Shown here: positions 1 to 35,628 of the stretch, piece after piece
How the letters are laid out: each line of letters opens with the position of its first letter
How positions within the stretch are numbered: the stretch's first letter is position 1
Program-made: the position numbers and the translations under genes
From: a virus
Direction: 5' to 3' (one strand)
DNA: 35,628 bases
IMG/VR virus record: IMGVR_UViG_3300009507_000051
Notes under the pieces: generated by a model
Database searches by the model: none
The model's input: only the letters and a program-made list of their open reading frames with translations
What the model was told of the DNA's origin: nothing

Positions 1-123
1 ACATAGAGGAGGACGATCAAATCGTATCTCAAAAACCTCTTGAGACCACACTTAATTCACTTTACCTTAGTTCTGCTCATAAAATATCAAGCGGACAAGA
101 AAACATATTCTTTACCAACCTTG
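1..123. repeat. Terminal overlap, identical to 35506..35628 (circular closure or direct terminal redundancy)
   Basis: Read directly. ACATAGAGGAGGACGATCAAATCG...TTCTTTACCAACCTTG occurs at both ends of the window, and an ORF is continuous across the join. Confidence 0.95.
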
Positions 124-1142
124 CTTCCAATATAAACTATTACCCTTCTTGGGGTGGTATACTTCCGCAAAACATACCATCAAACCAAGGTGATTTAGGA
201 TTACTTCAACCAACTCATCGAGTATACAGTAGTAACCTTGTGTTTAATGAGGTAGATGGTGATATATCATCAACAGGACAAACAACTGAGTACGCAACAT
301 CAGCAACGCCATCAGAGAAAATATCTCTTCACGGCATAAAGTTTAGACTAGGTCAGGATTTATTAGAAGAAAATGTACTTTACTACAGATTATACTTAGG
401 AGGAGATAATACAGGTACAAAGATATATGAAGAAAAATTTGCAGAATTAGGGCCTAAGTCGTCTGGTGAATACTTAGAGATATGGTTCTCTCACCCTTCA
501 GAGGGTAGAGCAGATCAGGAGGTTTATGCAGAGGTAATTATTGAATCTGAGCTTAACGCAGAGGATTTTCAAAGGCTAATCGTTTACGCCACAGAAGCGG
601 ATGAAAATAAAAACTGGGTAGAGCTTAGGTATAGAAATTTTATAGATAAGCCTATTAGTTACGGCGAGAATGCTTATGCAACTGCTGTATCAAGATCTAA
701 CCAACTAATAACATCTAACTCCTCTGGTGCTCCAGTAACCTACACTCATTTTATAGAACTTAATAGTGTTGAGGTTTATGGAAACGGAACAATAAAACTC
801 ATTGAAGAGGGTGTTTATGCCATAAACCTAAGAACAAATATTGATATACAAACATCAAATGTAGAGACTATAGAGTTTTGGGTTGAATTCCTAATAGATG
901 GCGTATGGACTCCAAAAAATGATAGTGGAGTTAAGTATGAAGTTAGTGGAAGGTCAGAGGGTGCTTATGCACAGAGTTTACTCATAGACTCAAGTGAGAA
1001 CGATGTTAGTCTAAGAATAATGTCCAGAATGGCAAATGGTAATAATAGAATATTTGCCTACGAAACATTAAACAATGGCGTAACAGTACCATCAGCAAAC
1101 CTTTCAGTAGTTCGAGTATCTTCCGCAATTACTGAAGCATAA
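1..1142 (+). CDS. 3' part of a 409-aa hypothetical virion or tail-module protein whose start is at 35418 (gene spans the junction)
   Basis: The frame is continuous with ATG 35418. Position 1 is codon position 2. The GTG at 240 in the ORF track is internal. 88 nt before the overlap plus 1142 nt gives 410 codons. I recognise no motif. The gene lies between a late-type promoter and the tail chaperone gene. Confidence 0.7.
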   Translation, partial: IEEDDQIVSQKPLETTLNSLYLSSAHKISSGQENIFFTNLASNINYYPSWGGILPQNIPSNQGDLGLLQPTHRVYSSNLVFNEVDGDISSTGQTTEYATSATPSEKISLHGIKFRLGQDLLEENVLYYRLYLGGDNTGTKIYEEKFAELGPKSSGEYLEIWFSHPSEGRADQEVYAEVIIESELNAEDFQRLIVYATEADENKNWVELRYRNFIDKPISYGENAYATAVSRSNQLITSNSSGAPVTYTHFIELNSVEVYGNGTIKLIEEGVYAINLRTNIDIQTSNVETIEFWVEFLIDGVWTPKNDSGVKYEVSGRSEGAYAQSLLIDSSENDVSLRIMSRMANGNNRIFAYETLNNGVTVPSANLSVVRVSSAITEA

Positions 1143-1147
1143 ATATA

Positions 1148-1176
1148 TTGCACAATACGTGCGTATGTAGTATAAT
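1148..1176 (+). promoter_or_regulatory. Sigma70-type promoter TTGCAC-17-TATAAT upstream of the chaperone and tape measure genes
   Basis: -35 at 1148-1153 and -10 at 1171-1176, with a 17-nt spacer. It shares the 14-mer ATGTAGTATAATCA with the promoter at 34962-34990. Confidence 0.55.
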
Positions 1177-1211
1177 CACCTTTGTAGACAAATTTACAAT
1201 GGTGATTTTTT

Positions 1212-1571
1212 ATGAAAGATAATAAACAAGCATTAAATATGATTAAGTCCGTTTATGAAGACGGCGTAGCAGAAATTAACGGAAACTCATACGAGTTTGC
1301 AGGAAAGTTTAATCACAAAGAGCGTCGCAAAGTTTTTGCATACTACACAAAGATTGCTCCCATGCTAGAAAAGGGTGATTTTGACTTCTTAGATTCTCCA
1401 AAATTTGACGATATCGAAGACCTAATTAGTCAAAAAGTTTTATTTGACGGACAGCAAATTAGTAAAATCAAAGACCACTGGGATAATCACGCTGATGATT
1501 ACGTGGTATTTATCACAACGGCCATTGCGGTTGTAAGCTACCCTTTTTTGAAAGGCAGCCTTACAGGTTAA
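1212..1571 (+). CDS. Tail assembly chaperone, zero-frame product (G-like)
   Basis: 119-aa ORF immediately upstream of the tape measure gene. RBS GGTGA. Its 3' end overlaps an ORF open in the -1 frame and contains a slippery heptamer. Confidence 0.6.
   Translation: MKDNKQALNMIKSVYEDGVAEINGNSYEFAGKFNHKERRKVFAYYTKIAPMLEKGDFDFLDSPKFDDIEDLISQKVLFDGQQISKIKDHWDNHADDYVVFITTAIAVVSYPFLKGSLTG
1544..1550 (+). promoter_or_regulatory. Candidate -1 programmed frameshift slippery site T_TTT_TTG
   Basis: Zero-frame codons are CCT TTT TTG. The X_XXY_YYZ phase is correct. The -1 frame is open from 1499 to the stop at 1790-1792. Confidence 0.55.
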
Positions 1572-1792
1572 ATGGTATACCTAGTTTAAGGGGTGGCGAT
1601 GACGTCATCTCTTTTACCAATATATCTGACTACATGTTCCAAGTTTTGCTGCTGGTTAAAAAAGGTTATGGAACAATACAAGACATTGAGGCGTTAGATA
1701 CTCCACAGTTTTTAGATGCATTAGAGTATGAAAATATCTTATCTGACATAGAATCTCACGAACAAAAAGAAGCAGAATCAAAGGCGAAATAA
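1550..1792 (+). CDS. -1 frame extension of the tail assembly chaperone (GT-like fusion, join 1212..1550 with 1550..1792, about 193 aa)
   Basis: My own translation of the -1 frame: ...FERQPYRLNGIPSLRGGDDVISFTNISDYMFQVLLLVKKGYGTIQDIEALDTPQFLDALEYENILSDIESHEQKEAESKAK, then stop. There is no independent start or RBS. It ends 2 nt before the tape measure ATG. Confidence 0.55.
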   Translation, partial: ERQPYRLNGIPSLRGGDDVISFTNISDYMFQVLLLVKKGYGTIQDIEALDTPQFLDALEYENILSDIESHEQKEAESKAK

Positions 1793-1794
1793 AA

Positions 1795-3186
1795 ATGGCG
1801 ACAGTAACAGAATTAGTAACCAAATTTAGCTTTGTTGGAAGCCTAAACCCTCTAAAGAATTTCAGAAGCGGATTGGCTGGAGCTACAATAGGCACGGCAA
1901 AAATGGCTGCTGGATTGGCCGTGGCTGCTGGCTCGGCTTTAGCTTTTGGTAATGCAATAGCTCAATCACTAAAGCCATTAAACGTACTATCAAAGCAAAG
2001 TGGCGTAACAGTAGGAAATATACAAAAGCTAGAGTTTGCAGCGCTATCCACAGGAGCTAACATTGGATCACTTGAAATGGCATTGGAAAGCTTATCCCAG
2101 CAAGTAAACCAAACAGCATTAACAGGGCAGGGTACTTTAGTAGAAAGGTTAGGTCTTGGTGCTGAAGATTTAGAGAACTCTGAAACAGCATTATTCGGAG
2201 CTATACGAGCAATGAATGATATGGGATTTGATAGAAGACAGCGACTTGCTATAGCTGAAGAATTAGGCCTAGATGCATCACTAATAGGCTTGCTTGAATC
2301 AAGCAACCATGAACTTCAAAGAATGTCAAAAATAGCTGATGATATAGGATTTATAACGCCTGAGCAAAGCAAGGCGGTAGAAGAGTATACAAACTTAACC
2401 GCTACATTAGGCCTTAGTTTTAAGCGACTAGGTGAGCAGCTGGGAGTATCACTACTTCCTGCACTAAATGAAACGGCAGAATCTATGTTTAGTATTGTTA
2501 GATCTGTTGCTCCAGCTCTTAAGCGTGCTTTTGGTGTTATAAGCTTCGGTATCGTTACGGCTACTGATTTTATAAAAGATCATATAGGATTTTTAACAGT
2601 ACTTGGTGGAACCCTTCTTGCGGTTACGGCTGGCCCAATATTACTTGCAGCGGCGCTAGCATTAATACCAGTAGCTCTTAAGGCTATTTTAATAGCTCCA
2701 TTCCTGCTTGTTCTACAAGACCTTCACGTTGCATTTAATGACGGCAAATCGGTTATTGGTGACTGGGTAGAAAAAATGACTGGCATCGACCTCACCAAGG
2801 CTGGATCGGCAATAAAAGATCTGGCTGGAGATATTAGAAATATTTTAGGCGATGCTTTTGATTATGTTATAGAAAAAATTGAAGGATTATTCGGCTGGAT
2901 AGGAAAGCTAGGTAAAATTATAGGTGAAGACTTGGCAGAAAGTAGAATATCAGACTTGCAATCAACAGGCCAACTACCTACAGGTAATGAAGAGTTCTTG
3001 ACATACAGAGCAAGAAAGGCTTTAGAATCTAGAAACTCTGGCGGCGGATCTAACACTACAAACAATGTTACTGTTGAAGTCAATACGAATAAAGAAAGCG
3101 TCGCAGACGCAGCAGTTGGTGGCGTATACAAAAGATACGGCTCCGGTACATTAGAAGCTGAGCAAAACAGAAGGAGCGGTAGATAA
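1795..3186 (+). CDS. Tail tape measure protein
   Basis: 463 aa. The N-terminal half is Ala/Gly/Leu-rich and helical. A central hydrophobic block reads FLTVLGGTLLAVTAGPILLAAALALIPVALKAILIAPFLLVL. The gene sits directly after the chaperone frameshift pair. Confidence 0.8.
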   Translation: MATVTELVTKFSFVGSLNPLKNFRSGLAGATIGTAKMAAGLAVAAGSALAFGNAIAQSLKPLNVLSKQSGVTVGNIQKLEFAALSTGANIGSLEMALESLSQQVNQTALTGQGTLVERLGLGAEDLENSETALFGAIRAMNDMGFDRRQRLAIAEELGLDASLIGLLESSNHELQRMSKIADDIGFITPEQSKAVEEYTNLTATLGLSFKRLGEQLGVSLLPALNETAESMFSIVRSVAPALKRAFGVISFGIVTATDFIKDHIGFLTVLGGTLLAVTAGPILLAAALALIPVALKAILIAPFLLVLQDLHVAFNDGKSVIGDWVEKMTGIDLTKAGSAIKDLAGDIRNILGDAFDYVIEKIEGLFGWIGKLGKIIGEDLAESRISDLQSTGQLPTGNEEFLTYRARKALESRNSGGGSNTTNNVTVEVNTNKESVADAAVGGVYKRYGSGTLEAEQNRRSGR

Positions 3187-3989
3187 TGCCATCAAAACTA
3201 GAAAACTACAGAGACTCGGTAAGAAAGGCCCTTAGCGGTACTAATGAAAAAAGCACGCAACTAGGCATAGGTGGGTTTACCACCCTTGCTAGAGTTTCTG
3301 AGACCGTACAAAGAACAGCACAAGTACCAGCAATAACGCTAGAAGATGGAACGGTTATAAGTGATCACATAATTCTCGATCCATTAACCATAAACATATC
3401 TGGCGATGTATCTGATATTTATATAGAAAAAAACAAAAACATAGGCCTTATTGGAGATATATCTGACAAACTTAGCGTGGTAGATCAGTATCTTCCACAA
3501 CGAACACAGTCGCAAATAAGCAAGGCAGAAGGTATTATAAACGACGTAAATAATAAGGCCTTGAGAGTTGTTAATGAGATAGATAGGATTGATGGATTTT
3601 TCTCAGACCTTATGTCTAATTCAAACCCTGACACTAAAAATAGAGAAAAATTTGTTAATCAAATGAAGGCGTTTTACGAGGGAAGAAGACCTATATCAAT
3701 AGACATGCCAGACAACCAAAAACTGGATAATATGGTTATAACGTCACTATCATTTGAGTATGATAATCAAGGTGACAGTACTGGTTTTTCAATAGAAGCC
3801 ACACAAGTAACATTCGTAAAAACACAAGCGTCTGATATAGCACTAGCTCCAAAACAAGAAGAATCTGACGCAGTATCTGAAAATGAAGATAAAGGCCCAC
3901 AAGAGCCTCAAGAAGCAGCAGAAAGCGTACTTGGAGGTGTGCTTGATGAGTATGGAATTAAATTCATTAAAAGAACAGAAGGGGCTTAA
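3186..3989 (+). CDS. Tail or baseplate hub-associated protein (position of Mu gp43 / DNA-circulation-like protein)
   Basis: 267 aa. The start overlaps the tape measure stop (TAATG). The call rests on synteny only. Confidence 0.4.
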   Translation: MPSKLENYRDSVRKALSGTNEKSTQLGIGGFTTLARVSETVQRTAQVPAITLEDGTVISDHIILDPLTINISGDVSDIYIEKNKNIGLIGDISDKLSVVDQYLPQRTQSQISKAEGIINDVNNKALRVVNEIDRIDGFFSDLMSNSNPDTKNREKFVNQMKAFYEGRRPISIDMPDNQKLDNMVITSLSFEYDNQGDSTGFSIEATQVTFVKTQASDIALAPKQEESDAVSENEDKGPQEPQEAAESVLGGVLDEYGIKFIKRTEGA

Positions 3990-3990
3990 G

Positions 3991-4326
3991 ATGATTAGAG
4001 AAGTAAGAAACATAACAAGCGAAGCGCATCAAACACACTCGCTATTTTATAATGACGTACAAGCTGAACTTGAATTAAGATTTATTCCACAAGTTGGGCA
4101 GTGGTTTATTAGCTGCACTATTGGAGACAAAGCTATAAAAAATGCAAAGCTATCAGTTGGTGTGCTTCATATGGTATCAAGAAACATGCCAATTGATTTT
4201 ATAGTGGTAGATAACAGCGGTGAAGATTTAGATCCGTTTTTATCTACAGATTTTACTAGCGGTAGGTGTACTTTACTGATGCTTGATGATGAATCTATGA
4301 CAGACCTTAGGGGTGTAGAGGTGTAA
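3991..4326 (+). CDS. Hypothetical baseplate assembly protein (111 aa)
   Basis: ATG 3991 follows the stop of the upstream gene by 1 nt. The track start at 3883 would overlap the upstream gene by 107 nt, so it is unlikely. Confidence 0.5.
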   Translation: MIREVRNITSEAHQTHSLFYNDVQAELELRFIPQVGQWFISCTIGDKAIKNAKLSVGVLHMVSRNMPIDFIVVDNSGEDLDPFLSTDFTSGRCTLLMLDDESMTDLRGVEV

Positions 4327-4327
4327 T

Positions 4328-5194
4328 ATGGAAAATAAAAGATTTTTAAGAAGCTACAAGCTAACAGTAACTACAGAAACAGGCTCTGTTATTATTAGCG
4401 ATCCTTTAAAAATATCTTTCTCTTGCAATAAATCGATATCGGGCGGGCTTAATAGCTCAACAATTAATATTTATAATATTGCACAAAAGTCAAGAGAATT
4501 AATATCAAAAGAAAGATTTCAGACAGACAAAAGAATTAAAGTAACTTTAGATGTTGGTTATGGTGACAGATCGGAAACTATATTTAAAGGAACTGTGCTT
4601 AGCGCTATTAGCTTAAGAGATGGAGCTGACATAGTAACTGAAATTGAAGCTACTGACGGCGGAGAGGCTCTTGAGAAGTCATTTGTAACTAAGGTTATAG
4701 ACGCCGGGGTTGATAAGGTTGAAGAAATTGTTGACGAACTAACAGGTGTTGCGAAAGGGAAGGTTACCGCCAAAGTCGTTAACACAAGGCCAATCGTTAT
4801 TGTTGGAAACGCCGTTGAAGAATTAAGGAAGGCATCAAGAGAAAACGGCTATATATTTTATATAGGTGAAGAAAAATGCCATGTTATAAAATCAGACGAG
4901 GTTATATTTGAGCAAGTTCAAATAGTAAAGGCATCTACCGGATTAATAAACACGCCAACAAGAGAAGGTTTAAATGTTGTATTCAATACGGTTCTAAACC
5001 CAGCTATTAAGGTTGGTGGAAAAGTTAAGGTAGAGAGCGAGGTTGATAAGAGAGATGCTAAAGAAGGTGGCGTAAATGGCATTTATGTTGTAACATCTAT
5101 GAATATACAGGGCGATAATTACGGCGACTTATGGAATCAAACTATAACAGCAAAGCCCTTTGGTGTAAATATCGGAGATGGAAATGCAAATTAA
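4328..5194 (+). CDS. Baseplate hub protein (Mu gp44 / P2 gpD / XkdQ-like position)
   Basis: 288 aa, tightly packed between baseplate genes. The size and order match hub proteins of Mu-like and PBSX-like tails. Confidence 0.45.
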   Translation: MENKRFLRSYKLTVTTETGSVIISDPLKISFSCNKSISGGLNSSTINIYNIAQKSRELISKERFQTDKRIKVTLDVGYGDRSETIFKGTVLSAISLRDGADIVTEIEATDGGEALEKSFVTKVIDAGVDKVEEIVDELTGVAKGKVTAKVVNTRPIVIVGNAVEELRKASRENGYIFYIGEEKCHVIKSDEVIFEQVQIVKASTGLINTPTREGLNVVFNTVLNPAIKVGGKVKVESEVDKRDAKEGGVNGIYVVTSMNIQGDNYGDLWNQTITAKPFGVNIGDGNAN

Positions 5195-5792
5195 AAATAG
5201 AAGTGATTTATTTGATTTAATGAGAGGTGAGATAGATTTTGCATTATCAAACCTACATACATCCACTATAGCAAGGGTGACAAAAGTAAACGAAAAGACA
5301 ATAAACTGCAAAGTTATAATACCTCTTGATGTTGATGGTGAGCTTGTTCAGATGCCAGAGTTTATTAAGGTTCCACCAATATTTATGCAAGGCGGTGGAT
5401 CGTACACCGCCCACCCAATAAAGCCGGGAGATTATTGCTTGCTTGTATTTACTGAGCGTTGTTTTGATGCTTGGTACGGTGGTAGTGATGATGTGGAGAA
5501 GCCAGACTTTAGGATGCATGATTACTCAGACGGATTTGCTATTGTTGGTGTTAATCCTCTAGAGGCTGCAATATCTATACCAGAAGTTATAACTAATATT
5601 GGTGACAGCTATCATGAAGGAGATCACGAGCATAAAGGAGACTTGGAGCAGGATGGTAGTCAAAAGATAACAGGAAGTAACGACGCCAAGGATTATAAGG
5701 TTGATGGGGAAGATGGAGCAACGGGCGTTTTCTTAGACTTAAACGGAAAATCAGTAACCGTAAAGAGTGGTATAATAACAAGTATAGTGTAA
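5178..5792 (+). CDS. Baseplate central spike (Mu gp45 / Gp138-N-like)
   Basis: The N-terminal OB-like region (TSTIARVTKVNEKTINCKVIIPL...GDYCLLVFTER...DYSDGFAIVG) and the His-rich C-terminus (GDHEHKGD) resemble Mu-type spikes. The second ATG at 5184 has better spacing to the RBS GGAGA. Confidence 0.55.
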   Translation: MEMQIKNRSDLFDLMRGEIDFALSNLHTSTIARVTKVNEKTINCKVIIPLDVDGELVQMPEFIKVPPIFMQGGGSYTAHPIKPGDYCLLVFTERCFDAWYGGSDDVEKPDFRMHDYSDGFAIVGVNPLEAAISIPEVITNIGDSYHEGDHEHKGDLEQDGSQKITGSNDAKDYKVDGEDGATGVFLDLNGKSVTVKSGIITSIV

Positions 5793-5800
5793 AAAGTAAA

Positions 5801-5982
5801 GTGCAACGTTTTGTGACACCCTTATATAATAGTAATTACAAAAACGTTGCACTTACTTAATTCGCTCCGCTCACTTTCTTTTATTTTTTATTATAAGCTA
5901 TCCATTTAAAACAAACCTCAACCTCTCACTAATGGATACAAAATCAAACAAAACAAACACAGCAGCGATAGCTGCTTTTTTT
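5801..5982 (+). repeat. Structured intergenic element, copy 1 (subfamily A)
   Basis: - Inverted repeat 5801-5814 / 5838-5852.
- Invariant G-poor block 5853-5898.
- Stem 5899-5906 / 5931-5938 with a 24-nt loop.
- A-rich tract.
- GC hairpin 5961-5976 followed by a T-run. Confidence 0.9.
5961..5982 (+). terminator. Intrinsic terminator at the 3' end of element copy 1
   Basis: AGCAGC-GATA-GCTGCT followed by TTTTTTT. A-rich on the left, so it could act in both directions. Confidence 0.65.
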
Positions 5983-5985
5983 AAA

Positions 5986-6014
5986 TTGCTTTAAGGGCAT
6001 AATTATTGTATAAT
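5986..6014 (+). promoter_or_regulatory. Sigma70-type promoter TTGCTT-17-TATAAT for the baseplate, fibre and lysis operon
   Basis: -35 at 5986-5991 and -10 at 6009-6014, 27 nt upstream of ATG 6042. Confidence 0.55.
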
Positions 6015-6041
6015 AATTAATAAACTAATATCGGTGGCAAA

Positions 6042-6395
6042 ATGAAAGTTTCAGCAATTACAAATAATGGCGACTGGACGTTCGGGAGCGGACTTGCAGG
6101 CTACAAAAAGAAAAGCTCAGCTATTAGGCAAAATATAGCTACAAGGCTGCGATCGTTTAAGAATGATTATTTTTTAGACGTAAACGCAGGAACTGATTGG
6201 TTATCTATCCTATCTACCCCTAACAATAAACTAACGCTAGAGAGAGCTGTTAGGAGTGTAGTTATAACTACAGAAGGTGTTCTTAGTGTTGATAGTGTAT
6301 CAATAATAGTTAGTGATAGAGTAGCAAAGGTTGAGGTTACTTACACAGATATTTACGAATTACAAATAGTCATTACAGAGAGAATACAAGCATGA
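6042..6395 (+). CDS. Baseplate wedge protein (gpW / gp25 / XkdS-like position)
   Basis: 117 aa, RBS GGTGG. Its stop overlaps the start of the J-like gene (ATGA). Confidence 0.5.
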   Translation: MKVSAITNNGDWTFGSGLAGYKKKSSAIRQNIATRLRSFKNDYFLDVNAGTDWLSILSTPNNKLTLERAVRSVVITTEGVLSVDSVSIIVSDRVAKVEVTYTDIYELQIVITERIQA

Positions 6396-7555
6396 TACAG
6401 TTAACAGATAACGGCATCGAGATACAAACATACCAAGAGGTTTTTGACGAGCTTGCTAATGGCTACAAGGCTATTTACGGCAACGATATCAACCTTGACC
6501 AAGATACTCCGGACGGACAGCGTATAGCTATCGAAGCGCGTCAAATTTTAGATATGCAAGTTTACTTATCGTCTCTTTATAACTCATTAGATCCAGACTT
6601 CGCAACAGGACTGAGTTTAGAGCGATTACTAAAATTATCGGGCATAACAAGGCGTCCGGCAACAAAATCACAAGTTGACGTAACAATTAATGTATCACGT
6701 AATCTAACGCTACCAGTAGGTTATAAAGTCCAAGATGAGCTTGGCCAGTTGTGGGAGACTGACGGCGAGAAGACGCTTTTTATTGGTGACAATACTGTTA
6801 CGCTATTCGCGGAAGAGTTCGGCGCTACAGAAGCGCAAGCTGGCACAGTAAACGAACAAGCAACCATCGTGTTAGGTGTGGTATCGATTACTAACGACAC
6901 TTCGGCAACGGTAGGGCAAGACGAGGAAACTGACGTTGAACTTAGAGTTAAGCGAAACAAGTCACTACAAAATCCGTCAAGCACGGGCGTGGGAAGTATG
7001 TTTTCTGCAATTGCTCAGTTACCAAACGTTACAGACTTAGCGGTTTACGAGAACTTCACTAATCAATTTGATACTGATACACAAATGGAGGCTCATAGTA
7101 TATGGGTGGTAGTTGAAGGCGGAACTGTTGAAGGTATTACAGAAACTATAATTAAAAACAAAGATACTGGTACAGGCCTAAAAGGTGATGTTACTGGAGA
7201 GTATACGGAAACGGTTACGGTTGGTGACTTGACTTTTGATAGAACAACTACTGTTGAGTTTGATAGACCTATTAGCTCAGATATTTTTCTTAAGGTTAAT
7301 ATCAAAGGTGAAGGTGGAATAATTCCAAATACAGATTTAATAAAACAGCAGTTATCTAACGCAACCTATTCAATTGGTGATGACGTTGTAGCAAGTAAGC
7401 TATACAATATCATTTATACGACGCAGGACGGCATTGTGGCCACTGATTTAGAAATCAGTAGTAATGGCATTGATTACGTCGATACTCTTGTTGACGGCGT
7501 TCCTGCTACTAAATACGTATTAGATGTTGATAACATCGATATCAACTTAATTTAA
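6392..7555 (+). CDS. Baseplate J-like protein
   Basis: 387 aa. The size and position between the W-like and I-like genes are typical of P2 gpJ / Mu gp47 / XkdT. Confidence 0.65.
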   Translation: MIQLTDNGIEIQTYQEVFDELANGYKAIYGNDINLDQDTPDGQRIAIEARQILDMQVYLSSLYNSLDPDFATGLSLERLLKLSGITRRPATKSQVDVTINVSRNLTLPVGYKVQDELGQLWETDGEKTLFIGDNTVTLFAEEFGATEAQAGTVNEQATIVLGVVSITNDTSATVGQDEETDVELRVKRNKSLQNPSSTGVGSMFSAIAQLPNVTDLAVYENFTNQFDTDTQMEAHSIWVVVEGGTVEGITETIIKNKDTGTGLKGDVTGEYTETVTVGDLTFDRTTTVEFDRPISSDIFLKVNIKGEGGIIPNTDLIKQQLSNATYSIGDDVVASKLYNIIYTTQDGIVATDLEISSNGIDYVDTLVDGVPATKYVLDVDNIDINLI

Positions 7556-7564
7556 GGAGTTACA

Positions 7565-8167
7565 ATGTCTGACTTTATTATGCAGTATATAAATCTACTG
7601 ATCATACAATACTACAATAAACCTAACGCAAGAGCAGAGATTGCAAATTTTTCTTCTCAATTCGAATCAATAAAAAGCGCAGCGGATGCGCTTCTTGAGG
7701 AGTTTGATATTGACGTAGCTACTGGCGCAACTCTCGATAAGATTGGTAAGATTGTTGGGATAAAGAGATCTGAACCTGTATTAAATGATGATGAGGTTTA
7801 TAGATTTTTTATAAAACTTAAGATAGCCAAGAATAACGCGTTAGGCTCTTTAACCTCTGATACAAATAATGGTATACAGGATGTTATAAAATTTGCCTTT
7901 GGTAATGATTCTTATATCGTTGACAAAAAAAACATGTCAATGGACTTGTATGTACCGGAAGGTACAGACGTGGATATATTAAGAACCATATTTAGGTTAA
8001 ACTTGTTGCCAAGACCCCAAGGTGTGCGCTACAATAACGTAAAGATTTCATCAAGTGAGCCTAAATTCGGTATAAGTAATAACCCTTTTGCAGCTCCATT
8101 CTCAAGCAAGAATGATGCCAGTTATACTAACGGCGCTCCATTTGATAGAAAAATAGTAATAAACTAA
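7565..8167 (+). CDS. Baseplate protein, gpI-like position (fibre attachment)
   Basis: 200 aa, RBS AAGGAG. It lies between the J-like gene and the tail fibres. Confidence 0.45.
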   Translation: MSDFIMQYINLLIIQYYNKPNARAEIANFSSQFESIKSAADALLEEFDIDVATGATLDKIGKIVGIKRSEPVLNDDEVYRFFIKLKIAKNNALGSLTSDTNNGIQDVIKFAFGNDSYIVDKKNMSMDLYVPEGTDVDILRTIFRLNLLPRPQGVRYNNVKISSSEPKFGISNNPFAAPFSSKNDASYTNGAPFDRKIVIN

Positions 8168-8178
8168 AGGTGTAAATA

Positions 8179-11004
8179 ATGTCAAAAATTTTAAGACCAA
8201 ATAAAAACATAGTTTCATTCTCATCTAAAGCGGCTACGGGCGAGCGTACAACGTTTAACACATCTAATGTGACTGATGACCTGTCTGCTAATATTAATAG
8301 CGACTACAAGCGCGGGTTTAAGGTTTACGGGCCGGATGAAGTACTGGAAATGAAAGACATGAACGCTTTCGCGTTTACCTTATCGGATCTTACTTCTTAT
8401 TTATTTCAGTCAGGTATTGCAGAATATGACTCACAGCAAGAGTATCATTTGAACCAAATGTGTTCAGAGGATGGCGTTATTTACGTATCTCTGCAAAATG
8501 ATAATATTGGTAACAACCCGGTTGGAGAGAACTCACTTTGGTTAAGTAATTCAAATACTGAAAACAAAGCGCCCTCTGCATCTACTGCGTCAATAAACGA
8601 CAATCAATTTGTTCAATTCGATTTATCCAACAATAAGTTGTTCTTGGTGGATGCTTCTGATGATAGTATATCTTATGTTAATTCTGAAGGCAGCGAGGTT
8701 GATGGCTTTATATCAAGTGATTTTTTATCTTATCAGTATACTACATCTGTCGATAATGTTGCGATGGGTTTTTCTGGTTTTGTTATAGCAGGTGAGACGA
8801 CTGTTGACGTTGGTGATAATCAATTCTTTTCTGTTATATGTGATACTAATATCAATGGAGAAAAAAAGCTTGTATTGTTTAACTCTTTAGGGTTCCCCGA
8901 TCCTGTTAGTATTCCTGCTTCATCTAATATTCAAGATGCAGAGATTGAAGGTTATTCAAATGCGTTTCCAACTTGTGCTGTTAAAGACCCAAGCTCAGAC
9001 ACAATCTTTGTTACTTATGGCTGGACTTTTGGCGCACCAGTATCAGAGCAGAATGCTTTTATCATAGCTTATTCTTTTGATAGAAATTCTGGTTTATTTA
9101 CTAAGGTAGGTAATAGATTTGATATTACTGCTAGTGGTGCTAATGATGGAAACGGACAGCCAATGTATAGCGGGTTTGTACCTAAACTAAATGGCGATGC
9201 TCAAATTGTAGACGTGTATGGAAATCTAATTTCTTTTAATGGCATTGATTTTTCTTATGAAGGTATTATTGATAGTTCAGCCATTGATTCGTCTCAATCA
9301 TTTTCTGTTACGTTTCCTTTTTCTGCTTGTGATTTTATAAGAGATGATATTATAGCGCTTAGAGGTGTTGGCCTACAGTCGTCTGATAGAACAGGGTTAA
9401 TAATAGCTTCTTATGATGAGGCGCTAAATACAGTATCAATACTGTCGGAAACTGACTTTGCCAATATAGGTGATGGTTCTGGGGATACTGAGGTTACTCT
9501 AAAAATACAGAGGGTTGGTGATTCTCAAGTGTACGTTTACGGATTAAATCATAAGTATGTATTAAAATTTGATAGTGAGTTTGAGGTTACTGCCATATCT
9601 GGTAACGTAGACGATCTCTTGCCAAGTGATGGAAGTTCCAATATAAAACAAGGTAGTGTTTTAGTATTGCCTAACAAGAATATACTAGCCGTACCGGAGT
9701 CAGGGACTGTTTTTTATACAGCAACTAGCGACTCAACATTTGCTCAATCAGTATGCTCTTCAAAGGGTGTTAGGGTTTTTGCAACTAACGGATCTAACAT
9801 ATTAGCTTATGATATAGATAGAGAAAACGGAACATTCACAAAGGTAGGGAATTCTCTTGAGTTATCAAGCCCTGATAATTCTGTTAGCTTGTGCTCTATA
9901 GTTAGTGATAACTTACCTAGCAACGGTACGCTGGATTACATCCTTGTTTATACAGATACGAACGGTGAGATTAATTGCTACTCATTTAATGGACTTAATT
10001 TTGAGTTTTACAAGCAGGTTTACACATCTAACATTACTGGCTTTAAAAGTCAGGTATCGAACATAAGTAGAAACGGAGATATTGTTCTATTTAACGATAG
10101 AGGAAGACAAGAGTTTGTTAGCCACTCTGTAAATACTGATGGTGACTTTGTTATTGTAAACAATGTATCTAGCAACTCTATTCACACCCCTAATCCCAAC
10201 ATAATAGGTGGGGTAGATGGTAACGTAGTAGCAACAAGTCAAGACGGTACGCTGCTTTATAATTATGATTTTACTTCAGCAGATCCGGAACTAACAAGCA
10301 TTCAAGAGCTAATGCAACCAGCGGTGGATGTTGTGGCACTTACGGAAGAGAATAGGATCGTATCGACTGGTTTTAATAACAGGCTTACTAGCTACAACTT
10401 GAGCTTTATCCCTAAAGATACAGCGTTTTGGCGCAGGCTTGATGGCGGTCAAAATTTATCATTTGATGGATCGGACATCGGAATTAATTCAACTAATATC
10501 AATGACGCAATTAAAGCTTTATTGACAGACGTTAGATATCCAGTTGGTGCTATACATATGAGCGCGGAAGACTCAAGGAACCCTGCGGAAATACTTGGCT
10601 TTGGTACTTGGCAAAAAATAGAAGGTAAATTTATTGTAGGTCACGATGGATCAGATTCTGACTTTGATGATGTTAATGCCAGTGGCGGCGATAAATCTCA
10701 CACGCACAGTGTTACAAGCGGTACAAGCGCGGTTAAGGTTAGCACTACAGTAAGTAGAAGTGACTGGGGCGCAGAGCAGACTGATGGCGTACTATCAAGC
10801 GGCTCAATACCTTCGGTAAGTGGTAGATTGGTCACAGGTTCTGGCAATAGCGAAAATGCAGAAAACCTAGAATCTCTGGGCCACGCATTTAATAATAAAG
10901 AACTGGAAAGTGATTTTCATAATCACGCAATAAACACAAATACAAATGAAGCTAGTAATCTACCTCCTTATTTGGCTCTTTACTTATGGGAAAGAATAGG
11001 GTAA
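8179..11004 (+). CDS. Tail fibre 1 (941 aa)
   Basis: The N-terminal 120 aa or so and the C-terminal 190 aa or so are paralogous to the next gene. The C-terminus has tail-collar-like motifs: YPVGAIHMS...NPAEILGFGTWQKIEGKF, GGDKSHTHS, HNHAI, NLPPYLALYLWERI. Confidence 0.8.
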   Translation: MSKILRPNKNIVSFSSKAATGERTTFNTSNVTDDLSANINSDYKRGFKVYGPDEVLEMKDMNAFAFTLSDLTSYLFQSGIAEYDSQQEYHLNQMCSEDGVIYVSLQNDNIGNNPVGENSLWLSNSNTENKAPSASTASINDNQFVQFDLSNNKLFLVDASDDSISYVNSEGSEVDGFISSDFLSYQYTTSVDNVAMGFSGFVIAGETTVDVGDNQFFSVICDTNINGEKKLVLFNSLGFPDPVSIPASSNIQDAEIEGYSNAFPTCAVKDPSSDTIFVTYGWTFGAPVSEQNAFIIAYSFDRNSGLFTKVGNRFDITASGANDGNGQPMYSGFVPKLNGDAQIVDVYGNLISFNGIDFSYEGIIDSSAIDSSQSFSVTFPFSACDFIRDDIIALRGVGLQSSDRTGLIIASYDEALNTVSILSETDFANIGDGSGDTEVTLKIQRVGDSQVYVYGLNHKYVLKFDSEFEVTAISGNVDDLLPSDGSSNIKQGSVLVLPNKNILAVPESGTVFYTATSDSTFAQSVCSSKGVRVFATNGSNILAYDIDRENGTFTKVGNSLELSSPDNSVSLCSIVSDNLPSNGTLDYILVYTDTNGEINCYSFNGLNFEFYKQVYTSNITGFKSQVSNISRNGDIVLFNDRGRQEFVSHSVNTDGDFVIVNNVSSNSIHTPNPNIIGGVDGNVVATSQDGTLLYNYDFTSADPELTSIQELMQPAVDVVALTEENRIVSTGFNNRLTSYNLSFIPKDTAFWRRLDGGQNLSFDGSDIGINSTNINDAIKALLTDVRYPVGAIHMSAEDSRNPAEILGFGTWQKIEGKFIVGHDGSDSDFDDVNASGGDKSHTHSVTSGTSAVKVSTTVSRSDWGAEQTDGVLSSGSIPSVSGRLVTGSGNSENAENLESLGHAFNNKELESDFHNHAINTNTNEASNLPPYLALYLWERIG

Positions 11005-11031
11005 AATAAATAAAAATTCTAAGGAATAAAA

Positions 11032-12837
11032 ATGGCTAAAATTAATCGACCTAATACAAATGTTAAGGCCTTCGCTTCGGAGGCCTTGGCCGGAGAAAGA
11101 ACAATTTTTGATGATTCTACATCGTCGGACGATCTTGCTCAAAACCTAAACCCTAGCTTTGCGAGAGGCTTTGGGGTTTTTGGCCCTTCTGAGTTTCCAA
11201 CATTAGAGGACTTTAATGGATTTGGTTACACAGCTACTCAGCTCGTATCATACCTGTATCAGCAAGGCGTTCCGGAATGGACACAGGCTCAGACTTACTA
11301 TAAAAACTCGTTAGCATCGGTTGACGGGCGTATTTTCGTATCATCTCAAAACGACAATACAGGCAATAACCCGGCTCAAGGAATTTCACAAGATTATACT
11401 AACTGGGAAGAGTCAAACCAAATATCAACGCCAGTATTATCATCATCTAAAATAACAAAGATAAATGATATTGGTTACCATGCAAAAGTTAATACTGATA
11501 ATACAATAACTATTTTTAGCGAAAAGGTTCTTATTAGTGATAATGAAACAGTTGTGGTATTGGATGAAGAGTTTTCTGATACCATTAATATGATCCAAAC
11601 AGGTGCTATGTATATAACTAGACTATCTGAAGATAGGATCGCGGTTATGACTCAGAGTGAGATCGGCGTTTATGATATCGATACTGACGCACTAACCGTA
11701 AACCAAGTAGGCTCAAAGCTTCCTTTGTCTTTAGTTACTGCTACTGATTACGATATTGTAGGACTATCCATAGCACCTACCACAACCAACCATATGGCCG
11801 TTTACAATGGTGATAATGGTAACATCCGTATTTATAGCTTTGACGGCTCTGCGTTCACTGACGAAGGCGTGAAGTACAGCGGACTATCTGGAAGAATACA
11901 GCTTGCAAAAACTTTATTTGATGGTAGTGACTTAGTGGCATACAGCAACTCTGTTCAAGAGATTTACAAGTTATCTTATAACGGAACCTCTTTCGACCTA
12001 GATGGTACTACATCTACCGCAGGCTTTGATTCTTTTAATACAATTAGTAGCGGAGAGCTTAATACTATTATTGCCTACAATGTAGGTGGAGCGAGCGCAA
12101 GGGTATTGTCTACGTCTGGATCTTCTATCTTTGAACTTGGTGTGGCGGTAGATACTTCACCAAACCTTATAACAGATGCTATACTTACTGGCGAAAATCT
12201 ATTGGTTATTAGTGATGCGGAAGATGCTGTCTCTCTTTATGTATCAAGTAATGGCGAGGCTGCTGGTAATTCATTCTGGCGACTATTGTCAGCCCAAGGT
12301 ATCGGGTTCGATGGCTCAGGTACAAACATAATGTCCAACAACGTTCAGGACGCAATAAAAGAAGTTGCAAAAGAGTTTATATATCCTGTTGGCGGATTGT
12401 GGATCAATAGAGTTGACGAAAGAAATCCTTCAGAAATCCTAGGCTTCGGCTCTTGGATAAAAGTAGAAGGTAGATTTTTAGCAGGTGATAGCTCTCTTGA
12501 CAATGACTTTAATGCTGGCACTACTGGCGGTAGTAAAAACCACTCTCACGAAGTTGAAGGTGATACGCAAAATGCCACTGTTACAACCACTATACCAAGA
12601 GATGGCTGGGGCGCTTTGCAGTCAGGCGGAAAGCTACCGGAACCAACTACTAGCGGTAGATTAGTAACAGGCTCAGGAGATACTGAAACATCGGAAGCCT
12701 TGGAGTCACTAGCGCACGCGTCTGGAGATAGAGATATTGATGCTCAACCTCACTCGCACACAATAGATACAAGCACAGATACTCAAAGCAACCTACCACC
12801 GTACGAAGTTTACTACGTATGGCGAAGAATCTCATAA
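11032..12837 (+). CDS. Tail fibre 2 (601 aa)
   Basis: It has the same N-terminal module (M-KI-RPN-N...GERT-F...NDN-GNNP) and the same C-terminal module (YPVGGLWIN...NPSEILGFGSWIKVEGRF, GGSKNHSHE, HSHTI, NLPPYEVYYVWRRI) as fibre 1. The centre is unrelated. Confidence 0.8.
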   Translation: MAKINRPNTNVKAFASEALAGERTIFDDSTSSDDLAQNLNPSFARGFGVFGPSEFPTLEDFNGFGYTATQLVSYLYQQGVPEWTQAQTYYKNSLASVDGRIFVSSQNDNTGNNPAQGISQDYTNWEESNQISTPVLSSSKITKINDIGYHAKVNTDNTITIFSEKVLISDNETVVVLDEEFSDTINMIQTGAMYITRLSEDRIAVMTQSEIGVYDIDTDALTVNQVGSKLPLSLVTATDYDIVGLSIAPTTTNHMAVYNGDNGNIRIYSFDGSAFTDEGVKYSGLSGRIQLAKTLFDGSDLVAYSNSVQEIYKLSYNGTSFDLDGTTSTAGFDSFNTISSGELNTIIAYNVGGASARVLSTSGSSIFELGVAVDTSPNLITDAILTGENLLVISDAEDAVSLYVSSNGEAAGNSFWRLLSAQGIGFDGSGTNIMSNNVQDAIKEVAKEFIYPVGGLWINRVDERNPSEILGFGSWIKVEGRFLAGDSSLDNDFNAGTTGGSKNHSHEVEGDTQNATVTTTIPRDGWGALQSGGKLPEPTTSGRLVTGSGDTETSEALESLAHASGDRDIDAQPHSHTIDTSTDTQSNLPPYEVYYVWRRIS

Positions 12838-12849
12838 GGAGAATATAAA

Positions 12850-13227
12850 ATGTGGAGTGCAATTATAAGCGGTGTTTCAACTATATTTAATGGTTGGATA
12901 GACGTTAAGAAAAAGAAGCAAGAAGCGGAGGCGGCCTATCACATGGCCGTCGTAAAAGGCGAGCAGGATTGGGATATTGAGGCTATGAAGGCTGCTCGAT
13001 ATAGTTGGAAGGATGAGCTAATCACAATCATCTGGTACAGCCCGTTAATTGTAGGTTGGTACGACAGAGATAACAAATCACTACAGACAGCGGAAGAATG
13101 GATTGAGTTTGTTAGCCTGCTGCCTTACTGGTGGCAGTTCGGAGCCTTCGGAATAATGGCAGCATCTTTTGGCTTAAGATGGTACTTTAAGCAACAAAAT
13201 TTCGTTGTAGCTGGCAATAAGAAGTAA
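12850..13227 (+). CDS. Putative holin
   Basis: 125 aa, RBS AAGGAG. Hydrophobic segments LITIIWYSPLIVGWY and LLPYWWQFGAFGIMAASFGL. It follows the fibres and lies near the endolysin. From memory, the layout resembles 3-TM GTA-type holins. Confidence 0.45.
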   Translation: MWSAIISGVSTIFNGWIDVKKKKQEAEAAYHMAVVKGEQDWDIEAMKAARYSWKDELITIIWYSPLIVGWYDRDNKSLQTAEEWIEFVSLLPYWWQFGAFGIMAASFGLRWYFKQQNFVVAGNKK

Positions 13228-13229
13228 TA

Positions 13230-13303
13230 TTGACTAAAATATAATCAGTCATTAAAATAATGGCAGGAAAATTGCATAAAATTGTTTTATTCTCTCTCCT
13301 GCC
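13230..13303 (+). promoter_or_regulatory. Promoter TTGACT-17-TAAAAT plus 5' leader stem
   Basis: -35 at 13230-13235 and -10 at 13253-13258. The 7-bp stem GGCAGGA (13262-13268) / TCCTGCC (13297-13303) encloses 28 nt. Confidence 0.45.
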
Positions 13304-13325
13304 GTGTTATCATAAGGAACATAAA

Positions 13326-13649
13326 ATGAATATTAATGGGTTTAAAGAAATCATGAACAAAGAAAGTTTAGCGGCGGTAGCCAATACATCAGCATTAGCA
13401 GGAACCGGAACAGGCTTTATGTCATTTCTTAACGAAAACTCTTCAGTGTTTACATTAATTATTGTATTTATGACCTTTGTAGTTACAGCAACGGCTCACT
13501 ACTTTGACAAGAAGAATAAGATTAGAGCGACTGACATTAAAGCAAGACATAATGAAATGATTAATGACATTGAAAAGCAAAAGCTTCAGCTTGAAAAAGA
13601 GAAGCTACAGTTAGAAATTAAAAAGCAACAACAATCTTCAGGGGCTTAA
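13326..13649 (+). CDS. Membrane protein with a C-terminal coiled coil (lysis accessory, i-spanin-like or antiholin-like)
   Basis: 107 aa from ATG 13326 (RBS AAGGAA). One TM segment, VFTLIIVFMTFVVTATAHYF, is followed by the repeat KQKLQLEKEKLQLEIKK. The track start at 13260 lies inside the promoter and leader. Confidence 0.4.
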   Translation: MNINGFKEIMNKESLAAVANTSALAGTGTGFMSFLNENSSVFTLIIVFMTFVVTATAHYFDKKNKIRATDIKARHNEMINDIEKQKLQLEKEKLQLEIKKQQQSSGA

Positions 13650-13675
13650 CTTTCTCACCTTTGTGTAGCCCCTTC

Positions 13676-13700
13676 GCCCCGGAATTATCCGGGGCTTTTC
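13676..13700. terminator. Bidirectional terminator between convergent genes
   Basis: GCCCCGG-AATTAT-CCGGGGC followed by TTTT. It lies between the + gene end at 13649 and the - gene end at 13702. Confidence 0.7.
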
Positions 13701-13701
13701 T

Positions 13702-14187
13702 TTATATGTATTTTAACATTTCCTTGCAGTTATGTAAAAACTCATTGCGCTCAGCTGCACCCTCATAGGTATTGTAAAATCTCTTGTATATATTCCACAT
13801 GCCATCTAAGTCATCGTACTTAGGTATTGGAGCAGGGCAACGCCTATAAACTATCCTAGCAATTGCGCAATTTAGATATAGATTACCAATCATACCTTCA
13901 GCTGGTGGCATGCGATCACAATAAGAAGCATCTAACACACAGCTCAACAACTCACGGCGGTACTTTAAGTAATTATCTATACAATCACTATAAGTTCTTT
14001 TTTCTACTTGCCACGGCCCGCACGCTGGCCCGCCACCTAATTGCTTTATGTAGCGACCGCAGTCACTTTCTTGCTTTACTGTATACAGAAGTAAAGCAAC
14101 AACATCTCTTTCACGCCCCCTATCTAAATTTAATTCCTTTACTACTGGTAGTATAATACTACTTACTAGTTGTGATGGTTCAATCAT
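13702..14187 (-). CDS. Endolysin, lytic transglycosylase / lysozyme-like
   Basis: 161 aa, RBS GAGGTG. The motif VKQESDCGRYIKQLGGGPACGPWQV resembles the catalytic Glu-Ser ... G-x-G-x-x-Q region of the SLT domain. Confidence 0.55.
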   Translation of the reverse strand: MIEPSQLVSSIILPVVKELNLDRGRERDVVALLLYTVKQESDCGRYIKQLGGGPACGPWQVEKRTYSDCIDNYLKYRRELLSCVLDASYCDRMPPAEGMIGNLYLNCAIARIVYRRCPAPIPKYDDLDGMWNIYKRFYNTYEGAAERNEFLHNCKEMLKYI

Positions 14188-14200
14188 AAGTCACCTCATT

Positions 14201-14222
14201 AAAAAGGCCGCTTTTGCGGCCT
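14201..14222 (-). terminator. Intrinsic terminator on the minus strand between the HNH gene and the endolysin gene
   Basis: The minus strand reads AGGCCGC-AAAA-GCGGCCT followed by TTTTT. Confidence 0.6.
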
Positions 14223-14228
14223 GTTAGT

Positions 14229-14744
14229 TTATGCAAAGTTTAGTAGGCCAAATTTGCCGTGTAGTCGCTTACATGCTTCATCATATGCAAGAGCCGCTTC
14301 GTGAGCAGTAGGAAATACGCCAAGTGATTTTACTTTTCCGTATCGTGTTATACGTGCTCGGAATTTATTGGTTGCAATTTTTGATACGCCTTTAAATGAA
14401 ACTGTTCCGCGTGATTCTCGATTAAAGCAGTTTTGAGAAGCAGTAACCTTACGTAGGTTTTTTAATCTGTCGTCTAATGTGTTGCGGTTGATGTGATCTA
14501 CCTGATAGCCTTTTGGTACTGCACCGTTGTGGTAGATGAAAACAAGTACTGAATTATAAAAAAGCTTTCCGCCTAATGATACTCTTACTCGACCATTATC
14601 AATAAAGCCTGCTGACTTCCCTTCGAACCTAGCGTTGAACTTAGTATTGCCTTCTCTCGACTTATATATTAATCGACCTGTCTGTTCGTTATAATCAAAA
14701 ATTTTACGTAATTGCGTTTTAGTTGGACGTTTTGTTAATTTCAT
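14229..14744 (-). CDS. HNH homing endonuclease with a C-terminal AP2-type DNA-binding domain
   Basis: HNH_3-like motif: YHNGAVPKGYQVDHINRNTLDDRLKNLRKVTASQN. AP2-like motif: FKGVSK...KFRARITRYGKVKSLGVFPTAHEAALAYDEA. Confidence 0.8.
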   Translation of the reverse strand: MKLTKRPTKTQLRKIFDYNEQTGRLIYKSREGNTKFNARFEGKSAGFIDNGRVRVSLGGKLFYNSVLVFIYHNGAVPKGYQVDHINRNTLDDRLKNLRKVTASQNCFNRESRGTVSFKGVSKIATNKFRARITRYGKVKSLGVFPTAHEAALAYDEACKRLHGKFGLLNFA

Positions 14745-14777
14745 AATAATTACCTCATATAATTAAATTTTATTAAT

Positions 14778-14829
14778 GTCTATTTGTAGACTTCAATTAT
14801 ATAATAACCTAAATAAAATCACCTTGCAA
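14778..14829 (-). promoter_or_regulatory. Early-type promoter TTGCAA-17-TATTAT plus 5' hairpin, driving the HNH gene
   Basis: On the minus strand, -35 is at 14829-14824 and -10 at 14806-14801. The leader hairpin GTCTA-CAAA-TAGAC lies at 14791-14778. Confidence 0.5.
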
Positions 14830-14879
14830 GTGTTTTTTGTAAATTATTTAATTTATTTTATATTTAATCCTTTTATCAA

Positions 14880-15047
14880 GCGCAACGTTTTGTGACACCC
14901 TTATATAATAGTAATTACAAAAACGTTGCACTTACTTAATTCGCTCCGCTCACTTTCTTTTATTTTTTATTATAAGCTACCCATTAGAACAATAGCACCA
15001 CCAACCAATGGGTAAAACATTAAACAAAACAAAACACCGCGAAGCGG
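14880..15047 (+). repeat. Structured intergenic element, copy 2 (subfamily A)
   Basis: - Inverted repeat 14880-14893 / 14917-14931.
- Stem TACCCATT (14978-14985) / AATGGGTA (15007-15014) with a 21-nt loop.
- GC hairpin 15037-15047.
- About 98 nt identical to copy 1. Confidence 0.9.
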
Positions 15048-15053
15048 TTGCTC

Positions 15054-15082
15054 TTGCTTTTATCTTTTTGTTGCTTTATAAT
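15054..15082 (+). promoter_or_regulatory. Sigma70-type promoter TTGCTT-17-TATAAT following element copy 2
   Basis: -35 at 15054-15059 and -10 at 15077-15082. Confidence 0.5.
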
Positions 15083-15167
15083 CTACAGACTAACTAACCA
15101 AAACCCCGGCAAAAGGTGAATGATATGCATAAGACAAAAAAAATATTAAATAAGTCAAATAAAAAGC

Positions 15168-15216
15168 TTGCATTCTCTTTTCATTTATTTAATAATACAA
15201 ATATGCCAAATGGCAT
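15168..15216 (+). promoter_or_regulatory. Early-type promoter TTGCAT-17-AATAAT plus 5' hairpin for the helicase gene
   Basis: -35 at 15168-15173 and -10 at 15191-15196. Hairpin ATGCC-AAAT-GGCAT at 15203-15216. The -10 region and downstream sequence ATTTAATAATACAAATATG match the promoter at 18878. Confidence 0.5.
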
Positions 15217-15242
15217 TAACTAAAAATAAGAAGGTAATTAAT

Positions 15243-17609
15243 ATGTATATAGTATCAAAATCAATAATCGACACAGCACCTGAGCAAATCCTTGAAATCA
15301 CTTCAGATATCGAAAACACTATCGAACGCCTACGTGAAAACGTAAAGGCATCTGACATTATTATTAATGCAGAAGATTGCTTTGATATACAAACAGCTTT
15401 CCGCTTTCAATTAAAGTTTATCTTTAACGAGACTTTAACAAAACCTGCTGACTATAAAAAAGGAATTGATAAAGCAATCATCCTTTTAAATGCTCTTCAA
15501 TACGAAGAAGAAGTTGACGCAATAAAAACTAAAGTAAGAAACGCTTTTGTAAACGCGGTTCCAAGCATCATGTCTGAAGATGAAGCAATCAAAATAATCA
15601 ACAACGCGCCAAACACTAGCGCAAAAGAACAAATCAAATGCTCAATCATCAAAGGAATCTCAGACCGTAAAAACAAAGTAAGAAAGGCTGTTACTTTCCA
15701 AAGCGATCGCGTTATAAATGTTGAGGCAAACTACCAAGACGGAACAACTCTAACAAGTATCCAAAACAATAAAGGCGTACATATCGTAAACGGAGAAAAA
15801 GGAACAGGCAAGAGCGAACTACTTATCGAACTATTTAAAAGCGAAGTTGAGAAAGGTAACAGCCCAATGCTAATGAGCGCATCACGCGCACTATCTAGCT
15901 CAACCATCACAAAAGACATCGAGAAGTTTTACTACAAAAACATAATGGCAAACAGAGATATCGAAAACGGCAAAAGCATTGTAAGCCCACGTAAAGGTAT
16001 AATTGGCGTTATCAATACATTATTAATGCACGGCGACTTAGAGGCGCAACGAGCTAACACAAGCACGCTAATCATCGATGAAATCGAAGAGGTTCTAAAC
16101 CACATCTCAGGCTCAGCTGTTGGCCAAGGTACAATACAAGATCAGGCGGACTACTTACGTCAACTTGAACTAATGATGACAAGAGCGGATCGCGTTATAC
16201 TTACAGATGCTTTAGTATCTCAAAACACAATTGACATACTATTAAAGCTAGTATCAAAAAATACAAGATTCTATGAGCATAAGCAATTAAGCCAATTTGC
16301 TAAACCTGTTATCAAGTACACAAATGAAGCCCAACTTATCGAACACGCTAAGGAAGTATCAAGCAAATCAAAAATTGGCGTATTCTGTGACGGTTCACAC
16401 TCTGAAAAGGTATCTAAACTAAATGCCACTATTAATTCAATAGCAGACAAAAAGAACCACTCACTAATTGATAGTAACTTTATGACGGACAAAAACAAAT
16501 CTATCCTCCTAAAGGATCGCGCCAAATTTTCTAAAGATAATGACATTATTTTTTATAACTCGGCAGCAAAATGCGGACTTTCAATTAAGGATGCTGATTA
16601 CAAAAATACTTTCTTAATCTCTTGTGGTACTGTTAACCCAAATGAGCTTGTACAATCTTCTGCTCGCTTTAGAATGGCGGAAGAAGTAATGCTCGCATTC
16701 TCTGGAAACTTCAAAGACCGTGCATTACTTGCACCACTACTAGTAGCGGCAGACATTGCAGTTAAGCAGGTATCACCATCAGAGATTACAGACAAGCACG
16801 CGCACGACATGCTAAACGACCGTTACAAAAAACTAATCATCGACCGCATCATTTTCAAGAACCTAATGAAGCTTGACTATAAAAACACTTCACTTGTTAT
16901 GTTCGAGATGCTTGGCTATAAAGTTGAGTACATAAAGGAAAACGAAGAGAAGCAAAAGAAAGGCGCTAAATCACGCCGTAAAGGTAGCAACGAAGAAAAG
17001 GAGATGAGACGTAACAATGTAATCAACGCTCCTAAAATTGATAGCAAAGAAGCTACAAGCCTAAGAGACATTGGTGAATATAACTCACAGGATGCAAAAA
17101 ATAAGCTAGAAAGCTATAATATTCGTAGCTCATATAATGTTACTGATATTGACTTAGAACTTATGGAGTTCGATGCTGAAGGTAAAGGCCGTACTACAAT
17201 CAAAAACATGATTATCGCAAGAGACGGCGACCTTAAAGCAAAAACAACTGAAGAGCTTGTTAAGCAAGAGATGTTTAAAAAGTTCTTTGAATTAACTGGC
17301 ATTGATGCTAACGACTTTGGAACTTACAGTCAACAAGATGCGGTAGATTTTCAAGAGTTTATCGATGAAGGCAAAATACAAATAAACAAAGGTATGAGTA
17401 TGCCAGCAAAAACGGCTTTTGATATCGCCTTTAAAGACTGTAGCTTATGCCCTAAGACGCCAATGAAAACAATATCTAGTATACTTGTAACAGCGTTTAG
17501 GCTTAAGAAGCCTGCCAATAGCGGAATGAGAAAGCAAGGCAAATATATCTACATCGCAACTAAAAACGAAACAGCTGAGAAGTACTACACACAAGTAGCA
17601 GGAAAATAA
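15243..17609 (+). CDS. P-loop SF2-like helicase, putative replication initiator or origin-binding helicase (788 aa)
   Basis: - Walker A: NGEKGTGKSEL.
- Walker B / motif II: TLIIDEIEEV.
- TDA-type motif III: VILTDALVS.
- Motif VI-like: QSSARFR.
- About 200 aa of N-terminal and 270 aa of C-terminal non-helicase regions.
- The start at 15243 fits the conserved leader AAGAAGGTAATTAATATG. Confidence 0.55.
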   Translation: MYIVSKSIIDTAPEQILEITSDIENTIERLRENVKASDIIINAEDCFDIQTAFRFQLKFIFNETLTKPADYKKGIDKAIILLNALQYEEEVDAIKTKVRNAFVNAVPSIMSEDEAIKIINNAPNTSAKEQIKCSIIKGISDRKNKVRKAVTFQSDRVINVEANYQDGTTLTSIQNNKGVHIVNGEKGTGKSELLIELFKSEVEKGNSPMLMSASRALSSSTITKDIEKFYYKNIMANRDIENGKSIVSPRKGIIGVINTLLMHGDLEAQRANTSTLIIDEIEEVLNHISGSAVGQGTIQDQADYLRQLELMMTRADRVILTDALVSQNTIDILLKLVSKNTRFYEHKQLSQFAKPVIKYTNEAQLIEHAKEVSSKSKIGVFCDGSHSEKVSKLNATINSIADKKNHSLIDSNFMTDKNKSILLKDRAKFSKDNDIIFYNSAAKCGLSIKDADYKNTFLISCGTVNPNELVQSSARFRMAEEVMLAFSGNFKDRALLAPLLVAADIAVKQVSPSEITDKHAHDMLNDRYKKLIIDRIIFKNLMKLDYKNTSLVMFEMLGYKVEYIKENEEKQKKGAKSRRKGSNEEKEMRRNNVINAPKIDSKEATSLRDIGEYNSQDAKNKLESYNIRSSYNVTDIDLELMEFDAEGKGRTTIKNMIIARDGDLKAKTTEELVKQEMFKKFFELTGIDANDFGTYSQQDAVDFQEFIDEGKIQINKGMSMPAKTAFDIAFKDCSLCPKTPMKTISSILVTAFRLKKPANSGMRKQGKYIYIATKNETAEKYYTQVAGK

Positions 17610-17630
17610 TCAAAAAGGGGTGAAAGCCCC

Positions 17631-17659
17631 TTGACTTGTACAATAATATTATGTATTAT
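17631..17659 (+). promoter_or_regulatory. Promoter TTGACT-17-TATTAT overlapping the preceding hairpin
   Basis: The hairpin AAGGGG-TGAAAG-CCCCTT at 17615-17632 ends inside the -35 hexamer (17631-17636). The -10 is at 17654-17659. Confidence 0.5.
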
Positions 17660-17692
17660 TAATATATCTTAATAAATAAAGGTGAAAATAAG

Positions 17693-18004
17693 ATGAAAGA
17701 ATATAAACAAACATTAATTGAAGTTCTACATAAAGAGTTTAAAGACCAAAACACTTTCTTTGATATCTTTGCAGGTAAGGGCCTAGCATCAAACACATTT
17801 GAGTGGGACGAAAAAACACTACATGCTACTATGACAATCCCAAAAGGCGTTAAAGATATTGTCGACGATAGCTTTGAAATATTCACAGATACCGTCAGAG
17901 ACTTTATGAAAACTAAAGTAGCGCCAGAAGGTATGACGTACAGGGTTAATACGTACGAGCGTAAGGGTAATCTAATTCTAAAACTAGAAGCAAAGGTGAA
18001 GTAA
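17693..18004 (+). CDS. Hypothetical early protein (103 aa)
   Basis: RBS AAGGTG. The stop overlaps the next start (TAATG). Confidence 0.6.
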   Translation: MKEYKQTLIEVLHKEFKDQNTFFDIFAGKGLASNTFEWDEKTLHATMTIPKGVKDIVDDSFEIFTDTVRDFMKTKVAPEGMTYRVNTYERKGNLILKLEAKVK

Positions 18005-18519
18005 TGAAAACAATGACAGGTAAAGCATTTGAACAAAGGTTCAAGCAAGCCTGCGATGAGCAAGGCGTATTAATTATACGTCTTCGCGATGCAGGTTACC
18101 AAGGCGAGCAAACATCTCAAAGACGTTTTACGATAAAGAACGTTGCAGACTGTATTGTATTCGACGGAACAAAGTTTGTAGTATGTGAACTTAAACACAG
18201 AAAAAGCTCACTGGCATTTAAAGACATATCTCAATATAAAGACATCAAAAAGATTAATGATTTTATTGAGAGCAATGGCATGCACAATGCGACAGCCGGG
18301 CTACTGGTATGTTTTGGCTCAATGGACAAGATATACTGGGTACATATTGCAATGATAGATGAGCTTAAACACATGACGAGCAAAAAGTCATTTAATTTTA
18401 AAGACTGCCAAAAGCTTGAGTTAGATCATCCTTTGATGTGCATGAAGGTTGATGCGATCATACCGCCGAGAAAGCGCACACAACGCATAGATACGAGCTT
18501 TATAGGAGATGCAATATGA
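18004..18519 (+). CDS. PD-(D/E)XK nuclease, RecU-like Holliday junction resolvase
   Basis: 171 aa. The motif VADCIVFDGTKFVVCELKHRK fits D...E-x-K. The N-terminal GKAFEQRF resembles the RecU N-terminus. Confidence 0.5.
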   Translation: MKTMTGKAFEQRFKQACDEQGVLIIRLRDAGYQGEQTSQRRFTIKNVADCIVFDGTKFVVCELKHRKSSLAFKDISQYKDIKKINDFIESNGMHNATAGLLVCFGSMDKIYWVHIAMIDELKHMTSKKSFNFKDCQKLELDHPLMCMKVDAIIPPRKRTQRIDTSFIGDAI

Positions 18520-18869
18520 TAAACGCAGTATTAGGCAAAGTTACTAACGGGCCGTCTGAGTGCGTTATTGTTGGCAAATATGACAGAGGGGTTTTTACTT
18601 ATAGTTCATCTTCATATTGTAATGGTGTGTTAGATGAGGAAAAGGATTTTGCAAATATATTTGAAGTAGAAGACTATCTTAATAAGTGGTTACCTACATC
18701 TAAACTTAAGGTTTATGATATGGTATCTATAACAAGAATTTTTGAAGATATTGTAAATGATAAAAGTTTTTGTGCTTTTGATTATTATCTTCAGATGTAC
18801 GATCATGTGGAAGAGGTGGTGGATATGATAAATAATCTAAAAGAATGCTATAAATTAAGATTAATTTAA
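18516..18869 (+). CDS. Hypothetical early protein (117 aa)
   Basis: RBS AGGAG. ATGA overlap with the upstream gene. Confidence 0.6.
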   Translation: MINAVLGKVTNGPSECVIVGKYDRGVFTYSSSSYCNGVLDEEKDFANIFEVEDYLNKWLPTSKLKVYDMVSITRIFEDIVNDKSFCAFDYYLQMYDHVEEVVDMINNLKECYKLRLI

Positions 18870-18877
18870 AAAAACAC

Positions 18878-18938
18878 TTGCAATCTAATTAAGATTATTT
18901 AATAATACAAATATGGAAGGCGGAAAGTCCGCCTCCAT
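18878..18938 (+). promoter_or_regulatory. Early-type promoter TTGCAA-17-AATAAT plus strong 5' hairpin
   Basis: -35 at 18878-18883 and -10 at 18901-18906. Hairpin ATGGAAGGCGG-AAAGT-CCGCCTCCAT at 18913-18938, with one bulged A. Confidence 0.55.
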
Positions 18939-18963
18939 TAACTAAAATATAAGGTATATTATT

Positions 18964-19188
18964 ATGAACACTCAAACAAATAACTCAAAACAAGTAGCTT
19001 TCCGTATGTTACCAGTAGACCAGCAAATCGCTATCACTAAGAAGCGCAAAGAGAAGCAAGACGCTGAAGCAAATGCAATTATAATGAAGCAGTACAAACA
19101 GCGCGTACTTAGTGAAGTACTAGCAGTATCTGCATTAATTATGACAGCTACCGCAACAATCATCCTAGCAATCAACGGAGTGGCATAA
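18964..19188 (+). CDS. Hypothetical small protein with a C-terminal TM segment (74 aa)
   Basis: Conserved leader ATAAGGTATATTATTATG. C-terminal sequence VLAVSALIMTATATIILAINGVA. Confidence 0.55.
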   Translation: MNTQTNNSKQVAFRMLPVDQQIAITKKRKEKQDAEANAIIMKQYKQRVLSEVLAVSALIMTATATIILAINGVA

Positions 19189-19189
19189 A

Positions 19190-19408
19190 ATGGACAACAA
19201 ACATTATGAAAATTGGGAGTTGTTATCAAGTGCTATTGATGGCAACAGAGCAACCATAAAGCGAATGGAAGATTTGTTTAAACAGAACCCTAAAGGGGTA
19301 GATTTGAATAAACTAATTAGCATGATCGATCATGCTAAAGAAGACACAAAGAAGCTTGTTTTAGCAGAAACTAGAATATTTGGAGGCCCTTATTCAGTGC
19401 ATAAATGA
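19190..19408 (+). CDS. Hypothetical small protein (72 aa)
   Basis: RBS GGAGTGG. The start is 1 nt after the upstream stop. Confidence 0.55.
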   Translation: MDNKHYENWELLSSAIDGNRATIKRMEDLFKQNPKGVDLNKLISMIDHAKEDTKKLVLAETRIFGGPYSVHK

Positions 19409-19439
19409 TATTATAGGGCATACCATTTTAGTAATTTAA

Positions 19440-19469
19440 AGGGTGATTTTTTATGAATCGCCCTTTTTT
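19440..19469 (+). terminator. Intrinsic terminator
   Basis: AGGGTGATT-TTTTATG-AATCGCCCT (one G-U pair) followed by a T-run. Confidence 0.65.
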
Positions 19470-19566
19470 GTGTTTTGGCGCTGGTGGCGTGTAAAAATGC
19501 TTGGCGAGGTGGATAAAGTCGTTTAAAATCAATGCTTAGGCAAAATAATACGTTTTGTGATATCAA

Positions 19567-19674
19567 GTGCAACGTTTTGTGACACCCTATATATATAGTA
19601 ATTGCAAAAACGTTGCACTTACTTAATTCGCTACGCTCACTTTGTTTTTCTTTTTTGTTGTGTTTCCATTGGAT
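19567..19674 (+). repeat. Structured intergenic element, copy 3 (truncated and mosaic)
   Basis: Inverted repeat 19567-19580 / 19604-19618. The G-poor block is diverged. The second stem-loop has collapsed to CCATTGGAT (19666-19674). There is no A-rich tract or GC hairpin. Confidence 0.8.
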
Positions 19675-19728
19675 TTGTCAACCTGATAGCTGTTTTTGAA
19701 ATTATTTTAATTTATTTATAAAAAAGAC

Positions 19729-19779
19729 TTGCAATGTGTTTGATATTTAGTTATATTAATAATGTACCAACGGGGTACA
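19729..19779 (+). promoter_or_regulatory. Early-type promoter TTGCAA-17-TATATT plus 5' hairpin
   Basis: -35 at 19729-19734 and -10 at 19752-19757. Hairpin TGTACC-AACGG-GGTACA at 19763-19779. Confidence 0.55.
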
Positions 19780-19809
19780 CAATATTAATTAATAAGAAGG
19801 TATACTATT

Positions 19810-20256
19810 ATGAACACTCAAATTACTAAAAACGAAAACACTGTTAGCTTTAAATATTTCAACCCTGTATCAAAATCGTTTGATGTATACTATATCAATA
19901 AGGAAAGTTTGGCGGCCACGTTAGTAACAAAAGATGGTAATGTTATCATCGCAACAGATAATTCAATGAAGCAAGTTATTTATTTTCACGACAGAGAATT
20001 TGCTACAGAGTTCGCAGAGTCATTAATGATACTTGCAGACGCTTCACCTGTTATGGTTAAATCATTCTTGGACGGAATCTTTTTCATCCGCCACAACTCG
20101 TGCCCTATGGTTATATGCAAACACCAAGGTGATTATTTTAATCTTATAATTACCATTAAGGGACACGATCAGAACTCAAAACACGGTTTGTTTGTGCAAA
20201 AAGTAAGAGTACAGACAGAGAAGCAAGCAGAATATTTAATCAACCAATTAACTTAA
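19810..20256 (+). CDS. Hypothetical early protein (148 aa)
   Basis: Conserved leader AAGAAGGTATACTATTATG. A GC hairpin (GGAGGGC-TAA-GCCCTCC, 20267-20283) follows the stop. Confidence 0.6.
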   Translation: MNTQITKNENTVSFKYFNPVSKSFDVYYINKESLAATLVTKDGNVIIATDNSMKQVIYFHDREFATEFAESLMILADASPVMVKSFLDGIFFIRHNSCPMVICKHQGDYFNLIITIKGHDQNSKHGLFVQKVRVQTEKQAEYLINQLT

Positions 20257-20305
20257 TTATTAAACAGGAGGGCTAAGCCCTCCATAATCACAAAGGTAAA
20301 ACAAA

Positions 20306-20554
20306 ATGAAAAACGCACTTAACCCAGTAGACCAACGAGCAGCCAACAACCTAAAGTCAATATGGCTACAACATAAAGAAAAAAGAAAAACAACTCAATC
20401 AGAGTTCGCGGAGTCAATTGGCATAAGTCAAAGCAAGTTTGCTTTGTACTTAAATGGCCACTACCCTATCTCTCTCAACAACCTCGTTTTCTTTGCTGAC
20501 GCATTAGACTGCAACTGCTCAGATATTCGACCAGAAGTAAAGGATAAAAGATAA
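20306..20554 (+). CDS. XRE-family helix-turn-helix regulator (Cro/CI-like, 82 aa)
   Basis: TQSEFAESIGISQSKFALYLNG matches the HTH_XRE pattern. Confidence 0.65.
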   Translation: MKNALNPVDQRAANNLKSIWLQHKEKRKTTQSEFAESIGISQSKFALYLNGHYPISLNNLVFFADALDCNCSDIRPEVKDKR

Positions 20555-20787
20555 TGGAATACAGTTTATTATTATTTGTTTGGCCAGTGGCATTGATATT
20601 AGCAATGTCATTAGGCGCAACCATTGGTATCGGAATCTACCACCTCATCCACCTCACCGCGTCAACGATAGTTGATTTAACTTGTAACGCATCAGGGGCG
20701 ATTAAACAGGAGCGAGGCATACAAGACGTACTCAACTCAATCCAACGCCACAGGCGCAAGCGAGAGCGCGAGAAGGGGCGATCATAA
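20554..20787 (+). CDS. Small membrane protein with an Arg/Lys-rich tail (77 aa)
   Basis: Two hydrophobic segments, then RHRRKREREKGRS. The start overlaps the upstream stop (TAATG). Confidence 0.5.
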   Translation: MEYSLLLFVWPVALILAMSLGATIGIGIYHLIHLTASTIVDLTCNASGAIKQERGIQDVLNSIQRHRRKREREKGRS

Positions 20788-20814
20788 TTCCCGACTATAA
20801 AGAAAGAATCTACC

Positions 20815-20838
20815 GCAAGCCCTTGATTTAGGGCTTGC
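20815..20838 (+). terminator. Hairpin (possible terminator) with TTGATT in the loop
   Basis: GCAAGCCC-TTGATTTA-GGGCTTGC. There is no clean T-run, so its function is uncertain. Confidence 0.35.
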
Positions 20839-20869
20839 TATAGCAATAAAAAACAAAAGGTATAAGATT

Positions 20870-21364
20870 ATGAACATATCCACAGAATTAAAAAAGCACG
20901 TATCAGGTGAGTTAAGTATGTACAATAACAACAATATAATAAATATTGTACGCAAAAGACTAACAAACAAAGCTAATGAAAAAATAAAACTAATGGCATT
21001 TAATGTTAATGCAGCAAGAAAGCACCCACTAGTATCAGAAGTTACTTACGGCGTGACTAGCTATCATGACGATGATGTCGAATACTCAACAACAAGAATT
21101 AAGGTTAAAGTTGAGTTAGATGAGTTTAGGACAATATACAATATAGAATGCACAGCCAACGTTTGCGATGAGCTGTGTAAGTATATGTCCGACAGATTCG
21201 GGCGGGATGGGTTTATACTTTCTAATGAAATTGTAAGCTTAAATAGTAAAGATGAGGAAAAGAGACAGATGATAATTGATTTATTAAGTAGATTTGAAAA
21301 AACCCAAGAACAACAACCATCCACCACGCCCCGAACATTCGGGGCTTTTCATTACCTAAAATAA
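20870..21364 (+). CDS. Hypothetical early protein (164 aa)
   Basis: RBS AAAAGG. A terminator hairpin is embedded in the last codons. Confidence 0.55.
   Translation: MNISTELKKHVSGELSMYNNNNIINIVRKRLTNKANEKIKLMAFNVNAARKHPLVSEVTYGVTSYHDDDVEYSTTRIKVKVELDEFRTIYNIECTANVCDELCKYMSDRFGRDGFILSNEIVSLNSKDEEKRQMIIDLLSRFEKTQEQQPSTTPRTFGAFHYLK
21328..21349 (+). terminator. Intrinsic terminator inside the 3' end of the 20870..21364 CDS
   Basis: GCCCCGAA-CA-TTCGGGGC followed by TTTT. Confidence 0.55.
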
Positions 21365-21377
21365 TTTAAAATAAAAC

Positions 21378-21432
21378 TTGTAAAAAAAAATAATATTAAG
21401 TATTATTAATAATAAGTAAGGGGAAAGGCCCT
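21378..21432 (+). promoter_or_regulatory. Early-type promoter TTGTAA-17-TATTAT plus conserved leader (cassette A)
   Basis: -35 at 21378-21383 and -10 at 21401-21406. The leader GTATTATTAATAATAAGTAAGGGGAAAGGCCCTGACCTAAAATAATATAAGG is nearly identical to the leader starting at 21786. Confidence 0.55.
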
Positions 21433-21460
21433 GACCTAAAATAATATAAGGACTAATAAA

Positions 21461-21760
21461 ATGAAATTAATATCCATAAGAATCCCAGATAATCACCACA
21501 CACCTAACACGCTAGAATCTACCGCAGGAACAGCCCTAAGGCTAATCAACGGCAGGATGGCTAACAAAGTACTGATACTACTACCAAAGGCTACGCCGTT
21601 GCGTGAAGAGCTTTTTGAGCACAATGAAAAATCAAGCGTAAAAATAATTGAAGGTTACGAGAAAGCGGCGGCGGTAGATGTTGGCGAGTTCGATCATGTT
21701 ATATATGGCCCCGGCTCGTTTAAAAGTTTTTATGAAATAATTAAAAGTAATTTAAAATAA
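21461..21760 (+). CDS. Hypothetical early protein (99 aa)
   Basis: The ORF follows the cassette A leader. RBS TAAGGA. Confidence 0.55.
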   Translation: MKLISIRIPDNHHTPNTLESTAGTALRLINGRMANKVLILLPKATPLREELFEHNEKSSVKIIEGYEKAAAVDVGEFDHVIYGPGSFKSFYEIIKSNLK

Positions 21761-21763
21761 AGC

Positions 21764-21818
21764 TTGTATTAATATCCGGTATTTAGTATTATTAATAATA
21801 AGGAAGGGGAAAGGCCCT
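21764..21818 (+). promoter_or_regulatory. Early-type promoter TTGTAT-17-TATTAT plus conserved leader (cassette B)
   Basis: -35 at 21764-21769 and -10 at 21787-21792. Leader: GTATTATTAATAATAAGGAAGGGGAAAGGCCCTAACCTAAAATAAATAAGG. Confidence 0.55.
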
Positions 21819-21846
21819 AACCTAAAATAAATAAGGTAAAAATAAG

Positions 21847-22317
21847 ATGAATAATTTAATAAACAAAATCCAAAGCCAACTAGGTAAAATCGGAACAAGA
21901 GAAAATGTTTTCGACATGCTAACAGCTGAAGAGCTTAAGGTTATCTTTATTAATAAAGAAATTAATCCAAATAATGGTTTGGCTCTTGAAGATGAGTTTT
22001 TAAACTGTAACGGCCAACTACTTGAGCAAATGACTGACTCAAAAAATTGCGACACTGATTATTTTCATGAATTATTATTAGACCATTTAGAAGATATGGA
22101 TAATTCTGAGATTATCAAAACATACACCGAACACATCAACGCAATTGAAGGTGGCGAAGTACTTAGCGATAAGATGTTTGATTTTGTAAACAAAGAAACA
22201 ACACAAGAAACACTTGAAGCTTACAACCTATATAGAGAGGTAGAGGCGGCGTTAGATGCTGACGTAATGAAAGCTATTGAAAAATACCAAGATAAAGCAC
22301 TAAACCTAATGGAATAA
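21847..22317 (+). CDS. Hypothetical highly acidic early protein (156 aa)
   Basis: By eye, roughly 35 Asp+Glu against 13 Lys+Arg. RBS TAAGGT. Confidence 0.6.
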   Translation: MNNLINKIQSQLGKIGTRENVFDMLTAEELKVIFINKEINPNNGLALEDEFLNCNGQLLEQMTDSKNCDTDYFHELLLDHLEDMDNSEIIKTYTEHINAIEGGEVLSDKMFDFVNKETTQETLEAYNLYREVEAALDADVMKAIEKYQDKALNLME

Positions 22318-22323
22318 AAACAA

Positions 22324-22341
22324 AAGCCCCGAAAGGGGCTT
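22324..22341. terminator. GC hairpin AAGCCCC-GAAA-GGGGCTT
   Basis: The A-run is upstream and there is no T-run downstream. It therefore looks more like a minus-strand terminator or an RNA 3' stabiliser. Confidence 0.4.
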
Positions 22342-22362
22342 AAAAAATAAATAAAATAAAGC

Positions 22363-22391
22363 TTGACATTAAGTTCACTTAATATTATTAT
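22363..22391 (+). promoter_or_regulatory. Promoter TTGACA-17-TATTAT upstream of the packaging and head operon
   Basis: The -35 at 22363-22368 is consensus. The -10 is at 22386-22391. Confidence 0.6.
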
Positions 22392-22422
22392 ACTTATAAC
22401 ATATAAATACCTTATACTTTTA

Positions 22423-22446
22423 CCCCTTACTTGTAAGGGGTTTTTT
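22423..22446 (+). terminator. Intrinsic terminator in the leader between the promoter and terS
   Basis: CCCCTTA-CTTG-TAAGGGG followed by TTTTTT. It lies about 25-50 nt downstream of the expected transcription start and 57 nt upstream of the terS ATG. Confidence 0.7.
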
Positions 22447-22502
22447 ATTGATTAAATTATTATAACGTGATAAAATAAAAGAAACACTTTGAGGTTATAA
22501 AG

Positions 22503-22979
22503 ATGACAAATAAAAAATCAACCGCAACAGACAAACCGAAGGTTACTAAAAGAGTAACAAAGGGCAGGCCAAAAGCTACTAAGAAGATAGCAAGAGGAAA
22601 GCCAGAACACAAACCAACCAAAGCAAAGCGCGACACGGTAGCTATGCACGCTATGGTAGGCACGCCGCAAGAAGATATAGCCAGAGTATTAGGCATCGAC
22701 CCCAAGACGCTCAGAAAGCATTACAGGGACGATCTAGACCTAGCAACAGCTTCAGCCAATGCCGACATTGGTGGAGCGTTATATAGGCAAGCAATTGATG
22801 GCAATGTATCAGCACAAATATTTTGGCTCAAGACTCGCGCAGGCTTTAGAGAGAAGAGTGAAGTAGATTTGACAAGCTCAGACGGTTCAATGACGCCTAC
22901 AGGCTTCGACATTAACTTTATAGAGGCCAAAGCGCCCGATGTGGAAGATGATGACGATAACGGCAAGCACGACTACTAA
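22503..22979 (+). CDS. terS: Terminase small subunit
   Basis: 158 aa. Basic N-terminus, HTH-like segment TPQEDIARVLGIDPKTLRKHY, the motif AQIFWLKTRAGFREK, and an acidic tail. It lies directly upstream of terL. Confidence 0.7.
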   Translation: MTNKKSTATDKPKVTKRVTKGRPKATKKIARGKPEHKPTKAKRDTVAMHAMVGTPQEDIARVLGIDPKTLRKHYRDDLDLATASANADIGGALYRQAIDGNVSAQIFWLKTRAGFREKSEVDLTSSDGSMTPTGFDINFIEAKAPDVEDDDDNGKHDY

Positions 22980-22991
22980 CAGGGATTAATC

Positions 22992-24224
22992 ATGCCACGA
23001 AAGCAACTACAGATACCAGAATGGGGACGACCTTACTTCTCCCCTAAAAGGTACAAAGGCCTAAAGGGCGGAAGGGGATCGGGCAAGTCCCACTTCTTCG
23101 CCGAACTCGGTATCATACTGATGGTAAAACATCCAGAGCTTAAAATAGTTTCAGTTCGTGAGCACGCAGTATCTACCGCCGACTCAACCAAAACGCTATT
23201 CGTCGATAAGATTGACGAGCTTGGTGTATCTTCTATGTTTAGGATTACCGACAAAGGTATATTCAGAATAGGCGGAGTAGGTAAGATTATATTCAGAGGC
23301 CTGAAAGACCATACGGCTGGCGCTATCAAATCACTAGAAGGTTTTGATATAGCATGGGTGGAAGAGGCTCAGCAATTGAGCGAGCGAAGCTTAGAGGTAT
23401 TGGAGCCAACGATCCGATCATCCTCCATCTTCCCCAACGCCGAAATTTGGTTTAGCTGGAACCCTTACGTTGAGAGCGACGCGGTTGATAAGTTTTTTGC
23501 GAATGGCGAGGGTGATGATGACTTTATGTTATCGCACGTTAACTTTGAAGATAATCCATTTTGTCCGGCTGCCCTTATCAAGTCAGCAATGAGAGCAAAG
23601 AAGTTTGACTTCGACAAGTATCTTAATATTTGGCTTGGCCACCATCTAACACGCACAGACGACCAAGTATTTGGCGGTAAATGGAGAGTGGATACATTAG
23701 AACCAAATAGAAGAACATGGGACGGCCCTTATCATGGCTTAGACTTTGGCTTCTCAAAAGACCCTATGGCCGCCGTAAAAGTATGGGTAACAAATAACAA
23801 TAAATTATACGTAGAAAAAGAGGCTGGCGGGGTTGGAGTTGAGTTAGATGCTACCGCTAAACACGTAAAGAAAAAGATACCGGAGTTTAACGACCAGTCA
23901 ATACGCGCCGACTCTTCAGCGCCGCAATCAATAAGTTACTTGAAAAGACATGGCTTATCGCGTATAATAGGCGTAGACAAATGGAAAGGCTCGATCGTTG
24001 ATGGTATTAATTTCATGAAGGCGTTCGATGAGATAGTTGTACACCCTGACTGCACAGAAGTACAAGGCGAAATGGCTAACTACAGGTATAAAAGCAATAA
24101 GGGGGGCGATCCGCTTACTGATATAATTGACGCGGATAACCATTACATTGATGCAATAAGATACGCCTTATGTCCGCTAATCAAAACAGACGGAAAATTC
24201 ACAGATTATGGTTCTTTACTTTAA
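22992..24224 (+). CDS. terL: Terminase large subunit (PBSX / XtmB-like)
   Basis: 410 aa. Walker A: LKGGRGSGKSHF. Walker B-like: FDIAWVEEAQ. C-terminal nuclease-type acidic motifs: LDFGFSKDP and DADNHYIDAIRYAL. Confidence 0.85.
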   Translation: MPRKQLQIPEWGRPYFSPKRYKGLKGGRGSGKSHFFAELGIILMVKHPELKIVSVREHAVSTADSTKTLFVDKIDELGVSSMFRITDKGIFRIGGVGKIIFRGLKDHTAGAIKSLEGFDIAWVEEAQQLSERSLEVLEPTIRSSSIFPNAEIWFSWNPYVESDAVDKFFANGEGDDDFMLSHVNFEDNPFCPAALIKSAMRAKKFDFDKYLNIWLGHHLTRTDDQVFGGKWRVDTLEPNRRTWDGPYHGLDFGFSKDPMAAVKVWVTNNNKLYVEKEAGGVGVELDATAKHVKKKIPEFNDQSIRADSSAPQSISYLKRHGLSRIIGVDKWKGSIVDGINFMKAFDEIVVHPDCTEVQGEMANYRYKSNKGGDPLTDIIDADNHYIDAIRYALCPLIKTDGKFTDYGSLL

Positions 24225-24235
24225 GGAAGTAAAAC

Positions 24236-25462
24236 ATGAAATTTATAGACGGCATTCAAAGCCTATTTAGTAACCTTACAAACAGACGCAACGCGCTAGC
24301 ATCTAACGCAGTTGCGCAACAACCACGCCTAGACGATTCAGCTGCTAGGGCTATTTATAAAACTGGCATAGGCTCAAAAATTGTTAGACTTAAGGCGGGA
24401 TACTCGCTAGACGATACAATACAGTTCGAGCGCACGCACGACATGGAAGAGTTCAACACCTACCTCGCCCCTACCTTTAAAGATGCAGCGAAATACATGG
24501 TAGGATTTGGGCGCGGTATTATCGTTATCATGCCAGAAGGAACGGACGACTTGTCTAAACCCATGCCACTAAAAGCCAAGCTTGATATCAAGACGACAAG
24601 ACTAAAAGCATTCAGCGGCGATATGGTTAGTGTAACGTCGTACGACACAAACTTACTTAGTAACAGATTCTTAAAGCCTAATGTTTATAGTGTTCGCGGT
24701 GAAAGTATCCACCACACACGCGTGTTAGATGTTACGTATGTTAAGCCGAGCGATCACGAATTACCTGAATACAAATACGGCGGCATGAGTGAGTTTGAAA
24801 TTATCCTGCCTCAACTTATCGCCGATAGCGTTGTTCAACGCGCTACGCCTTCTATTTTGGAAAAGAGTTCAACGCTATTCTATAAGATAAGCGGATTTAA
24901 AGAAACGATAGCGCAAGGCCGAGAGTCAGAGATATTGTCTTACTTTGGTACGCTTGAAGATGCTCGAAATATTTACGGAGCTGGCGTTATAGACAGCGAG
25001 GATGATGTGGAGGTTGTGCAACAAAACCTATCTAATCTTTCAGAAACTGATAACATTACGCTAAGGCGTTTAGCTATGGTTACTGGCATACCATTGGCTA
25101 TACTTATTGGCGAGAACGTAAAAGGCCTTAATAGTACTGGCGATAATGAGATGCGAGTATTCCAAGATACGATAGAGACGCTTCAGAGTGATTACTTACT
25201 AGAGCCTCTACAAAAGCTTTGTAGGCTTTTTGGTATTGATGGAGTACAATTTAAAGATAATCAAGGCGAAACACCTCTTAATCGCATAGAGTACGAATCA
25301 AAGGTTATTGATAACGCCGTTAAGCTTTATAGTATGCAGCAAGACCATGCTTTATACTTAGAAGAGAAGGGCGTTATACCTAAAGATGATTTTGCATCAA
25401 TGTTTGACGACATCGACCACGACAAAGAAACCGATAAAGGTGACGAAGATGGCGAAGTTTAA
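24236..25462 (+). CDS. Portal protein
   Basis: 408 aa, immediately after terL, RBS AAGGAAG, acidic C-terminus. The size and position are typical of portals. Confidence 0.7.
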   Translation: MKFIDGIQSLFSNLTNRRNALASNAVAQQPRLDDSAARAIYKTGIGSKIVRLKAGYSLDDTIQFERTHDMEEFNTYLAPTFKDAAKYMVGFGRGIIVIMPEGTDDLSKPMPLKAKLDIKTTRLKAFSGDMVSVTSYDTNLLSNRFLKPNVYSVRGESIHHTRVLDVTYVKPSDHELPEYKYGGMSEFEIILPQLIADSVVQRATPSILEKSSTLFYKISGFKETIAQGRESEILSYFGTLEDARNIYGAGVIDSEDDVEVVQQNLSNLSETDNITLRRLAMVTGIPLAILIGENVKGLNSTGDNEMRVFQDTIETLQSDYLLEPLQKLCRLFGIDGVQFKDNQGETPLNRIEYESKVIDNAVKLYSMQQDHALYLEEKGVIPKDDFASMFDDIDHDKETDKGDEDGEV

Positions 25463-26315
25463 TATAACCGCAGTTAGACCAATGGAAGTGAAGACGGCTC
25501 AGCCGTCTCGCTCACTAGAGAGAAAGATGCAGGGATTTTTGTCAGCAATGATTGAAGGCATGGCCAAGACTTTTGAAAACAATACTTTCAAGAAATTAAA
25601 CAAGGGTACGGTTGAGAAATTCGAAGATAATGCAAAGGGCGTGCCAGTTGTGGTGGATGGAGTAGAATTTAAAGATGCGCAGGTTGGTAATTATGCTAAG
25701 GTGTTTTTATCATTATCTAGAAAATCTCGCCGCATGATGCTAAAGCGCTTTTCTGATAAGCGTATACATAAAATTGTTACTGATATTTTACTAAAGGTTA
25801 AGAAGCAAAACGCTGAGCATTTCTATAGTAAGGTTGAAAACATTACTGGCATTAGTCAAAGCCGTCTATCAGCCGCAGAGGCATTAAAACCTCAAACTAA
25901 TGCATTGATATTGGAAACAGCTGAATGGGCTACCAAGTTACGTGACGATGCATTAAATCAGTTTACCGCTGATACTCTTCGAGGTATGGCGCAAGGCAAA
26001 GGTATCGATGAGATTATTGAAGAATTTGGCGTACTTACAAATAAAAGAGTGACACGCGCAAAGATGGTTGCTCGTACTCAAGTTAGTACATTTAATTCTT
26101 TGCTTAGTAAAACTCGTGCGCAAAATCTAGGTATTAAAAAAGCTATTTGGGTTACATCAAAAGATGAGCGCGTTCGTGTTAGTCATGCTAAAAGAGATGG
26201 AATGGAGTTTGATTTAAGTAAAGGTTTGCCAATTTCATCAGATGATCGTCCGTTACTTCCCGGGGTAGATTATAATTGTCGCTGTGATTATAAAATGATC
26301 ATACCTGAAGAATAA
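25449..26315 (+). CDS. Head morphogenesis protein (SPP1 gp7 / Mu F-like)
   Basis: The C-terminal motif VSHAKRDGMEFD...PGVDYNCRCDY is typical of the family. The start at ATG 25449 overlaps the portal end by 14 nt. The track start at 25386 is unlikely. Confidence 0.7.
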   Translation: MAKFNITAVRPMEVKTAQPSRSLERKMQGFLSAMIEGMAKTFENNTFKKLNKGTVEKFEDNAKGVPVVVDGVEFKDAQVGNYAKVFLSLSRKSRRMMLKRFSDKRIHKIVTDILLKVKKQNAEHFYSKVENITGISQSRLSAAEALKPQTNALILETAEWATKLRDDALNQFTADTLRGMAQGKGIDEIIEEFGVLTNKRVTRAKMVARTQVSTFNSLLSKTRAQNLGIKKAIWVTSKDERVRVSHAKRDGMEFDLSKGLPISSDDRPLLPGVDYNCRCDYKMIIPEE

Positions 26316-26339
26316 TGTGAAAAAGTTCACACTTTTAAA

Positions 26340-26512
26340 GTGCAACGTTTTGTGACACCCTATATATACAATATTTACAAAAACGTTGCACTTACTTAAT
26401 TCGCTCCGCTCACTTTCTTTTATTTTTTATTATAAGCTATCCATTAAATCAACATCGTTACTAAACCAATGGATAAAACACTAGACAAAATAAAACAAGC
26501 CCCGCGCAGCGG
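26340..26512 (+). repeat. Structured intergenic element, copy 4 (subfamily B)
   Basis: - Inverted repeat 26340-26353 / 26377-26391.
- Stem 26438-26445 / 26468-26475 with a 22-nt loop.
- GC hairpin 26502-26512.
- About 113 nt identical to copy 5. Confidence 0.9.
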
Positions 26513-26518
26513 ATACTC

Positions 26519-26577
26519 TTGCAAAATAACAGTCATAGTGTTAAACTGTTGACTATGGCAAAAAAAACATATATAAT
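26519..26577 (+). promoter_or_regulatory. Two tandem sigma70-type promoters (TTGCAA-17-TAAACT and TTGACT-17-TATAAT) for the head operon
   Basis: First promoter: -35 at 26519-26524 and -10 at 26542-26547. Second promoter: -35 at 26549-26554 and -10 at 26572-26577. Confidence 0.55.
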
Positions 26578-26601
26578 CATTATAATATTTTTGAGGAACT
26601 A

Positions 26602-27753
26602 ATGATGCACTTAAAGTTTAAAGACTTAGCAACCTATGACCCTAGCGCTAAAACGGCTATATCTGTCCGTGATGGCGTTTTAGAGTATTTGGGTGCTGAG
26701 ATTGGCATGACGCCAGCTGACAAAGTGTTCACCATCTACCGCAGCCCTGCGACCATTGCTAACGCAGCAATGAAAATGCAAGGCATCGCTGTAACAAATG
26801 AGCATATCGACTTAAGCAGCCCTGCCCCTAAAGACGGCGGAACTGTTACGCAATCAGAGATGATTGATATTGTCGAAAACGGCGTGGCAACTATTGCGAT
26901 CAAAAATAAAGTAAAACTATCTGACGAGCTAAAAGAAACCGCGCAAGAAAAACGCGAACTTTCGTTAGGTTATTTTGCTGACCTAGTCGAGCATGAAGTT
27001 TATGACTTCGAGCAAAAAGACATTGTACCGCACCATCTAGCAATTGTCCCAGCTGGGCGTTGTGGTGATATGTGTAGTTTTATTGATAGAAAACCAAATG
27101 TATCGGAGCAAGATATGAAATTTAAATTTATTGACGAAGACGGCAAAATTGATTTGCAAACGATTGTCGAGGTGATGACAAAATTACCTGAAGCAATTCG
27201 TAAAGTTCCTGTTGAGGAAGTTGCAAAAATCATGCCAATGTTACAAGAATTAATTGCAGCGTCTGAAGGTGTTATGCCTGAAGAAGACGGCGACAATGAA
27301 TCACCTGCTGAAGAAGCGGTTGAAGAAGTTGTTGAAGAAGAAGCGGCTGAAGAGCAACTTGACGAAGAAGCTGATAAAGAAGAAATTACTGACGAAGAAG
27401 CTGGCGAAGATTCTGACGAAGACAAGCAGGGCATGAAAGATGCAGCTATTGACTTCAAGGATACTCAAGAGTTTGCTGATGCAGTTAAAGCGGCGGTAGA
27501 TGCTGAGACGGGTAAGATTGTTTCTGTTATCGAGAAGGCTCGCGACTTCGTTGATGCTGGTTATGTGTTTGCTGATAAAGACGCTAACCAAATTATGCGT
27601 GATGCTATCGCTACGAAATCAAAAGAATCTTTTGCAGATGCTGAATTGCCAGTGGCGTTCAAGATGCTAAAGAAAAGCGTTGACAAATATATTACATTTG
27701 GCGACAAAAAAGTTGATACAGGCCTTGACAGCTTGTATGATAAAGAGCTATAA
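26602..27753 (+). CDS. Scaffolding / prohead-protease-like protein
   Basis: 383 aa, RBS GAGGAA. It has a long acidic low-complexity stretch (EEDGDNESPAEEAVEEVVEEEAAEEQLDEEADKEEITDEEAGEDSDED). It lies between the portal / Mu-F genes and the capsid gene. Confidence 0.55.
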   Translation: MMHLKFKDLATYDPSAKTAISVRDGVLEYLGAEIGMTPADKVFTIYRSPATIANAAMKMQGIAVTNEHIDLSSPAPKDGGTVTQSEMIDIVENGVATIAIKNKVKLSDELKETAQEKRELSLGYFADLVEHEVYDFEQKDIVPHHLAIVPAGRCGDMCSFIDRKPNVSEQDMKFKFIDEDGKIDLQTIVEVMTKLPEAIRKVPVEEVAKIMPMLQELIAASEGVMPEEDGDNESPAEEAVEEVVEEEAAEEQLDEEADKEEITDEEAGEDSDEDKQGMKDAAIDFKDTQEFADAVKAAVDAETGKIVSVIEKARDFVDAGYVFADKDANQIMRDAIATKSKESFADAELPVAFKMLKKSVDKYITFGDKKVDTGLDSLYDKEL

Positions 27754-27795
27754 TATTCAAAATAGCTTATAATCTTAAATAAAAGGTAAAATAAA

Positions 27796-28263
27796 ATGGC
27801 ATTTTCAAAAGGTTTAACAAGTGAGATTCCAGCAATTAGCGCTGGTGTTATTCAAAATCGTGAAGCTTCTGTAATCTTATCTGCTCAAGAGTTTGGCGAC
27901 TTGGAAGCTGGTTTGTTTGTGAAGTTCGAAGCGGGCAGCTTAGAAAAAGTTGACGGTTCAGCAGATCCAGAATTAGTTGGTGTTGCATTACGTGACTTAG
28001 GTGCATCTTTCCCAGCTGCTCTATCTCCTGATGTAGTTCAGTCTTATTCTGAGTACGCTTATAAAGGCTTAGTAACAGTTACTGTAAAAGCTGATGAAGC
28101 TCCAGCAGTACACGGCGACGTTTTCGTATCTAACGCGGGCGATGCTGACGATGGTAAAGCAACAGCAACGGGGACTGATTTAGCAACTTCTGCTAAATTC
28201 ATTCAAGAGAAGAAGCCTGTAACCGCTACACAAGATGGCGTATGGTTAGTATACGTAGGTTAA
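27796..28263 (+). CDS. Head structural protein (decoration or cement-like position)
   Basis: 155 aa, Ala/Val/Gly-rich, between the scaffold and the major capsid gene. Confidence 0.35.
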   Translation: MAFSKGLTSEIPAISAGVIQNREASVILSAQEFGDLEAGLFVKFEAGSLEKVDGSADPELVGVALRDLGASFPAALSPDVVQSYSEYAYKGLVTVTVKADEAPAVHGDVFVSNAGDADDGKATATGTDLATSAKFIQEKKPVTATQDGVWLVYVG

Positions 28264-28304
28264 TAGCCTGCGTTACTCAAATTAATTTTTAAAAGGTAAA
28301 AAAA

Positions 28305-29267
28305 ATGAAAATTGGAAATCTATTAAACATCGCGTCAATCAAAGCACTAACAGCATCTGCCACGGCATTCAATGACGCTGCTCCGGGCCTTACTTTAGGT
28401 GAAGACTTAATTGCTGTCAATCAAAAAGTACTTGAGAAAAAATACCCTGAGTTGGTTTTCTTAAACTCTGGTCTTCAAGCTGACAACACTGGTGGTTATG
28501 CTGAAGCGGTGCGTTCGTTGCGTCTTAATGAAGAAGGTGGTTACCAAATCGCTGGCTCTCAATCTGGTAACAAGGGTAAAATCTCTTTATCTAACGATTC
28601 TAGCTTACTAGAAGTTGTTGCTAAATCTGCTGAGTCTACTTGGACTACTACTGAAGTTCAACAAGCTGCATTATCAAACATCAACTTAGTTGAAAAGTTT
28701 GTAGCTGCTCACAACAAAGTTTATCAACGTGAAGTTGATGCGACAATCGCATTTGGTACTGGTAAAGCTGGTTCTGAAGGTCTATTAAACAACAGTGAGT
28801 TCGTTGCATCTGCTGCATCTGATGACGCTGCTACCTTAGCCGCTGCATCTGGCGAAGATCTTTATAATGAGATTTCAGTATTAATTACTGACCAACACTC
28901 AGACGTTGAAGATATCGAAGAGTATTCAGCTAACGTTGTTATCATGCCAACGCGTGTTAAAAACATCGCTGCTAAAACTATCTTAGATACTGCTGGCGGT
29001 TCAAAAACTGTACTTACTGCGCTTAAAGAAAACTTCCCAGAGGTTAAATTCTTAAGCTCTAATAAGTGTGACAGTGACGAACTAGCAGCAAGCGTTGTAG
29101 TTGCATTCTCTACAAGCGACGAAGCTATGGTTACACGTATTCCACAGCCAATCACTTTCGCTCCTGTATTCCAACACGGTTTCAAGTTCGAATCTGAATC
29201 TCAATACCGCATCGCTGGTCTTGATTTATACGAGCCGAAAGCTGGTCGAATCCTTACAGGTTTATAA
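28305..29267 (+). CDS. Major capsid protein
   Basis: 320 aa. The position follows the scaffold. It has an A-rich enhancer-like RBS and two strong terminators immediately downstream. Confidence 0.65.
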   Translation: MKIGNLLNIASIKALTASATAFNDAAPGLTLGEDLIAVNQKVLEKKYPELVFLNSGLQADNTGGYAEAVRSLRLNEEGGYQIAGSQSGNKGKISLSNDSSLLEVVAKSAESTWTTTEVQQAALSNINLVEKFVAAHNKVYQREVDATIAFGTGKAGSEGLLNNSEFVASAASDDAATLAAASGEDLYNEISVLITDQHSDVEDIEEYSANVVIMPTRVKNIAAKTILDTAGGSKTVLTALKENFPEVKFLSSNKCDSDELAASVVVAFSTSDEAMVTRIPQPITFAPVFQHGFKFESESQYRIAGLDLYEPKAGRILTGL

Positions 29268-29276
29268 TAATTTTAG

Positions 29277-29312
29277 AAAGTCCTTGACAGGGCTTTCTTT
29301 ATTTACTATAAT
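29277..29312 (+). terminator. Terminator hairpin whose loop is the -35 of a consensus promoter (TTGACA-17-TATAAT)
   Basis: The stem AAAGTCC (29277-29283) / GGGCTTT (29290-29296) has the loop TTGACA (29284-29289). The -10 TATAAT is at 29307-29312. Confidence 0.6.
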
Positions 29313-29347
29313 TTAGCTGTATTAATTCATAATATATACCTCACTTC

Positions 29348-29385
29348 AAAAGCCCCTTGACGGGGCTTTTTCTTTATGTTATAAA
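29348..29385 (+). terminator. Second terminator hairpin carrying a -35 in its loop (TTGACG-17-TATAAA with an upstream TG)
   Basis: AAAAGCCCC-TTGAC-GGGGCTTTT with a T-run. -35 at 29357-29362, TG at 29377-29378, and -10 at 29380-29385. Confidence 0.6.
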
Positions 29386-29419
29386 TAGTAATAGTTATAA
29401 ACAAACAAAGGTAATCAAA

Positions 29420-29701
29420 ATGTCTGAAAAAATTCAAGAAATCGAAGATAAAGAAGTTGAAGCTAAAGTTGATTTGTCAAAATCTGAAGAATCTACCCCA
29501 GCTCCAAAGAAAAAGAGAGCAACAAAACCAAAAACAATCACCGTTAAGAATATGCGAAACGGAAAACTTGTTGTATGCAATGACGTACTAGAGCCGGGCG
29601 AAGAAAAAGAAATTGACGCCAAGTACCTTAAAGATGCTAGACAAAGCAAGGTTATTCAACGCGCATTGAAAATAGGTATCTTAAAGAAAACTAAGGGCTA
29701 A
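29420..29701 (+). CDS. Hypothetical Lys-rich protein (93 aa)
   Basis: ATG 29420 with RBS AAAGG. The track start at 29357 lies inside the terminator and promoter. Confidence 0.5.
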   Translation: MSEKIQEIEDKEVEAKVDLSKSEESTPAPKKKRATKPKTITVKNMRNGKLVVCNDVLEPGEEKEIDAKYLKDARQSKVIQRALKIGILKKTKG

Positions 29702-29704
29702 CCA

Positions 29705-30058
29705 ATGGCTATTATAGATGACTTTAAAACAAGATTCCCTGAGTTCGATCCTGTAGTGGTGGATGCTAAGTTACCAAGCTTAGAGGGTGTTTATCATTGC
29801 TATTATGGATTACCATACAAAGCAGGTACGTGCTCGCAAGAGATTATACTTAATCTTTTGGCCCACTTAATGGTAAGAGAAACAAGCGAATCCGCTGCGC
29901 CTACAAAAGATATATCATCTAAAAGCGCTGACGGCCTATCTGTTACTTTCTCGCAACCACAAGGGCAATCAGAGACGAGCCTTTTCTTTTCTACTACTAA
30001 GTATGGCCAAAACTACTTAATGCTTACTAAGAGTCGTATAGGTGGCTTCTTCGTATGA
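29705..30058 (+). CDS. Head-tail connector / head completion protein
   Basis: 117 aa. FPEF near the N-terminus and LLAHLM in the centre resemble the DUF4054-type connector family (from memory). It follows the capsid gene. Confidence 0.5.
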   Translation: MAIIDDFKTRFPEFDPVVVDAKLPSLEGVYHCYYGLPYKAGTCSQEIILNLLAHLMVRETSESAAPTKDISSKSADGLSVTFSQPQGQSETSLFFSTTKYGQNYLMLTKSRIGGFFV

Positions 30059-30531
30059 ACCTGTCACCAAATGAGATGCTTAGGCATTTAGATCAATTAG
30101 AGGATAGTTTAGATAAGCTCAACAAGAGAGATGTTGCGGTAGGTGTTACGCAAGATACAGCAACGTCAAAAATATATGAGAGTGGCATAAACGTTCTTGA
30201 GAATGCCACTTTTCATGAGTTCGGAACTAGCACTATCCCTAAGCGCTCATTCTTAAGAGTTCCGTTTTTAGAGAAGGCCAAAGACATTAATGGATTCATA
30301 GAAAAACAATACAAAAGGATCTTGGAGGAAGGCGCTAGCGTCGACGACTCTTTAGGCCTAATTGGCGTATTTGCTCAAAACATATCAAAAGAAGCTTTTA
30401 CAACCAAAGGTTACGGCAAGTGGCCAGACATTAAGCAATCAACTAAAAACGCAAAAGGATCTTCCGCACCTCTAATAGATACGGGATCACTTAGGCGAGC
30501 AGTTACATACGAGGTTAGAGATAAAGAATGA
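30055..30531 (+). CDS. Neck / tail-joining protein (HK97 gp10-like)
   Basis: 158 aa. FHEFGTSTIPKRSFLRVPF resembles the EFGT...PF motif of gp10-like proteins. ATGA overlap with the upstream gene. Confidence 0.5.
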   Translation: MNLSPNEMLRHLDQLEDSLDKLNKRDVAVGVTQDTATSKIYESGINVLENATFHEFGTSTIPKRSFLRVPFLEKAKDINGFIEKQYKRILEEGASVDDSLGLIGVFAQNISKEAFTTKGYGKWPDIKQSTKNAKGSSAPLIDTGSLRRAVTYEVRDKE

Positions 30532-30881
30532 ATATAAATATTTTTGATGGTCACTTTAATGACTTCGAATGCTTTAAGCAACCGCTAACAATCTACAAAG
30601 TATCAACCACAACTGTTGACTTTGTAAAAACGAGCGTGGCGACGTCTGACGTCCATAAATGCATCATAACTAGCCAAAACCCAGCTACATTAAATAAAGG
30701 CACTGTTGATTACTCTAAGGAGTATTACAAGGTACGCTCACCTGTATTTATTGATAACAATGACTTTATTGAATACAAAGGAAAAAACTACAAGGTTTTT
30801 CAGTACTCTGACTTTAAAGATTACGGCTTTTATAATTGCGTTATTGAAGAGTACAAGCAACCAATCCCGGGAGTGGCATAA
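30528..30881 (+). CDS. Hypothetical head-tail joining protein (117 aa)
   Basis: Translationally coupled by overlapping start and stop on both sides. Confidence 0.5.
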   Translation: MNINIFDGHFNDFECFKQPLTIYKVSTTTVDFVKTSVATSDVHKCIITSQNPATLNKGTVDYSKEYYKVRSPVFIDNNDFIEYKGKNYKVFQYSDFKDYGFYNCVIEEYKQPIPGVA

Positions 30882-31366
30882 TGAACAAAGTATTAATAAG
30901 CGTTGCAAAGTACATAAGAGATTTATTATCTCATGATGAGCAACTAATAAAAATTGGTAGGTCAGACGAAGAGCTAGAAAACTCAACAGACAACTATATA
31001 GCGGTAGATGCTTTAGGGCCTGCACAAAGACTTACACAAGGAAAGAAATTTGACGGAGATGCTGAAGTAATGATGCATAGCGTTAAATACAGACAGGAGA
31101 TTACCTTGTCTTTTTATGGGGTGGATGCTTATGATTTAGCTAATGACTTTATATTGATGCAGTCAGATCAGTTATCTTATGACTTACAAAACCAACTTCA
31201 AATAACCGTATTGAAAGCAGACTCGATAATAGATGTAAAATTATTATCTTCAGATACCTACGTTAATAGGCTTGATGTTTCCTTTAGTTTGTTATATAAT
31301 AAGCAAAAGGAAATAAGTACGAGGCGCATTGACGAGCTTCAATACACTTTAATCGAAAACAAATAA
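30881..31366 (+). CDS. Hypothetical tail completion / sheath terminator-position protein (161 aa)
   Basis: Overlapping TAATG start. It lies directly upstream of the sheath gene. Confidence 0.45.
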   Translation: MNKVLISVAKYIRDLLSHDEQLIKIGRSDEELENSTDNYIAVDALGPAQRLTQGKKFDGDAEVMMHSVKYRQEITLSFYGVDAYDLANDFILMQSDQLSYDLQNQLQITVLKADSIIDVKLLSSDTYVNRLDVSFSLLYNKQKEISTRRIDELQYTLIENK

Positions 31367-31383
31367 TACTCGGAGTATTTAAA

Positions 31384-32922
31384 ATGTCAATAAATTTAGC
31401 TAATATTATTAATGTATCACTTAATGAAGGTGCTACATTACTACAGGCAGATAACGCAAACGTTGTTGGTTTAATTACCCGTAACGATGCTATCGGCCTC
31501 GATGAAGATAACAGAACAATGTCTTTTACAGACTTAGCATCTGTAGGCGCAGCTTTCGGCACTATTGGTGCTGAGTATGATTTTGCTCAATCTTTTTTCG
31601 GAACTAAGCCAAATGCTGTTTCTGCTGGTGGTAGATTAGTATATGGATACCAAGGTACAGGTGCTGGAACTAATGCTTTTTCTGCTAGGTTAGTAGGCGG
31701 TTTTATTAATGACGAGGCAGCGCTTTTGTCAACTCTTCAGACAATCTCTGACGGACGCTTTTCAGTATGGTTAAATGGACAAGGTCAAGATGTTGTAGGG
31801 CTTGATTTTACTGGTGCTTCAAGCATGTTTCAGGTTACCAATATAATTGAGGACGCTATTGAAGCTCAACAACCTGCTGGTATCACAAACCCTAGAGTCT
31901 CTTACTTCAACTCTGAAGGCAAGATTTATATAGACACTGGCGAGACTGGCTCTCAATCTACCACAGACTATTCTACTGATTTCGCAGATCCGGGTACTTA
32001 TATTGGTGCTCTTCTAAATCTTGAGTTTGGTTCTGGCGCGGTAGTTGAAAACGGTACTGACGCAGTTCCGGGTGAGCCTGAAGATGTAGCATCTGCTTTA
32101 AACGCTATCTTAGCTGAACAGCCTTGTAAAGGTATTACTTTTATCAATGCTCCTGCTGATGATGCAGAGGTTGCAGATCGCGCAACTTACGCACAAGCAA
32201 ATGATGTTCTTATTTATGACGTATTTAGCGAATCATCTAACTTAGAAACAGTTACGGGTAACCCAGTATGGGACGCAAAGCTTGCAGGTCAAGATCGCTA
32301 CCGTATGTTGTATTCAAAAGCCAATAACCGTAAAATGGCTGTATCTTATATGGCTCGTATGCACACGGTTAATTTTGATGGTGACTCTACTGCAATCACA
32401 ATGAATCTTAAAGAGCTGTCTATTACTCCTGAGAGTTATTCACAGACTGAAGTCGATAAGGCTCAAACCGTTGGGTTAGATGTTTACACTACTGTTAAAA
32501 ATGGCGTTCCTTTGGTTCTTTCAAGTGGTGCTAACAACTTCACTGATAATGTTTATAATACTCTTGCTTTTGTTGAAGACATTAAAGTTGGCGCATTTAA
32601 TGCATTAAAAGGAACCAGCACAAAAGTGGCTCAAACAAATCAAGGCGTAAACTACCTTGTAAATGAGCTTGAACAAATCACTCGTAAGTTCGTAAATGCT
32701 GGCGTATTTGCTGGTGGAACTTGGAATGGTTCAGACACTTTTGGTGACCTAGATGTATTTAATAAAAACATCGAACTCAACGGTTTTTACTGGAAGGCTG
32801 GAAGTTTAGCTGCTCAATCGCAAGTTGATCGAGAGGCTCGTAAATCGCCTGCTATCCAAGGTGCTGTTAAATTCGCTGGTGCAATCCATAGCGCCGATAT
32901 CATCATTAACTTTAATAAATAA
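31384..32922 (+). CDS. Tail sheath protein
   Basis: 512 aa, RBS GGAG. The N-terminus MSINLANIINVSLNEGATLL... resembles DUF3383-type sheaths (from memory). It is followed by a tube-sized gene. Confidence 0.65.
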   Translation: MSINLANIINVSLNEGATLLQADNANVVGLITRNDAIGLDEDNRTMSFTDLASVGAAFGTIGAEYDFAQSFFGTKPNAVSAGGRLVYGYQGTGAGTNAFSARLVGGFINDEAALLSTLQTISDGRFSVWLNGQGQDVVGLDFTGASSMFQVTNIIEDAIEAQQPAGITNPRVSYFNSEGKIYIDTGETGSQSTTDYSTDFADPGTYIGALLNLEFGSGAVVENGTDAVPGEPEDVASALNAILAEQPCKGITFINAPADDAEVADRATYAQANDVLIYDVFSESSNLETVTGNPVWDAKLAGQDRYRMLYSKANNRKMAVSYMARMHTVNFDGDSTAITMNLKELSITPESYSQTEVDKAQTVGLDVYTTVKNGVPLVLSSGANNFTDNVYNTLAFVEDIKVGAFNALKGTSTKVAQTNQGVNYLVNELEQITRKFVNAGVFAGGTWNGSDTFGDLDVFNKNIELNGFYWKAGSLAAQSQVDREARKSPAIQGAVKFAGAIHSADIIINFNK

Positions 32923-32936
32923 AAGAGGGCTAGTAA

Positions 32937-33368
32937 ATGACTACTATTGCATATGCCACTGAGAGTTCTACGCTAACTCTCAATGGTAACTTAATCACAG
33001 AGATGGCTGAAGGTGACTTCATTACACTTACTCCGGTAAACCCATCTACCTCGCACGTAAACGCGTCAAACGGTGGTGTTAATATCAACCGCCGTATCGA
33101 TGCTGACGTTCATGACTTTGTTGTTCGTGTACAACGTAACGGCGATGACGATAGCTTACTTAATGAGCTAGAGCGTCAAGACACTCCTGTTGTTATCAAT
33201 GGTTCACATAAAGTAAACCTACAGCGCAACGGAACAGATGTTGTTGAGTCTTGGAGCTTACAGAATGGTTCATTCACAACTCGCCCAACCTTGACGTATA
33301 ACAATACTGATGGTAATGCAGTTACTGAATACACTATTCGTTTTAGAACCGCTAAACGCGACATCTAA
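32937..33368 (+). CDS. Tail tube protein
   Basis: 143 aa, immediately after the sheath gene, with a strong terminator downstream. Confidence 0.6.
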   Translation: MTTIAYATESSTLTLNGNLITEMAEGDFITLTPVNPSTSHVNASNGGVNINRRIDADVHDFVVRVQRNGDDDSLLNELERQDTPVVINGSHKVNLQRNGTDVVESWSLQNGSFTTRPTLTYNNTDGNAVTEYTIRFRTAKRDI

Positions 33369-33384
33369 TATTTATAGTTTAAGG

Positions 33385-33409
33385 GCGAGGTTGATACCTC
33401 GCTTTTTTT
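33385..33409 (+). terminator. Intrinsic terminator after the tube gene
   Basis: GCGAGGT-TGAT-ACCTCGC followed by TTTTTTT. Confidence 0.8.
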
Positions 33410-33435
33410 ATACCTAAAATAAATTAAAATAATAC

Positions 33436-33486
33436 TTGCATTAGTTGTTTTATTGAGTTATATTAATAATATGACAATAAGTCATA
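33436..33486 (+). promoter_or_regulatory. Early-type promoter TTGCAT-17-TATATT plus 5' hairpin
   Basis: -35 at 33436-33441 and -10 at 33459-33464. Hairpin TATGAC-AATAA-GTCATA at 33470-33486. The -10 region AGTTATATTAATAAT matches the promoter at 19729. Confidence 0.55.
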
Positions 33487-33511
33487 TAAACTTTATAAGA
33501 AGGTATACATT

Positions 33512-34495
33512 ATGAGTATTTTAAAAAAGAAACAAAAGACAAATGAAGAACTGAAAAACGAAGCGTTGAGCTACAGTGTTGATGAGCTTAAGGCAAAAGC
33601 GCAAGGTGCAAAAAAAATGTCTGCATTGAAAGGCGGACTTATTATAGCGCTATCATTGTGTTCATTATTATTTTCTTACACTCAATTCCAAGAAGCTATG
33701 GTCTGTAAGGGTATTTGCGCGGTAGATGTTAATGAAAGTATGATTAAAACAGGCTGGGCAAAAGGTGAGCAACAAAAAGAAGAAACAGTTTGGGTGGTTG
33801 ACTATAAAGGAAACTACACTCAACAAGAATCTATTTTATTTAGAATGAAACTGGATAAAATCGCAGCTATATCAAAAACAGGTGATGGCCTTATTATCAA
33901 TATCGAAAGTAACGGCGGTGATGCTATTGCATGCGCTAACGATTACGATCGAGTAGTTAAGATGCGAACAATGCATGGCCTTAAGGTTTCAGCAGTTGTT
34001 GATAGAGCAGCACACTCTTGCGGATATTATCTAGCATCTGCCGCAACATCTATCTACGCTCAGAAAGGCGCAAGCGTTGGTAACATTGGATCGGCTATGA
34101 CAATGATGACAAACCCTATTCAAGCACTGGTTAAAAAAGTAACAGGCGCAGAAGTTATTGTTATTGGCTCTACTCGTGCAAAAGAAATATTTGCTGGATC
34201 ACCACTTAAGACAAAGGAAGATCACGCCATTGTCAAAAAGTACGTAGACGCAGGTGCTAAAAACTTCTTTATGGACGTTATTAAAGGACGAGCTGGACGC
34301 ATTAACCCTAAAGATTATCCTACTGTGTTTAGTGCATACCCATTCTCGGCACGTCATGCAAAACAACTAGGCCTTATCGATGGTTTCGCAAGTATCAGCG
34401 AAATACTTCAAGGCTATCACGCCAACGGATACACAATCAAACGCATCACTATAAACGATGTAGCAAAAGCAAGTAAGCAAGTATTTGTAGGATAA
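33512..34495 (+). CDS. Membrane-anchored S49-family serine peptidase (SppA / SohB-like)
   Basis: 327 aa. N-terminal TM segment: GGLIIALSLCSLLFSYTQF. ClpP/S49-like core: INIESNGGDAIACAN...AAHSCGYYLASAATSIYAQKGASVGNIGS. The Ser sits in the position of the SppA nucleophile motif. Confidence 0.65.
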   Translation: MSILKKKQKTNEELKNEALSYSVDELKAKAQGAKKMSALKGGLIIALSLCSLLFSYTQFQEAMVCKGICAVDVNESMIKTGWAKGEQQKEETVWVVDYKGNYTQQESILFRMKLDKIAAISKTGDGLIINIESNGGDAIACANDYDRVVKMRTMHGLKVSAVVDRAAHSCGYYLASAATSIYAQKGASVGNIGSAMTMMTNPIQALVKKVTGAEVIVIGSTRAKEIFAGSPLKTKEDHAIVKKYVDAGAKNFFMDVIKGRAGRINPKDYPTVFSAYPFSARHAKQLGLIDGFASISEILQGYHANGYTIKRITINDVAKASKQVFVG

Positions 34496-34499
34496 TACC

Positions 34500-34522
34500 A
34501 AAGCCCCGAAAGGGGCTTTTTT
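34500..34522. terminator. Bidirectional terminator between convergent genes
   Basis: AAAGCCCC-GAAA-GGGGCTTT with A and T runs on both sides. Confidence 0.75.
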
Positions 34523-34733
34523 AATGCCTTACTATTTTATTTGTATAATCTAACACATCCCCTTCAGTCCAATCATGTCTATTTATTTTAATGGTACCTT
34601 CAATGGCATGCTGTAGCCTTCCTATTTTGAGAACAATGCATGTAGCAATAATACCCTTACTATCCTCTAAAATACATTCATACGCTTCTGTGTGGTTGAT
34701 GGGGTCGATTCTTGTCTTGCTTGCTGTTATCAT
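34521..34733 (-). CDS. Hypothetical protein (70 aa)
   Basis: Minus-strand ATG at 34733 with RBS GAGGAAAG. The longer track ORF extending to 34838 would run into element copy 5. Confidence 0.5.
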   Translation of the reverse strand: MITASKTRIDPINHTEAYECILEDSKGIIATCIVLKIGRLQHAIEGTIKINRHDWTEGDVLDYTNKIVRH

Positions 34734-34756
34734 TTTCTTTCCTCTGTTTTTTGTTA

Positions 34757-34785
34757 AGTATATCACAAAATGCGGTGGATGTGAA
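34757..34785 (-). promoter_or_regulatory. Minus-strand promoter TTCACA-17-TATACT abutting the palindrome of element copy 5
   Basis: -35 at 34785-34780 and -10 at 34762-34757. The -35 is 1 nt from the left palindrome arm, which starts at 34787. Confidence 0.4.
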
Positions 34786-34786
34786 G

Positions 34787-34959
34787 GTGCAACGTTTTGT
34801 GACACCCTATATATACAATATTTACAAAAACGTTGCACTTACTTAATTCGCTCCGCTCACTTTCTTTTATTTTTTATTATAAGCTATCCATTAAATCAAT
34901 AACGTCACTCAACCAATGGATAAAACATTAAACAAAATAAAACAAGCCCCGCGCAGCGG
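34787..34959 (+). repeat. Structured intergenic element, copy 5 (subfamily B)
   Basis: - Inverted repeat 34787-34800 / 34824-34838.
- Stem 34885-34892 / 34915-34922 with a 22-nt loop.
- GC hairpin 34949-34959. Confidence 0.9.
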
Positions 34960-34961
34960 TA

Positions 34962-34990
34962 TTGACTAAATTATGATCATGTAGTATAAT
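34962..34990 (+). promoter_or_regulatory. Sigma70-type promoter TTGACT-17-TATAAT following element copy 5
   Basis: -35 at 34962-34967 and -10 at 34985-34990. Confidence 0.6.
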
Positions 34991-35027
34991 CATAACTCCG
35001 GCAATAAACCATTTAAGGAACAAAAAA

Positions 35028-35408
35028 ATGGCTGATAAAAACTTTTTTAAAACTGAAAGCGGAAGCAGAGCTTTGCCTGTAAATGCTGACGGAACTTTTG
35101 AGACAGATGTTATTAATTACGATGAAGGATCACTATCTGAGGTTTACTTTGAATTCTATTCAGACGAATCTCTATCTAACCCAGTAACTCCGACAGGAGG
35201 TACAATATCAGTTGAAGCTAGTCCATTAGGTAACGTTTACCTATCGCCAGCAGAGCCAACGCCTGTGAACGCCGTAGATGTATCTTCTACATCAACCGCA
35301 ACATACACGCCTCCAACTATAGATGGTCTTGTCACAAAGGCTAGGGTTATTGTTAGTGGCATAACTGGCGCATCTTACATGCGTGCTGTTTTATTTAATC
35401 ACGATTAA
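35028..35408 (+). CDS. Hypothetical virion or tail-module protein (126 aa)
   Basis: RBS AAGGAA. It is the first gene after element copy 5 and its promoter. Confidence 0.55.
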   Translation: MADKNFFKTESGSRALPVNADGTFETDVINYDEGSLSEVYFEFYSDESLSNPVTPTGGTISVEASPLGNVYLSPAEPTPVNAVDVSSTSTATYTPPTIDGLVTKARVIVSGITGASYMRAVLFNHD

Positions 35409-35417
35409 GGAGATGTC

Positions 35418-35628
35418 ATGAGTTATCCAAATAGGCGCGGTTCTAACATTAGCAATAGTCAATTACTAACAAGCGATCAACAAGAAACCTTAAAGTACAT
35501 TAAGTACATAGAGGAGGACGATCAAATCGTATCTCAAAAACCTCTTGAGACCACACTTAATTCACTTTACCTTAGTTCTGCTCATAAAATATCAAGCGGA
35601 CAAGAAAACATATTCTTTACCAACCTTG
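35418..35628 (+). CDS. 5' part of the 409-aa junction-spanning gene (continues at 1..1142)
   Basis: ATG 35418 with RBS AAGGAG at 35407-35412. The ORF is open to the end of the window and is in frame with 1..1142 through the 123-nt overlap. Confidence 0.7.
   Translation, partial: MSYPNRRGSNISNSQLLTSDQQETLKYIKYIEEDDQIVSQKPLETTLNSLYLSSAHKISSGQENIFFTNL
35506..35628. repeat. Terminal overlap, identical to 1..123
   Basis: Read directly; see the feature at 1..123. Confidence 0.95.

Follow-up and report, generated by a model that had tools for sequence, protein, structure and literature searches.

The window, by which we mean the whole 35,628-nt stretch of DNA analysed here (IMG/VR record IMGVR_UViG_3300009507_000051), from an uncultured tailed phage of small size, carries baseplate, head, and tail operons, a replication gene, and, between operons, a repeated noncoding element. 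A repeat search recovered a single direct-repeat family, whose five cassettes of ~175 bases all lie on the plus strand (Table 1), as had been claimed in a preliminary description of this DNA. The identical runs of about 98 nt between copies 1 and 2 and about 113 nt between copies 4 and 5 that it reported proved to be exactly of those lengths, and its view that the copies share no reading frame agrees with the stop codons present in all three plus-strand frames. Set against six related elements, the five-copy repeat is, on its sequence, a real and composite noncoding cassette. Its predicted parts are a palindrome, termed K, remnants of terminators, and a promoter. Copies within a genome are far more alike than copies of different genomes, and gene conversion, or within-genome recombination, would hold them near-identical. 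Identical runs of ~100 nt plausibly break short-read assemblies of such phages.

Table 1. Positions of the repeat copies, their predicted modules, and the genes discussed in the text. Counterparts are given as contig and position.
Feature	Position	Strand	Description	Syntenic counterparts
Repeat copy 1	5798-5973	+	repeat search
K1	5801-5852	.	GTGCAACGTTTTGT-N23(TATATAAT)-ACAAAAACGTTGCAC; baseplate-hub operon / sheath-initiator-baseplate operon boundary	phage B L151 652; phage C L146 125
Copy 1 second imperfect palindrome	5853-5983	+	terminator-like on both strands, copy 1 only
Copy 1 T* module	5853-5906	+	CGCTCCGCTCAC, T-run, CCATT; loop 5907-5930
Copy 1 A-module	5931-5976	+	AATGG, A/C-rich tract, hairpin AGCAGC/GCTGCT; T7 at 5977-5983
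Predicted sigma-70-type promoter	5986-6014	+	TTGCTT-17-TATAAT; precedes gene 6042
Repeat copy 2	14877-15052	+	repeat search
K2	14880-14931	.	left box GCGCAAC; minus-strand HNH operon / Rep gene boundary	phage B L151 9697; phage C L146 8831; phage F L152 234; L155 9521-9578
Copy 2 modules	14932-15048	+	T* 14932-14985, loop 14986-15006, A-module 15007-15048
Predicted sigma-70-type promoter	15054-15082	+	TTGCTT-17-TATAAT
Rep gene	15168-17609	+	813-aa ORF; called product 799 aa from 15210; PHROG 'replication'
Repeat copy 3	19564-19739	+	repeat search
K3	19567-19618	.	precedes 148-aa and HTH-regulator genes	phage B L151 14458; phage F L152 5871
Copy 3 T* module	19619-19670	+	CGCTACGCTCAC, T/G-rich run, CCATT; no A-module after
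Predicted early-type promoter	19729-19757	+	TTGCAA-17-TATATT; repeat family D3 member
Cro/CI-type HTH regulator	20306-20554	+	82 aa; alternative candidate K binder
Repeat copy 4	26337-26512	+	repeat search
K4	26340-26391	.	MuF-like head gene / scaffold gene boundary	phage B L001 9834; phage D L113 774
Copy 4 modules	26392-26513	+	T* 26392-26445, loop 26446-26467, A-module 26468-26513
Copy 4 hairpin	26513-26501	-	CCGC-GCA-GCGG; terminator-like site
Predicted sigma-70-type promoter	26549-26577	+	TTGACT-17-TATAAT
Repeat copy 5	34784-34959	+	repeat search
K5	34787-34838	.	S49-peptidase cassette and small minus-strand gene / tail-chaperone-tape-measure operon	phage E L148 3488; site without K in phage B
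Copy 5 modules	34839-34959	+	T* 34839-34892, loop 34893-34914, A-module 34915-34959
Predicted sigma-70-type promoter	34962-34990	+	TTGACT-17-TATAAT

The core of the cassette, K (module a), spans 52 bp and consists of inverted 7-bp boxes, GTGCAAC and GTTGCAC, set N38 apart, with a short T/A run inward of each box and an A+T-rich centre, (C)TATATATA. The box centres are separated by 45 bp. The pattern GTGCAAC-N38-GTTGCAC occurs four times in the window, with none expected from shuffled sequences, which bears out the palindrome arms around an A/T-rich spacer first described. The left box of copy 2 is altered, and this is the K that adjoins the Rep gene, 236 nt before its start. Inverted boxes around an A+T-rich spacer are present in all copies, their symmetry kept through change. 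When duplex stability was calculated in 30-nt windows, the elements fell within the lowest 1-3%, although other parts of the genome are less stable still.

For comparison, we designated this phage A and its relatives, whose proteins are 39-63% identical to those of A, B to F. K is found in phages B to F at the same boundaries as copies 1 to 5 of the window, blocks (b) and (c) occur in this phage only, and K is, from these sequences, the only part of the cassette conserved across the related phages. A comparison of copy number and positions among relatives, suggested in the preliminary description, thus revealed shared boundaries but differing occupancy, since K is at sites 1-5 in A, at 1-4 in B, and at 5, and not 1 or 2, in E. 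A further K was found in a bacterial contig, L155, with boxes that read GTGTAAC/GTTACAC. The pair next to the box is G-C in A, T-A in B, C, and F, and A-T in L155. Pairing holds for 91% of cells in the K alignment, and the covariation score of 0.125 compares with 0.059 in shuffled alignments, of which 0 of 500 reached the observed value. In B1 and C2, K has the opposite orientation to its sister copies, and its putative function is, on that account, independent of orientation. Module order also varies among the relatives (T-K-A, A-K-T, T-K, and K-T*-A).

The 46-nt G-poor block (b), earlier regarded as invariant, is so in copies 1, 2, 4, and 5; copy 3 has several differences within it and then diverges from the other copies. 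Copy 3 had also been called truncated. It does lack the A-rich tract and hairpin, but it is no simple truncation, retaining K and the T-rich module. The 8-bp stem (c), TATCCATT/AATGGATA, encloses variable loops of 24, 21, 22, and 22 nt in the full copies, matching the 21-24 nt reported, and bears in copy 2 a compensatory change (TACCCATT/AATGGGTA). The GC hairpin (e) was likewise correctly described as varying while staying paired, being AGCAGC/GCTGCT in copy 1 and CCGC/GCGG in copies 2, 4, and 5, and the T7 run noted after it in copy 1 is found in that copy only.

A side-by-side listing with the relatives gave the layout of a terminator module as a GC hairpin, a T/G-rich run, then CCATTG. Read against this layout, block (b) combines with the left half of stem (c) into a degenerate version of a predicted plus-strand terminator module, in which this phage has kept the T-run and lost the hairpin. 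The right half of (c) with (d) and (e) is the same module on the opposite strand, a predicted minus-strand terminator. The T* module of copy 3 is nearest to the T-modules of the relatives; in phage B, the T-module upstream of K was listed as terminator-like on the plus strand. A terminator scan listed minus-strand sites for three of the four A-modules (5976-5961, 15048-15036, and 26513-26501), among them the CCGC/GCGG hairpin of copy 2, and that of copy 1 was listed on the plus strand as well. The hairpin of copy 5 has the same sequence as that of copy 4 but was absent from the list. Two terminator modules flank K in the relatives, one on each side, an arrangement that would shield K from incoming transcription. 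Here they are both found to the right of K, where their pairing together creates stem (c).

Predicted promoters with a 17-bp spacer were located after all five copies, in agreement with the sigma70-type promoter (module f) originally assigned to each. After copies 1, 2, 4, and 5, the predicted -35 and -10 elements match the consensus at 10-11 of 12 positions. The relatives' predicted sigma-70-type promoters are likewise near consensus, with a match of 12/12 in phage B. Such a promoter would restart transcription of the operon that follows.

Database and literature searches returned no match to the cassette, consistent with the early remark that it is unlike any described phage element. Neither the DNA of copy 1 nor the Rep protein matched GenBank phages, and searches of IMG/VR with an exact 20-mer of the invariant block, the major capsid protein, and the Rep alignment found nothing. 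The gapped pattern GTGCAAC..TATA..GTTGCAC occurred at 86 IMG/VR loci, 0 of them in the K family; these loci comprise chance matches and a separate GC-rich family. One public contig of this phage genome terminates within copy 1. A tRNA scan of the window found none.

Several identities for the element were considered and set aside. Block (b) resembles CTCACT promoters by eye, but the idea of a T7-type phage promoter was abandoned, since searches for an RNA polymerase family found none and the 813-aa protein belongs to the helicases. The case for a sigma-70 promoter inside K is weak, because the B and F copies are without a -10 hexamer ending in T. Likenesses by eye to LexA, CRP, sigma-54, sigma-32, sigma-E, DnaA, and IHF sites do not hold across lineages, and a geminivirus-like nonanucleotide in the loop is not conserved. 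Five dispersed copies do not fit a protelomerase or pac site. As for a mobile, MITE, or REP-like element, the ends (GTGCAAC... and ...GCGG/GCTGCT) are not inverted repeats, and the flanks are without duplications.

By homology, the product of the Rep gene is an SF2-helicase replication initiator, and we propose it as the trans-acting partner of K. Rep aligned with NCBIfam NF042913 (plasmid replication protein, CyRepA1 family) over residues 188-678 (490 residues) with an E value of 2.6e-36 and 125.7 bits, below the NCBI cut-off of 200. By sequence, Rep is a relative of CyRepA1 with clear homology, not a member by the curated rule. Among PLSDB plasmids, it had a single match, at 23% identity. 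When an AlphaFold model of Rep (pLDDT 77.6) was searched against the PDB with Foldseek, ranks 1-4 were HSV-1 UL9-OriS (E 5.7e-13 to 1e-9), followed by generic SF2 helicases at 2e-8. Among predicted viral structures, the best named matches were annotated "replication origin-binding protein". A sequence search of the PDB with Rep gave no match, and Herpes_ori_bp was not among the Pfam families returned for it. In the seven Rep-family proteins compared, Pfam detected no DUF3854/Toprim primase domain, and the motif RVKNL is absent; SQxxKNxL is their invariant motif. A separate model of the last 300 residues of Rep (pLDDT 79.7) had no PDB match better than E 2.6, and the notion that this part forms a SAP-like DNA-binding domain as in UL9 was discarded with no structural match. 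The likeness to UL9 therefore rests on the helicase part of Rep, since the C-terminal part has neither a PDB match nor RVKNL. No primase or polymerase family was found in the scanned ORFs; several small ORFs were unscanned or unmatched.

An exhaustive search for the Rep family gave 661 representatives, 78 of them at E ≤ 1e-30. K is present in all sequences with a Rep homologue, namely phages A, B, E, and F and contig L155, and phage C fits this pairing provided that L154, another contig of the sample that yielded its contig L146, belongs to it. Among more distant relatives, a K profile found nothing in 53 loci (469 kb), and no Rep homologue was found there either, but the pairing is not airtight, as the loci of these K-less relatives cover only parts of genomes. 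All that contig L155 has in common with this phage is the Rep gene, which has one K ~430 nt upstream in L155. K is also upstream of Rep in this phage and in B, C, and F. Phage E has a Rep gene without a recognisable adjacent K, its K being at another boundary. Given that K travels with the gene of a replication-initiator helicase, it is probably the binding site of that protein. An alternative candidate binder is the HTH regulator, whose homologue in phage B is 60% identical and, like the regulator here, is separated from the upstream K3 by a single gene; no homologue was found in L155.

We consider the chances about even that K is a multi-copy origin-type binding site of the Rep helicase, held within terminator/promoter cassettes homogenised by recombination. 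The suggestion that the copies are initiator or regulator sites, one of three offered in the preliminary description, is the best supported for module (a), which is conserved, syntenic, linked to Rep, and symmetric in its box change. In the mechanism we envisage, Rep oligomers would bind both boxes and then melt the TATATATA centre, possibly together with the adjoining T-rich tract in this lineage, after which the host replisome would be recruited. Certain copies may serve as auxiliary sites of Rep binding without firing as origins. It would be unusual, however, for 35-39 kb to hold four to five origins, and placement at operon boundaries beside promoters fits a transcriptional role equally well. 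The mutated box GCGCAAC in the Rep-adjacent K2 also counts against an origin, and the likeness of GTTGCAC to the herpesvirus box GTTCGCAC may be coincidence.

The transcriptional alternative, which we regard as unlikely, holds that a phage regulator, for example the 82-aa HTH protein, uses K as its operator or activator site, or else that K is a weak, symmetric, factor-dependent bidirectional promoter (GTGCAA-N16-18-TATATA on both strands); in both cases K would time the downstream operon. Every K is situated at an operon boundary, ahead of a predicted sigma-70-type promoter, and in 14 of 16 copies its internal asymmetry points along the operon that follows, that of C2 pointing toward the divergent HNH operon. 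GTGCAA is moreover one base off the early-promoter -35 hexamer TTGCAA. The gap between K and the sigma-70-type promoter nevertheless ranges from ~7 nt (C1) to ~160 nt (copy 4), a spread that speaks against K touching RNA polymerase directly at that promoter. The promoter scan listed nothing within K, where the centres in B and F (TATATA and TATAAG) are without a -10 hexamer ending in T. The regulator is retained near K3 in phage B, but L155 has K and Rep with no homologue of it found, and a 45-bp gap between box centres is far wider than that of a Cro/CI dimer operator. K is found ahead of early (Rep) as well as late (head and tail) operons, and is therefore not class-specific.

We attach similarly low credence to the view that the cassettes punctuate operon boundaries without any dedicated trans-acting partner, in which terminator, promoter, and palindrome would be spread by recombination and K would be recombinogenic, a mark, or selfish. 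The shuffled modules, the flips of K, the varying sites in A, B, and E, and the greater likeness of copies within than between genomes are all as this view would have them, and the S49-peptidase cassette that is beside K5 here is elsewhere in phage B. Against it, sites 1-4 are syntenic in phages with proteins only 46-63% identical, which indicates that K is old and retained; the boxes remain symmetric through change; K accompanies Rep even where the surrounding genome is unrelated; and the composite ends are without target-site duplications or terminal inverted repeats. The earlier proposal of an insulator cassette applies in part, to modules (b) to (f), as predicted terminator derivatives and a sigma-70-type promoter whose copies are kept alike, whereas K itself is best supported as a binding site. 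The remaining proposal, a family of ~150-nt structured plus-strand RNAs running from the right palindrome arm to the GC hairpin, we judge very improbable. The plus-strand RNA does fold strongly (-41.2 kcal/mol, z -6.3), with compensatory changes in stem (c) of copy 2 and among the (e) hairpins of the different copies, and copy 1 ends in a hairpin and T7. The z-scores of -5.2 for the minus-strand RNA and -5.3 for DNA show, however, that both strands fold equally significantly, as palindromic DNA must, and terminator hairpins account for the stems that covary. A plus-strand terminator tail is present in copy 1 only, the other full copies being terminator-like on the minus strand. The relatives lack (b) and (c), carry modules on either side, and have an inverted core in B1 and C2. 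No Rfam family reached the gathering score anywhere in the window, and a relaxed search with copy 4 returned only sub-threshold microRNA/snoRNA matches of the kind expected by chance.

Should K be the site of Rep, it would supply a concrete DNA target for an initiator family of phages and plasmids with 661 representatives, for whose phage members we found no described origin. The layout of 4-5 origin-type sites, each set between terminators with a promoter behind it, is unusual and would be relevant to the way in which small phages avoid collisions between replication and transcription. More tentatively, we see it as possible, if rather doubtful, that this phage and its relatives use a herpesvirus-style SF2 origin-binding helicase that recognises inverted boxes around an AT-rich centre and whose site has been copied to every major operon boundary. 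Replication initiation, or Rep-mediated tethering of DNA, would then be combined with insulation of transcription in one repeated cassette. Herpesviruses share capsid and packaging machinery with tailed phages. A multi-origin phage chromosome of this kind would extend the link between the two beyond the capsid and packaging genes, and would be an evolutionary parallel to the palindromic, SF2-helicase-bound origins best known from herpesviruses.

Repeated intergenic units that combine a promoter with a hairpin or terminator are known as the promoter/stem-loop (PeSL) cassettes of T4-type phages and, in bacteria, as palindromic repeats such as REP/BIME and Correia elements. By description, these resemble the present cassettes in lying at module borders, in their homogeneity within a genome, and in their association with rearrangement. 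Here, unlike in those units, it is not the promoter or the terminator that is conserved but a palindrome of 52 bp, syntenic across deep divergence and linked to a single replication gene, and the cassettes show neither terminal repeats nor duplicated targets. The phages P4 (ori and crr), SPP1 (oriL and oriR), and T4 (several origins) likewise have split or multiple initiator-binding regions, some of which are auxiliary and do not fire. Those phages have two iteron regions, or promoters with unwinding elements, rather than 4-5 copies of one palindrome at every operon boundary.

Herpes simplex virus has three origins, situated between divergent genes. Its OriS and OriL resemble the arrangement here in their palindromic layout, in arms that can form hairpins after unwinding, in an SF2-helicase initiator of ~800 aa, and in having several copies per genome in intergenic promoter regions. 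The boxes of OriS are ~18 bp apart, compared with 38 bp in the phage, whose host is bacterial and whose initiator site is a predicted one. OriS has inverted boxes around an AT-rich spacer, Box 1 being GTTCGCAC (PMC12543377); the phage box GTTGCAC (GTTACAC in L155) is one base shorter and shares a resemblance only. UL9 shows no similarity to Rep at the sequence level, and the C terminus of Rep has neither its RVKNL motif nor a PDB match. Among tailed phages, T5 encodes D2, a UL9-like SF2 helicase with a suspected role in replication initiation (PMC3632103), and Rep is likewise a tailed-phage helicase, one whose model resembles herpesvirus origin-binding proteins. D2 differs in carrying Herpes_ori_bp, which was not returned for Rep, and no cognate site is named for it (PMC3632103).

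The comparison with CyRepA1 (Slr7037), which is needed for autonomous replication of the cyanobacterial plasmid pSYSA (PMC9978351), is qualified by the score of Rep below the curated cut-off and by the lack of a detected DUF3854/Toprim primase domain. The pSYSA origin is within a 3.6-kb fragment with ssr7036 and the CyRepA1 gene (PMC9978351). It is single and has been described as transcript-primed and controlled by antisense RNA, in contrast to the five copies of a palindrome found here. Priming has been proposed to occur in the spacer directly upstream of the CyRepA1 gene (PMC9978351), and K2 and the K of L155 likewise lie directly upstream of Rep genes.

At about 35.5 kb, the window represents a complete phage genome. 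The first and last 123 nt (1-123 and 35506-35628) are identical, and an independent ENA assembly (L143) has the same sequence circularly permuted, so the matching ends reflect overlap in the assembly of a genome that is circular or terminally redundant. A 409-aa ORF without a family match spans the junction (35418 to 1142), and the 300-aa ORF at 240-1142 is therefore just the 3' portion of it. It has the genes of a small phage with a contractile tail (terminase, portal, MuF-like protein, scaffold, major capsid, sheath, tube, tape measure, baseplate, and fibres), together with an HNH operon on the minus strand and genes for an 813-aa "replication" protein (Rep), a RecU-like resolvase, and a Cro/CI-type HTH protein. 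Neither copy 1 DNA nor the Rep protein had a match among GenBank phages, and no GenBank phage has a terminase more than about 42% identical to that of this one.

The five-copy repeat of the preliminary description was borne out as one direct-repeat family, as were the identical stretches of 98 nt (copies 1 and 2) and 113 nt (copies 4 and 5). The palindrome, the 46-nt G-poor block (b), the 8-bp stem (c) with variable loops, the A-rich tract (d), the variable GC hairpins (e), and the downstream promoters are all present. Copy 3, described as truncated, lacks nothing but the A-rich tract and hairpin and retains the core palindrome, K, plus the T-rich module to CCATT (19619-19670). A public short-read Logan contig of the same genome (L144) starts at 5877, that is, with a contig end inside copy 1, consistent with five-copy repeats breaking assemblies. 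A 40-nt unit with 73% identity (repeat D8) lies just left of K2 (14819-14858) and just right of the copy 3 T-rich module (19678-19717).

Relatives were traced via the scaffold, baseplate-J, and replication proteins, and their contigs were retrieved. K is the sole part of the repeat common to these phages, block (b) and stem (c) being confined to this phage. A K profile found no match across 53 loci (469 kb) of more remote relatives, with 40-50% scaffold identity, in which just a plain TTGnnn-17-TATAAT promoter precedes the scaffold gene. At the HNH/Rep boundary of phage E (L148 17560-17620), the expected position of K holds only a short hairpin, GGAACAC-N14-GTGTTCC, with a T-run after it. The arms are similar to the inner ones (AACACTTT/AAAGTGTT) of the K at the other site in E, and the hairpin may be a decayed or miniature K.

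Coordinates and loci of the repeat copies, relatives, and associated elements (B2 denotes K at site 2 of phage B, and so on)
Feature	Position or locus	Description
Copy 1	5798-5973	+ strand, direct-repeat family
Copy 2	14877-15052	+ strand, direct-repeat family
Copy 3	19564-19739	+ strand, direct-repeat family
Copy 4	26337-26512	+ strand, direct-repeat family
Copy 5	34784-34959	+ strand, direct-repeat family
Phage B	L001, L145, L151	63% identity (scaffold); K at four boundaries, corresponding to copies 1-4
Phage C	L146	58% identity (baseplate J); K at sites 1 and 2
Phage D	L113, TARA contig	63% identity (scaffold); K at site 4
Phage E	L148	about 50% identity (baseplate J); K at site 5, absent at sites 1 and 2
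Phage F	L152	46% identity (Rep); K at sites 2 and 3
T-K-A arrangement	B2, B3, B4, F2, F3	about 200-nt quasi-palindrome
A-K-T arrangement	B1	
T-K arrangement	C1, C2	
K-T*-A arrangement	this phage	
Second promoter type	15159, 18869, 19720, 21355, 21741, 22340, 33427	repeat families D3, D5, D6, D7
GC-rich palindrome family	L003, L004, L007, L009, L010, L012, L028, L030, L048, L051, L057, L058, L062, L064, L067, L075, L076, L088	IMG/VR loci

Flanking K in the relatives is a module that comes in two versions. The T-module (GC hairpin, T/G-rich run, CCATTG) scores as a + strand terminator-like site, and its reverse complement, the A-module (CAATGG, A/C-rich run, GC hairpin), as a minus-strand one. 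In the T-K-A layout, transcription from both sides would stop before K. Modules (b) to (e) of this phage are, judged by sequence, terminator pieces: a degenerate T-module (T*) consists of block (b) and the left half of stem (c), in which CCATT pairs with AATGG, and the A-module of the right half of (c) with (d) and (e). The tandem CGCTC noted earlier in block (b) is present, recast here as a decayed hairpin, GCGCTACGCGC, still intact in B1. In all of the phages, each copy is followed by a sigma-70-type promoter with a 17-bp spacer.

A second, distinct repeated promoter type (A-rich upstream tract, CTTGCA(A/T)T, 17 nt, TATATT or AATAAT) lies ahead of the Rep gene and small early-region genes; its -35, TTGCAA, is one base off the K box GTGCAA. 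Ahead of two small early-region genes is also a 108-nt unit with 81% identity (repeat D4; 21358-21465 and 21744-21851).

Across the aligned lineages, K reads (A/G)GTGCAAC, T-run, about 10 nt, (C)TATATATA(AG), 12-14 variable nt, A-run, GTTGCAC. The arms remain complementary through change, the box-adjacent pair being G-C in this phage, T-A in phages B, C, and F, and A-T in the bacterial contig L155, whose box is altered on both sides (GTGTAAC/GTTACAC). In the alignment 91% of cells were paired, with a covariation score of 0.125 against 0.059 in shuffles (0/500 reached 0.125). Such symmetry is compatible with a dyad-symmetric protein site and with a hairpin alike. B1 and C2 are inverted relative to their sister copies, the inversion in C taking in the flanking terminator; The orientation of K is therefore immaterial to its working, a point in favour of a symmetric function at the DNA level. 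When copy 4 is folded, K and T*-A each form a long hairpin, side by side, whether as + strand RNA, minus-strand RNA, or DNA, and the z-scores are close (-6.3, -5.2, and -5.3, respectively); that the copies form a structured RNA family is very improbable.

Rep, the resolvase, and the HNH gene are common to the K-bearing phages, and none was seen in the loci of K-less relatives, which cover only parts of their genomes. The strongest apparent case for K travelling with the replication gene is L155, a bacterial contig (NRPS, IS66, and LptFG genes) that has only the Rep gene, 35% identical, in common with this phage. About 430 nt upstream of that gene is its one K homologue, AGTGTAACACTTT-N32 (containing CTATATAAAG)-AAACTGTTACACT.

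Adjoining K2 is a minus-strand operon (13702-14744) made up of genes for an AP2-type HNH endonuclease and for a 161-aa protein without assigned function; the HNH gene is also a neighbour of Rep in phages B and E and of K2 in phage C. A small minus-strand gene (34521-34785; 70 aa as called in L143) has a promoter-like site, TTCACA-17-TATACT (34785-34757), that abuts the left arm of K5, and phages B and E have equivalent genes after the tube gene. K5 and K2 are thus each situated between transcription units that diverge. A self-contained cassette (33404-34518), inserted between the tube gene and K5, consists of an S49-peptidase gene (33512-34495) with its own early-type promoter (33427) and terminator (34494-34518); in phage B, S49 genes flank a methylase/specificity-subunit pair instead (L151 16560-21343).

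Rep matched the NCBIfam "plasmid replication protein, CyRepA1 family" (E 2.6e-36, residues 188-678) with a score below the curated cut-off, and we therefore regard it as a relative rather than a member. Its family comprises 661 representatives at E <= 1e-3 and 78 at <= 1e-30. CyRepA1 is needed for replication of plasmid pSYSA (PMC9978351; see also PMC10079941), whose minimal replicon is a fragment with the region just upstream of the CyRepA1 gene and the gene itself (PMC9978351). The best four PDB matches of a Rep AlphaFold model (built from seven homologues; pLDDT 77.6) were the HSV-1 UL9 origin-binding protein bound to OriS (E 5.7e-13 to 1e-9), followed by generic SF2 helicases (E 2e-8). Against a library of predicted viral structures, the best named match was "replication origin-binding protein" (from giant viruses, from herpesviruses, and from an uncultured tailed phage). 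No link to UL9 was found at the sequence level, and the C-terminal 300 residues modelled alone gave no PDB match and no RVKNL, so the likeness is taken as one of mode of action rather than of family membership. In OriS, inverted boxes (Box 1 GTTCGCAC) flank an AT-rich spacer, and the arms form a hairpin when unwound (PMC12543377); the near-identity of the K and OriS boxes may be chance.

We give an even chance to the reading in which K, embedded in terminator/promoter punctuation, is a multi-copy, origin-type site that the Rep helicase would bind. It would, however, be unusual for 35 kb to hold four to five origins; moreover, no K lies beside the Rep gene in phage E, and the box in K2 is mutated. 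Some copies may be auxiliary putative Rep-binding sites; UL9 tethers separate origin DNAs (PMC13458718). The position of K at operon boundaries, and an asymmetry that mostly points along the downstream operon, would also suit a transcription operator or factor-dependent promoter, but L155, the varying distance from K to the promoter, and the want of a proper -10 in K make this unlikely. That the copies are recombining boundary cassettes without a dedicated partner is likewise doubtful.

A separate, unrelated family of GC-rich phages (60-71% GC) has a 47-49-nt palindrome, GTGCAAC(GCAAC)n..CTATAG..(GTTGC)nGTTGCAC, which in most loci lies about 85-90 nt beyond the end of a 650-680-aa gene; all three such genes scanned encode primase-helicases (PriCT_2 + AAA_25). 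This palindrome is probably the origin of that family, which provides a second case of a GTTGCAC-box palindrome adjoining a replication gene.

We found no description in the literature of a palindrome repeated at every operon boundary. UL9-like helicases have already been noted in phages, e.g., T5 D2, with no cognate DNA site named there (PMC3632103), and we found none described elsewhere. The five-copy K cassette belongs, as a putative variant, with those origins of viruses and plasmids to which an initiator helicase binds.

Follow-up and report, generated by a model that had tools for sequence, protein, structure and literature searches.

The window, the whole stretch of DNA that was analysed (35,628 nt), is one phage genome of ~35.5 kb and belongs to a tailed phage. 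Bases 1–123 are repeated at 35506–35628. This terminal repeat is probably the overlap of a circular assembly, because a second copy of the same genome (L020, 35,646 nt) begins at a different point. Nearly all genes lie on the + strand. The gene content includes the small and large terminase subunits, portal, a Mu-F-like protein, a DUF2184-type capsid, sheath and baseplate, and an early region that encodes the 788-aa helicase, a RecU-like resolvase, an XRE protein and small ORFs of unknown function. The features that matter for the analysis are as follows.

5798–5973, + strand: copy 1 of the repeated module; palindrome 5799–5854, T-rich block 5872–5900, ATCCATT..AATGGAT 5900–5937
14229–14744, − strand: HNH-AP2 endonuclease, divergent from the helicase gene, with copy 2 between them
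14877–15052, + strand: copy 2; palindrome 14878–14933 with left arm AAGCGCAACG (1 mismatch), T-rich block 14951–14979, ACCCATT..AATGGGT 14979–15013, GC mini-hairpin ACCGCGAAGCGGT 15036–15048
15243–17609, + strand: SF2 helicase of 788 aa, UL9-like and N15-RepA-like, the proposed initiator
18004–18519, + strand: RecU-like Holliday-junction resolvase in the same early operon
19564–19739, + strand: copy 3; palindrome 19565–19620
20306–20554, + strand: XRE-type HTH protein, named in a preliminary description of this DNA as an alternative binder of the palindrome
26337–26512, + strand: copy 4; palindrome 26338–26393, T-rich block 26411–26439, ATCCATT..AATGGAT 26439–26474, GC mini-hairpin CCGCGCAGCGG 26502–26512
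34784–34959, + strand: copy 5; palindrome 34785–34840 with left arm AGGTGCAACG (1 mismatch), GC mini-hairpin CCGCGCAGCGG 34949–34959

The ORFs fall into structural, packaging, helicase, HNH nuclease, RecU-like resolvase, XRE and small unknown classes. The preliminary description had spoken of a phage without a polymerase; indeed, we saw neither a DNA polymerase nor a primase among ORFs that were either scanned directly or assigned through synteny with annotated relatives, the large tail-region ORFs (~240–12837) being assigned by synteny only, with no direct scan. Similarly, no sigma factor or RNA polymerase gene was seen in the phage. GC skew rises almost monotonically and is dominated by gene orientation, with no signature of an origin or terminus.

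A repeated intergenic module

The sequence at 14880–14931 reads GCGCAACGTTTTGTGACACCCTTATATAATAGTAATTACAAAAACGTTGCAC, and the palindrome that had been placed there is present. It has the form AAGTGCAACG-N32-CGTTGCACTT around a central TATATA(TA), and occurs in five copies. With at most one mismatch allowed, CGTTGCACTT occurs 13 times in the window, compared to 2.13 ± 1.37 times in shuffled sequences, none of which (0 of 100) reached 13; ten of the 13 occurrences are the paired arms of the five palindromes. Both arms are perfect in copies 1, 3 and 4, just as the inverted 10-mers of those copies had been described, while the left arm has one mismatch in copies 2 and 5. Copy 2 ends 311 nt before the helicase ATG at 15243, in line with the earlier estimate of ~310 nt.

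The palindrome is only the first third of a longer direct repeat of 110–176 nt, and the element had thus been under-described. The repeat units start at 5798, 14877, 19564, 26337 and 34784, and all five are in + orientation and intergenic. The module begins with the palindrome (AAGTGCAACGTTTTGT, a ~23-nt core containing TATATA, and ACAAAAACGTTGCACTT), which is followed directly by an invariant ACTTAATTCGCTCCGCTCAC and then by the T-rich block CACTTTCTTTTATTTTTTATTATAAGCTA (at 5872, 14951, 26411 and 34858). A second inverted repeat, ATCCATT-loop-AATGGAT, comes after the T-rich block, followed by an A-rich block that is the complement of the T-rich one and by a GC mini-hairpin, CCGCGAAGCGG or CCGCGCAGCGG. 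The second inverted repeat of copy 2 carries a compensatory change (ACCCATT...AATGGGT). Copy 3 diverges past the start of the T-rich block (19638–19660) and has no GC mini-hairpin, while copies 4 and 5 are 96% identical over 176 nt. The earlier expectation that the T-rich block should melt easily holds in part: the block is AT-rich and lies in the 86th to 99th percentile for low duplex stability, but the least stable DNA of the genome is found in early promoters elsewhere.

The copies are spaced evenly along the genome (P = 0.013 for a minimum gap ≥4687 under random placement). Copy 1 lies between a baseplate-region gene that ends at 5792 and a sheath-initiator-like gene at 6042, with a terminator-like hairpin (AGCAGCGATAGCTGCT+T7, 5961–5982) that overlaps the end of the repeat unit; copy 2 separates the divergent HNH and helicase genes, and copy 4 lies between the Mu-F-like gene and a DUF2213 gene. 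A sigma-70-like promoter is found downstream of each module, 100–220 nt from the copy. TTGCTT-17-TATAAT follows copies 1 and 2, TTGACT-17-TATAAT follows copies 4 and 5 (directly, in the case of copy 5), and a strong early-type promoter lies at ~19729–19757 downstream of copy 3.

Another reading is that the module acts as RNA, as a stable 3′-UTR hairpin, an RNase III processing site or a repeated non-coding RNA that shapes polycistronic transcripts. The + strand folds at −41.2 kcal/mol (z = −7.0 relative to shuffles), copies 1 and 4 begin 6–25 nt after an upstream + strand stop codon, and the compensatory change in the second hairpin of copy 2 would fit a conserved RNA structure. Symmetric box changes are, however, equally compatible with DNA binding. 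Moreover, copy 2 comes after a minus-strand gene and a bidirectional terminator, where + strand transcription is not expected to arrive from upstream, the sequence after the main hairpin is ACTTAATTCGC and not a U-run, and an Rfam search at gathering thresholds matched no family. Observations on relatives, described below, also speak against an RNA, since one copy in such a phage (L001) has its core flipped relative to the others and the palindrome tracks the helicase gene, not 3′ ends. We therefore regard an RNA role as very unlikely. A tRNA scan found nothing.

The 788-aa helicase and its remote relatives

The preliminary description had called the 788-aa protein SF2-like, and this assignment stands, with UL9 and its viral relatives now identified as the best structural neighbours. 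An alignment of seven sequences, the number of homologues found in a word-indexed search, gave the helicase motifs Walker A (GEKGTGKSE), motif II (DEIE) and motif VI (QSSARFR). Sequence comparisons with known families were weak or negative: Pfam gave only sub-threshold P-loop matches, neither the helicase nor its profile gave a match in a PDB sequence search, and a protein-based IMG/VR search found no relative. A tblastn search of 50,697 phage records did not detect T5 D2, and the sole match was to a Leptolyngbya phage helicase (5e-5). A profile match was obtained to PHROGs family phrog_4913, annotated as ‘replication’ (3e-28), over positions 418–990 of a 1290-position profile. The protein begins at about profile position 418, and no Toprim match was found in it. 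Comparison of the family profile with N15 RepA residues 495–957 by hhalign gave a weak match (probability 81%, E 1.2e-5).

A search against the herpesvirus origin-binding protein family had been proposed as a check. The helicase itself and six close homologues have no match to PF02399 (Herpes_ori_bp), even at E ≤ 10, but remote relatives do carry the domain. An exhaustive profile search recovered 662 relatives, 78 of them at E ≤ 1e-30, and distant members of 1000–1480 aa combine Toprim with PF02399 above the Pfam cut-off (52.7 bits for P0218, 34.5 for P0224 and 25.6 for P0214, against a cut-off of 20).

The full-length AlphaFold model (pLDDT 75.5, built from the seven-sequence alignment) points in the same direction. 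The top three Foldseek matches in the PDB are all structures of HSV-1 OBP/UL9 on OriS (9hgi_A, 3.6e-11; 9hgi_B, 3.9e-10; 9hgj_B, 3.3e-9), and the next are HrpA (6e-7) and then generic SF2 helicases. TM-scores for this seven-sequence model are low, ~0.34 to UL9 and 0.34–0.48 overall. In BFVD, the best match is an unnamed entry (E 1.8e-25, TM 0.48), and many of the top 50 are helicases from giant viruses, herpesviruses and phages that are named ‘replication origin-binding protein’. By profile comparison and predicted structure, the helicase core is UL9-like and RepA-like.

The likeness does not extend to the C-terminus. The C-terminal 294 aa (495–788), modelled alone (pLDDT 79), had no significant PDB match (best E 1.9), and this model has no detectable fold similarity to the SAP/RVKNL origin-binding domain of UL9 (PMC12543377, PMC13483431). 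An invariant SQxxKNxL stretch (S615–L622) stands out in the seven-sequence alignment and is offered as a lead only.

Palindrome and helicase gene across phages and integrative elements

The L001/L022 phage shares 48% identity in the helicase and 58% in the capsid with the window phage, and has palindromes of 51–52 bp, GTGCAAC-TTTT...TATATA...AAAA-GTTGCAC, at four sites syntenic with copies 1–4 (L001 652–702, 9697–9747 and 14458–14509; L022 8140–8190). The core is flanked by a T-rich arm that ends in CCATTG and an A-rich one that begins with CAATGG, and in the L001-type copies the whole ~150-nt region is an imperfect palindrome. L017 has two such palindromes, in synteny with copies 2 and 3 (234–284 and 5871–5921). 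A counterpart of copy 5 was not found in the L001/L022 phage. The syntenic placement of four of the five copies, in a relative whose helicase is only 48% identical, indicates that the copies are old and have been maintained.

This synteny bears on the idea that the modules are selfish or neutral MITE-like repeats, homogenised by gene conversion and with no function of their own. The near-identity of copies within the genome (96% for copies 4 and 5) and the lack of a counterpart of copy 5 in the relative would agree with that idea; the four syntenic copies at such divergence would not, nor would the finding that spacers drift while the boxes are conserved. We saw neither target-site duplications nor a transposase, and consider neutral repeats highly improbable.

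More distant homologues of the helicase (29–35% identity) were found in L006, L023, L024, L026, L028, L034 and L038. In all of these except L038, tblastn found the helicase to be the only window protein with a homologue. Those six share an ADP-ribosyl-glycohydrolase, most share a 405–463-aa protein, and a large serine recombinase is present in L028 and L034; all six resemble small integrative elements. PADLOC matched no defence system to the helicase or its neighbours in the integrative elements. In the window, L001, L017, L006, L023, L024 and L028, the helicase gene is preceded at a distance of 250–450 nt by a TA-core palindrome of ~50–77 bp (51–57 in most lineages), and the layout of inverted boxes around an A/T-rich spacer is the same in seven further loci. 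The forms in the more distant relatives are these.

L006, L023 and L024: GTGTAACA...TGTTACAC, with right arm TCTTACAC in L024
L028: GTGAGTACAA...TTGTACTCA
L026: two tandem GGAGTACAAA...TTTGTAC units
L038: two tandem GTAACTATTTT...AAAATAGTTAC units

A strict palindrome finder detected such a structure in 6 of 10 helicase-upstream regions, compared to a background of 0.019 per 700 nt. The box itself varies with the helicase lineage (GTGCAACG, GTGCAAC, GTGTAAC, GTGTAACA, GAGTACAA, GTAACTATTTT and GTAACTA) and the layout is kept, which is expected if a protein and its site move as one cassette. The co-variation supports an evolutionary coupling of palindrome and helicase gene, which holds even where an element has no other protein in common with the phage. 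A second conserved element lies beside the palindrome, a GC stem with a 3-nt loop that often reads GCGAAGC (TTCTGGCGAAGCCAGG in L026, L028 and L034, TTCTGGCGAAGCCAAG in L006 and TTCCGCGAAGCGGGAA in L038). Two related phages, L004 and L036, have the helicase and no upstream palindrome of the window type; GGAACAC/GTGTTCC inverted repeats in these phages may be diverged counterparts.

Searches by DNA sequence added no relatives. The element gave no blastn match in the 50,697 phage records, and an exact 24-mer gave none in IMG/VR. The pattern GTGCAAC..TATATA..GTTGCAC was found at nine IMG/VR loci. Eight of these look like chance occurrences in DNA that is not related; the ninth, L008, is an iteron region, likewise unrelated, with a GTGCAACAC cluster adjoining a PriCT_2 + AAA_25 primase-helicase gene.

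The coupling to the helicase gene also helps in weighing transcriptional control. The modules could be operators, insulators or enhancers at operon boundaries that time or insulate the five downstream promoters, and their regulator might be a host factor or a phage protein, either the helicase or a small one. All five copies lie between genes and upstream of sigma-70-like promoters, terminator-like hairpins often precede or end the module, and multiple dispersed copies are normal for regulatory elements. Even the core, read as GTGCAA-N15/17-TATATA, resembles a weak promoter on both strands. Such a promoter reading of the core is possible, but it leaves the second conserved box unexplained: a plain promoter would not preserve a strict second inverted box at a fixed 51–57 bp. 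The palindrome accompanies the helicase gene into elements with other gene content and another operon layout, where it is separated from the gene by 300–450 nt that include promoter-like sequence, a long distance for an operator.

As for the regulator, the preliminary description had offered the XRE protein, with the palindrome as its operator. This is disfavoured, as XRE homologues and the palindrome do not co-occur: the six elements L006, L023, L024, L026, L028 and L034 lack an XRE homologue and most carry the palindrome upstream of the helicase gene, while L004 has an XRE homologue and lacks a palindrome of the window type. The lack of a sigma factor or RNA polymerase gene among the phage ORFs likewise counts against transcriptional control, which we judge on balance to be unlikely. 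By eye, the palindrome did not fit CRP, LexA, sigma-54 or DnaA-box sites; the best DnaA-like match, TTATCCATT, has 7 matching positions out of 9, and relatives have not kept it.

A further reading concerns the nuclease genes. Nuclease (−), palindrome and helicase (+) follow one another in a conserved order even though the nucleases are not homologous: the phages have HNH-AP2, and Endonuclease VII takes the same position in integrative elements (L006, L023, L038). The palindromes might then be cruciform or hairpin substrates of these enzymes or of the RecU-like resolvase. They would be places where a programmed nick or break sets off recombination or recombination-dependent replication, and the helicase would process them. 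The resolvase gene in the same operon and the imperfect palindromy of ~150 nt in the L001-type copies would suit this reading, and RecU could act on cruciforms or on replication intermediates. On the other hand, copy 2 alone adjoins a nuclease gene, and the difference in nuclease families means that a cognate specificity cannot be inferred. Programmed cleavage seems to us quite unlikely, and it overlaps with an origin model rather than excluding it.

Candidate origins and comparison with known initiator systems

We think there is about an even chance that each module is a replication origin and the 788-aa helicase its initiator. Helicase and palindrome are probably an initiator–origin pair, which is multi-copy in this phage. 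Helicase binding, melting, origin firing and the use of all five copies are inferred, and could proceed in four steps. First, dimers of the helicase would bind the two inverted GTGCAAC boxes, which are 38 bp apart. Second, this binding would stress the (TA)n core. Third, opening would extend into the adjoining AT-rich inverted repeat of T-block and A-block. Fourth, the exposed strands would form hairpins, including the GC mini-hairpin, and the host replisome would be recruited, a host replisome being proposed because no polymerase or primase was seen in the phage.

Several observations weaken the origin reading. The T-rich block is not the least stable DNA of the genome; L004 and L036 carry the helicase without a palindrome of the window type; the C-terminal domain has no fold match and the protein itself misses Herpes_ori_bp; and the promoter after every copy is compatible with a role in transcription as well. 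It would also be unusual for 35 kb of DNA to hold five dispersed origins, and we take the three redundant origins of HSV-1 (PMC12543377) as a precedent for multiple origins.

UL9-like phage helicases (T5 D2, pVOG9714, relatives of N15 RepA) and initiator–origin cassettes are already known. What is new is a defined palindromic, OriS-like candidate site for a UL9-like phage helicase, the co-variation of this site across phages and integrative elements, and the presence in one phage lineage of four or five amplified copies spread over the genome. The proposal thus assigns a specific 56-bp palindrome to a specific helicase, a pair for which the natural box variants across lineages are ready-made specificity swaps. 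If confirmed, the pair would provide a tractable bacterial model of UL9-type origin opening, a link between herpesviruses and tailed phages in replication initiation, beyond their common capsid and terminase, and a case in which a small phage that lacks a polymerase uses several origins dispersed along its genome. The proposal also points to the probable replication cassette shared by a group of small integrative elements of marine gammaproteobacteria, including one in a Vibrio agarilyticus genome.

Phage N15 provides one comparison. Bidirectional replication is initiated from N15 RepA, and host polymerase carries out the synthesis (PMC2847241). The helicase region is homologous, as judged from the phrog_4913 and hhalign matches, and remote relatives of the window helicase have the same fusion of Toprim and helicase. 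The N-terminal primase part (Toprim/PrimPol) of RepA is, however, missing from the window protein. N15 replication begins within repA, at a single internal ori site (PMC2847241), while the window palindrome lies upstream of the helicase gene and not inside it; no comparable TA-core palindrome was found in N15 repA. T5 D2 and pVOG9714 are phage SF2 helicases that are the closest phage relatives of UL9 through PF02399 and have been proposed as initiators (PMC3632103, PMC5862659), but those reports do not describe a cognate origin. The replication modules of phage satellites and P4-like elements are similar in that an initiator gene and its cognate cis site travel as a cassette. Their initiators are SF3 or SF4 helicases that use direct-repeat iterons, in contrast to the SF2 helicase and the inverted-repeat palindrome around a TA core found here.

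A further comparison is with herpesvirus UL9 and OriS, whose layout the window element matches in outline. The UL9 box and OriS layout were given correctly in the preliminary description (PMC12543377). The OriS oligonucleotide is AAAAGAAGTGAGAACGCGAAGCGTTCGCACTTCGTCCCAATATATATATATTATTAGGGCGAAGTGCGAGCACTGGCGCC; Box 1 and Box 2 are inverted around an AT spacer, and Box 3 (GTGAGAAC) pairs with Box 1 (GTTCGCAC) in a hairpin whose 3-nt loop falls within GCGAAGC (PMC12543377).

The two systems differ in several respects. The helicase has no sequence-level match to UL9 or PF02399, and its C-terminal domain has no detectable similarity to the SAP/RVKNL DNA-binding domain. No ICP8-like partner, polymerase or helicase-primase is encoded here, and the site is present in five copies. 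The boxes (AAGTGCAACG and CGTTGCACTT here, AAGTGAGAACG for Box 3 and CGTTCGCACTT for Box 1 in OriS) differ by one base in length: CGTTGCACTT is one deletion from CGTTCGCACTT, which bears out the earlier remark that the box is one base short of the UL9 11-mer. In place of GTTCGCAC, the window has GTTGCAC and relatives have GTTACAC, TTGTACTC and AAAATAGTTAC. The boxes are also oriented oppositely to the A/T core, compared to Box 1 and Box 2 (PMC12543377); with the AAGTG end distal to the TA core, the contacts described for UL9 K758 and R783 could not stay unchanged. Because the C-terminal domain has no detectable fold similarity to the origin-binding domain of UL9, the near-identity of the box to UL9 Box 1 cannot be called homology, and the resemblance may be coincidence or very deep homology.

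There are several likenesses. UL9 is the best structural match of the helicase in the PDB, and motif II is a DExx that is neither DEAD nor DEAH in both, DEIE here and DEVM/DEIM in herpesviruses (PMC13483431). Inverted boxes flank a (TA)n spacer in both systems, and both have several redundant palindromic sites, origins in the case of HSV-1, between transcription units (PMC12543377). The window element has a CCC-(TA)n core like that of OriS and a GCGAAGC-type mini-hairpin in the candidate origin region. It is conceivable, if rather improbable, that herpesvirus-style origin recognition, with a UL9-type SF2 helicase, inverted GTG..AAC-type boxes, a (TA)n spacer and a GCGAAGC-type mini-hairpin, is ancestral in the lineage of tailed phages and herpesviruses, and that it survives in phages and integrative satellites as a mobile initiator–origin cassette, of which this phage would be a five-origin example.

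Genome ends, promoters and the fifth module copy

The window ends in an exact direct repeat of 123 nt (1-123 is identical to 35506-35628), which is probably an overlap from assembly of a circular sequence rather than a physical terminal repeat, because the same genome, recovered as a 35,646-nt contig (L020), begins at another point. Within the window, a family of strong early-type promoters, each with an upstream A-rich tract followed by CTTGCA(A/T)T, a spacer of ∼16-17 nt and TAATAAT/TATATT, precedes the helicase, other early genes and a 327-aa protease-like gene.

Early-type promoters in the window
15159-15209
18869-18919
19720-19770
33427-33477
further members at 21355, 21741 and 22340

The protease-like gene (33512-34495, phrog_53), which has its own promoter, is directly followed by module copy 5. 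The related phage represented by L001 and L022 has no counterpart of this gene at the same position, its Peptidase_S49 genes lying elsewhere, and module copy 5 is also missing there; the gene and the module copy may have been jointly gained or jointly lost. The T-rich segment of the module, CTTTTATTTTTTATTATAAGCTAT, recurs as a reverse-complement copy (88%) at 27762-27785, where it overlaps a promoter region in the gap that separates the DUF2213 gene from the following head gene.

Inverted repeats in other phages

Two related phages that encode the helicase, L004 and L036, lack the GTGCAAC palindrome and have GGAACAC / GTGTTCC inverted repeats in its place. In L036 the repeat extends over 58 bp around a central ATATAT and has a third half-site close by. 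The module may have its diverged equivalents in these GGAACAC / GTGTTCC repeats.

GGAACAC / GTGTTCC inverted repeats
L004: 9712-9740 and 16232
L036: 14857-14914 and 14970

A cluster of GTGCAACAC / GTGTTGCA boxes is found in an unrelated phage of 51% GC (L008, IMGVR_UViG_3300013126_000207, 7990-8250), and one inverted pair of these boxes flanks TATATAC..GTATATA. Since a primase-helicase gene (PriCT_2 + AAA_25) immediately adjoins the cluster, it is probably an iteron origin, sharing its box with the window by chance.

Integrative elements that carry the helicase

A family of small integrative elements also encodes the helicase.

Integrative elements
L006: 7500-18000
L028: 9265-17760
L023, L024 and L026
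L034: Vibrio agarilyticus, NZ_JABAIK010000012.1

The helicase and an ADP-ribosyl-glycohydrolase are common to all six, a 405-463-aa protein and small ORFs to most of them, and L028 and L034 encode a large serine recombinase. A PglZ fragment adjoins the L028 element, and BrxR adjoins that of L023; a PADLOC search of the helicase and its neighbours in the elements returned no matches.

Gene order around the palindrome is constant in the window, L006, L023 and the further helicase locus L038, in that a nuclease gene diverges from the helicase gene with the palindrome between them. The nuclease family varies, being HNH-AP2 in the phages and Endonuclease VII in the integrative elements.

Divergent nuclease genes, all on the (-) strand
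window: 14229-14744
L006: 8929-9381
L023: 2161-2595
L038: 1172-1348

A GC mini-hairpin beside the palindrome

The DNA that separates the palindrome from the helicase gene contains a GC stem closed by a 3-nt loop, frequently GCGAAGC (TTCTGGCGAAGCCAGG, TTCCGCGAAGCGGGAA), which is kept across lineages, although the remaining intergenic DNA cannot be aligned between them.

GC mini-hairpins
window: 15036-15048
L006: ∼9740
L026: ∼9340
L028: ∼8955
L034: ∼9650
L038: upstream of 1893

No T-run follows this hairpin on either strand, and an inverted GCTTCGC hairpin often lies on the opposite side of the palindrome (L006, L024, L026 and L038). The same 7-mer, GCGAAGC, forms the tip of the hairpin made by Box 3 and Box 1 in HSV OriS.

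Follow-up and report, generated by a model that had tools for sequence, protein, structure and literature searches.

The oop RNA of phage lambda is made from a 77-nt unit that has its own promoter and ends at an intrinsic terminator, and it acts in cis as an antisense RNA on the overlapping cII message. In T4, the post-transcriptional shut-down of early genes is carried out by proteins, RegA and RegB, via the SD/TIR that these genes share. A trans-acting mode of action is known for StxS of Stx phages, an Hfq sRNA whose pairing target is an RBS (PMC7547250). A different kind of element is represented by the PeSLs of T4-type phages, in which a strong sigma-70 promoter is joined to a GGGG/CCCC stem-loop and preceded by an AT-rich tract (Arbiol et al. 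2010, PMC2839356; PMC4122927), the stem-loop being located upstream of the promoter, inside the promoter, or downstream of the -10 element (PMC2839356). PeSL stem-loops end upstream transcription, and it has been suggested that in this way early transcripts are prevented from extending into the late virion genes; PeSLs flank ORFans in hyperplastic regions (PMC2839356).

The locus considered here lies in a viral DNA of 35,628 nucleotides (IMG/VR record IMGVR_UViG_3300009507_000051, hereafter the window, with position 1 as its first letter). It is best explained as a stacked PeSL-like terminator-promoter junction bordering a region of early ORFans and the packaging operon, an explanation to which we give about an even chance of being correct.

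Genome context and elements of the junction

A repeat search showed that the first and last 123 nt of the window are identical to each other, and because of this the window is taken to be a circularly closed contig of ~35.5 kb; its GC content is ~38%. The structural module is of the E217/Pa193 type and the phage is not T4-like. We infer a host among the marine Gammaproteobacteria, and hence the promoter and terminator rules of that group. The genes are arranged as follows:

1-13.6 kb: tail and baseplate genes
after the tail/baseplate block and before the helicase, minus strand: two genes, one of them an HNH endonuclease
between the minus-strand pair and the small early ORFs: large helicase-type replication protein
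17693-22317: small early ORFs, ~4.7 kb
after the early ORFs, in this order: terS, terL, portal, MuF-like, protease or scaffold, capsid, sheath and tube

The identities of terS, terL and portal were confirmed by matches to phrog_309, PF04466/PF17288 and PF06381, respectively, and the encoded TerS carries an unusual Lys-rich N-terminal extension. No tRNAs were found in the window, nor any Rfam families at gathering thresholds. The phage has no near-identical or close relative among phage records by megablast, and the nearest terL is 42% identical in phage records and 51% in IMG/VR, with nothing close in either; the terS relatives are mosaic, most of them sitting in unrelated phages of higher GC. 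Single-protein IMG/VR scans with the helicase and ORF156 as queries gave no matches. A second assembly, from an ENA metagenome, is 100% identical to the window over 3477 nt, and no sequence variants were found within 90% protein clusters.

Between the last early gene, ORF156, and terS the following elements were located:

22324..22341, minus strand: hairpin H0, AAGCCCC-GAAA-GGGGCTT, just past the ORF156 stop, dG -12.5
22340..22362, plus strand: A/T-rich UP-like tract TTAAAAAATAAATAAAATAAAGC, from repeat families D6/D7 and alignment
22363-22391, plus strand: P1, an early-type sigma-70 promoter, with the -35 TTGACA at 22363-22368, a 17-nt spacer and the -10 TATTAT at 22386-22391
22398..22447, plus strand: predicted ~50-nt transcript without ORF, made up of 24 unpaired nt, the T hairpin and a U-tract (U6)
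22422..22446, plus strand: T, an intrinsic terminator, with the stem-loop ACCCCTTA-CTTG-TAAGGGGT at 22422-22441 and then a T-run to 22446
22448..22476, plus strand: P2, a promoter-like site TTGATT-17-(TGa)TAAAAT directly 3' of the T-run, between T and the terS RBS
22491-22495, plus strand: terS RBS (GAGGT)
22503-22979, plus strand: terS ORF, 158 aa

The preliminary description of this locus had placed a TTGACA-17-TATTAT promoter at 22363-22391, a hairpin with a T-run before terS, and the terS RBS and its ATG (22503) 3' of that terminator. All of these are present, the hairpin with a stem of 8 bp and, together with its T-run, a span of 22422-22446, and the anatomy of a strong promoter leading via a short (~50 nt) ORF-less transcript to a canonical intrinsic terminator holds. 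P2 did not appear in that first list of elements.

P1 scores 11/12, and its predicted +1 is at ~22398, which places the T hairpin and T-run at +25 to +49. For the stem of T (8 bp, 4 of them G-C, closed by the CTTG loop), the predicted dG is -10.4 to -10.9 kcal/mol; it is preceded by 24 nt for which no pairing is predicted, and the predicted 22398..22447 RNA contains no ATG or other start codon. The arrangement of P1 followed by T exceeds chance: the genome holds 7 promoters scoring at least 11/12 vs 1.7 +/- 1.5 in dinucleotide shuffles of it, and 3000 shuffles of the 185-nt gap yielded such a promoter 16 times, such a terminator 5 times, and both in order not once. A -10-like TATAAA at ~+6 to +11 from P1 lies in an AT-rich region, the hexamer falling within the inverted TIR described below. 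H0 is terminator-shaped on the minus strand only, where it has the tail TTGTTTTTAT, with A6 on the plus strand.

A riboswitch or attenuator at P1-T was considered and rejected, as no alternative fold competing with T is predicted in the P1 leader and there is no Rfam match. With Rfam in E-value mode the short RNA reached 28.7 bits for MicF vs a gathering threshold of 79, and 20.5 vs 56 for AgvB; these sub-threshold matches are generic, pointing to sRNAs with an AU-rich stretch and a terminator.

An early-type promoter, a proposed boundary terminator and a proposed late promoter

P1 belongs to a repeated family. The tract and core (AAAATAAAGCTTGnnn-17-TATTAT) are common to it and the promoters at 18878, 19729, 21378, 21764, 33436, 15168 and, on the minus strand, 14829; the pattern AAAATAAAGCTTG...TATTAT is likewise common to P1 and the early promoters, and the tract TTAAAAAATAAATAAAATAAAGC recurs at 18878, 21378, 21764 and 33436. 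In the repeat search, families D3, D5, D6 and D7 comprised at least 7 copies, with a hairpin at each. Genuine members continue from the -10 through 8-12 nt into a short 5' hairpin without a T-run, a TIR and an ORF, the TIR of early-type genes having the form ATAAGGTAT(N)ATTATGAA. Membership in this repeated early family is what identifies P1 as an early-type promoter, not a unique late one. A pattern scan of IMG/VR with the early promoter motif returned single chance matches only.

P2, which scores 9/12 when taken alone, has an upstream TG and an implied start ~20 nt 5' of the terS ATG. It groups with the promoters at 13230 and 34962, each of which precedes another late unit (repeat family D9), and TATTGA...TA-AAT is invariant in the D9 alignment. 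This internal paralogy, together with the evidence from a single syntenic relative that has the junction and from two loci of more distant relatives, leads us to propose that P2 drives the packaging operon. Within the late region there are five other consensus promoters, at 26549, 27725, 29284, 29357 and 34962.

The syntenic relative is L279, a 39.5-kb contig and the sole one found that holds the junction; it also has a helicase homologue. Its identities to the window are 63% for the portal, 54% for terL, 70% for terS and 48% for the helicase, and further 60% for the HJ resolvase, 60% for the small HTH protein and 49% for the S49 peptidase. The junction in L279 reads, in order, the stop of a coding region, AAAGCCCC-TAAC-GGGGCTTT, a T-run, ATTGACA-17-TAAAAT, an RBS and an ATG; this ATG, ~28 nt after the promoter, belongs to a ParB/methyltransferase gene directly adjoining terS-terL-portal. 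Its terminator, at 8664-8688, is the positional counterpart of T with a different stem sequence, while hairpin, T-run, -35 and -10 follow one another as in the window and the spacings agree within ~2 nt. Such agreement in order and spacing despite a differing stem would be expected of a functional terminator-promoter junction. An 87-aa minus-strand ORF beside the position of T in L279 was discarded as a junk translation, the plus strand being the protein-like one.

No promoter was found within ~170 nt upstream of the L279 terminator, hence no counterpart of P1, and neither L279 nor L282 contains a promoter-to-terminator unit on either strand. The conserved feature is therefore T with P2, and P1 is specific to this phage. 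In L295, a more distant portal relative, a hairpin and TTGAAT-16-TAAAAT precede ParB/MTase-terS, and in L292, another such relative, TATTGACT precedes terS; the post-capsid junction of L279 has a single promoter overlapping a terminator. The more distant helicase relatives L288, L289 and L290 do not include the terS junction. In a scan upstream of 80 terS loci, with crude start picks and non-syntenic loci, a promoter-then-terminator order was seen in L047-L049 only, and these loci do not count among the evidence here.

The gene content next to the junction is variable. ORF156, just upstream of it, is an ORFan with no homologue among 5.8 billion proteins, and ORF99, ORF156 and ORF164 have no tblastn match in L279, which carries an S49 peptidase and a methyltransferase at their place. 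The S49 cassette is sited differently in the window and in L279, and the ORFan neighbours together with the moved cassette fit a history of cassette shuffling.

In the model that we favour, T would act as the boundary terminator that halts rightward early transcription from P19729, P21378, P21764 and P1. This role falls to T and not to H0 because H0 has no plus-strand U-tract. P2 would restart transcription right after the T-run, making the terS-terL-portal-MuF unit independent of T. P1 would be a further copy of the repeated early promoter, placed 30 nt before T, and a ~50-nt terminated orphan RNA would therefore result. The interval from P1 to T would be what is left of an early-type gene start (5' hairpin, SD and ATG) in inverted orientation, the orphan unit having arisen most likely from cassette turnover or inversion in the hyperplastic region. 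Sequence and comparison show the elements themselves, the families to which they belong, the T-P2 layout of L279 and the homology to inverted TIRs; the activity of the promoters, the efficiency of the terminator, and the status of the short RNA as a by-product are what we infer.

Inverted early gene starts and the alternative readings

When both strands of the whole genome were searched for terminators with a promoter scoring 10/12 or higher in the 70 nt 5' of them, only two promoter-to-terminator units were returned, P1-T and one leading from 29284 to 29348-29370. The spacer of the former and the parts of the latter, the sister unit, are:

22397..22421, plus strand: anti-TIR spacer of P1-T, whose reverse complement AAAAGTATAAGGTATTTATATGTTA is an early-type SD and ATG
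29275..29385, plus strand: sister unit, just after the major capsid gene, with a hairpin that has TTGACA in its loop and with TATAAT at 29307-29312
29316-29351 as aligned, plus strand: 35-nt anti-TIR spacer of the sister unit
29348-29370, plus strand: sister terminator; the -35 of the following promoter (TTGACG-17-TATAAA) forms its loop

The reverse complement of 22397-22421 matches the 18964 TIR at 22/25 positions and the helicase (15243) TIR at 25/31, and that of 29316-29351 agrees with the 18964 TIR in 16/17 positions and with the HNH TIR in 19/22, the alignment of both with early gene starts extending to the position of the hairpin. The mean top-3 alignment score of the two spacers is 29.0, a value reached by 0/2066 other genome windows (maximum 25.3). 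The homology to inverted TIRs is in this way established, and what is new at this locus, judged by these alignments, is that the spacers of P1-T and of the sister unit are inverted copies of an early RBS and start codon. On the minus strand both units read SD, ATG, one codon and TAA (ATG-TTA-TAA at 22397..22421). The hairpins of both carry A/T-runs that ordinary early 5' hairpins lack, and for this reason both are regarded as plus-strand terminators. A direct paralogy of the two short units was rejected, their alignment being unconvincing and the count of the ATACCTYA motif at chance; their likeness is attributed to both being inverted TIRs.

The plus-strand RNAs of both units have a predicted start 2-9 nt before the anti-AUG and would run through the anti-SD into the terminator. 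With the early TIRs, RNAduplex gives -12.8 kcal/mol for P1-T and -16.9 kcal/mol for the sister, which rank #12 and #2, respectively, among the plus-strand 24-mers genome-wide, and shuffled seeds do as well in 8/300 and 2/300 cases. Since the spacers are inverted early TIRs with a score that no other of the 2066 windows attains, both short RNAs might regulate early translation by an antisense mechanism. According to this reading, which we hold to be rather unlikely, P1-T would be a dedicated sRNA gene, and its ~50-nt RNA would base-pair in trans with the stretch from SD to AUG that the early-type genes have in common and damp their translation. The unit from 29284 to 29348 would specify a sister RNA, both having been born by inverted duplication of the 5' UTR of a target, and in each case the inverted copy would have come to lie between a consensus promoter and a junction terminator that was already there. 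It is a tentative extension, no more probable than the reading itself, that two sRNAs of ~50-60 nt (~22398-22447 and ~29319-29376), derived from inverted 5' UTR copies, would shut down early translation while accumulating. The proposed targets are at 18964, 19810, 20870, 33512, 15243 and the minus-strand HNH gene, the genes by name being the helicase, ORF74, ORF148, ORF164, the S49 peptidase and HNH.

In favour of such sRNAs, the only two promoter-to-terminator units of the genome both have inverted early TIRs as spacers, the consensus promoters are sited exactly where the complementarity starts in both, the duplexes rank high and are seldom matched by shuffles, and the A/T-runs on both hairpins set them apart from ordinary early 5' hairpins. 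An own promoter, a terminator with a U-tail and an unpaired seed are all in place, and the early TIR motif ATAAGGT..ATTATGAA is kept in L279, which uses the same early design. The short terminated phage RNA StxS, acting as an Hfq sRNA, provides a precedent (PMC7547250). Two further points, which weigh against the by-product view, argue for some function of the short RNAs: the odd unit occurs twice, and a consensus promoter that still has its UP-like tract intact would hardly be retained if it were useless. These points are countered by the absence of either unit from L279, at either junction, and by the absence of an Rfam family (the best being MicF, below its gathering threshold as given above). 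Furthermore, an anti-SD with an AU-rich tract pairs with nearly any TIR of this phage, and vestigial inverted gene starts, each unit being the stump of an early cassette inverted by rearrangement, would account just as well for the above-background complementarity calculated here. Finally, an early-type promoter for a repressor of early genes requires an extra argument about timing.

A further reading, which we consider improbable, takes P1 as the late promoter and assumes a processive antiterminator of the phage, Q-like, N-like or RNA-based, that overcomes T for the packaging and head genes. The preliminary description had argued in this direction, proposing that T would block the whole packaging and head operon unless antitermination occurred, in the logic of the lambda PR'-tR' late switch. 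The strong P1 followed by a canonical terminator at +25 to +49 agrees with that logic, the TATAAA at ~+6 to +11 could serve as a sigma-dependent pause element, and the many early ORFs without assigned function leave room for a new factor. It was, however, undercut by P2, which lies 3' of T at a position kept in L279, a relative that lacks P1, by the early-family nature of P1, and by the five other consensus promoters that the late region contains. Given P2 downstream, the absence of P1 in L279 and these additional promoters, we regard a Q-type checkpoint as unlikely; the TATAAA is also part of the inverted TIR.

The candidates for the factor itself speak against antitermination as well. Pfam, PHROGs and NCBIfam searches of the early ORFs found no Q, N, sigma or any antiterminator family, and PDB sequence searches added no homologue of Q, N or sigma, which bears out the earlier remark that no Q or N homologue is recognisable there; ORF156 and ORF164 gave nothing in the PDB sequence searches. 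The adjoining ORF156 is an ORFan missing from L279. The sole recognisable regulator is an 82-aa Cro/C1-type HTH protein, the gene of which is adjoined by ORF148 also in L279 and L282. The conserved early ORF148, the predicted model of which (pLDDT 83.6) shows two beta-sheet-plus-helix repeats, was examined as a hidden regulator and set aside, with a best PDB E of 0.045 and a TM of at most 0.34, none significant. Of the two possibilities that the preliminary description had named together, a switch or a tiny RNA, the tiny RNA is plausible, while the necessity of a Q-type switch is unsupported.

It is very improbable that the locus is a minus-strand unit, in which an RNA of ~140 nt would start from the TATAAT at 22464..22459, contain the 5' hairpin (22441..22422), an SD and the start-stop mini-ORF ATG TTA TAA, and end at H0 (22341..22324) and its U-tract, thereby opposing P1 by convergent transcription or serving as an antisense to the P1 RNA. 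H0 is a canonical terminator on that strand only, no minus-strand gene accounts for it, and the order of -10, hairpin, SD and ATG is that of genuine early units, including the minus-strand HNH. Against this, the promoter scores 8/12, agreeing with the -35 consensus in only 2/6 positions and lacking an UP-like tract, the ORF has only 2 codons, the sister unit at 29275-29385 lacks a minus-strand terminator, and the T-run beside T is kept in L279 in the plus-strand sense. H0, along with the hairpin, SD and ATG read on the minus strand, is treated here as a collapsed minus-strand unit, a matter of history and not of present function.

Packaging sites are often found in, or just upstream of, terS, and the Lys-rich extension of TerS is unusual, but there is only a slight chance that the hairpin region acts as DNA, in the form of a pac/cos element for TerS or a site for another protein with an incidental likeness to a promoter and terminator, because a hairpin/T-run/promoter layout that is conserved with L279 despite a differing stem sequence marks a signal acting in RNA or in transcription and not a DNA site recognised by its sequence, and the contig assembles as a circle without defined ends.

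Comparison with known systems

The stacked PeSL-like junction that we prefer is of a known kind; what is new is the stacking of cassettes with an inverted early TIR as the interval, and its presence twice. The resemblance to PeSLs lies in the repeated intergenic combination of a sigma-70-like promoter, an AT-rich tract and a G/C stem-loop, as well as in the association with ORFans and the replacement of cargo relative to L279. It differs in that the genome here is that of a 35.5-kb phage with an E217/Pa193-type module, not a T4-like one, and in that the two stacked cassettes enclose no ORF, their interval being an inverted early TIR. By analogy, the junction would work like PeSLs, yet it falls outside the described set of T4-like myoviruses with demonstrated recombination or mini-circles.

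With lambda PR'-tR' and Q the locus shares a strong promoter, a close intrinsic terminator ahead of the late genes and a short default RNA, which at ~50 nt compares with 194 nt for the lambda 6S RNA and 74 nt for processed StxS. Unlike lambda, the window has no Q homologue, it has a conserved promoter 3' of the terminator, P1 belongs to an early family, and the P1-T arrangement is missing from the sole syntenic relative with the junction. A promoter-into-terminator picture before terS can thus arise from two stacked cassettes, with a late operon that has its own promoter, and before a new antiterminator is proposed the region just 3' of the terminator, and relatives, should be checked.

If the sRNA reading were true, additional parallels would apply. 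Like oop, the locus would be a tiny dedicated unit ending at an intrinsic terminator and producing an RNA complementary to phage mRNA, whereas the putative complementarity is here in trans, to a repeated TIR motif. As with RegA and RegB, a set of early genes would be shut down via a shared SD/TIR, the difference being that no homologue of these proteins was found in the window and that the proposed effector is an RNA. The two units would then represent an RNA-based equivalent of early shut-off by RegA/RegB in T4 and an example of sRNAs that originated when a target site was duplicated in inverted orientation, and, were the orphan RNAs functional, they would be compact phage sRNAs against a shared early RBS that reveal how a regulator originates. 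As a stacked PeSL-like junction, the locus would extend PeSL-style cassettes and the turnover of ORFans from T4-like phages to a small, unrelated phage of the myovirus type.

The early region and its shared initiation signals

The early-type genes of the window (small early ORFs, the helicase, the S49 peptidase and the minus-strand HNH gene) and those of L279, a syntenic 39.5-kb relative, have in common a near-identical translation-initiation region (ATAAGGTAT..ATTATGAA), which is kept in both phages though their proteins are just 30-60% identical.

Copies of the early-type translation-initiation region
18951, 19797, 20857, 33500 and 15230, window
14757, minus strand, window
3185, 7462 and 3505, L279

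Within the early region of the window, the promoter-leader cassettes preceding ORF99 and ORF156 form a tandem duplication (21358-21465 and 21744-21851), with 81% identity over 108 nt; ORF156 itself is an ORFan, for which a homologue search among 5.8 billion proteins returned none. ORF148 is a conserved early protein (window 19810-20256; L279 1849-2307; L282, another relative, 14988-15488), and its gene adjoins a small Cro/C1-type HTH gene in every case. Its AF2 model (pLDDT 83.6) predicts two beta-sheet-plus-helix repeats, and a comparison with the PDB gave weak matches, PUR-alpha repeat structures among them, none of which was significant.

Minus-strand features

In both orphan promoter-to-terminator units, the minus strand carries an SD sequence followed by a start, a single codon and a stop. 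Three G/C hairpins that lie 3' of plus-strand genes also have the appearance of minus-strand terminators, without a minus-strand gene to terminate.

22394-22402, minus strand, SD then ATG TTA TAA, unit before terS
29322-29330, minus strand, SD then ATG AAT TAA, second unit
22324-22341, G/C hairpin, U-tract on minus strand only
17615-17632, G/C hairpin, U-tract on minus strand only
20267-20283, G/C hairpin, U-tract on minus strand only

S49 peptidase cassette and likely host

In the window, the S49 peptidase cassette (33436-34495; L279 7478-8488; 49% identity) is flanked by the tube and the chaperone gene, whereas in L279 it lies immediately upstream of the packaging-operon junction, and these differing sites are evidence of its relocation. 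After the S49 gene of L279, in a different frame, there is a protein-like frame of 64 codons (8469-8661; ..EDPDDEEYRKSPEEFYQYCLEWINERVEE..), whose first ATG, GTG or TTG does not occur before 8544. An assembly indel, unusual initiation or a frameshift may account for it.

The helicase family has a single match among 185,579 species genomes, in Vibrio agarilyticus SM6 (scaffold 12, 10001-12356; 29% identity). Taken together with the named MAG matches for terS and the helicase, which are to Oleiphilaceae, Bermanella and other Gammaproteobacteria with the one exception of Devosia, this sequence similarity points to a marine gammaproteobacterium as the host.

TerS and its upstream neighbourhood

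The TerS of the window (158 aa) has an N-terminal extension of ~35 aa, rich in Lys/Arg (22503-22610), which is missing from nearly all relatives (108-137 aa; homology from residue ~31-36). A ParB-N/N6-methyltransferase gene abuts terS on its upstream side in L279, L284, L286 and L295, and likewise in the unrelated, lambdoid-type L082, unlike in the window, which has no such gene ahead of terS. A further case of the promoter-into-terminator layout upstream of terS is seen in L047-L049, an unrelated phage group of higher GC (terS 48% identical). There, in the stretch from about 125 to about 26 nt ahead of terS, TTGACA-17-TAACAT comes first and then, ~26 nt before the gene, a strong terminator consisting of GGGCCGCAGG..CTTGCGGCTC and T6.

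Follow-up and report, generated by a model that had tools for sequence, protein, structure and literature searches.

Composite intergenic repeats that combine promoters and terminators are documented in phages (PMC2839356, PMC4122927, PMC8707807). The PeSLs (promoter-early stem-loops) are composite terminator/promoter cassettes of T4-type phages (PMC2839356, PMC4122927), and halovirus HF2 carries intergenic repeats of 58 and 29 bp with promoter activity shown by experiment (PMC8707807). Pseudo-symmetric bidirectional promoters that share a −10 element are documented in bacteria (PMC12825309, citing Warman et al. 2021).

The window analysed here, the whole 35,628-nt stretch of IMG/VR virus record IMGVR_UViG_3300009507_000051, represents the ~35.5-kb genome of an uncultivated small phage, a myovirus, in which an element of ~176 nt occurs five times. 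Like the PeSLs, its copies are short, conserved and intergenic, join a predicted stem-loop terminator to a sigma-70-like promoter just upstream of genes, occur many times per genome and are linked to rearrangements between related phages. The predicted terminator that precedes the promoter is called on both strands in copy 1 and on the minus strand only in copies 2 and 4. The element differs from the PeSLs in belonging to another phage lineage (a 35-kb myovirus with a Mu-like head), in showing no sequence similarity to them, in its length (~176 nt against ~100), and in adding a promoter-like core of quasi-palindromic form and a pair of inverted modules derived from terminators; it also lies at the boundaries of essential structural modules rather than in hyperplastic regions, and is known here from sequence. 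Since the genome is not T4-like, we regard the element as an analogue of the PeSLs and not as a member of that family.

The likeness to HF2 lies in a myovirus genome with conserved intergenic repeats of two classes, in the retention of repeat sequence and position among related viruses, in AT-rich promoter motifs and in transcription from both strands, which for the window is a prediction from sequence. In contrast, HF2 has an archaeal host and promoter type, and its repeats lack inverted terminator modules. With the bidirectional bacterial promoters the element shares a palindromic TATATA/TATAAT centre and −35-like hexamers on both strands at a distance of 16–18 bp, and minus-strand genes lie to the left of two of the five copies. 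Here, however, the −35-like arms double as a near-perfect inverted repeat of 14 bp, their hexamer is GTGCAA throughout, a sequence weaker than the consensus, and the divergent starts are predicted ones.

Architecture of the repeated element

All five copies are intergenic and lie on the plus strand at gene-module boundaries, each heading one of five operons, with the promoter and gene start located 10–90 nt downstream. Three modules, defined from the relatives, constitute the element: the core, the T-arm (GC segment, T-run and CCATT) and the A-arm (AATGG, A-run and GC hairpin), the last being an inverted copy of the T-arm. In the window, the T-arm and A-arm stand tail to tail, an arrangement that produces the stem.

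In copy 4, the core (26340..26391, plus strand), described in the original prediction as the first hairpin, is a 52-nt quasi-palindrome of the form GTGCAA-17-TATATA-17-TTGCAC. The body of the T-arm follows at 26392..26437 (plus), where the GC segment TCGCTCCGCTC runs into a T-run, and has homologues in the plus-strand terminator modules of relatives. The T-arm ends in the 5′ side of the stem, TATCCATT (26438..26445, plus), and the A-arm starts with the 3′ side, AATGGATA (26468..26475, plus); the loop between them, AAATCAACATCGTTACTAAACC (26446..26467, plus), is interpreted as the distal, C/A-rich tail of the A-arm. The A-run and GC hairpin, CCGCGCAGCGG (26476..26513, minus), form on the minus strand a hairpin followed by a U-rich tract, which is terminator-like, and the scan calls a terminator at 26513..26501 (minus; TCCGCTGCGCGGG followed by GCTTGTTTTA). 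Downstream, a weaker promoter-like site, TTGCAA-17-TAAACT (26519–26547), is followed by a sigma-70-type promoter called by the scan, TTGACT-17-TATAAT (26549..26577, plus), with 11/12 consensus matches.

Copy 5 has the same architecture, with its core at 34787..34838, the T-arm, stem and 22-nt loop at 34839..34922 (stem 34885–34892 / 34915–34922), and a downstream sigma-70-type promoter, TTGACT-17-TATAAT, at 34962..34990 (all plus; 11/12 matches, scan). Its A-run and GC hairpin (34923..34959, minus) resemble those of copy 4, and the hairpin is absent from the terminator scan list because it has one pair fewer than that of copy 4. Copy 1 begins with a core at 5801..5852 (plus), followed by the T-arm, stem and loop at 5853..5938 (plus; stem 5899–5906 / 5931–5938, 24-nt loop 5907–5930) and by an A-run, the hairpin AGCAGCGATAGCTGCT and a T6 tract (5939..5982), a bidirectional intrinsic terminator called on both strands, at 5961–5976 (plus) and 5976..5961 (minus). 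Direct reading of the sequence places a promoter-like TTGCTT-17-TATAAT downstream at 5986..6014 (plus), which falls below the scan threshold because its −35 hexamer is too weak. The core of copy 2 (14880..14931, plus) has GCGCAA as its left arm; its T-arm, stem and loop span 14932..15014 (plus), with TACCCATT/AATGGGTA at 14978–14985 / 15007–15014 enclosing a 21-nt loop. The A-run and hairpin CCGCGAAGCGG of copy 2 (15015..15048, minus) include a minus-strand terminator called by the scan at 15048..15036 (ACCGCTTCGCGGT followed by GTTTTGTTTT), and a promoter-like TTGCTT-17-TATAAT is read from the sequence at 15054..15082 (plus). Copy 3 (19567..19671, plus) is a 5′ half only, in which the core is followed by a T-arm that has diverged and ends in CCATT; it has neither A-arm nor stem-loop.

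Minus-strand genes lie directly to the left of copies 2 and 5 only. They include, next to copy 2, that of an HNH-AP2 endonuclease (14229–14744) and, next to copy 5, a conserved gene for a 70-aa protein (34524–34733).

Conservation across copies 1, 2, 4 and 5 is unevenly distributed. Identity is 93% in the core and 100% (46/46) over the 46 nt preceding the stem, and conservation breaks sharply at CCATT, from 100% upstream to 63–76% downstream. The original prediction held that the loops differ far more than anything else in the element; with a mean pairwise identity of 63% the loop is indeed the most variable segment, yet variation extends to the terminal GC hairpin (69%) and the A-rich arm (76%). 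The copies fall into two sub-families, copies 1 and 2 versus copies 4 and 5, and the sole difference between these is the right spacer of the core. Between the near-identical copies 4 and 5, four of the eight differences fall inside the 22-nt loop (p ~0.006 in a binomial computed for at least 4 of 7 differences).

A promoter-like core

The GTGCAA..TTGCAC pattern occurs four times in the window against 0.08 expected. Core length is fixed at 51–52 nt in every core of the related contigs, as 6+17+6+17+6; this series gives exactly 52 nt in copies 3, 4 and 5, while copies 1 and 2 use 16/18-bp alternatives. On both strands, a −35-like GTGCAA hexamer is positioned 16–18 bp from the shared palindromic TATATA/TATAAT. 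Within each phage the left spacer of the core is invariant (CGTTTTGTGACACCCT in the window), and the right spacer, which would correspond to the initially transcribed region, varies. In the L247 lineage conservation of the core is limited to the central TATA and the GTGCAA/TTGCAC hexamers, with mismatches elsewhere in the inverted repeat, and the L274 core keeps the left hexamer and TATA only. Read as a promoter, the core has the geometry GTGCAA-17/18-TATA(T/A)(A/T), but GTGCAA agrees with TTGACA at only 3/6 positions, and the core was not among the promoters called by the consensus scan. From this geometry we infer that the core may act as a promoter.

Predicted terminators on the arms and promoters downstream

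With a threshold of 5 pairs, the scan calls minus-strand terminators on the A-arms of copies 1, 2 and 4 and a plus-strand terminator in copy 1 only; copy 5 has neither, and the plus strand of copy 2 offers only an interrupted U-rich tail. A GC-rich stem directly precedes a U-rich tract on the minus strand at 5976..5961, 15048..15036 and 26513..26501. Among the relatives, terminators are called on the arms at L245 10870–10882 (plus), L269 9473..9461 (minus) and L270 79–91 (plus), and in L245 and L270 these calls identify the T-arm as a plus-strand terminator. The predicted minus-strand RNA of the element is 11–21 kcal/mol more stable than the plus-strand RNA. A sigma-70 promoter of consensus or near-consensus sequence follows every element, reaching 12/12 consensus in L245.

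Rearranged modules in related phages

Related phages, located via the flanking MuF-like, baseplate and replication proteins (59–69% protein identity), carry the same modules at syntenic junctions in a different order or orientation. The order T-arm, core, A-arm is found in L264, L245 (10870–11095), L269 (~18480–18640) and L277 (~14360–14580). At L269 9420–9620 the order is A-arm, inverted core, T-arm, and at L245 17812–18003 the two arms flank a minus-strand gene for a 62-aa protein instead of the core. Between L270 and L247 the element is fully inverted. The 46-nt T-arm of the window resembles that of L264.

Copies were found nowhere outside this phage lineage in scans of IMG/VR, metagenomes and genomes. 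GenBank phages with near or distant DNA similarity gave either nothing or short AT-rich chance matches. In IMG/VR, an exact 20-mer scan returned no match, a scan with two 14-mers single chance matches only, a scan with two palindrome patterns unrelated coding sequence or nothing, and a protein-guided scan no relative. A degenerate core palindrome retrieved only unrelated long palindromes from metagenome and genome scans, in a collection that excluded the window's own contig.

Pairing and composition of the stem-loop

The stem-loop at 26438–26475 is present as originally described, and all its described details are found in the sequence. The stem reads TATCCATT/AATGGATA in copies 1, 4 and 5 and TACCCATT/AATGGGTA in copy 2, a T-A pair having become C-G on both sides; the loops, exactly as quoted, are 24, 21, 22 and 22 nt long in copies 1, 2, 4 and 5 and contain 0, 2, 1 and 1 G. 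The paired change had been taken as evidence that pairing is under selection. Among the four copies, seven of the eight stem pairs are constant and the eighth carries the double change, a result that 125 of 500 shuffles match, and the window alone therefore lacks statistical support for covariation. The chance that two single substitutions hit paired positions and stay complementary is estimated at ~1/24 to 1/8, and by itself the hairpin is weak (−4.7 to −6.7 kcal/mol, z −1.9 to −3.5). Within the window, then, one double change in four copies hints weakly at covariation.

The relatives bear on the same point. CCATT/AATGG is invariant in all 8 of the distinct arm pairs that the window and three related phages provide, and the adjoining pair occurs in four pairing forms (U-A in three, U-G in two, C-G in one and G-C in one, with one unpaired; p ~0.05 by a permutation estimate). 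This conservation supports the view that the CCATT/AATGG inverted repeat has been maintained beyond chance, and the double change in copy 2 together with the four pair types suggests that pairing, or the symmetry of the palindrome itself, may be what is maintained. The inverted repeat common to the window and its relatives measures only 6 bp.

In relatives, AATGG is preceded by a C/A-rich stretch that the loop resembles (ACCCCAACAACACC-AATGG in L264 and AAAACAAACAACAC-AATGG in L277). As loop and stretch are homologous, the G-poverty of the loop is an inherited composition and not that of a designed single-stranded seed. Over segments of 125 nt, the elements are the most G-poor parts of the genome.

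Discussion

On balance we favour a reading in which the stem-loop is the junction of two back-to-back, opposed terminator-like modules inside a repeated intergenic control cassette. Such a cassette would consist of the 51–52-nt pseudo-symmetric promoter-like core, a terminator-derived module that is present in two inverted copies and runs from a GC stem through a long tail rich in U and G to a closing (A)UCCAUU, and a sigma-70 promoter that would restart transcription of the next operon. The T-arm of the window would be a plus-oriented copy of this module that has lost its local hairpin and lies tail to tail with the minus-oriented A-arm; where the complementary ends ..TATCCATT and AATGGATA.. 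meet, an 8-bp stem results, and the loop would correspond to the distal tail of the minus-oriented module, a segment under little constraint. The A-run and GC hairpin would stop leftward (antisense) transcription, and in copy 1 transcription in both directions. The modules may thereby insulate neighbouring operons, with the stem itself probably a structural by-product that has no separate function. Several features sit awkwardly with this reading, among them the signs that pairing is maintained and the small-RNA-gene layout of copy 1. The 46/46 identity of the T-arm and the invariance of CCATT/AATGG in every arrangement are not explained by a dead terminator, and the strong, apparently constitutive promoter downstream of every cassette leaves the core without an obvious role.

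The original prediction tentatively read the element as a family of base-pairing small RNAs, a constant scaffold presenting a variable seed. In its fullest form, which we consider unlikely and which our comparisons do not favour, each copy would be a gene for a trans-acting RNA of ~140 nt transcribed rightward from the core, whose C/A-rich apical loop pairs, for example, with Shine-Dalgarno sequences. Staphylococcus aureus RNAIII and the Rsa RNAs present C-rich apical loops to Shine-Dalgarno sequences in this way, and the loop of the window is likewise unpaired in predictions, G-poor, C-containing and carried on a hairpin, with CCUC motifs, a promoter-like start and a terminator in copy 1. Core geometry is plausible for a promoter, copy 1 has a full gene layout (promoter-like core, ~140 nt, good plus-strand terminator), the plus-strand element folds far below its shuffles (z −6.6 in copy 4; −2.6 to −3.8 for the arm region), the copy 2 stem shows its one compensatory change, and the differences between copies 4 and 5 concentrate in the loop. 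However, the A-rich tract and terminal hairpin, taken originally as the end of the small RNA, scan as a terminator of the opposite strand, copy 1 alone having one on the plus strand; copies 4 and 5 thus lack a proper small-RNA 3′ end, and with the interrupted U-rich tail of copy 2, three of the four copies differ from RNAIII and the Rsa RNAs in having no proper terminator on the transcribed strand. The anti-Shine-Dalgarno strings noted earlier stand for copy 1 (CCTC twice) and copy 2 (CACC twice), but the loops of copies 4 and 5 contain no such motif, and the loop motifs differ between copies. An exact-complement search with the loops found no targets on the phage sense strand, where the longest perfect complements (9–11 nt) are within the range of 200 shuffled loops, and the loop-presenting scaffold is not kept at the relatives' orthologous junctions, where the arrangement differs. 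The middle helix of the long hairpin has A.C mismatches in copies 1 and 2, the loop owes its base composition to the arm module, and Rfam returned no match at the gathering threshold and, on relaxation, generic hairpin (miRNA-precursor) noise far below the cut-offs. That the five cassettes are ~140-nt phage RNA genes expressed from a GTGCAA-type promoter, as paralogous riboregulators or as decoys directed at ribosomes or Shine-Dalgarno sequences, is in our view quite unlikely. If they were, changes in the 21–24-nt C/A-rich loop would evolve specificity on a shared U-run/A-run hairpin, and related phages would have re-wired the same modules differently. As unlikely as the trans-acting small RNA is a cis-acting leader and antitermination unit, in which a phage factor would act on the invariant −35/−10 spacer, a short leader started at the core would end at the terminator modules unless the polymerase is modified, and read-through would time the downstream operon, as in lambda PR′-qut-tR′ and HK022 put. 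A terminator 50–140 nt after the promoter-like core in copy 1 and at L269 9420–9620 would suit this, as would the contrast between the invariant left and variable right spacer within each phage and the position of the cassettes at the head of five operons; at L269 9420–9620, terminator modules flank the core on both sides, the left one alone reaching the 5-pair threshold. Yet no Q-like, N-like, sigma or Mor/C-type protein was found with Pfam and PHROGs, the sole regulator found being an 82-aa HTH protein (20306–20554). A strong independent sigma-70 promoter separates cassette and operon in every copy, copies 4 and 5 lack a plus-strand terminator, and at one relative's junction the element is inverted relative to the downstream operon.

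Transcripts that read through the element would carry its hairpins, and these could serve as processing or stabilising structures (RNase III sites, for example) that separate and protect the mRNAs of polycistronic operons, much as the intercistronic hairpins of T7 offer a comparison. Every arrangement retains the two helices, whether nested or adjacent, the full plus-strand element reaches −34 to −41 kcal/mol with a first stem of 14–18 bp, a palindrome works either way round, which fits the inverted copies in relatives, and in copies 1 and 4 no strong terminator separates the core from the gene upstream. We nevertheless hold this to be improbable. In relatives with the T-arm, core, A-arm order a good terminator precedes the core, and little read-through RNA with hairpins would therefore be made; outside the hexamers the inverted repeat of the core has mismatches in the L247 lineage, L274 lacks half of that repeat, the middle helix is not continuous, the apical stem of 8 bp is weak, and the conservation of the hairpin-1 loop (CCCT-TATATA) is not explained. 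The least probable account is one of selfish or recombination-generated DNA, either a MITE-like unit of core and T-arm or scars of terminator recombination, spread and homogenised by gene conversion and with a functionless stem-loop. The drop in identity from 100% to 63–76% at CCATT, sub-families that differ in the right spacer of the core only, and the variable order and orientation of modules at syntenic sites would follow from such a history, and templated mutation in a quasi-palindrome could give the paired change of copy 2 without selection. The Correia/NEMIS and ERIC repeats are bacterial palindromic intergenic repeats that supply promoters, terminators and RNase III sites; imperfect palindromes of 100–170 bp in transcribed intergenic DNA, they can serve as promoter, terminator and processing hairpin together, a combination that the element may share. 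They are, however, MITE-like repeats that carry terminal inverted repeats and target duplications and lie dispersed over host chromosomes; in alignments of the window element we saw neither terminal inverted repeats of the whole element nor a target-site duplication, its inverted repeats being internal, and copies were confined to the phage lineage in the IMG/VR, metagenome and genome scans. Retention at syntenic junctions between phages of 59–69% protein identity argues for long-term maintenance and not for recent invasion.

Several more specific candidates were rejected. A phage RNA polymerase promoter was considered because the GTGACAC..TATA loop recalls the SP6 type, but there is no RNA polymerase gene, and the 788-aa protein is a replication protein. 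Small ORFs opening at the ATG of AATGG (27, 17 and 20 codons) lack a Shine-Dalgarno sequence, and in relatives they shrink to MGI*/MDN*. The DnaA box candidate TTATCCATT matches 7/9 positions and is not conserved in relatives, an integron attC-like site has differing core motifs and no integrase, the IHF consensus does not fit the loop, and the Chi-like GTTGGTGG occurs in copy 2 only. As for a Rho-utilisation site, the G-poverty is explained by the U-tract and A-tract modules and is absent in relatives with inverted elements. A tRNA/tmRNA search found none.

Should the reading of the stem-loop as a junction of opposed terminator-like modules hold, this phage lineage would organise its whole genome into about five insulated transcription units by means of a re-usable kit of three modules, namely a symmetric promoter-like core, a terminator module used in two orientations and a host-type promoter, which evolution re-orders and inverts at fixed junctions. 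Cassettes that serve as hubs of recombination and regulation would then extend from T4-type phages and haloviruses to another group, and the element would be a compact natural example of promoter/terminator insulation. For readings made from sequence alone it would also hold a caution, as tail-to-tail inverted terminator modules mimic a small-RNA scaffold with a variable loop.

The window also contains simpler cassettes of a second class, exactly of the PeSL kind, at 15159, 18869, 19720, 21346, 21732, 22340 and 33404. The promoter downstream of copy 3, TTGCAA-17-TATATT (19729–19757, plus), belongs to this other class.

Architecture of the repeated element

The window holds five copies of an element of about 176 nt (c1–c5, starting at 5798, 14877, 19564, 26337 and 34784), each intergenic and on the plus strand, with the stem-loop under study in c4. 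A full copy opens with a 52-nt quasi-palindromic core (GTGCAACGTTTT..TATATA..AAAACGTTGCAC) and continues through an invariant 46-nt pyrimidine-rich stretch (TTACTTAATTCGCTCCGCTCAC TTTCTTTTATTTTTTATTAT AAGC), an 8-bp stem enclosing a 21–24-nt loop, an A-rich stretch and a small GC hairpin to a sigma-70-type promoter 3–40 nt further on, which reads TTGACT-17-TATAAT downstream of c4 and c5 and TTGCTT-17-TATAAT downstream of c1 and c2. Copy c3 comprises the 5′ half only; a junction cassette of a second class replaces its 3′ half. The stems and loops quoted in the original prediction match the sequence exactly. Mean pairwise identity among c1, c2, c4 and c5 is 100% in the 46-nt stretch, 94% in the stems and 93% in the core; the loop, described earlier as hypervariable, is indeed the lowest segment at 63%, but the A-arm (76%) and the GC hairpin (69%) vary as well. 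The element regions (5790–6035, 14685–15043, 26311–26510 and 34784–34980) are the G-poorest 125-nt segments of the genome, with no more than 8 G in 125 nt (mean 25.5) and with C at about 24%. This excess of C over G also resembles a Rho-loading region, in composition only.

The first and last 123 bp of the window (1–123 and 35506–35628) are identical, which makes it a complete phage genome of 35,505 bp, circular or terminally redundant. Its gene set is that of a myovirus (large terminase, portal, MuF-like protein, protease/scaffold, major head protein, sheath and tape measure). In an independently assembled version of this phage (L276; 35,560 bp, sample ERZ23491125), the contig ends within c4 just past the core, at locus position 2946; a repeat that misleads assembly software would be expected to have this effect. 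Over the element, a further assembly (L275) does not differ from the window.

Rearrangement of the pieces in related phages

No close DNA relative was found among GenBank phages or in IMG/VR. Relatives recovered through the flanking proteins are contigs from three related lineages, so that the comparison covers four phage lineages: the window, one 39.5-kb phage (L245, L269 and L277; 69% identity in MuF), L264/L265 (64% identity), and L247/L248/L270 with L274 (59% identity). A core of fixed length (51–52 nt) sits at the same genome junctions in all three related lineages, while more distant relatives (50–55% identity) have plain terminator-promoter junctions at those sites. The window arrangement is core, T-arm (GC segment, T-run, CCATT), loop, A-arm (AATGG, A-run, GC segment). 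The relatives have T-core-A at four sites (L264, the MuF site of L245, the replication site of L269, and upstream of the HTH operon in L277), A-inverted core-T at the L269 baseplate site, and T and A flanking a 62-aa minus-strand gene at L245 17812–18003; the L270 element is the complete reverse complement of that in L247. The element thus has no fixed orientation with respect to its neighbouring genes, and the constant scaffold presenting a variable loop, as originally proposed, is absent outside the window.

Arms of probable terminator origin, stem and loop

In relatives, the T-arm is predicted to be a canonical plus-strand intrinsic terminator (GGCGCTTTGCGCT + GTTTGTTTTG at L245 10870–10882; GGGCTGCGCCC + TGTTTTGTATTG in L277; L270 79–91), and the A-arm of L269 carries a minus-strand one (9473..9461). 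In the window, the A-run and GC hairpin are called as minus-strand terminators in c1, c2 and c4. The T-arm there keeps its T-run and has lost the local stem (TCGCTCCGCTC vs GCGCTTTGCGC in L245). Judged by sequence, T and A are the same terminator-derived module in opposite orientations; it ends in (A)TCCATT followed by a G/T-rich tail. In the window two of these modules meet tail to tail, an arrangement that obliges their ends to pair, and that pairing is the 8-bp stem. Conservation drops sharply at CCATT, and the loop is not uniquely hypervariable. It corresponds to the C/A-rich stretch upstream of AATGG in relatives (ACCCCAACAACACC-AATGG in L264 and AAAACAAACAACAC-AATGG in L277, against TAAAACAAAC.. 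in c1 and ..CACCACCAACC-AATGG in c2), and is nearly G-free because it inherits that composition.

The 8-bp hairpin alone is predicted to be weak (−4.7 to −6.7 kcal/mol, z −1.9 to −3.5); in the minimum-energy fold it is nested in a long interrupted hairpin that pairs T-run with A-run and TCGCUCC with GCGGA. CCATT/AATGG is unvarying in all eight distinct arm pairs of the family, in every arrangement. The adjoining pair is U-A in three, U-G in two, C-G in one, G-C in one and unpaired in one (about 0.05 by our own permutation estimate for that pair alone), and no consistent pairing was found beyond it in the eight arm pairs.

Within 22308–22441, a lone A-arm-like module (AATGGAATAAAAACAAAA + GCCCCGAAAGGGGC) receives a minus-strand terminator call; a strong promoter comes next (22363–22391) and, only about 30 nt on, another terminator (22422–22441). 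The small terminase gene lies downstream, and the region before it could form a very short transcription unit.

Geometry of the core

The core follows a 6+17+6+17+6 layout (52 nt) of GTGCAA, spacer, palindromic TATATA (or TATAAT at 18), spacer and TTGCAC. This geometry would correspond to two sigma-70-type promoters on opposite strands with a common symmetric −10; bacterial promoters that are pseudo-symmetric and bidirectional have been described (PMC12825309). Core arms of the L247 lineage are mismatched outside the hexamers, and L274 retains only the left hexamer and TATA, patterns more in keeping with recognition of the hexamers than with a conserved helix. Directly to the left of c2 and c5 are minus-strand genes. 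GTGCAA matches the consensus −35 at just three of six positions, and a promoter scan gave no call on the core. The invariant first-position G, together with a spacer invariant within each phage, hints at an additional core-recognising factor; Pfam and PHROGs regulator searches of the window proteins returned no candidate except an 82-aa HTH protein.

Long near-perfect hairpin palindromes that start GTGCAAC(T/G)TTTT and end AAAA(A/C)GTTGCAC, without central TATA or arms, occur in unrelated bacterial metagenome and MAG contigs (L253, L257, L262, L263 and L251/L254), Thiotrichales and Parachlamydiaceae MAGs among others. They may simply reflect what the search pattern selects for, or belong to a different, unrelated family of repeats.

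A putative junction between transcription units

On balance, we favour the element as a cassette that marks the boundary between transcription units. RNA polymerase arriving from the upstream operon or starting at the core would run into the arm modules, where the A-arm would stop leftward antisense transcription (and, in c1, transcription in both directions); expression would resume from the downstream sigma-70 promoter. The core, which lies upstream of a predicted strong constitutive promoter, would contribute regulated and possibly bidirectional initiation. The 8-bp stem would arise inevitably from two inverted module ends, and the loop would be a weakly constrained spacer.

The original prediction of a family of trans-acting small RNAs is improbable. 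Copy c1 does have a full promoter-RNA-terminator layout, the plus-strand fold lies well below shuffles, and differences between c4 and c5 cluster in the loop (four of eight; the calculation, run for at least four of seven, gives p ~0.006). However, the A-rich tract and terminal hairpin proposed as the RNA end receive a plus-strand terminator call in c1 alone, and the compensatory change, although present as one double change, is equalled by 125 of 500 shuffles. The middle helix has an A-U pair at alignment columns 31/102 in c4 and c5, against A.C in c1 and c2; because such mismatches turn into G.U on the opposite strand, minus-strand RNA is predicted to be 11–21 kcal/mol more stable than plus-strand RNA, so that wobble evidence gives no preference to the plus strand. 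The CCTC/CACC strings resembling anti-Shine-Dalgarno sequences exist in c1 and c2 and in no other copies, the longest loop complements on the phage sense strand (9–11 nt) fall inside the shuffled-loop distribution, and the element has no Rfam family. A promoter-leader-terminator antitermination unit is equally improbable, double-stranded RNA processing or stability sites within read-through transcripts are slightly more doubtful, and functionless recombination or mobile DNA is the least likely reading.

Known analogues and a second cassette class

The nearest analogues are the PeSL terminator/promoter cassettes found in T4-type phages (PMC2839356, PMC4122927) and the promoter-carrying intergenic repeats of halovirus HF2 (PMC8707807). 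The element differs from both in lineage and sequence, and its symmetric core and its paired inverted terminator modules, re-ordered at syntenic junctions, are its own features; as such, it appears to be an analogue rather than a PeSL family member. A second, simpler cassette class in the window has a PeSL-like layout and seven copies (15159–15209, 18855–18919, 19720–19770, 21346–21465, 21732–21851, 22340–22391 and 33404–33477), each with a terminator hairpin, an A/T-rich AAAATAATTTAAAATAA stretch and a promoter, CTTG(C/T)A-17-TAATAAT (also written CTTG(C/T)A-17-TA(A/T)TAAT). Some add a small GGGGAAAGGCCC hairpin upstream of the ribosome-binding site.

Genes near the junctions

The sole sizeable minus-strand block of the window (13702–14744) comprises an HNH endonuclease with an AP2 domain (14229–14744), directly left of c2, and beside it a 161-aa phrog_3108 protein (13702–14187), a pair that is syntenic in L269 and L277. 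Left of c5, a minus-strand 70-aa gene (34524–34733) has a good ribosome-binding site and its own predicted extended −10 promoter (34785..34757). Its product, for which no family match was found, has a homologue in the 62-aa minus-strand ORF that L245 carries at this junction (39% identity, E = 4e-10). Two stretches, 18951–18983 and 19797–19829, are 88% identical across the ribosome-binding site and first codons (MNTQ..) of small genes beginning within them (18964–19188 and 19810–20256), which suggests paralogy or cassette-mediated duplication of gene starts. An S49-family peptidase gene (33512–34495) with its own promoter cassette lies between the tail tube and tail assembly genes; the L245 phage has two S49 genes at other positions, with a 97-nt repeat common to their 3′ ends (L245 1710–1806 and 4499–4595).
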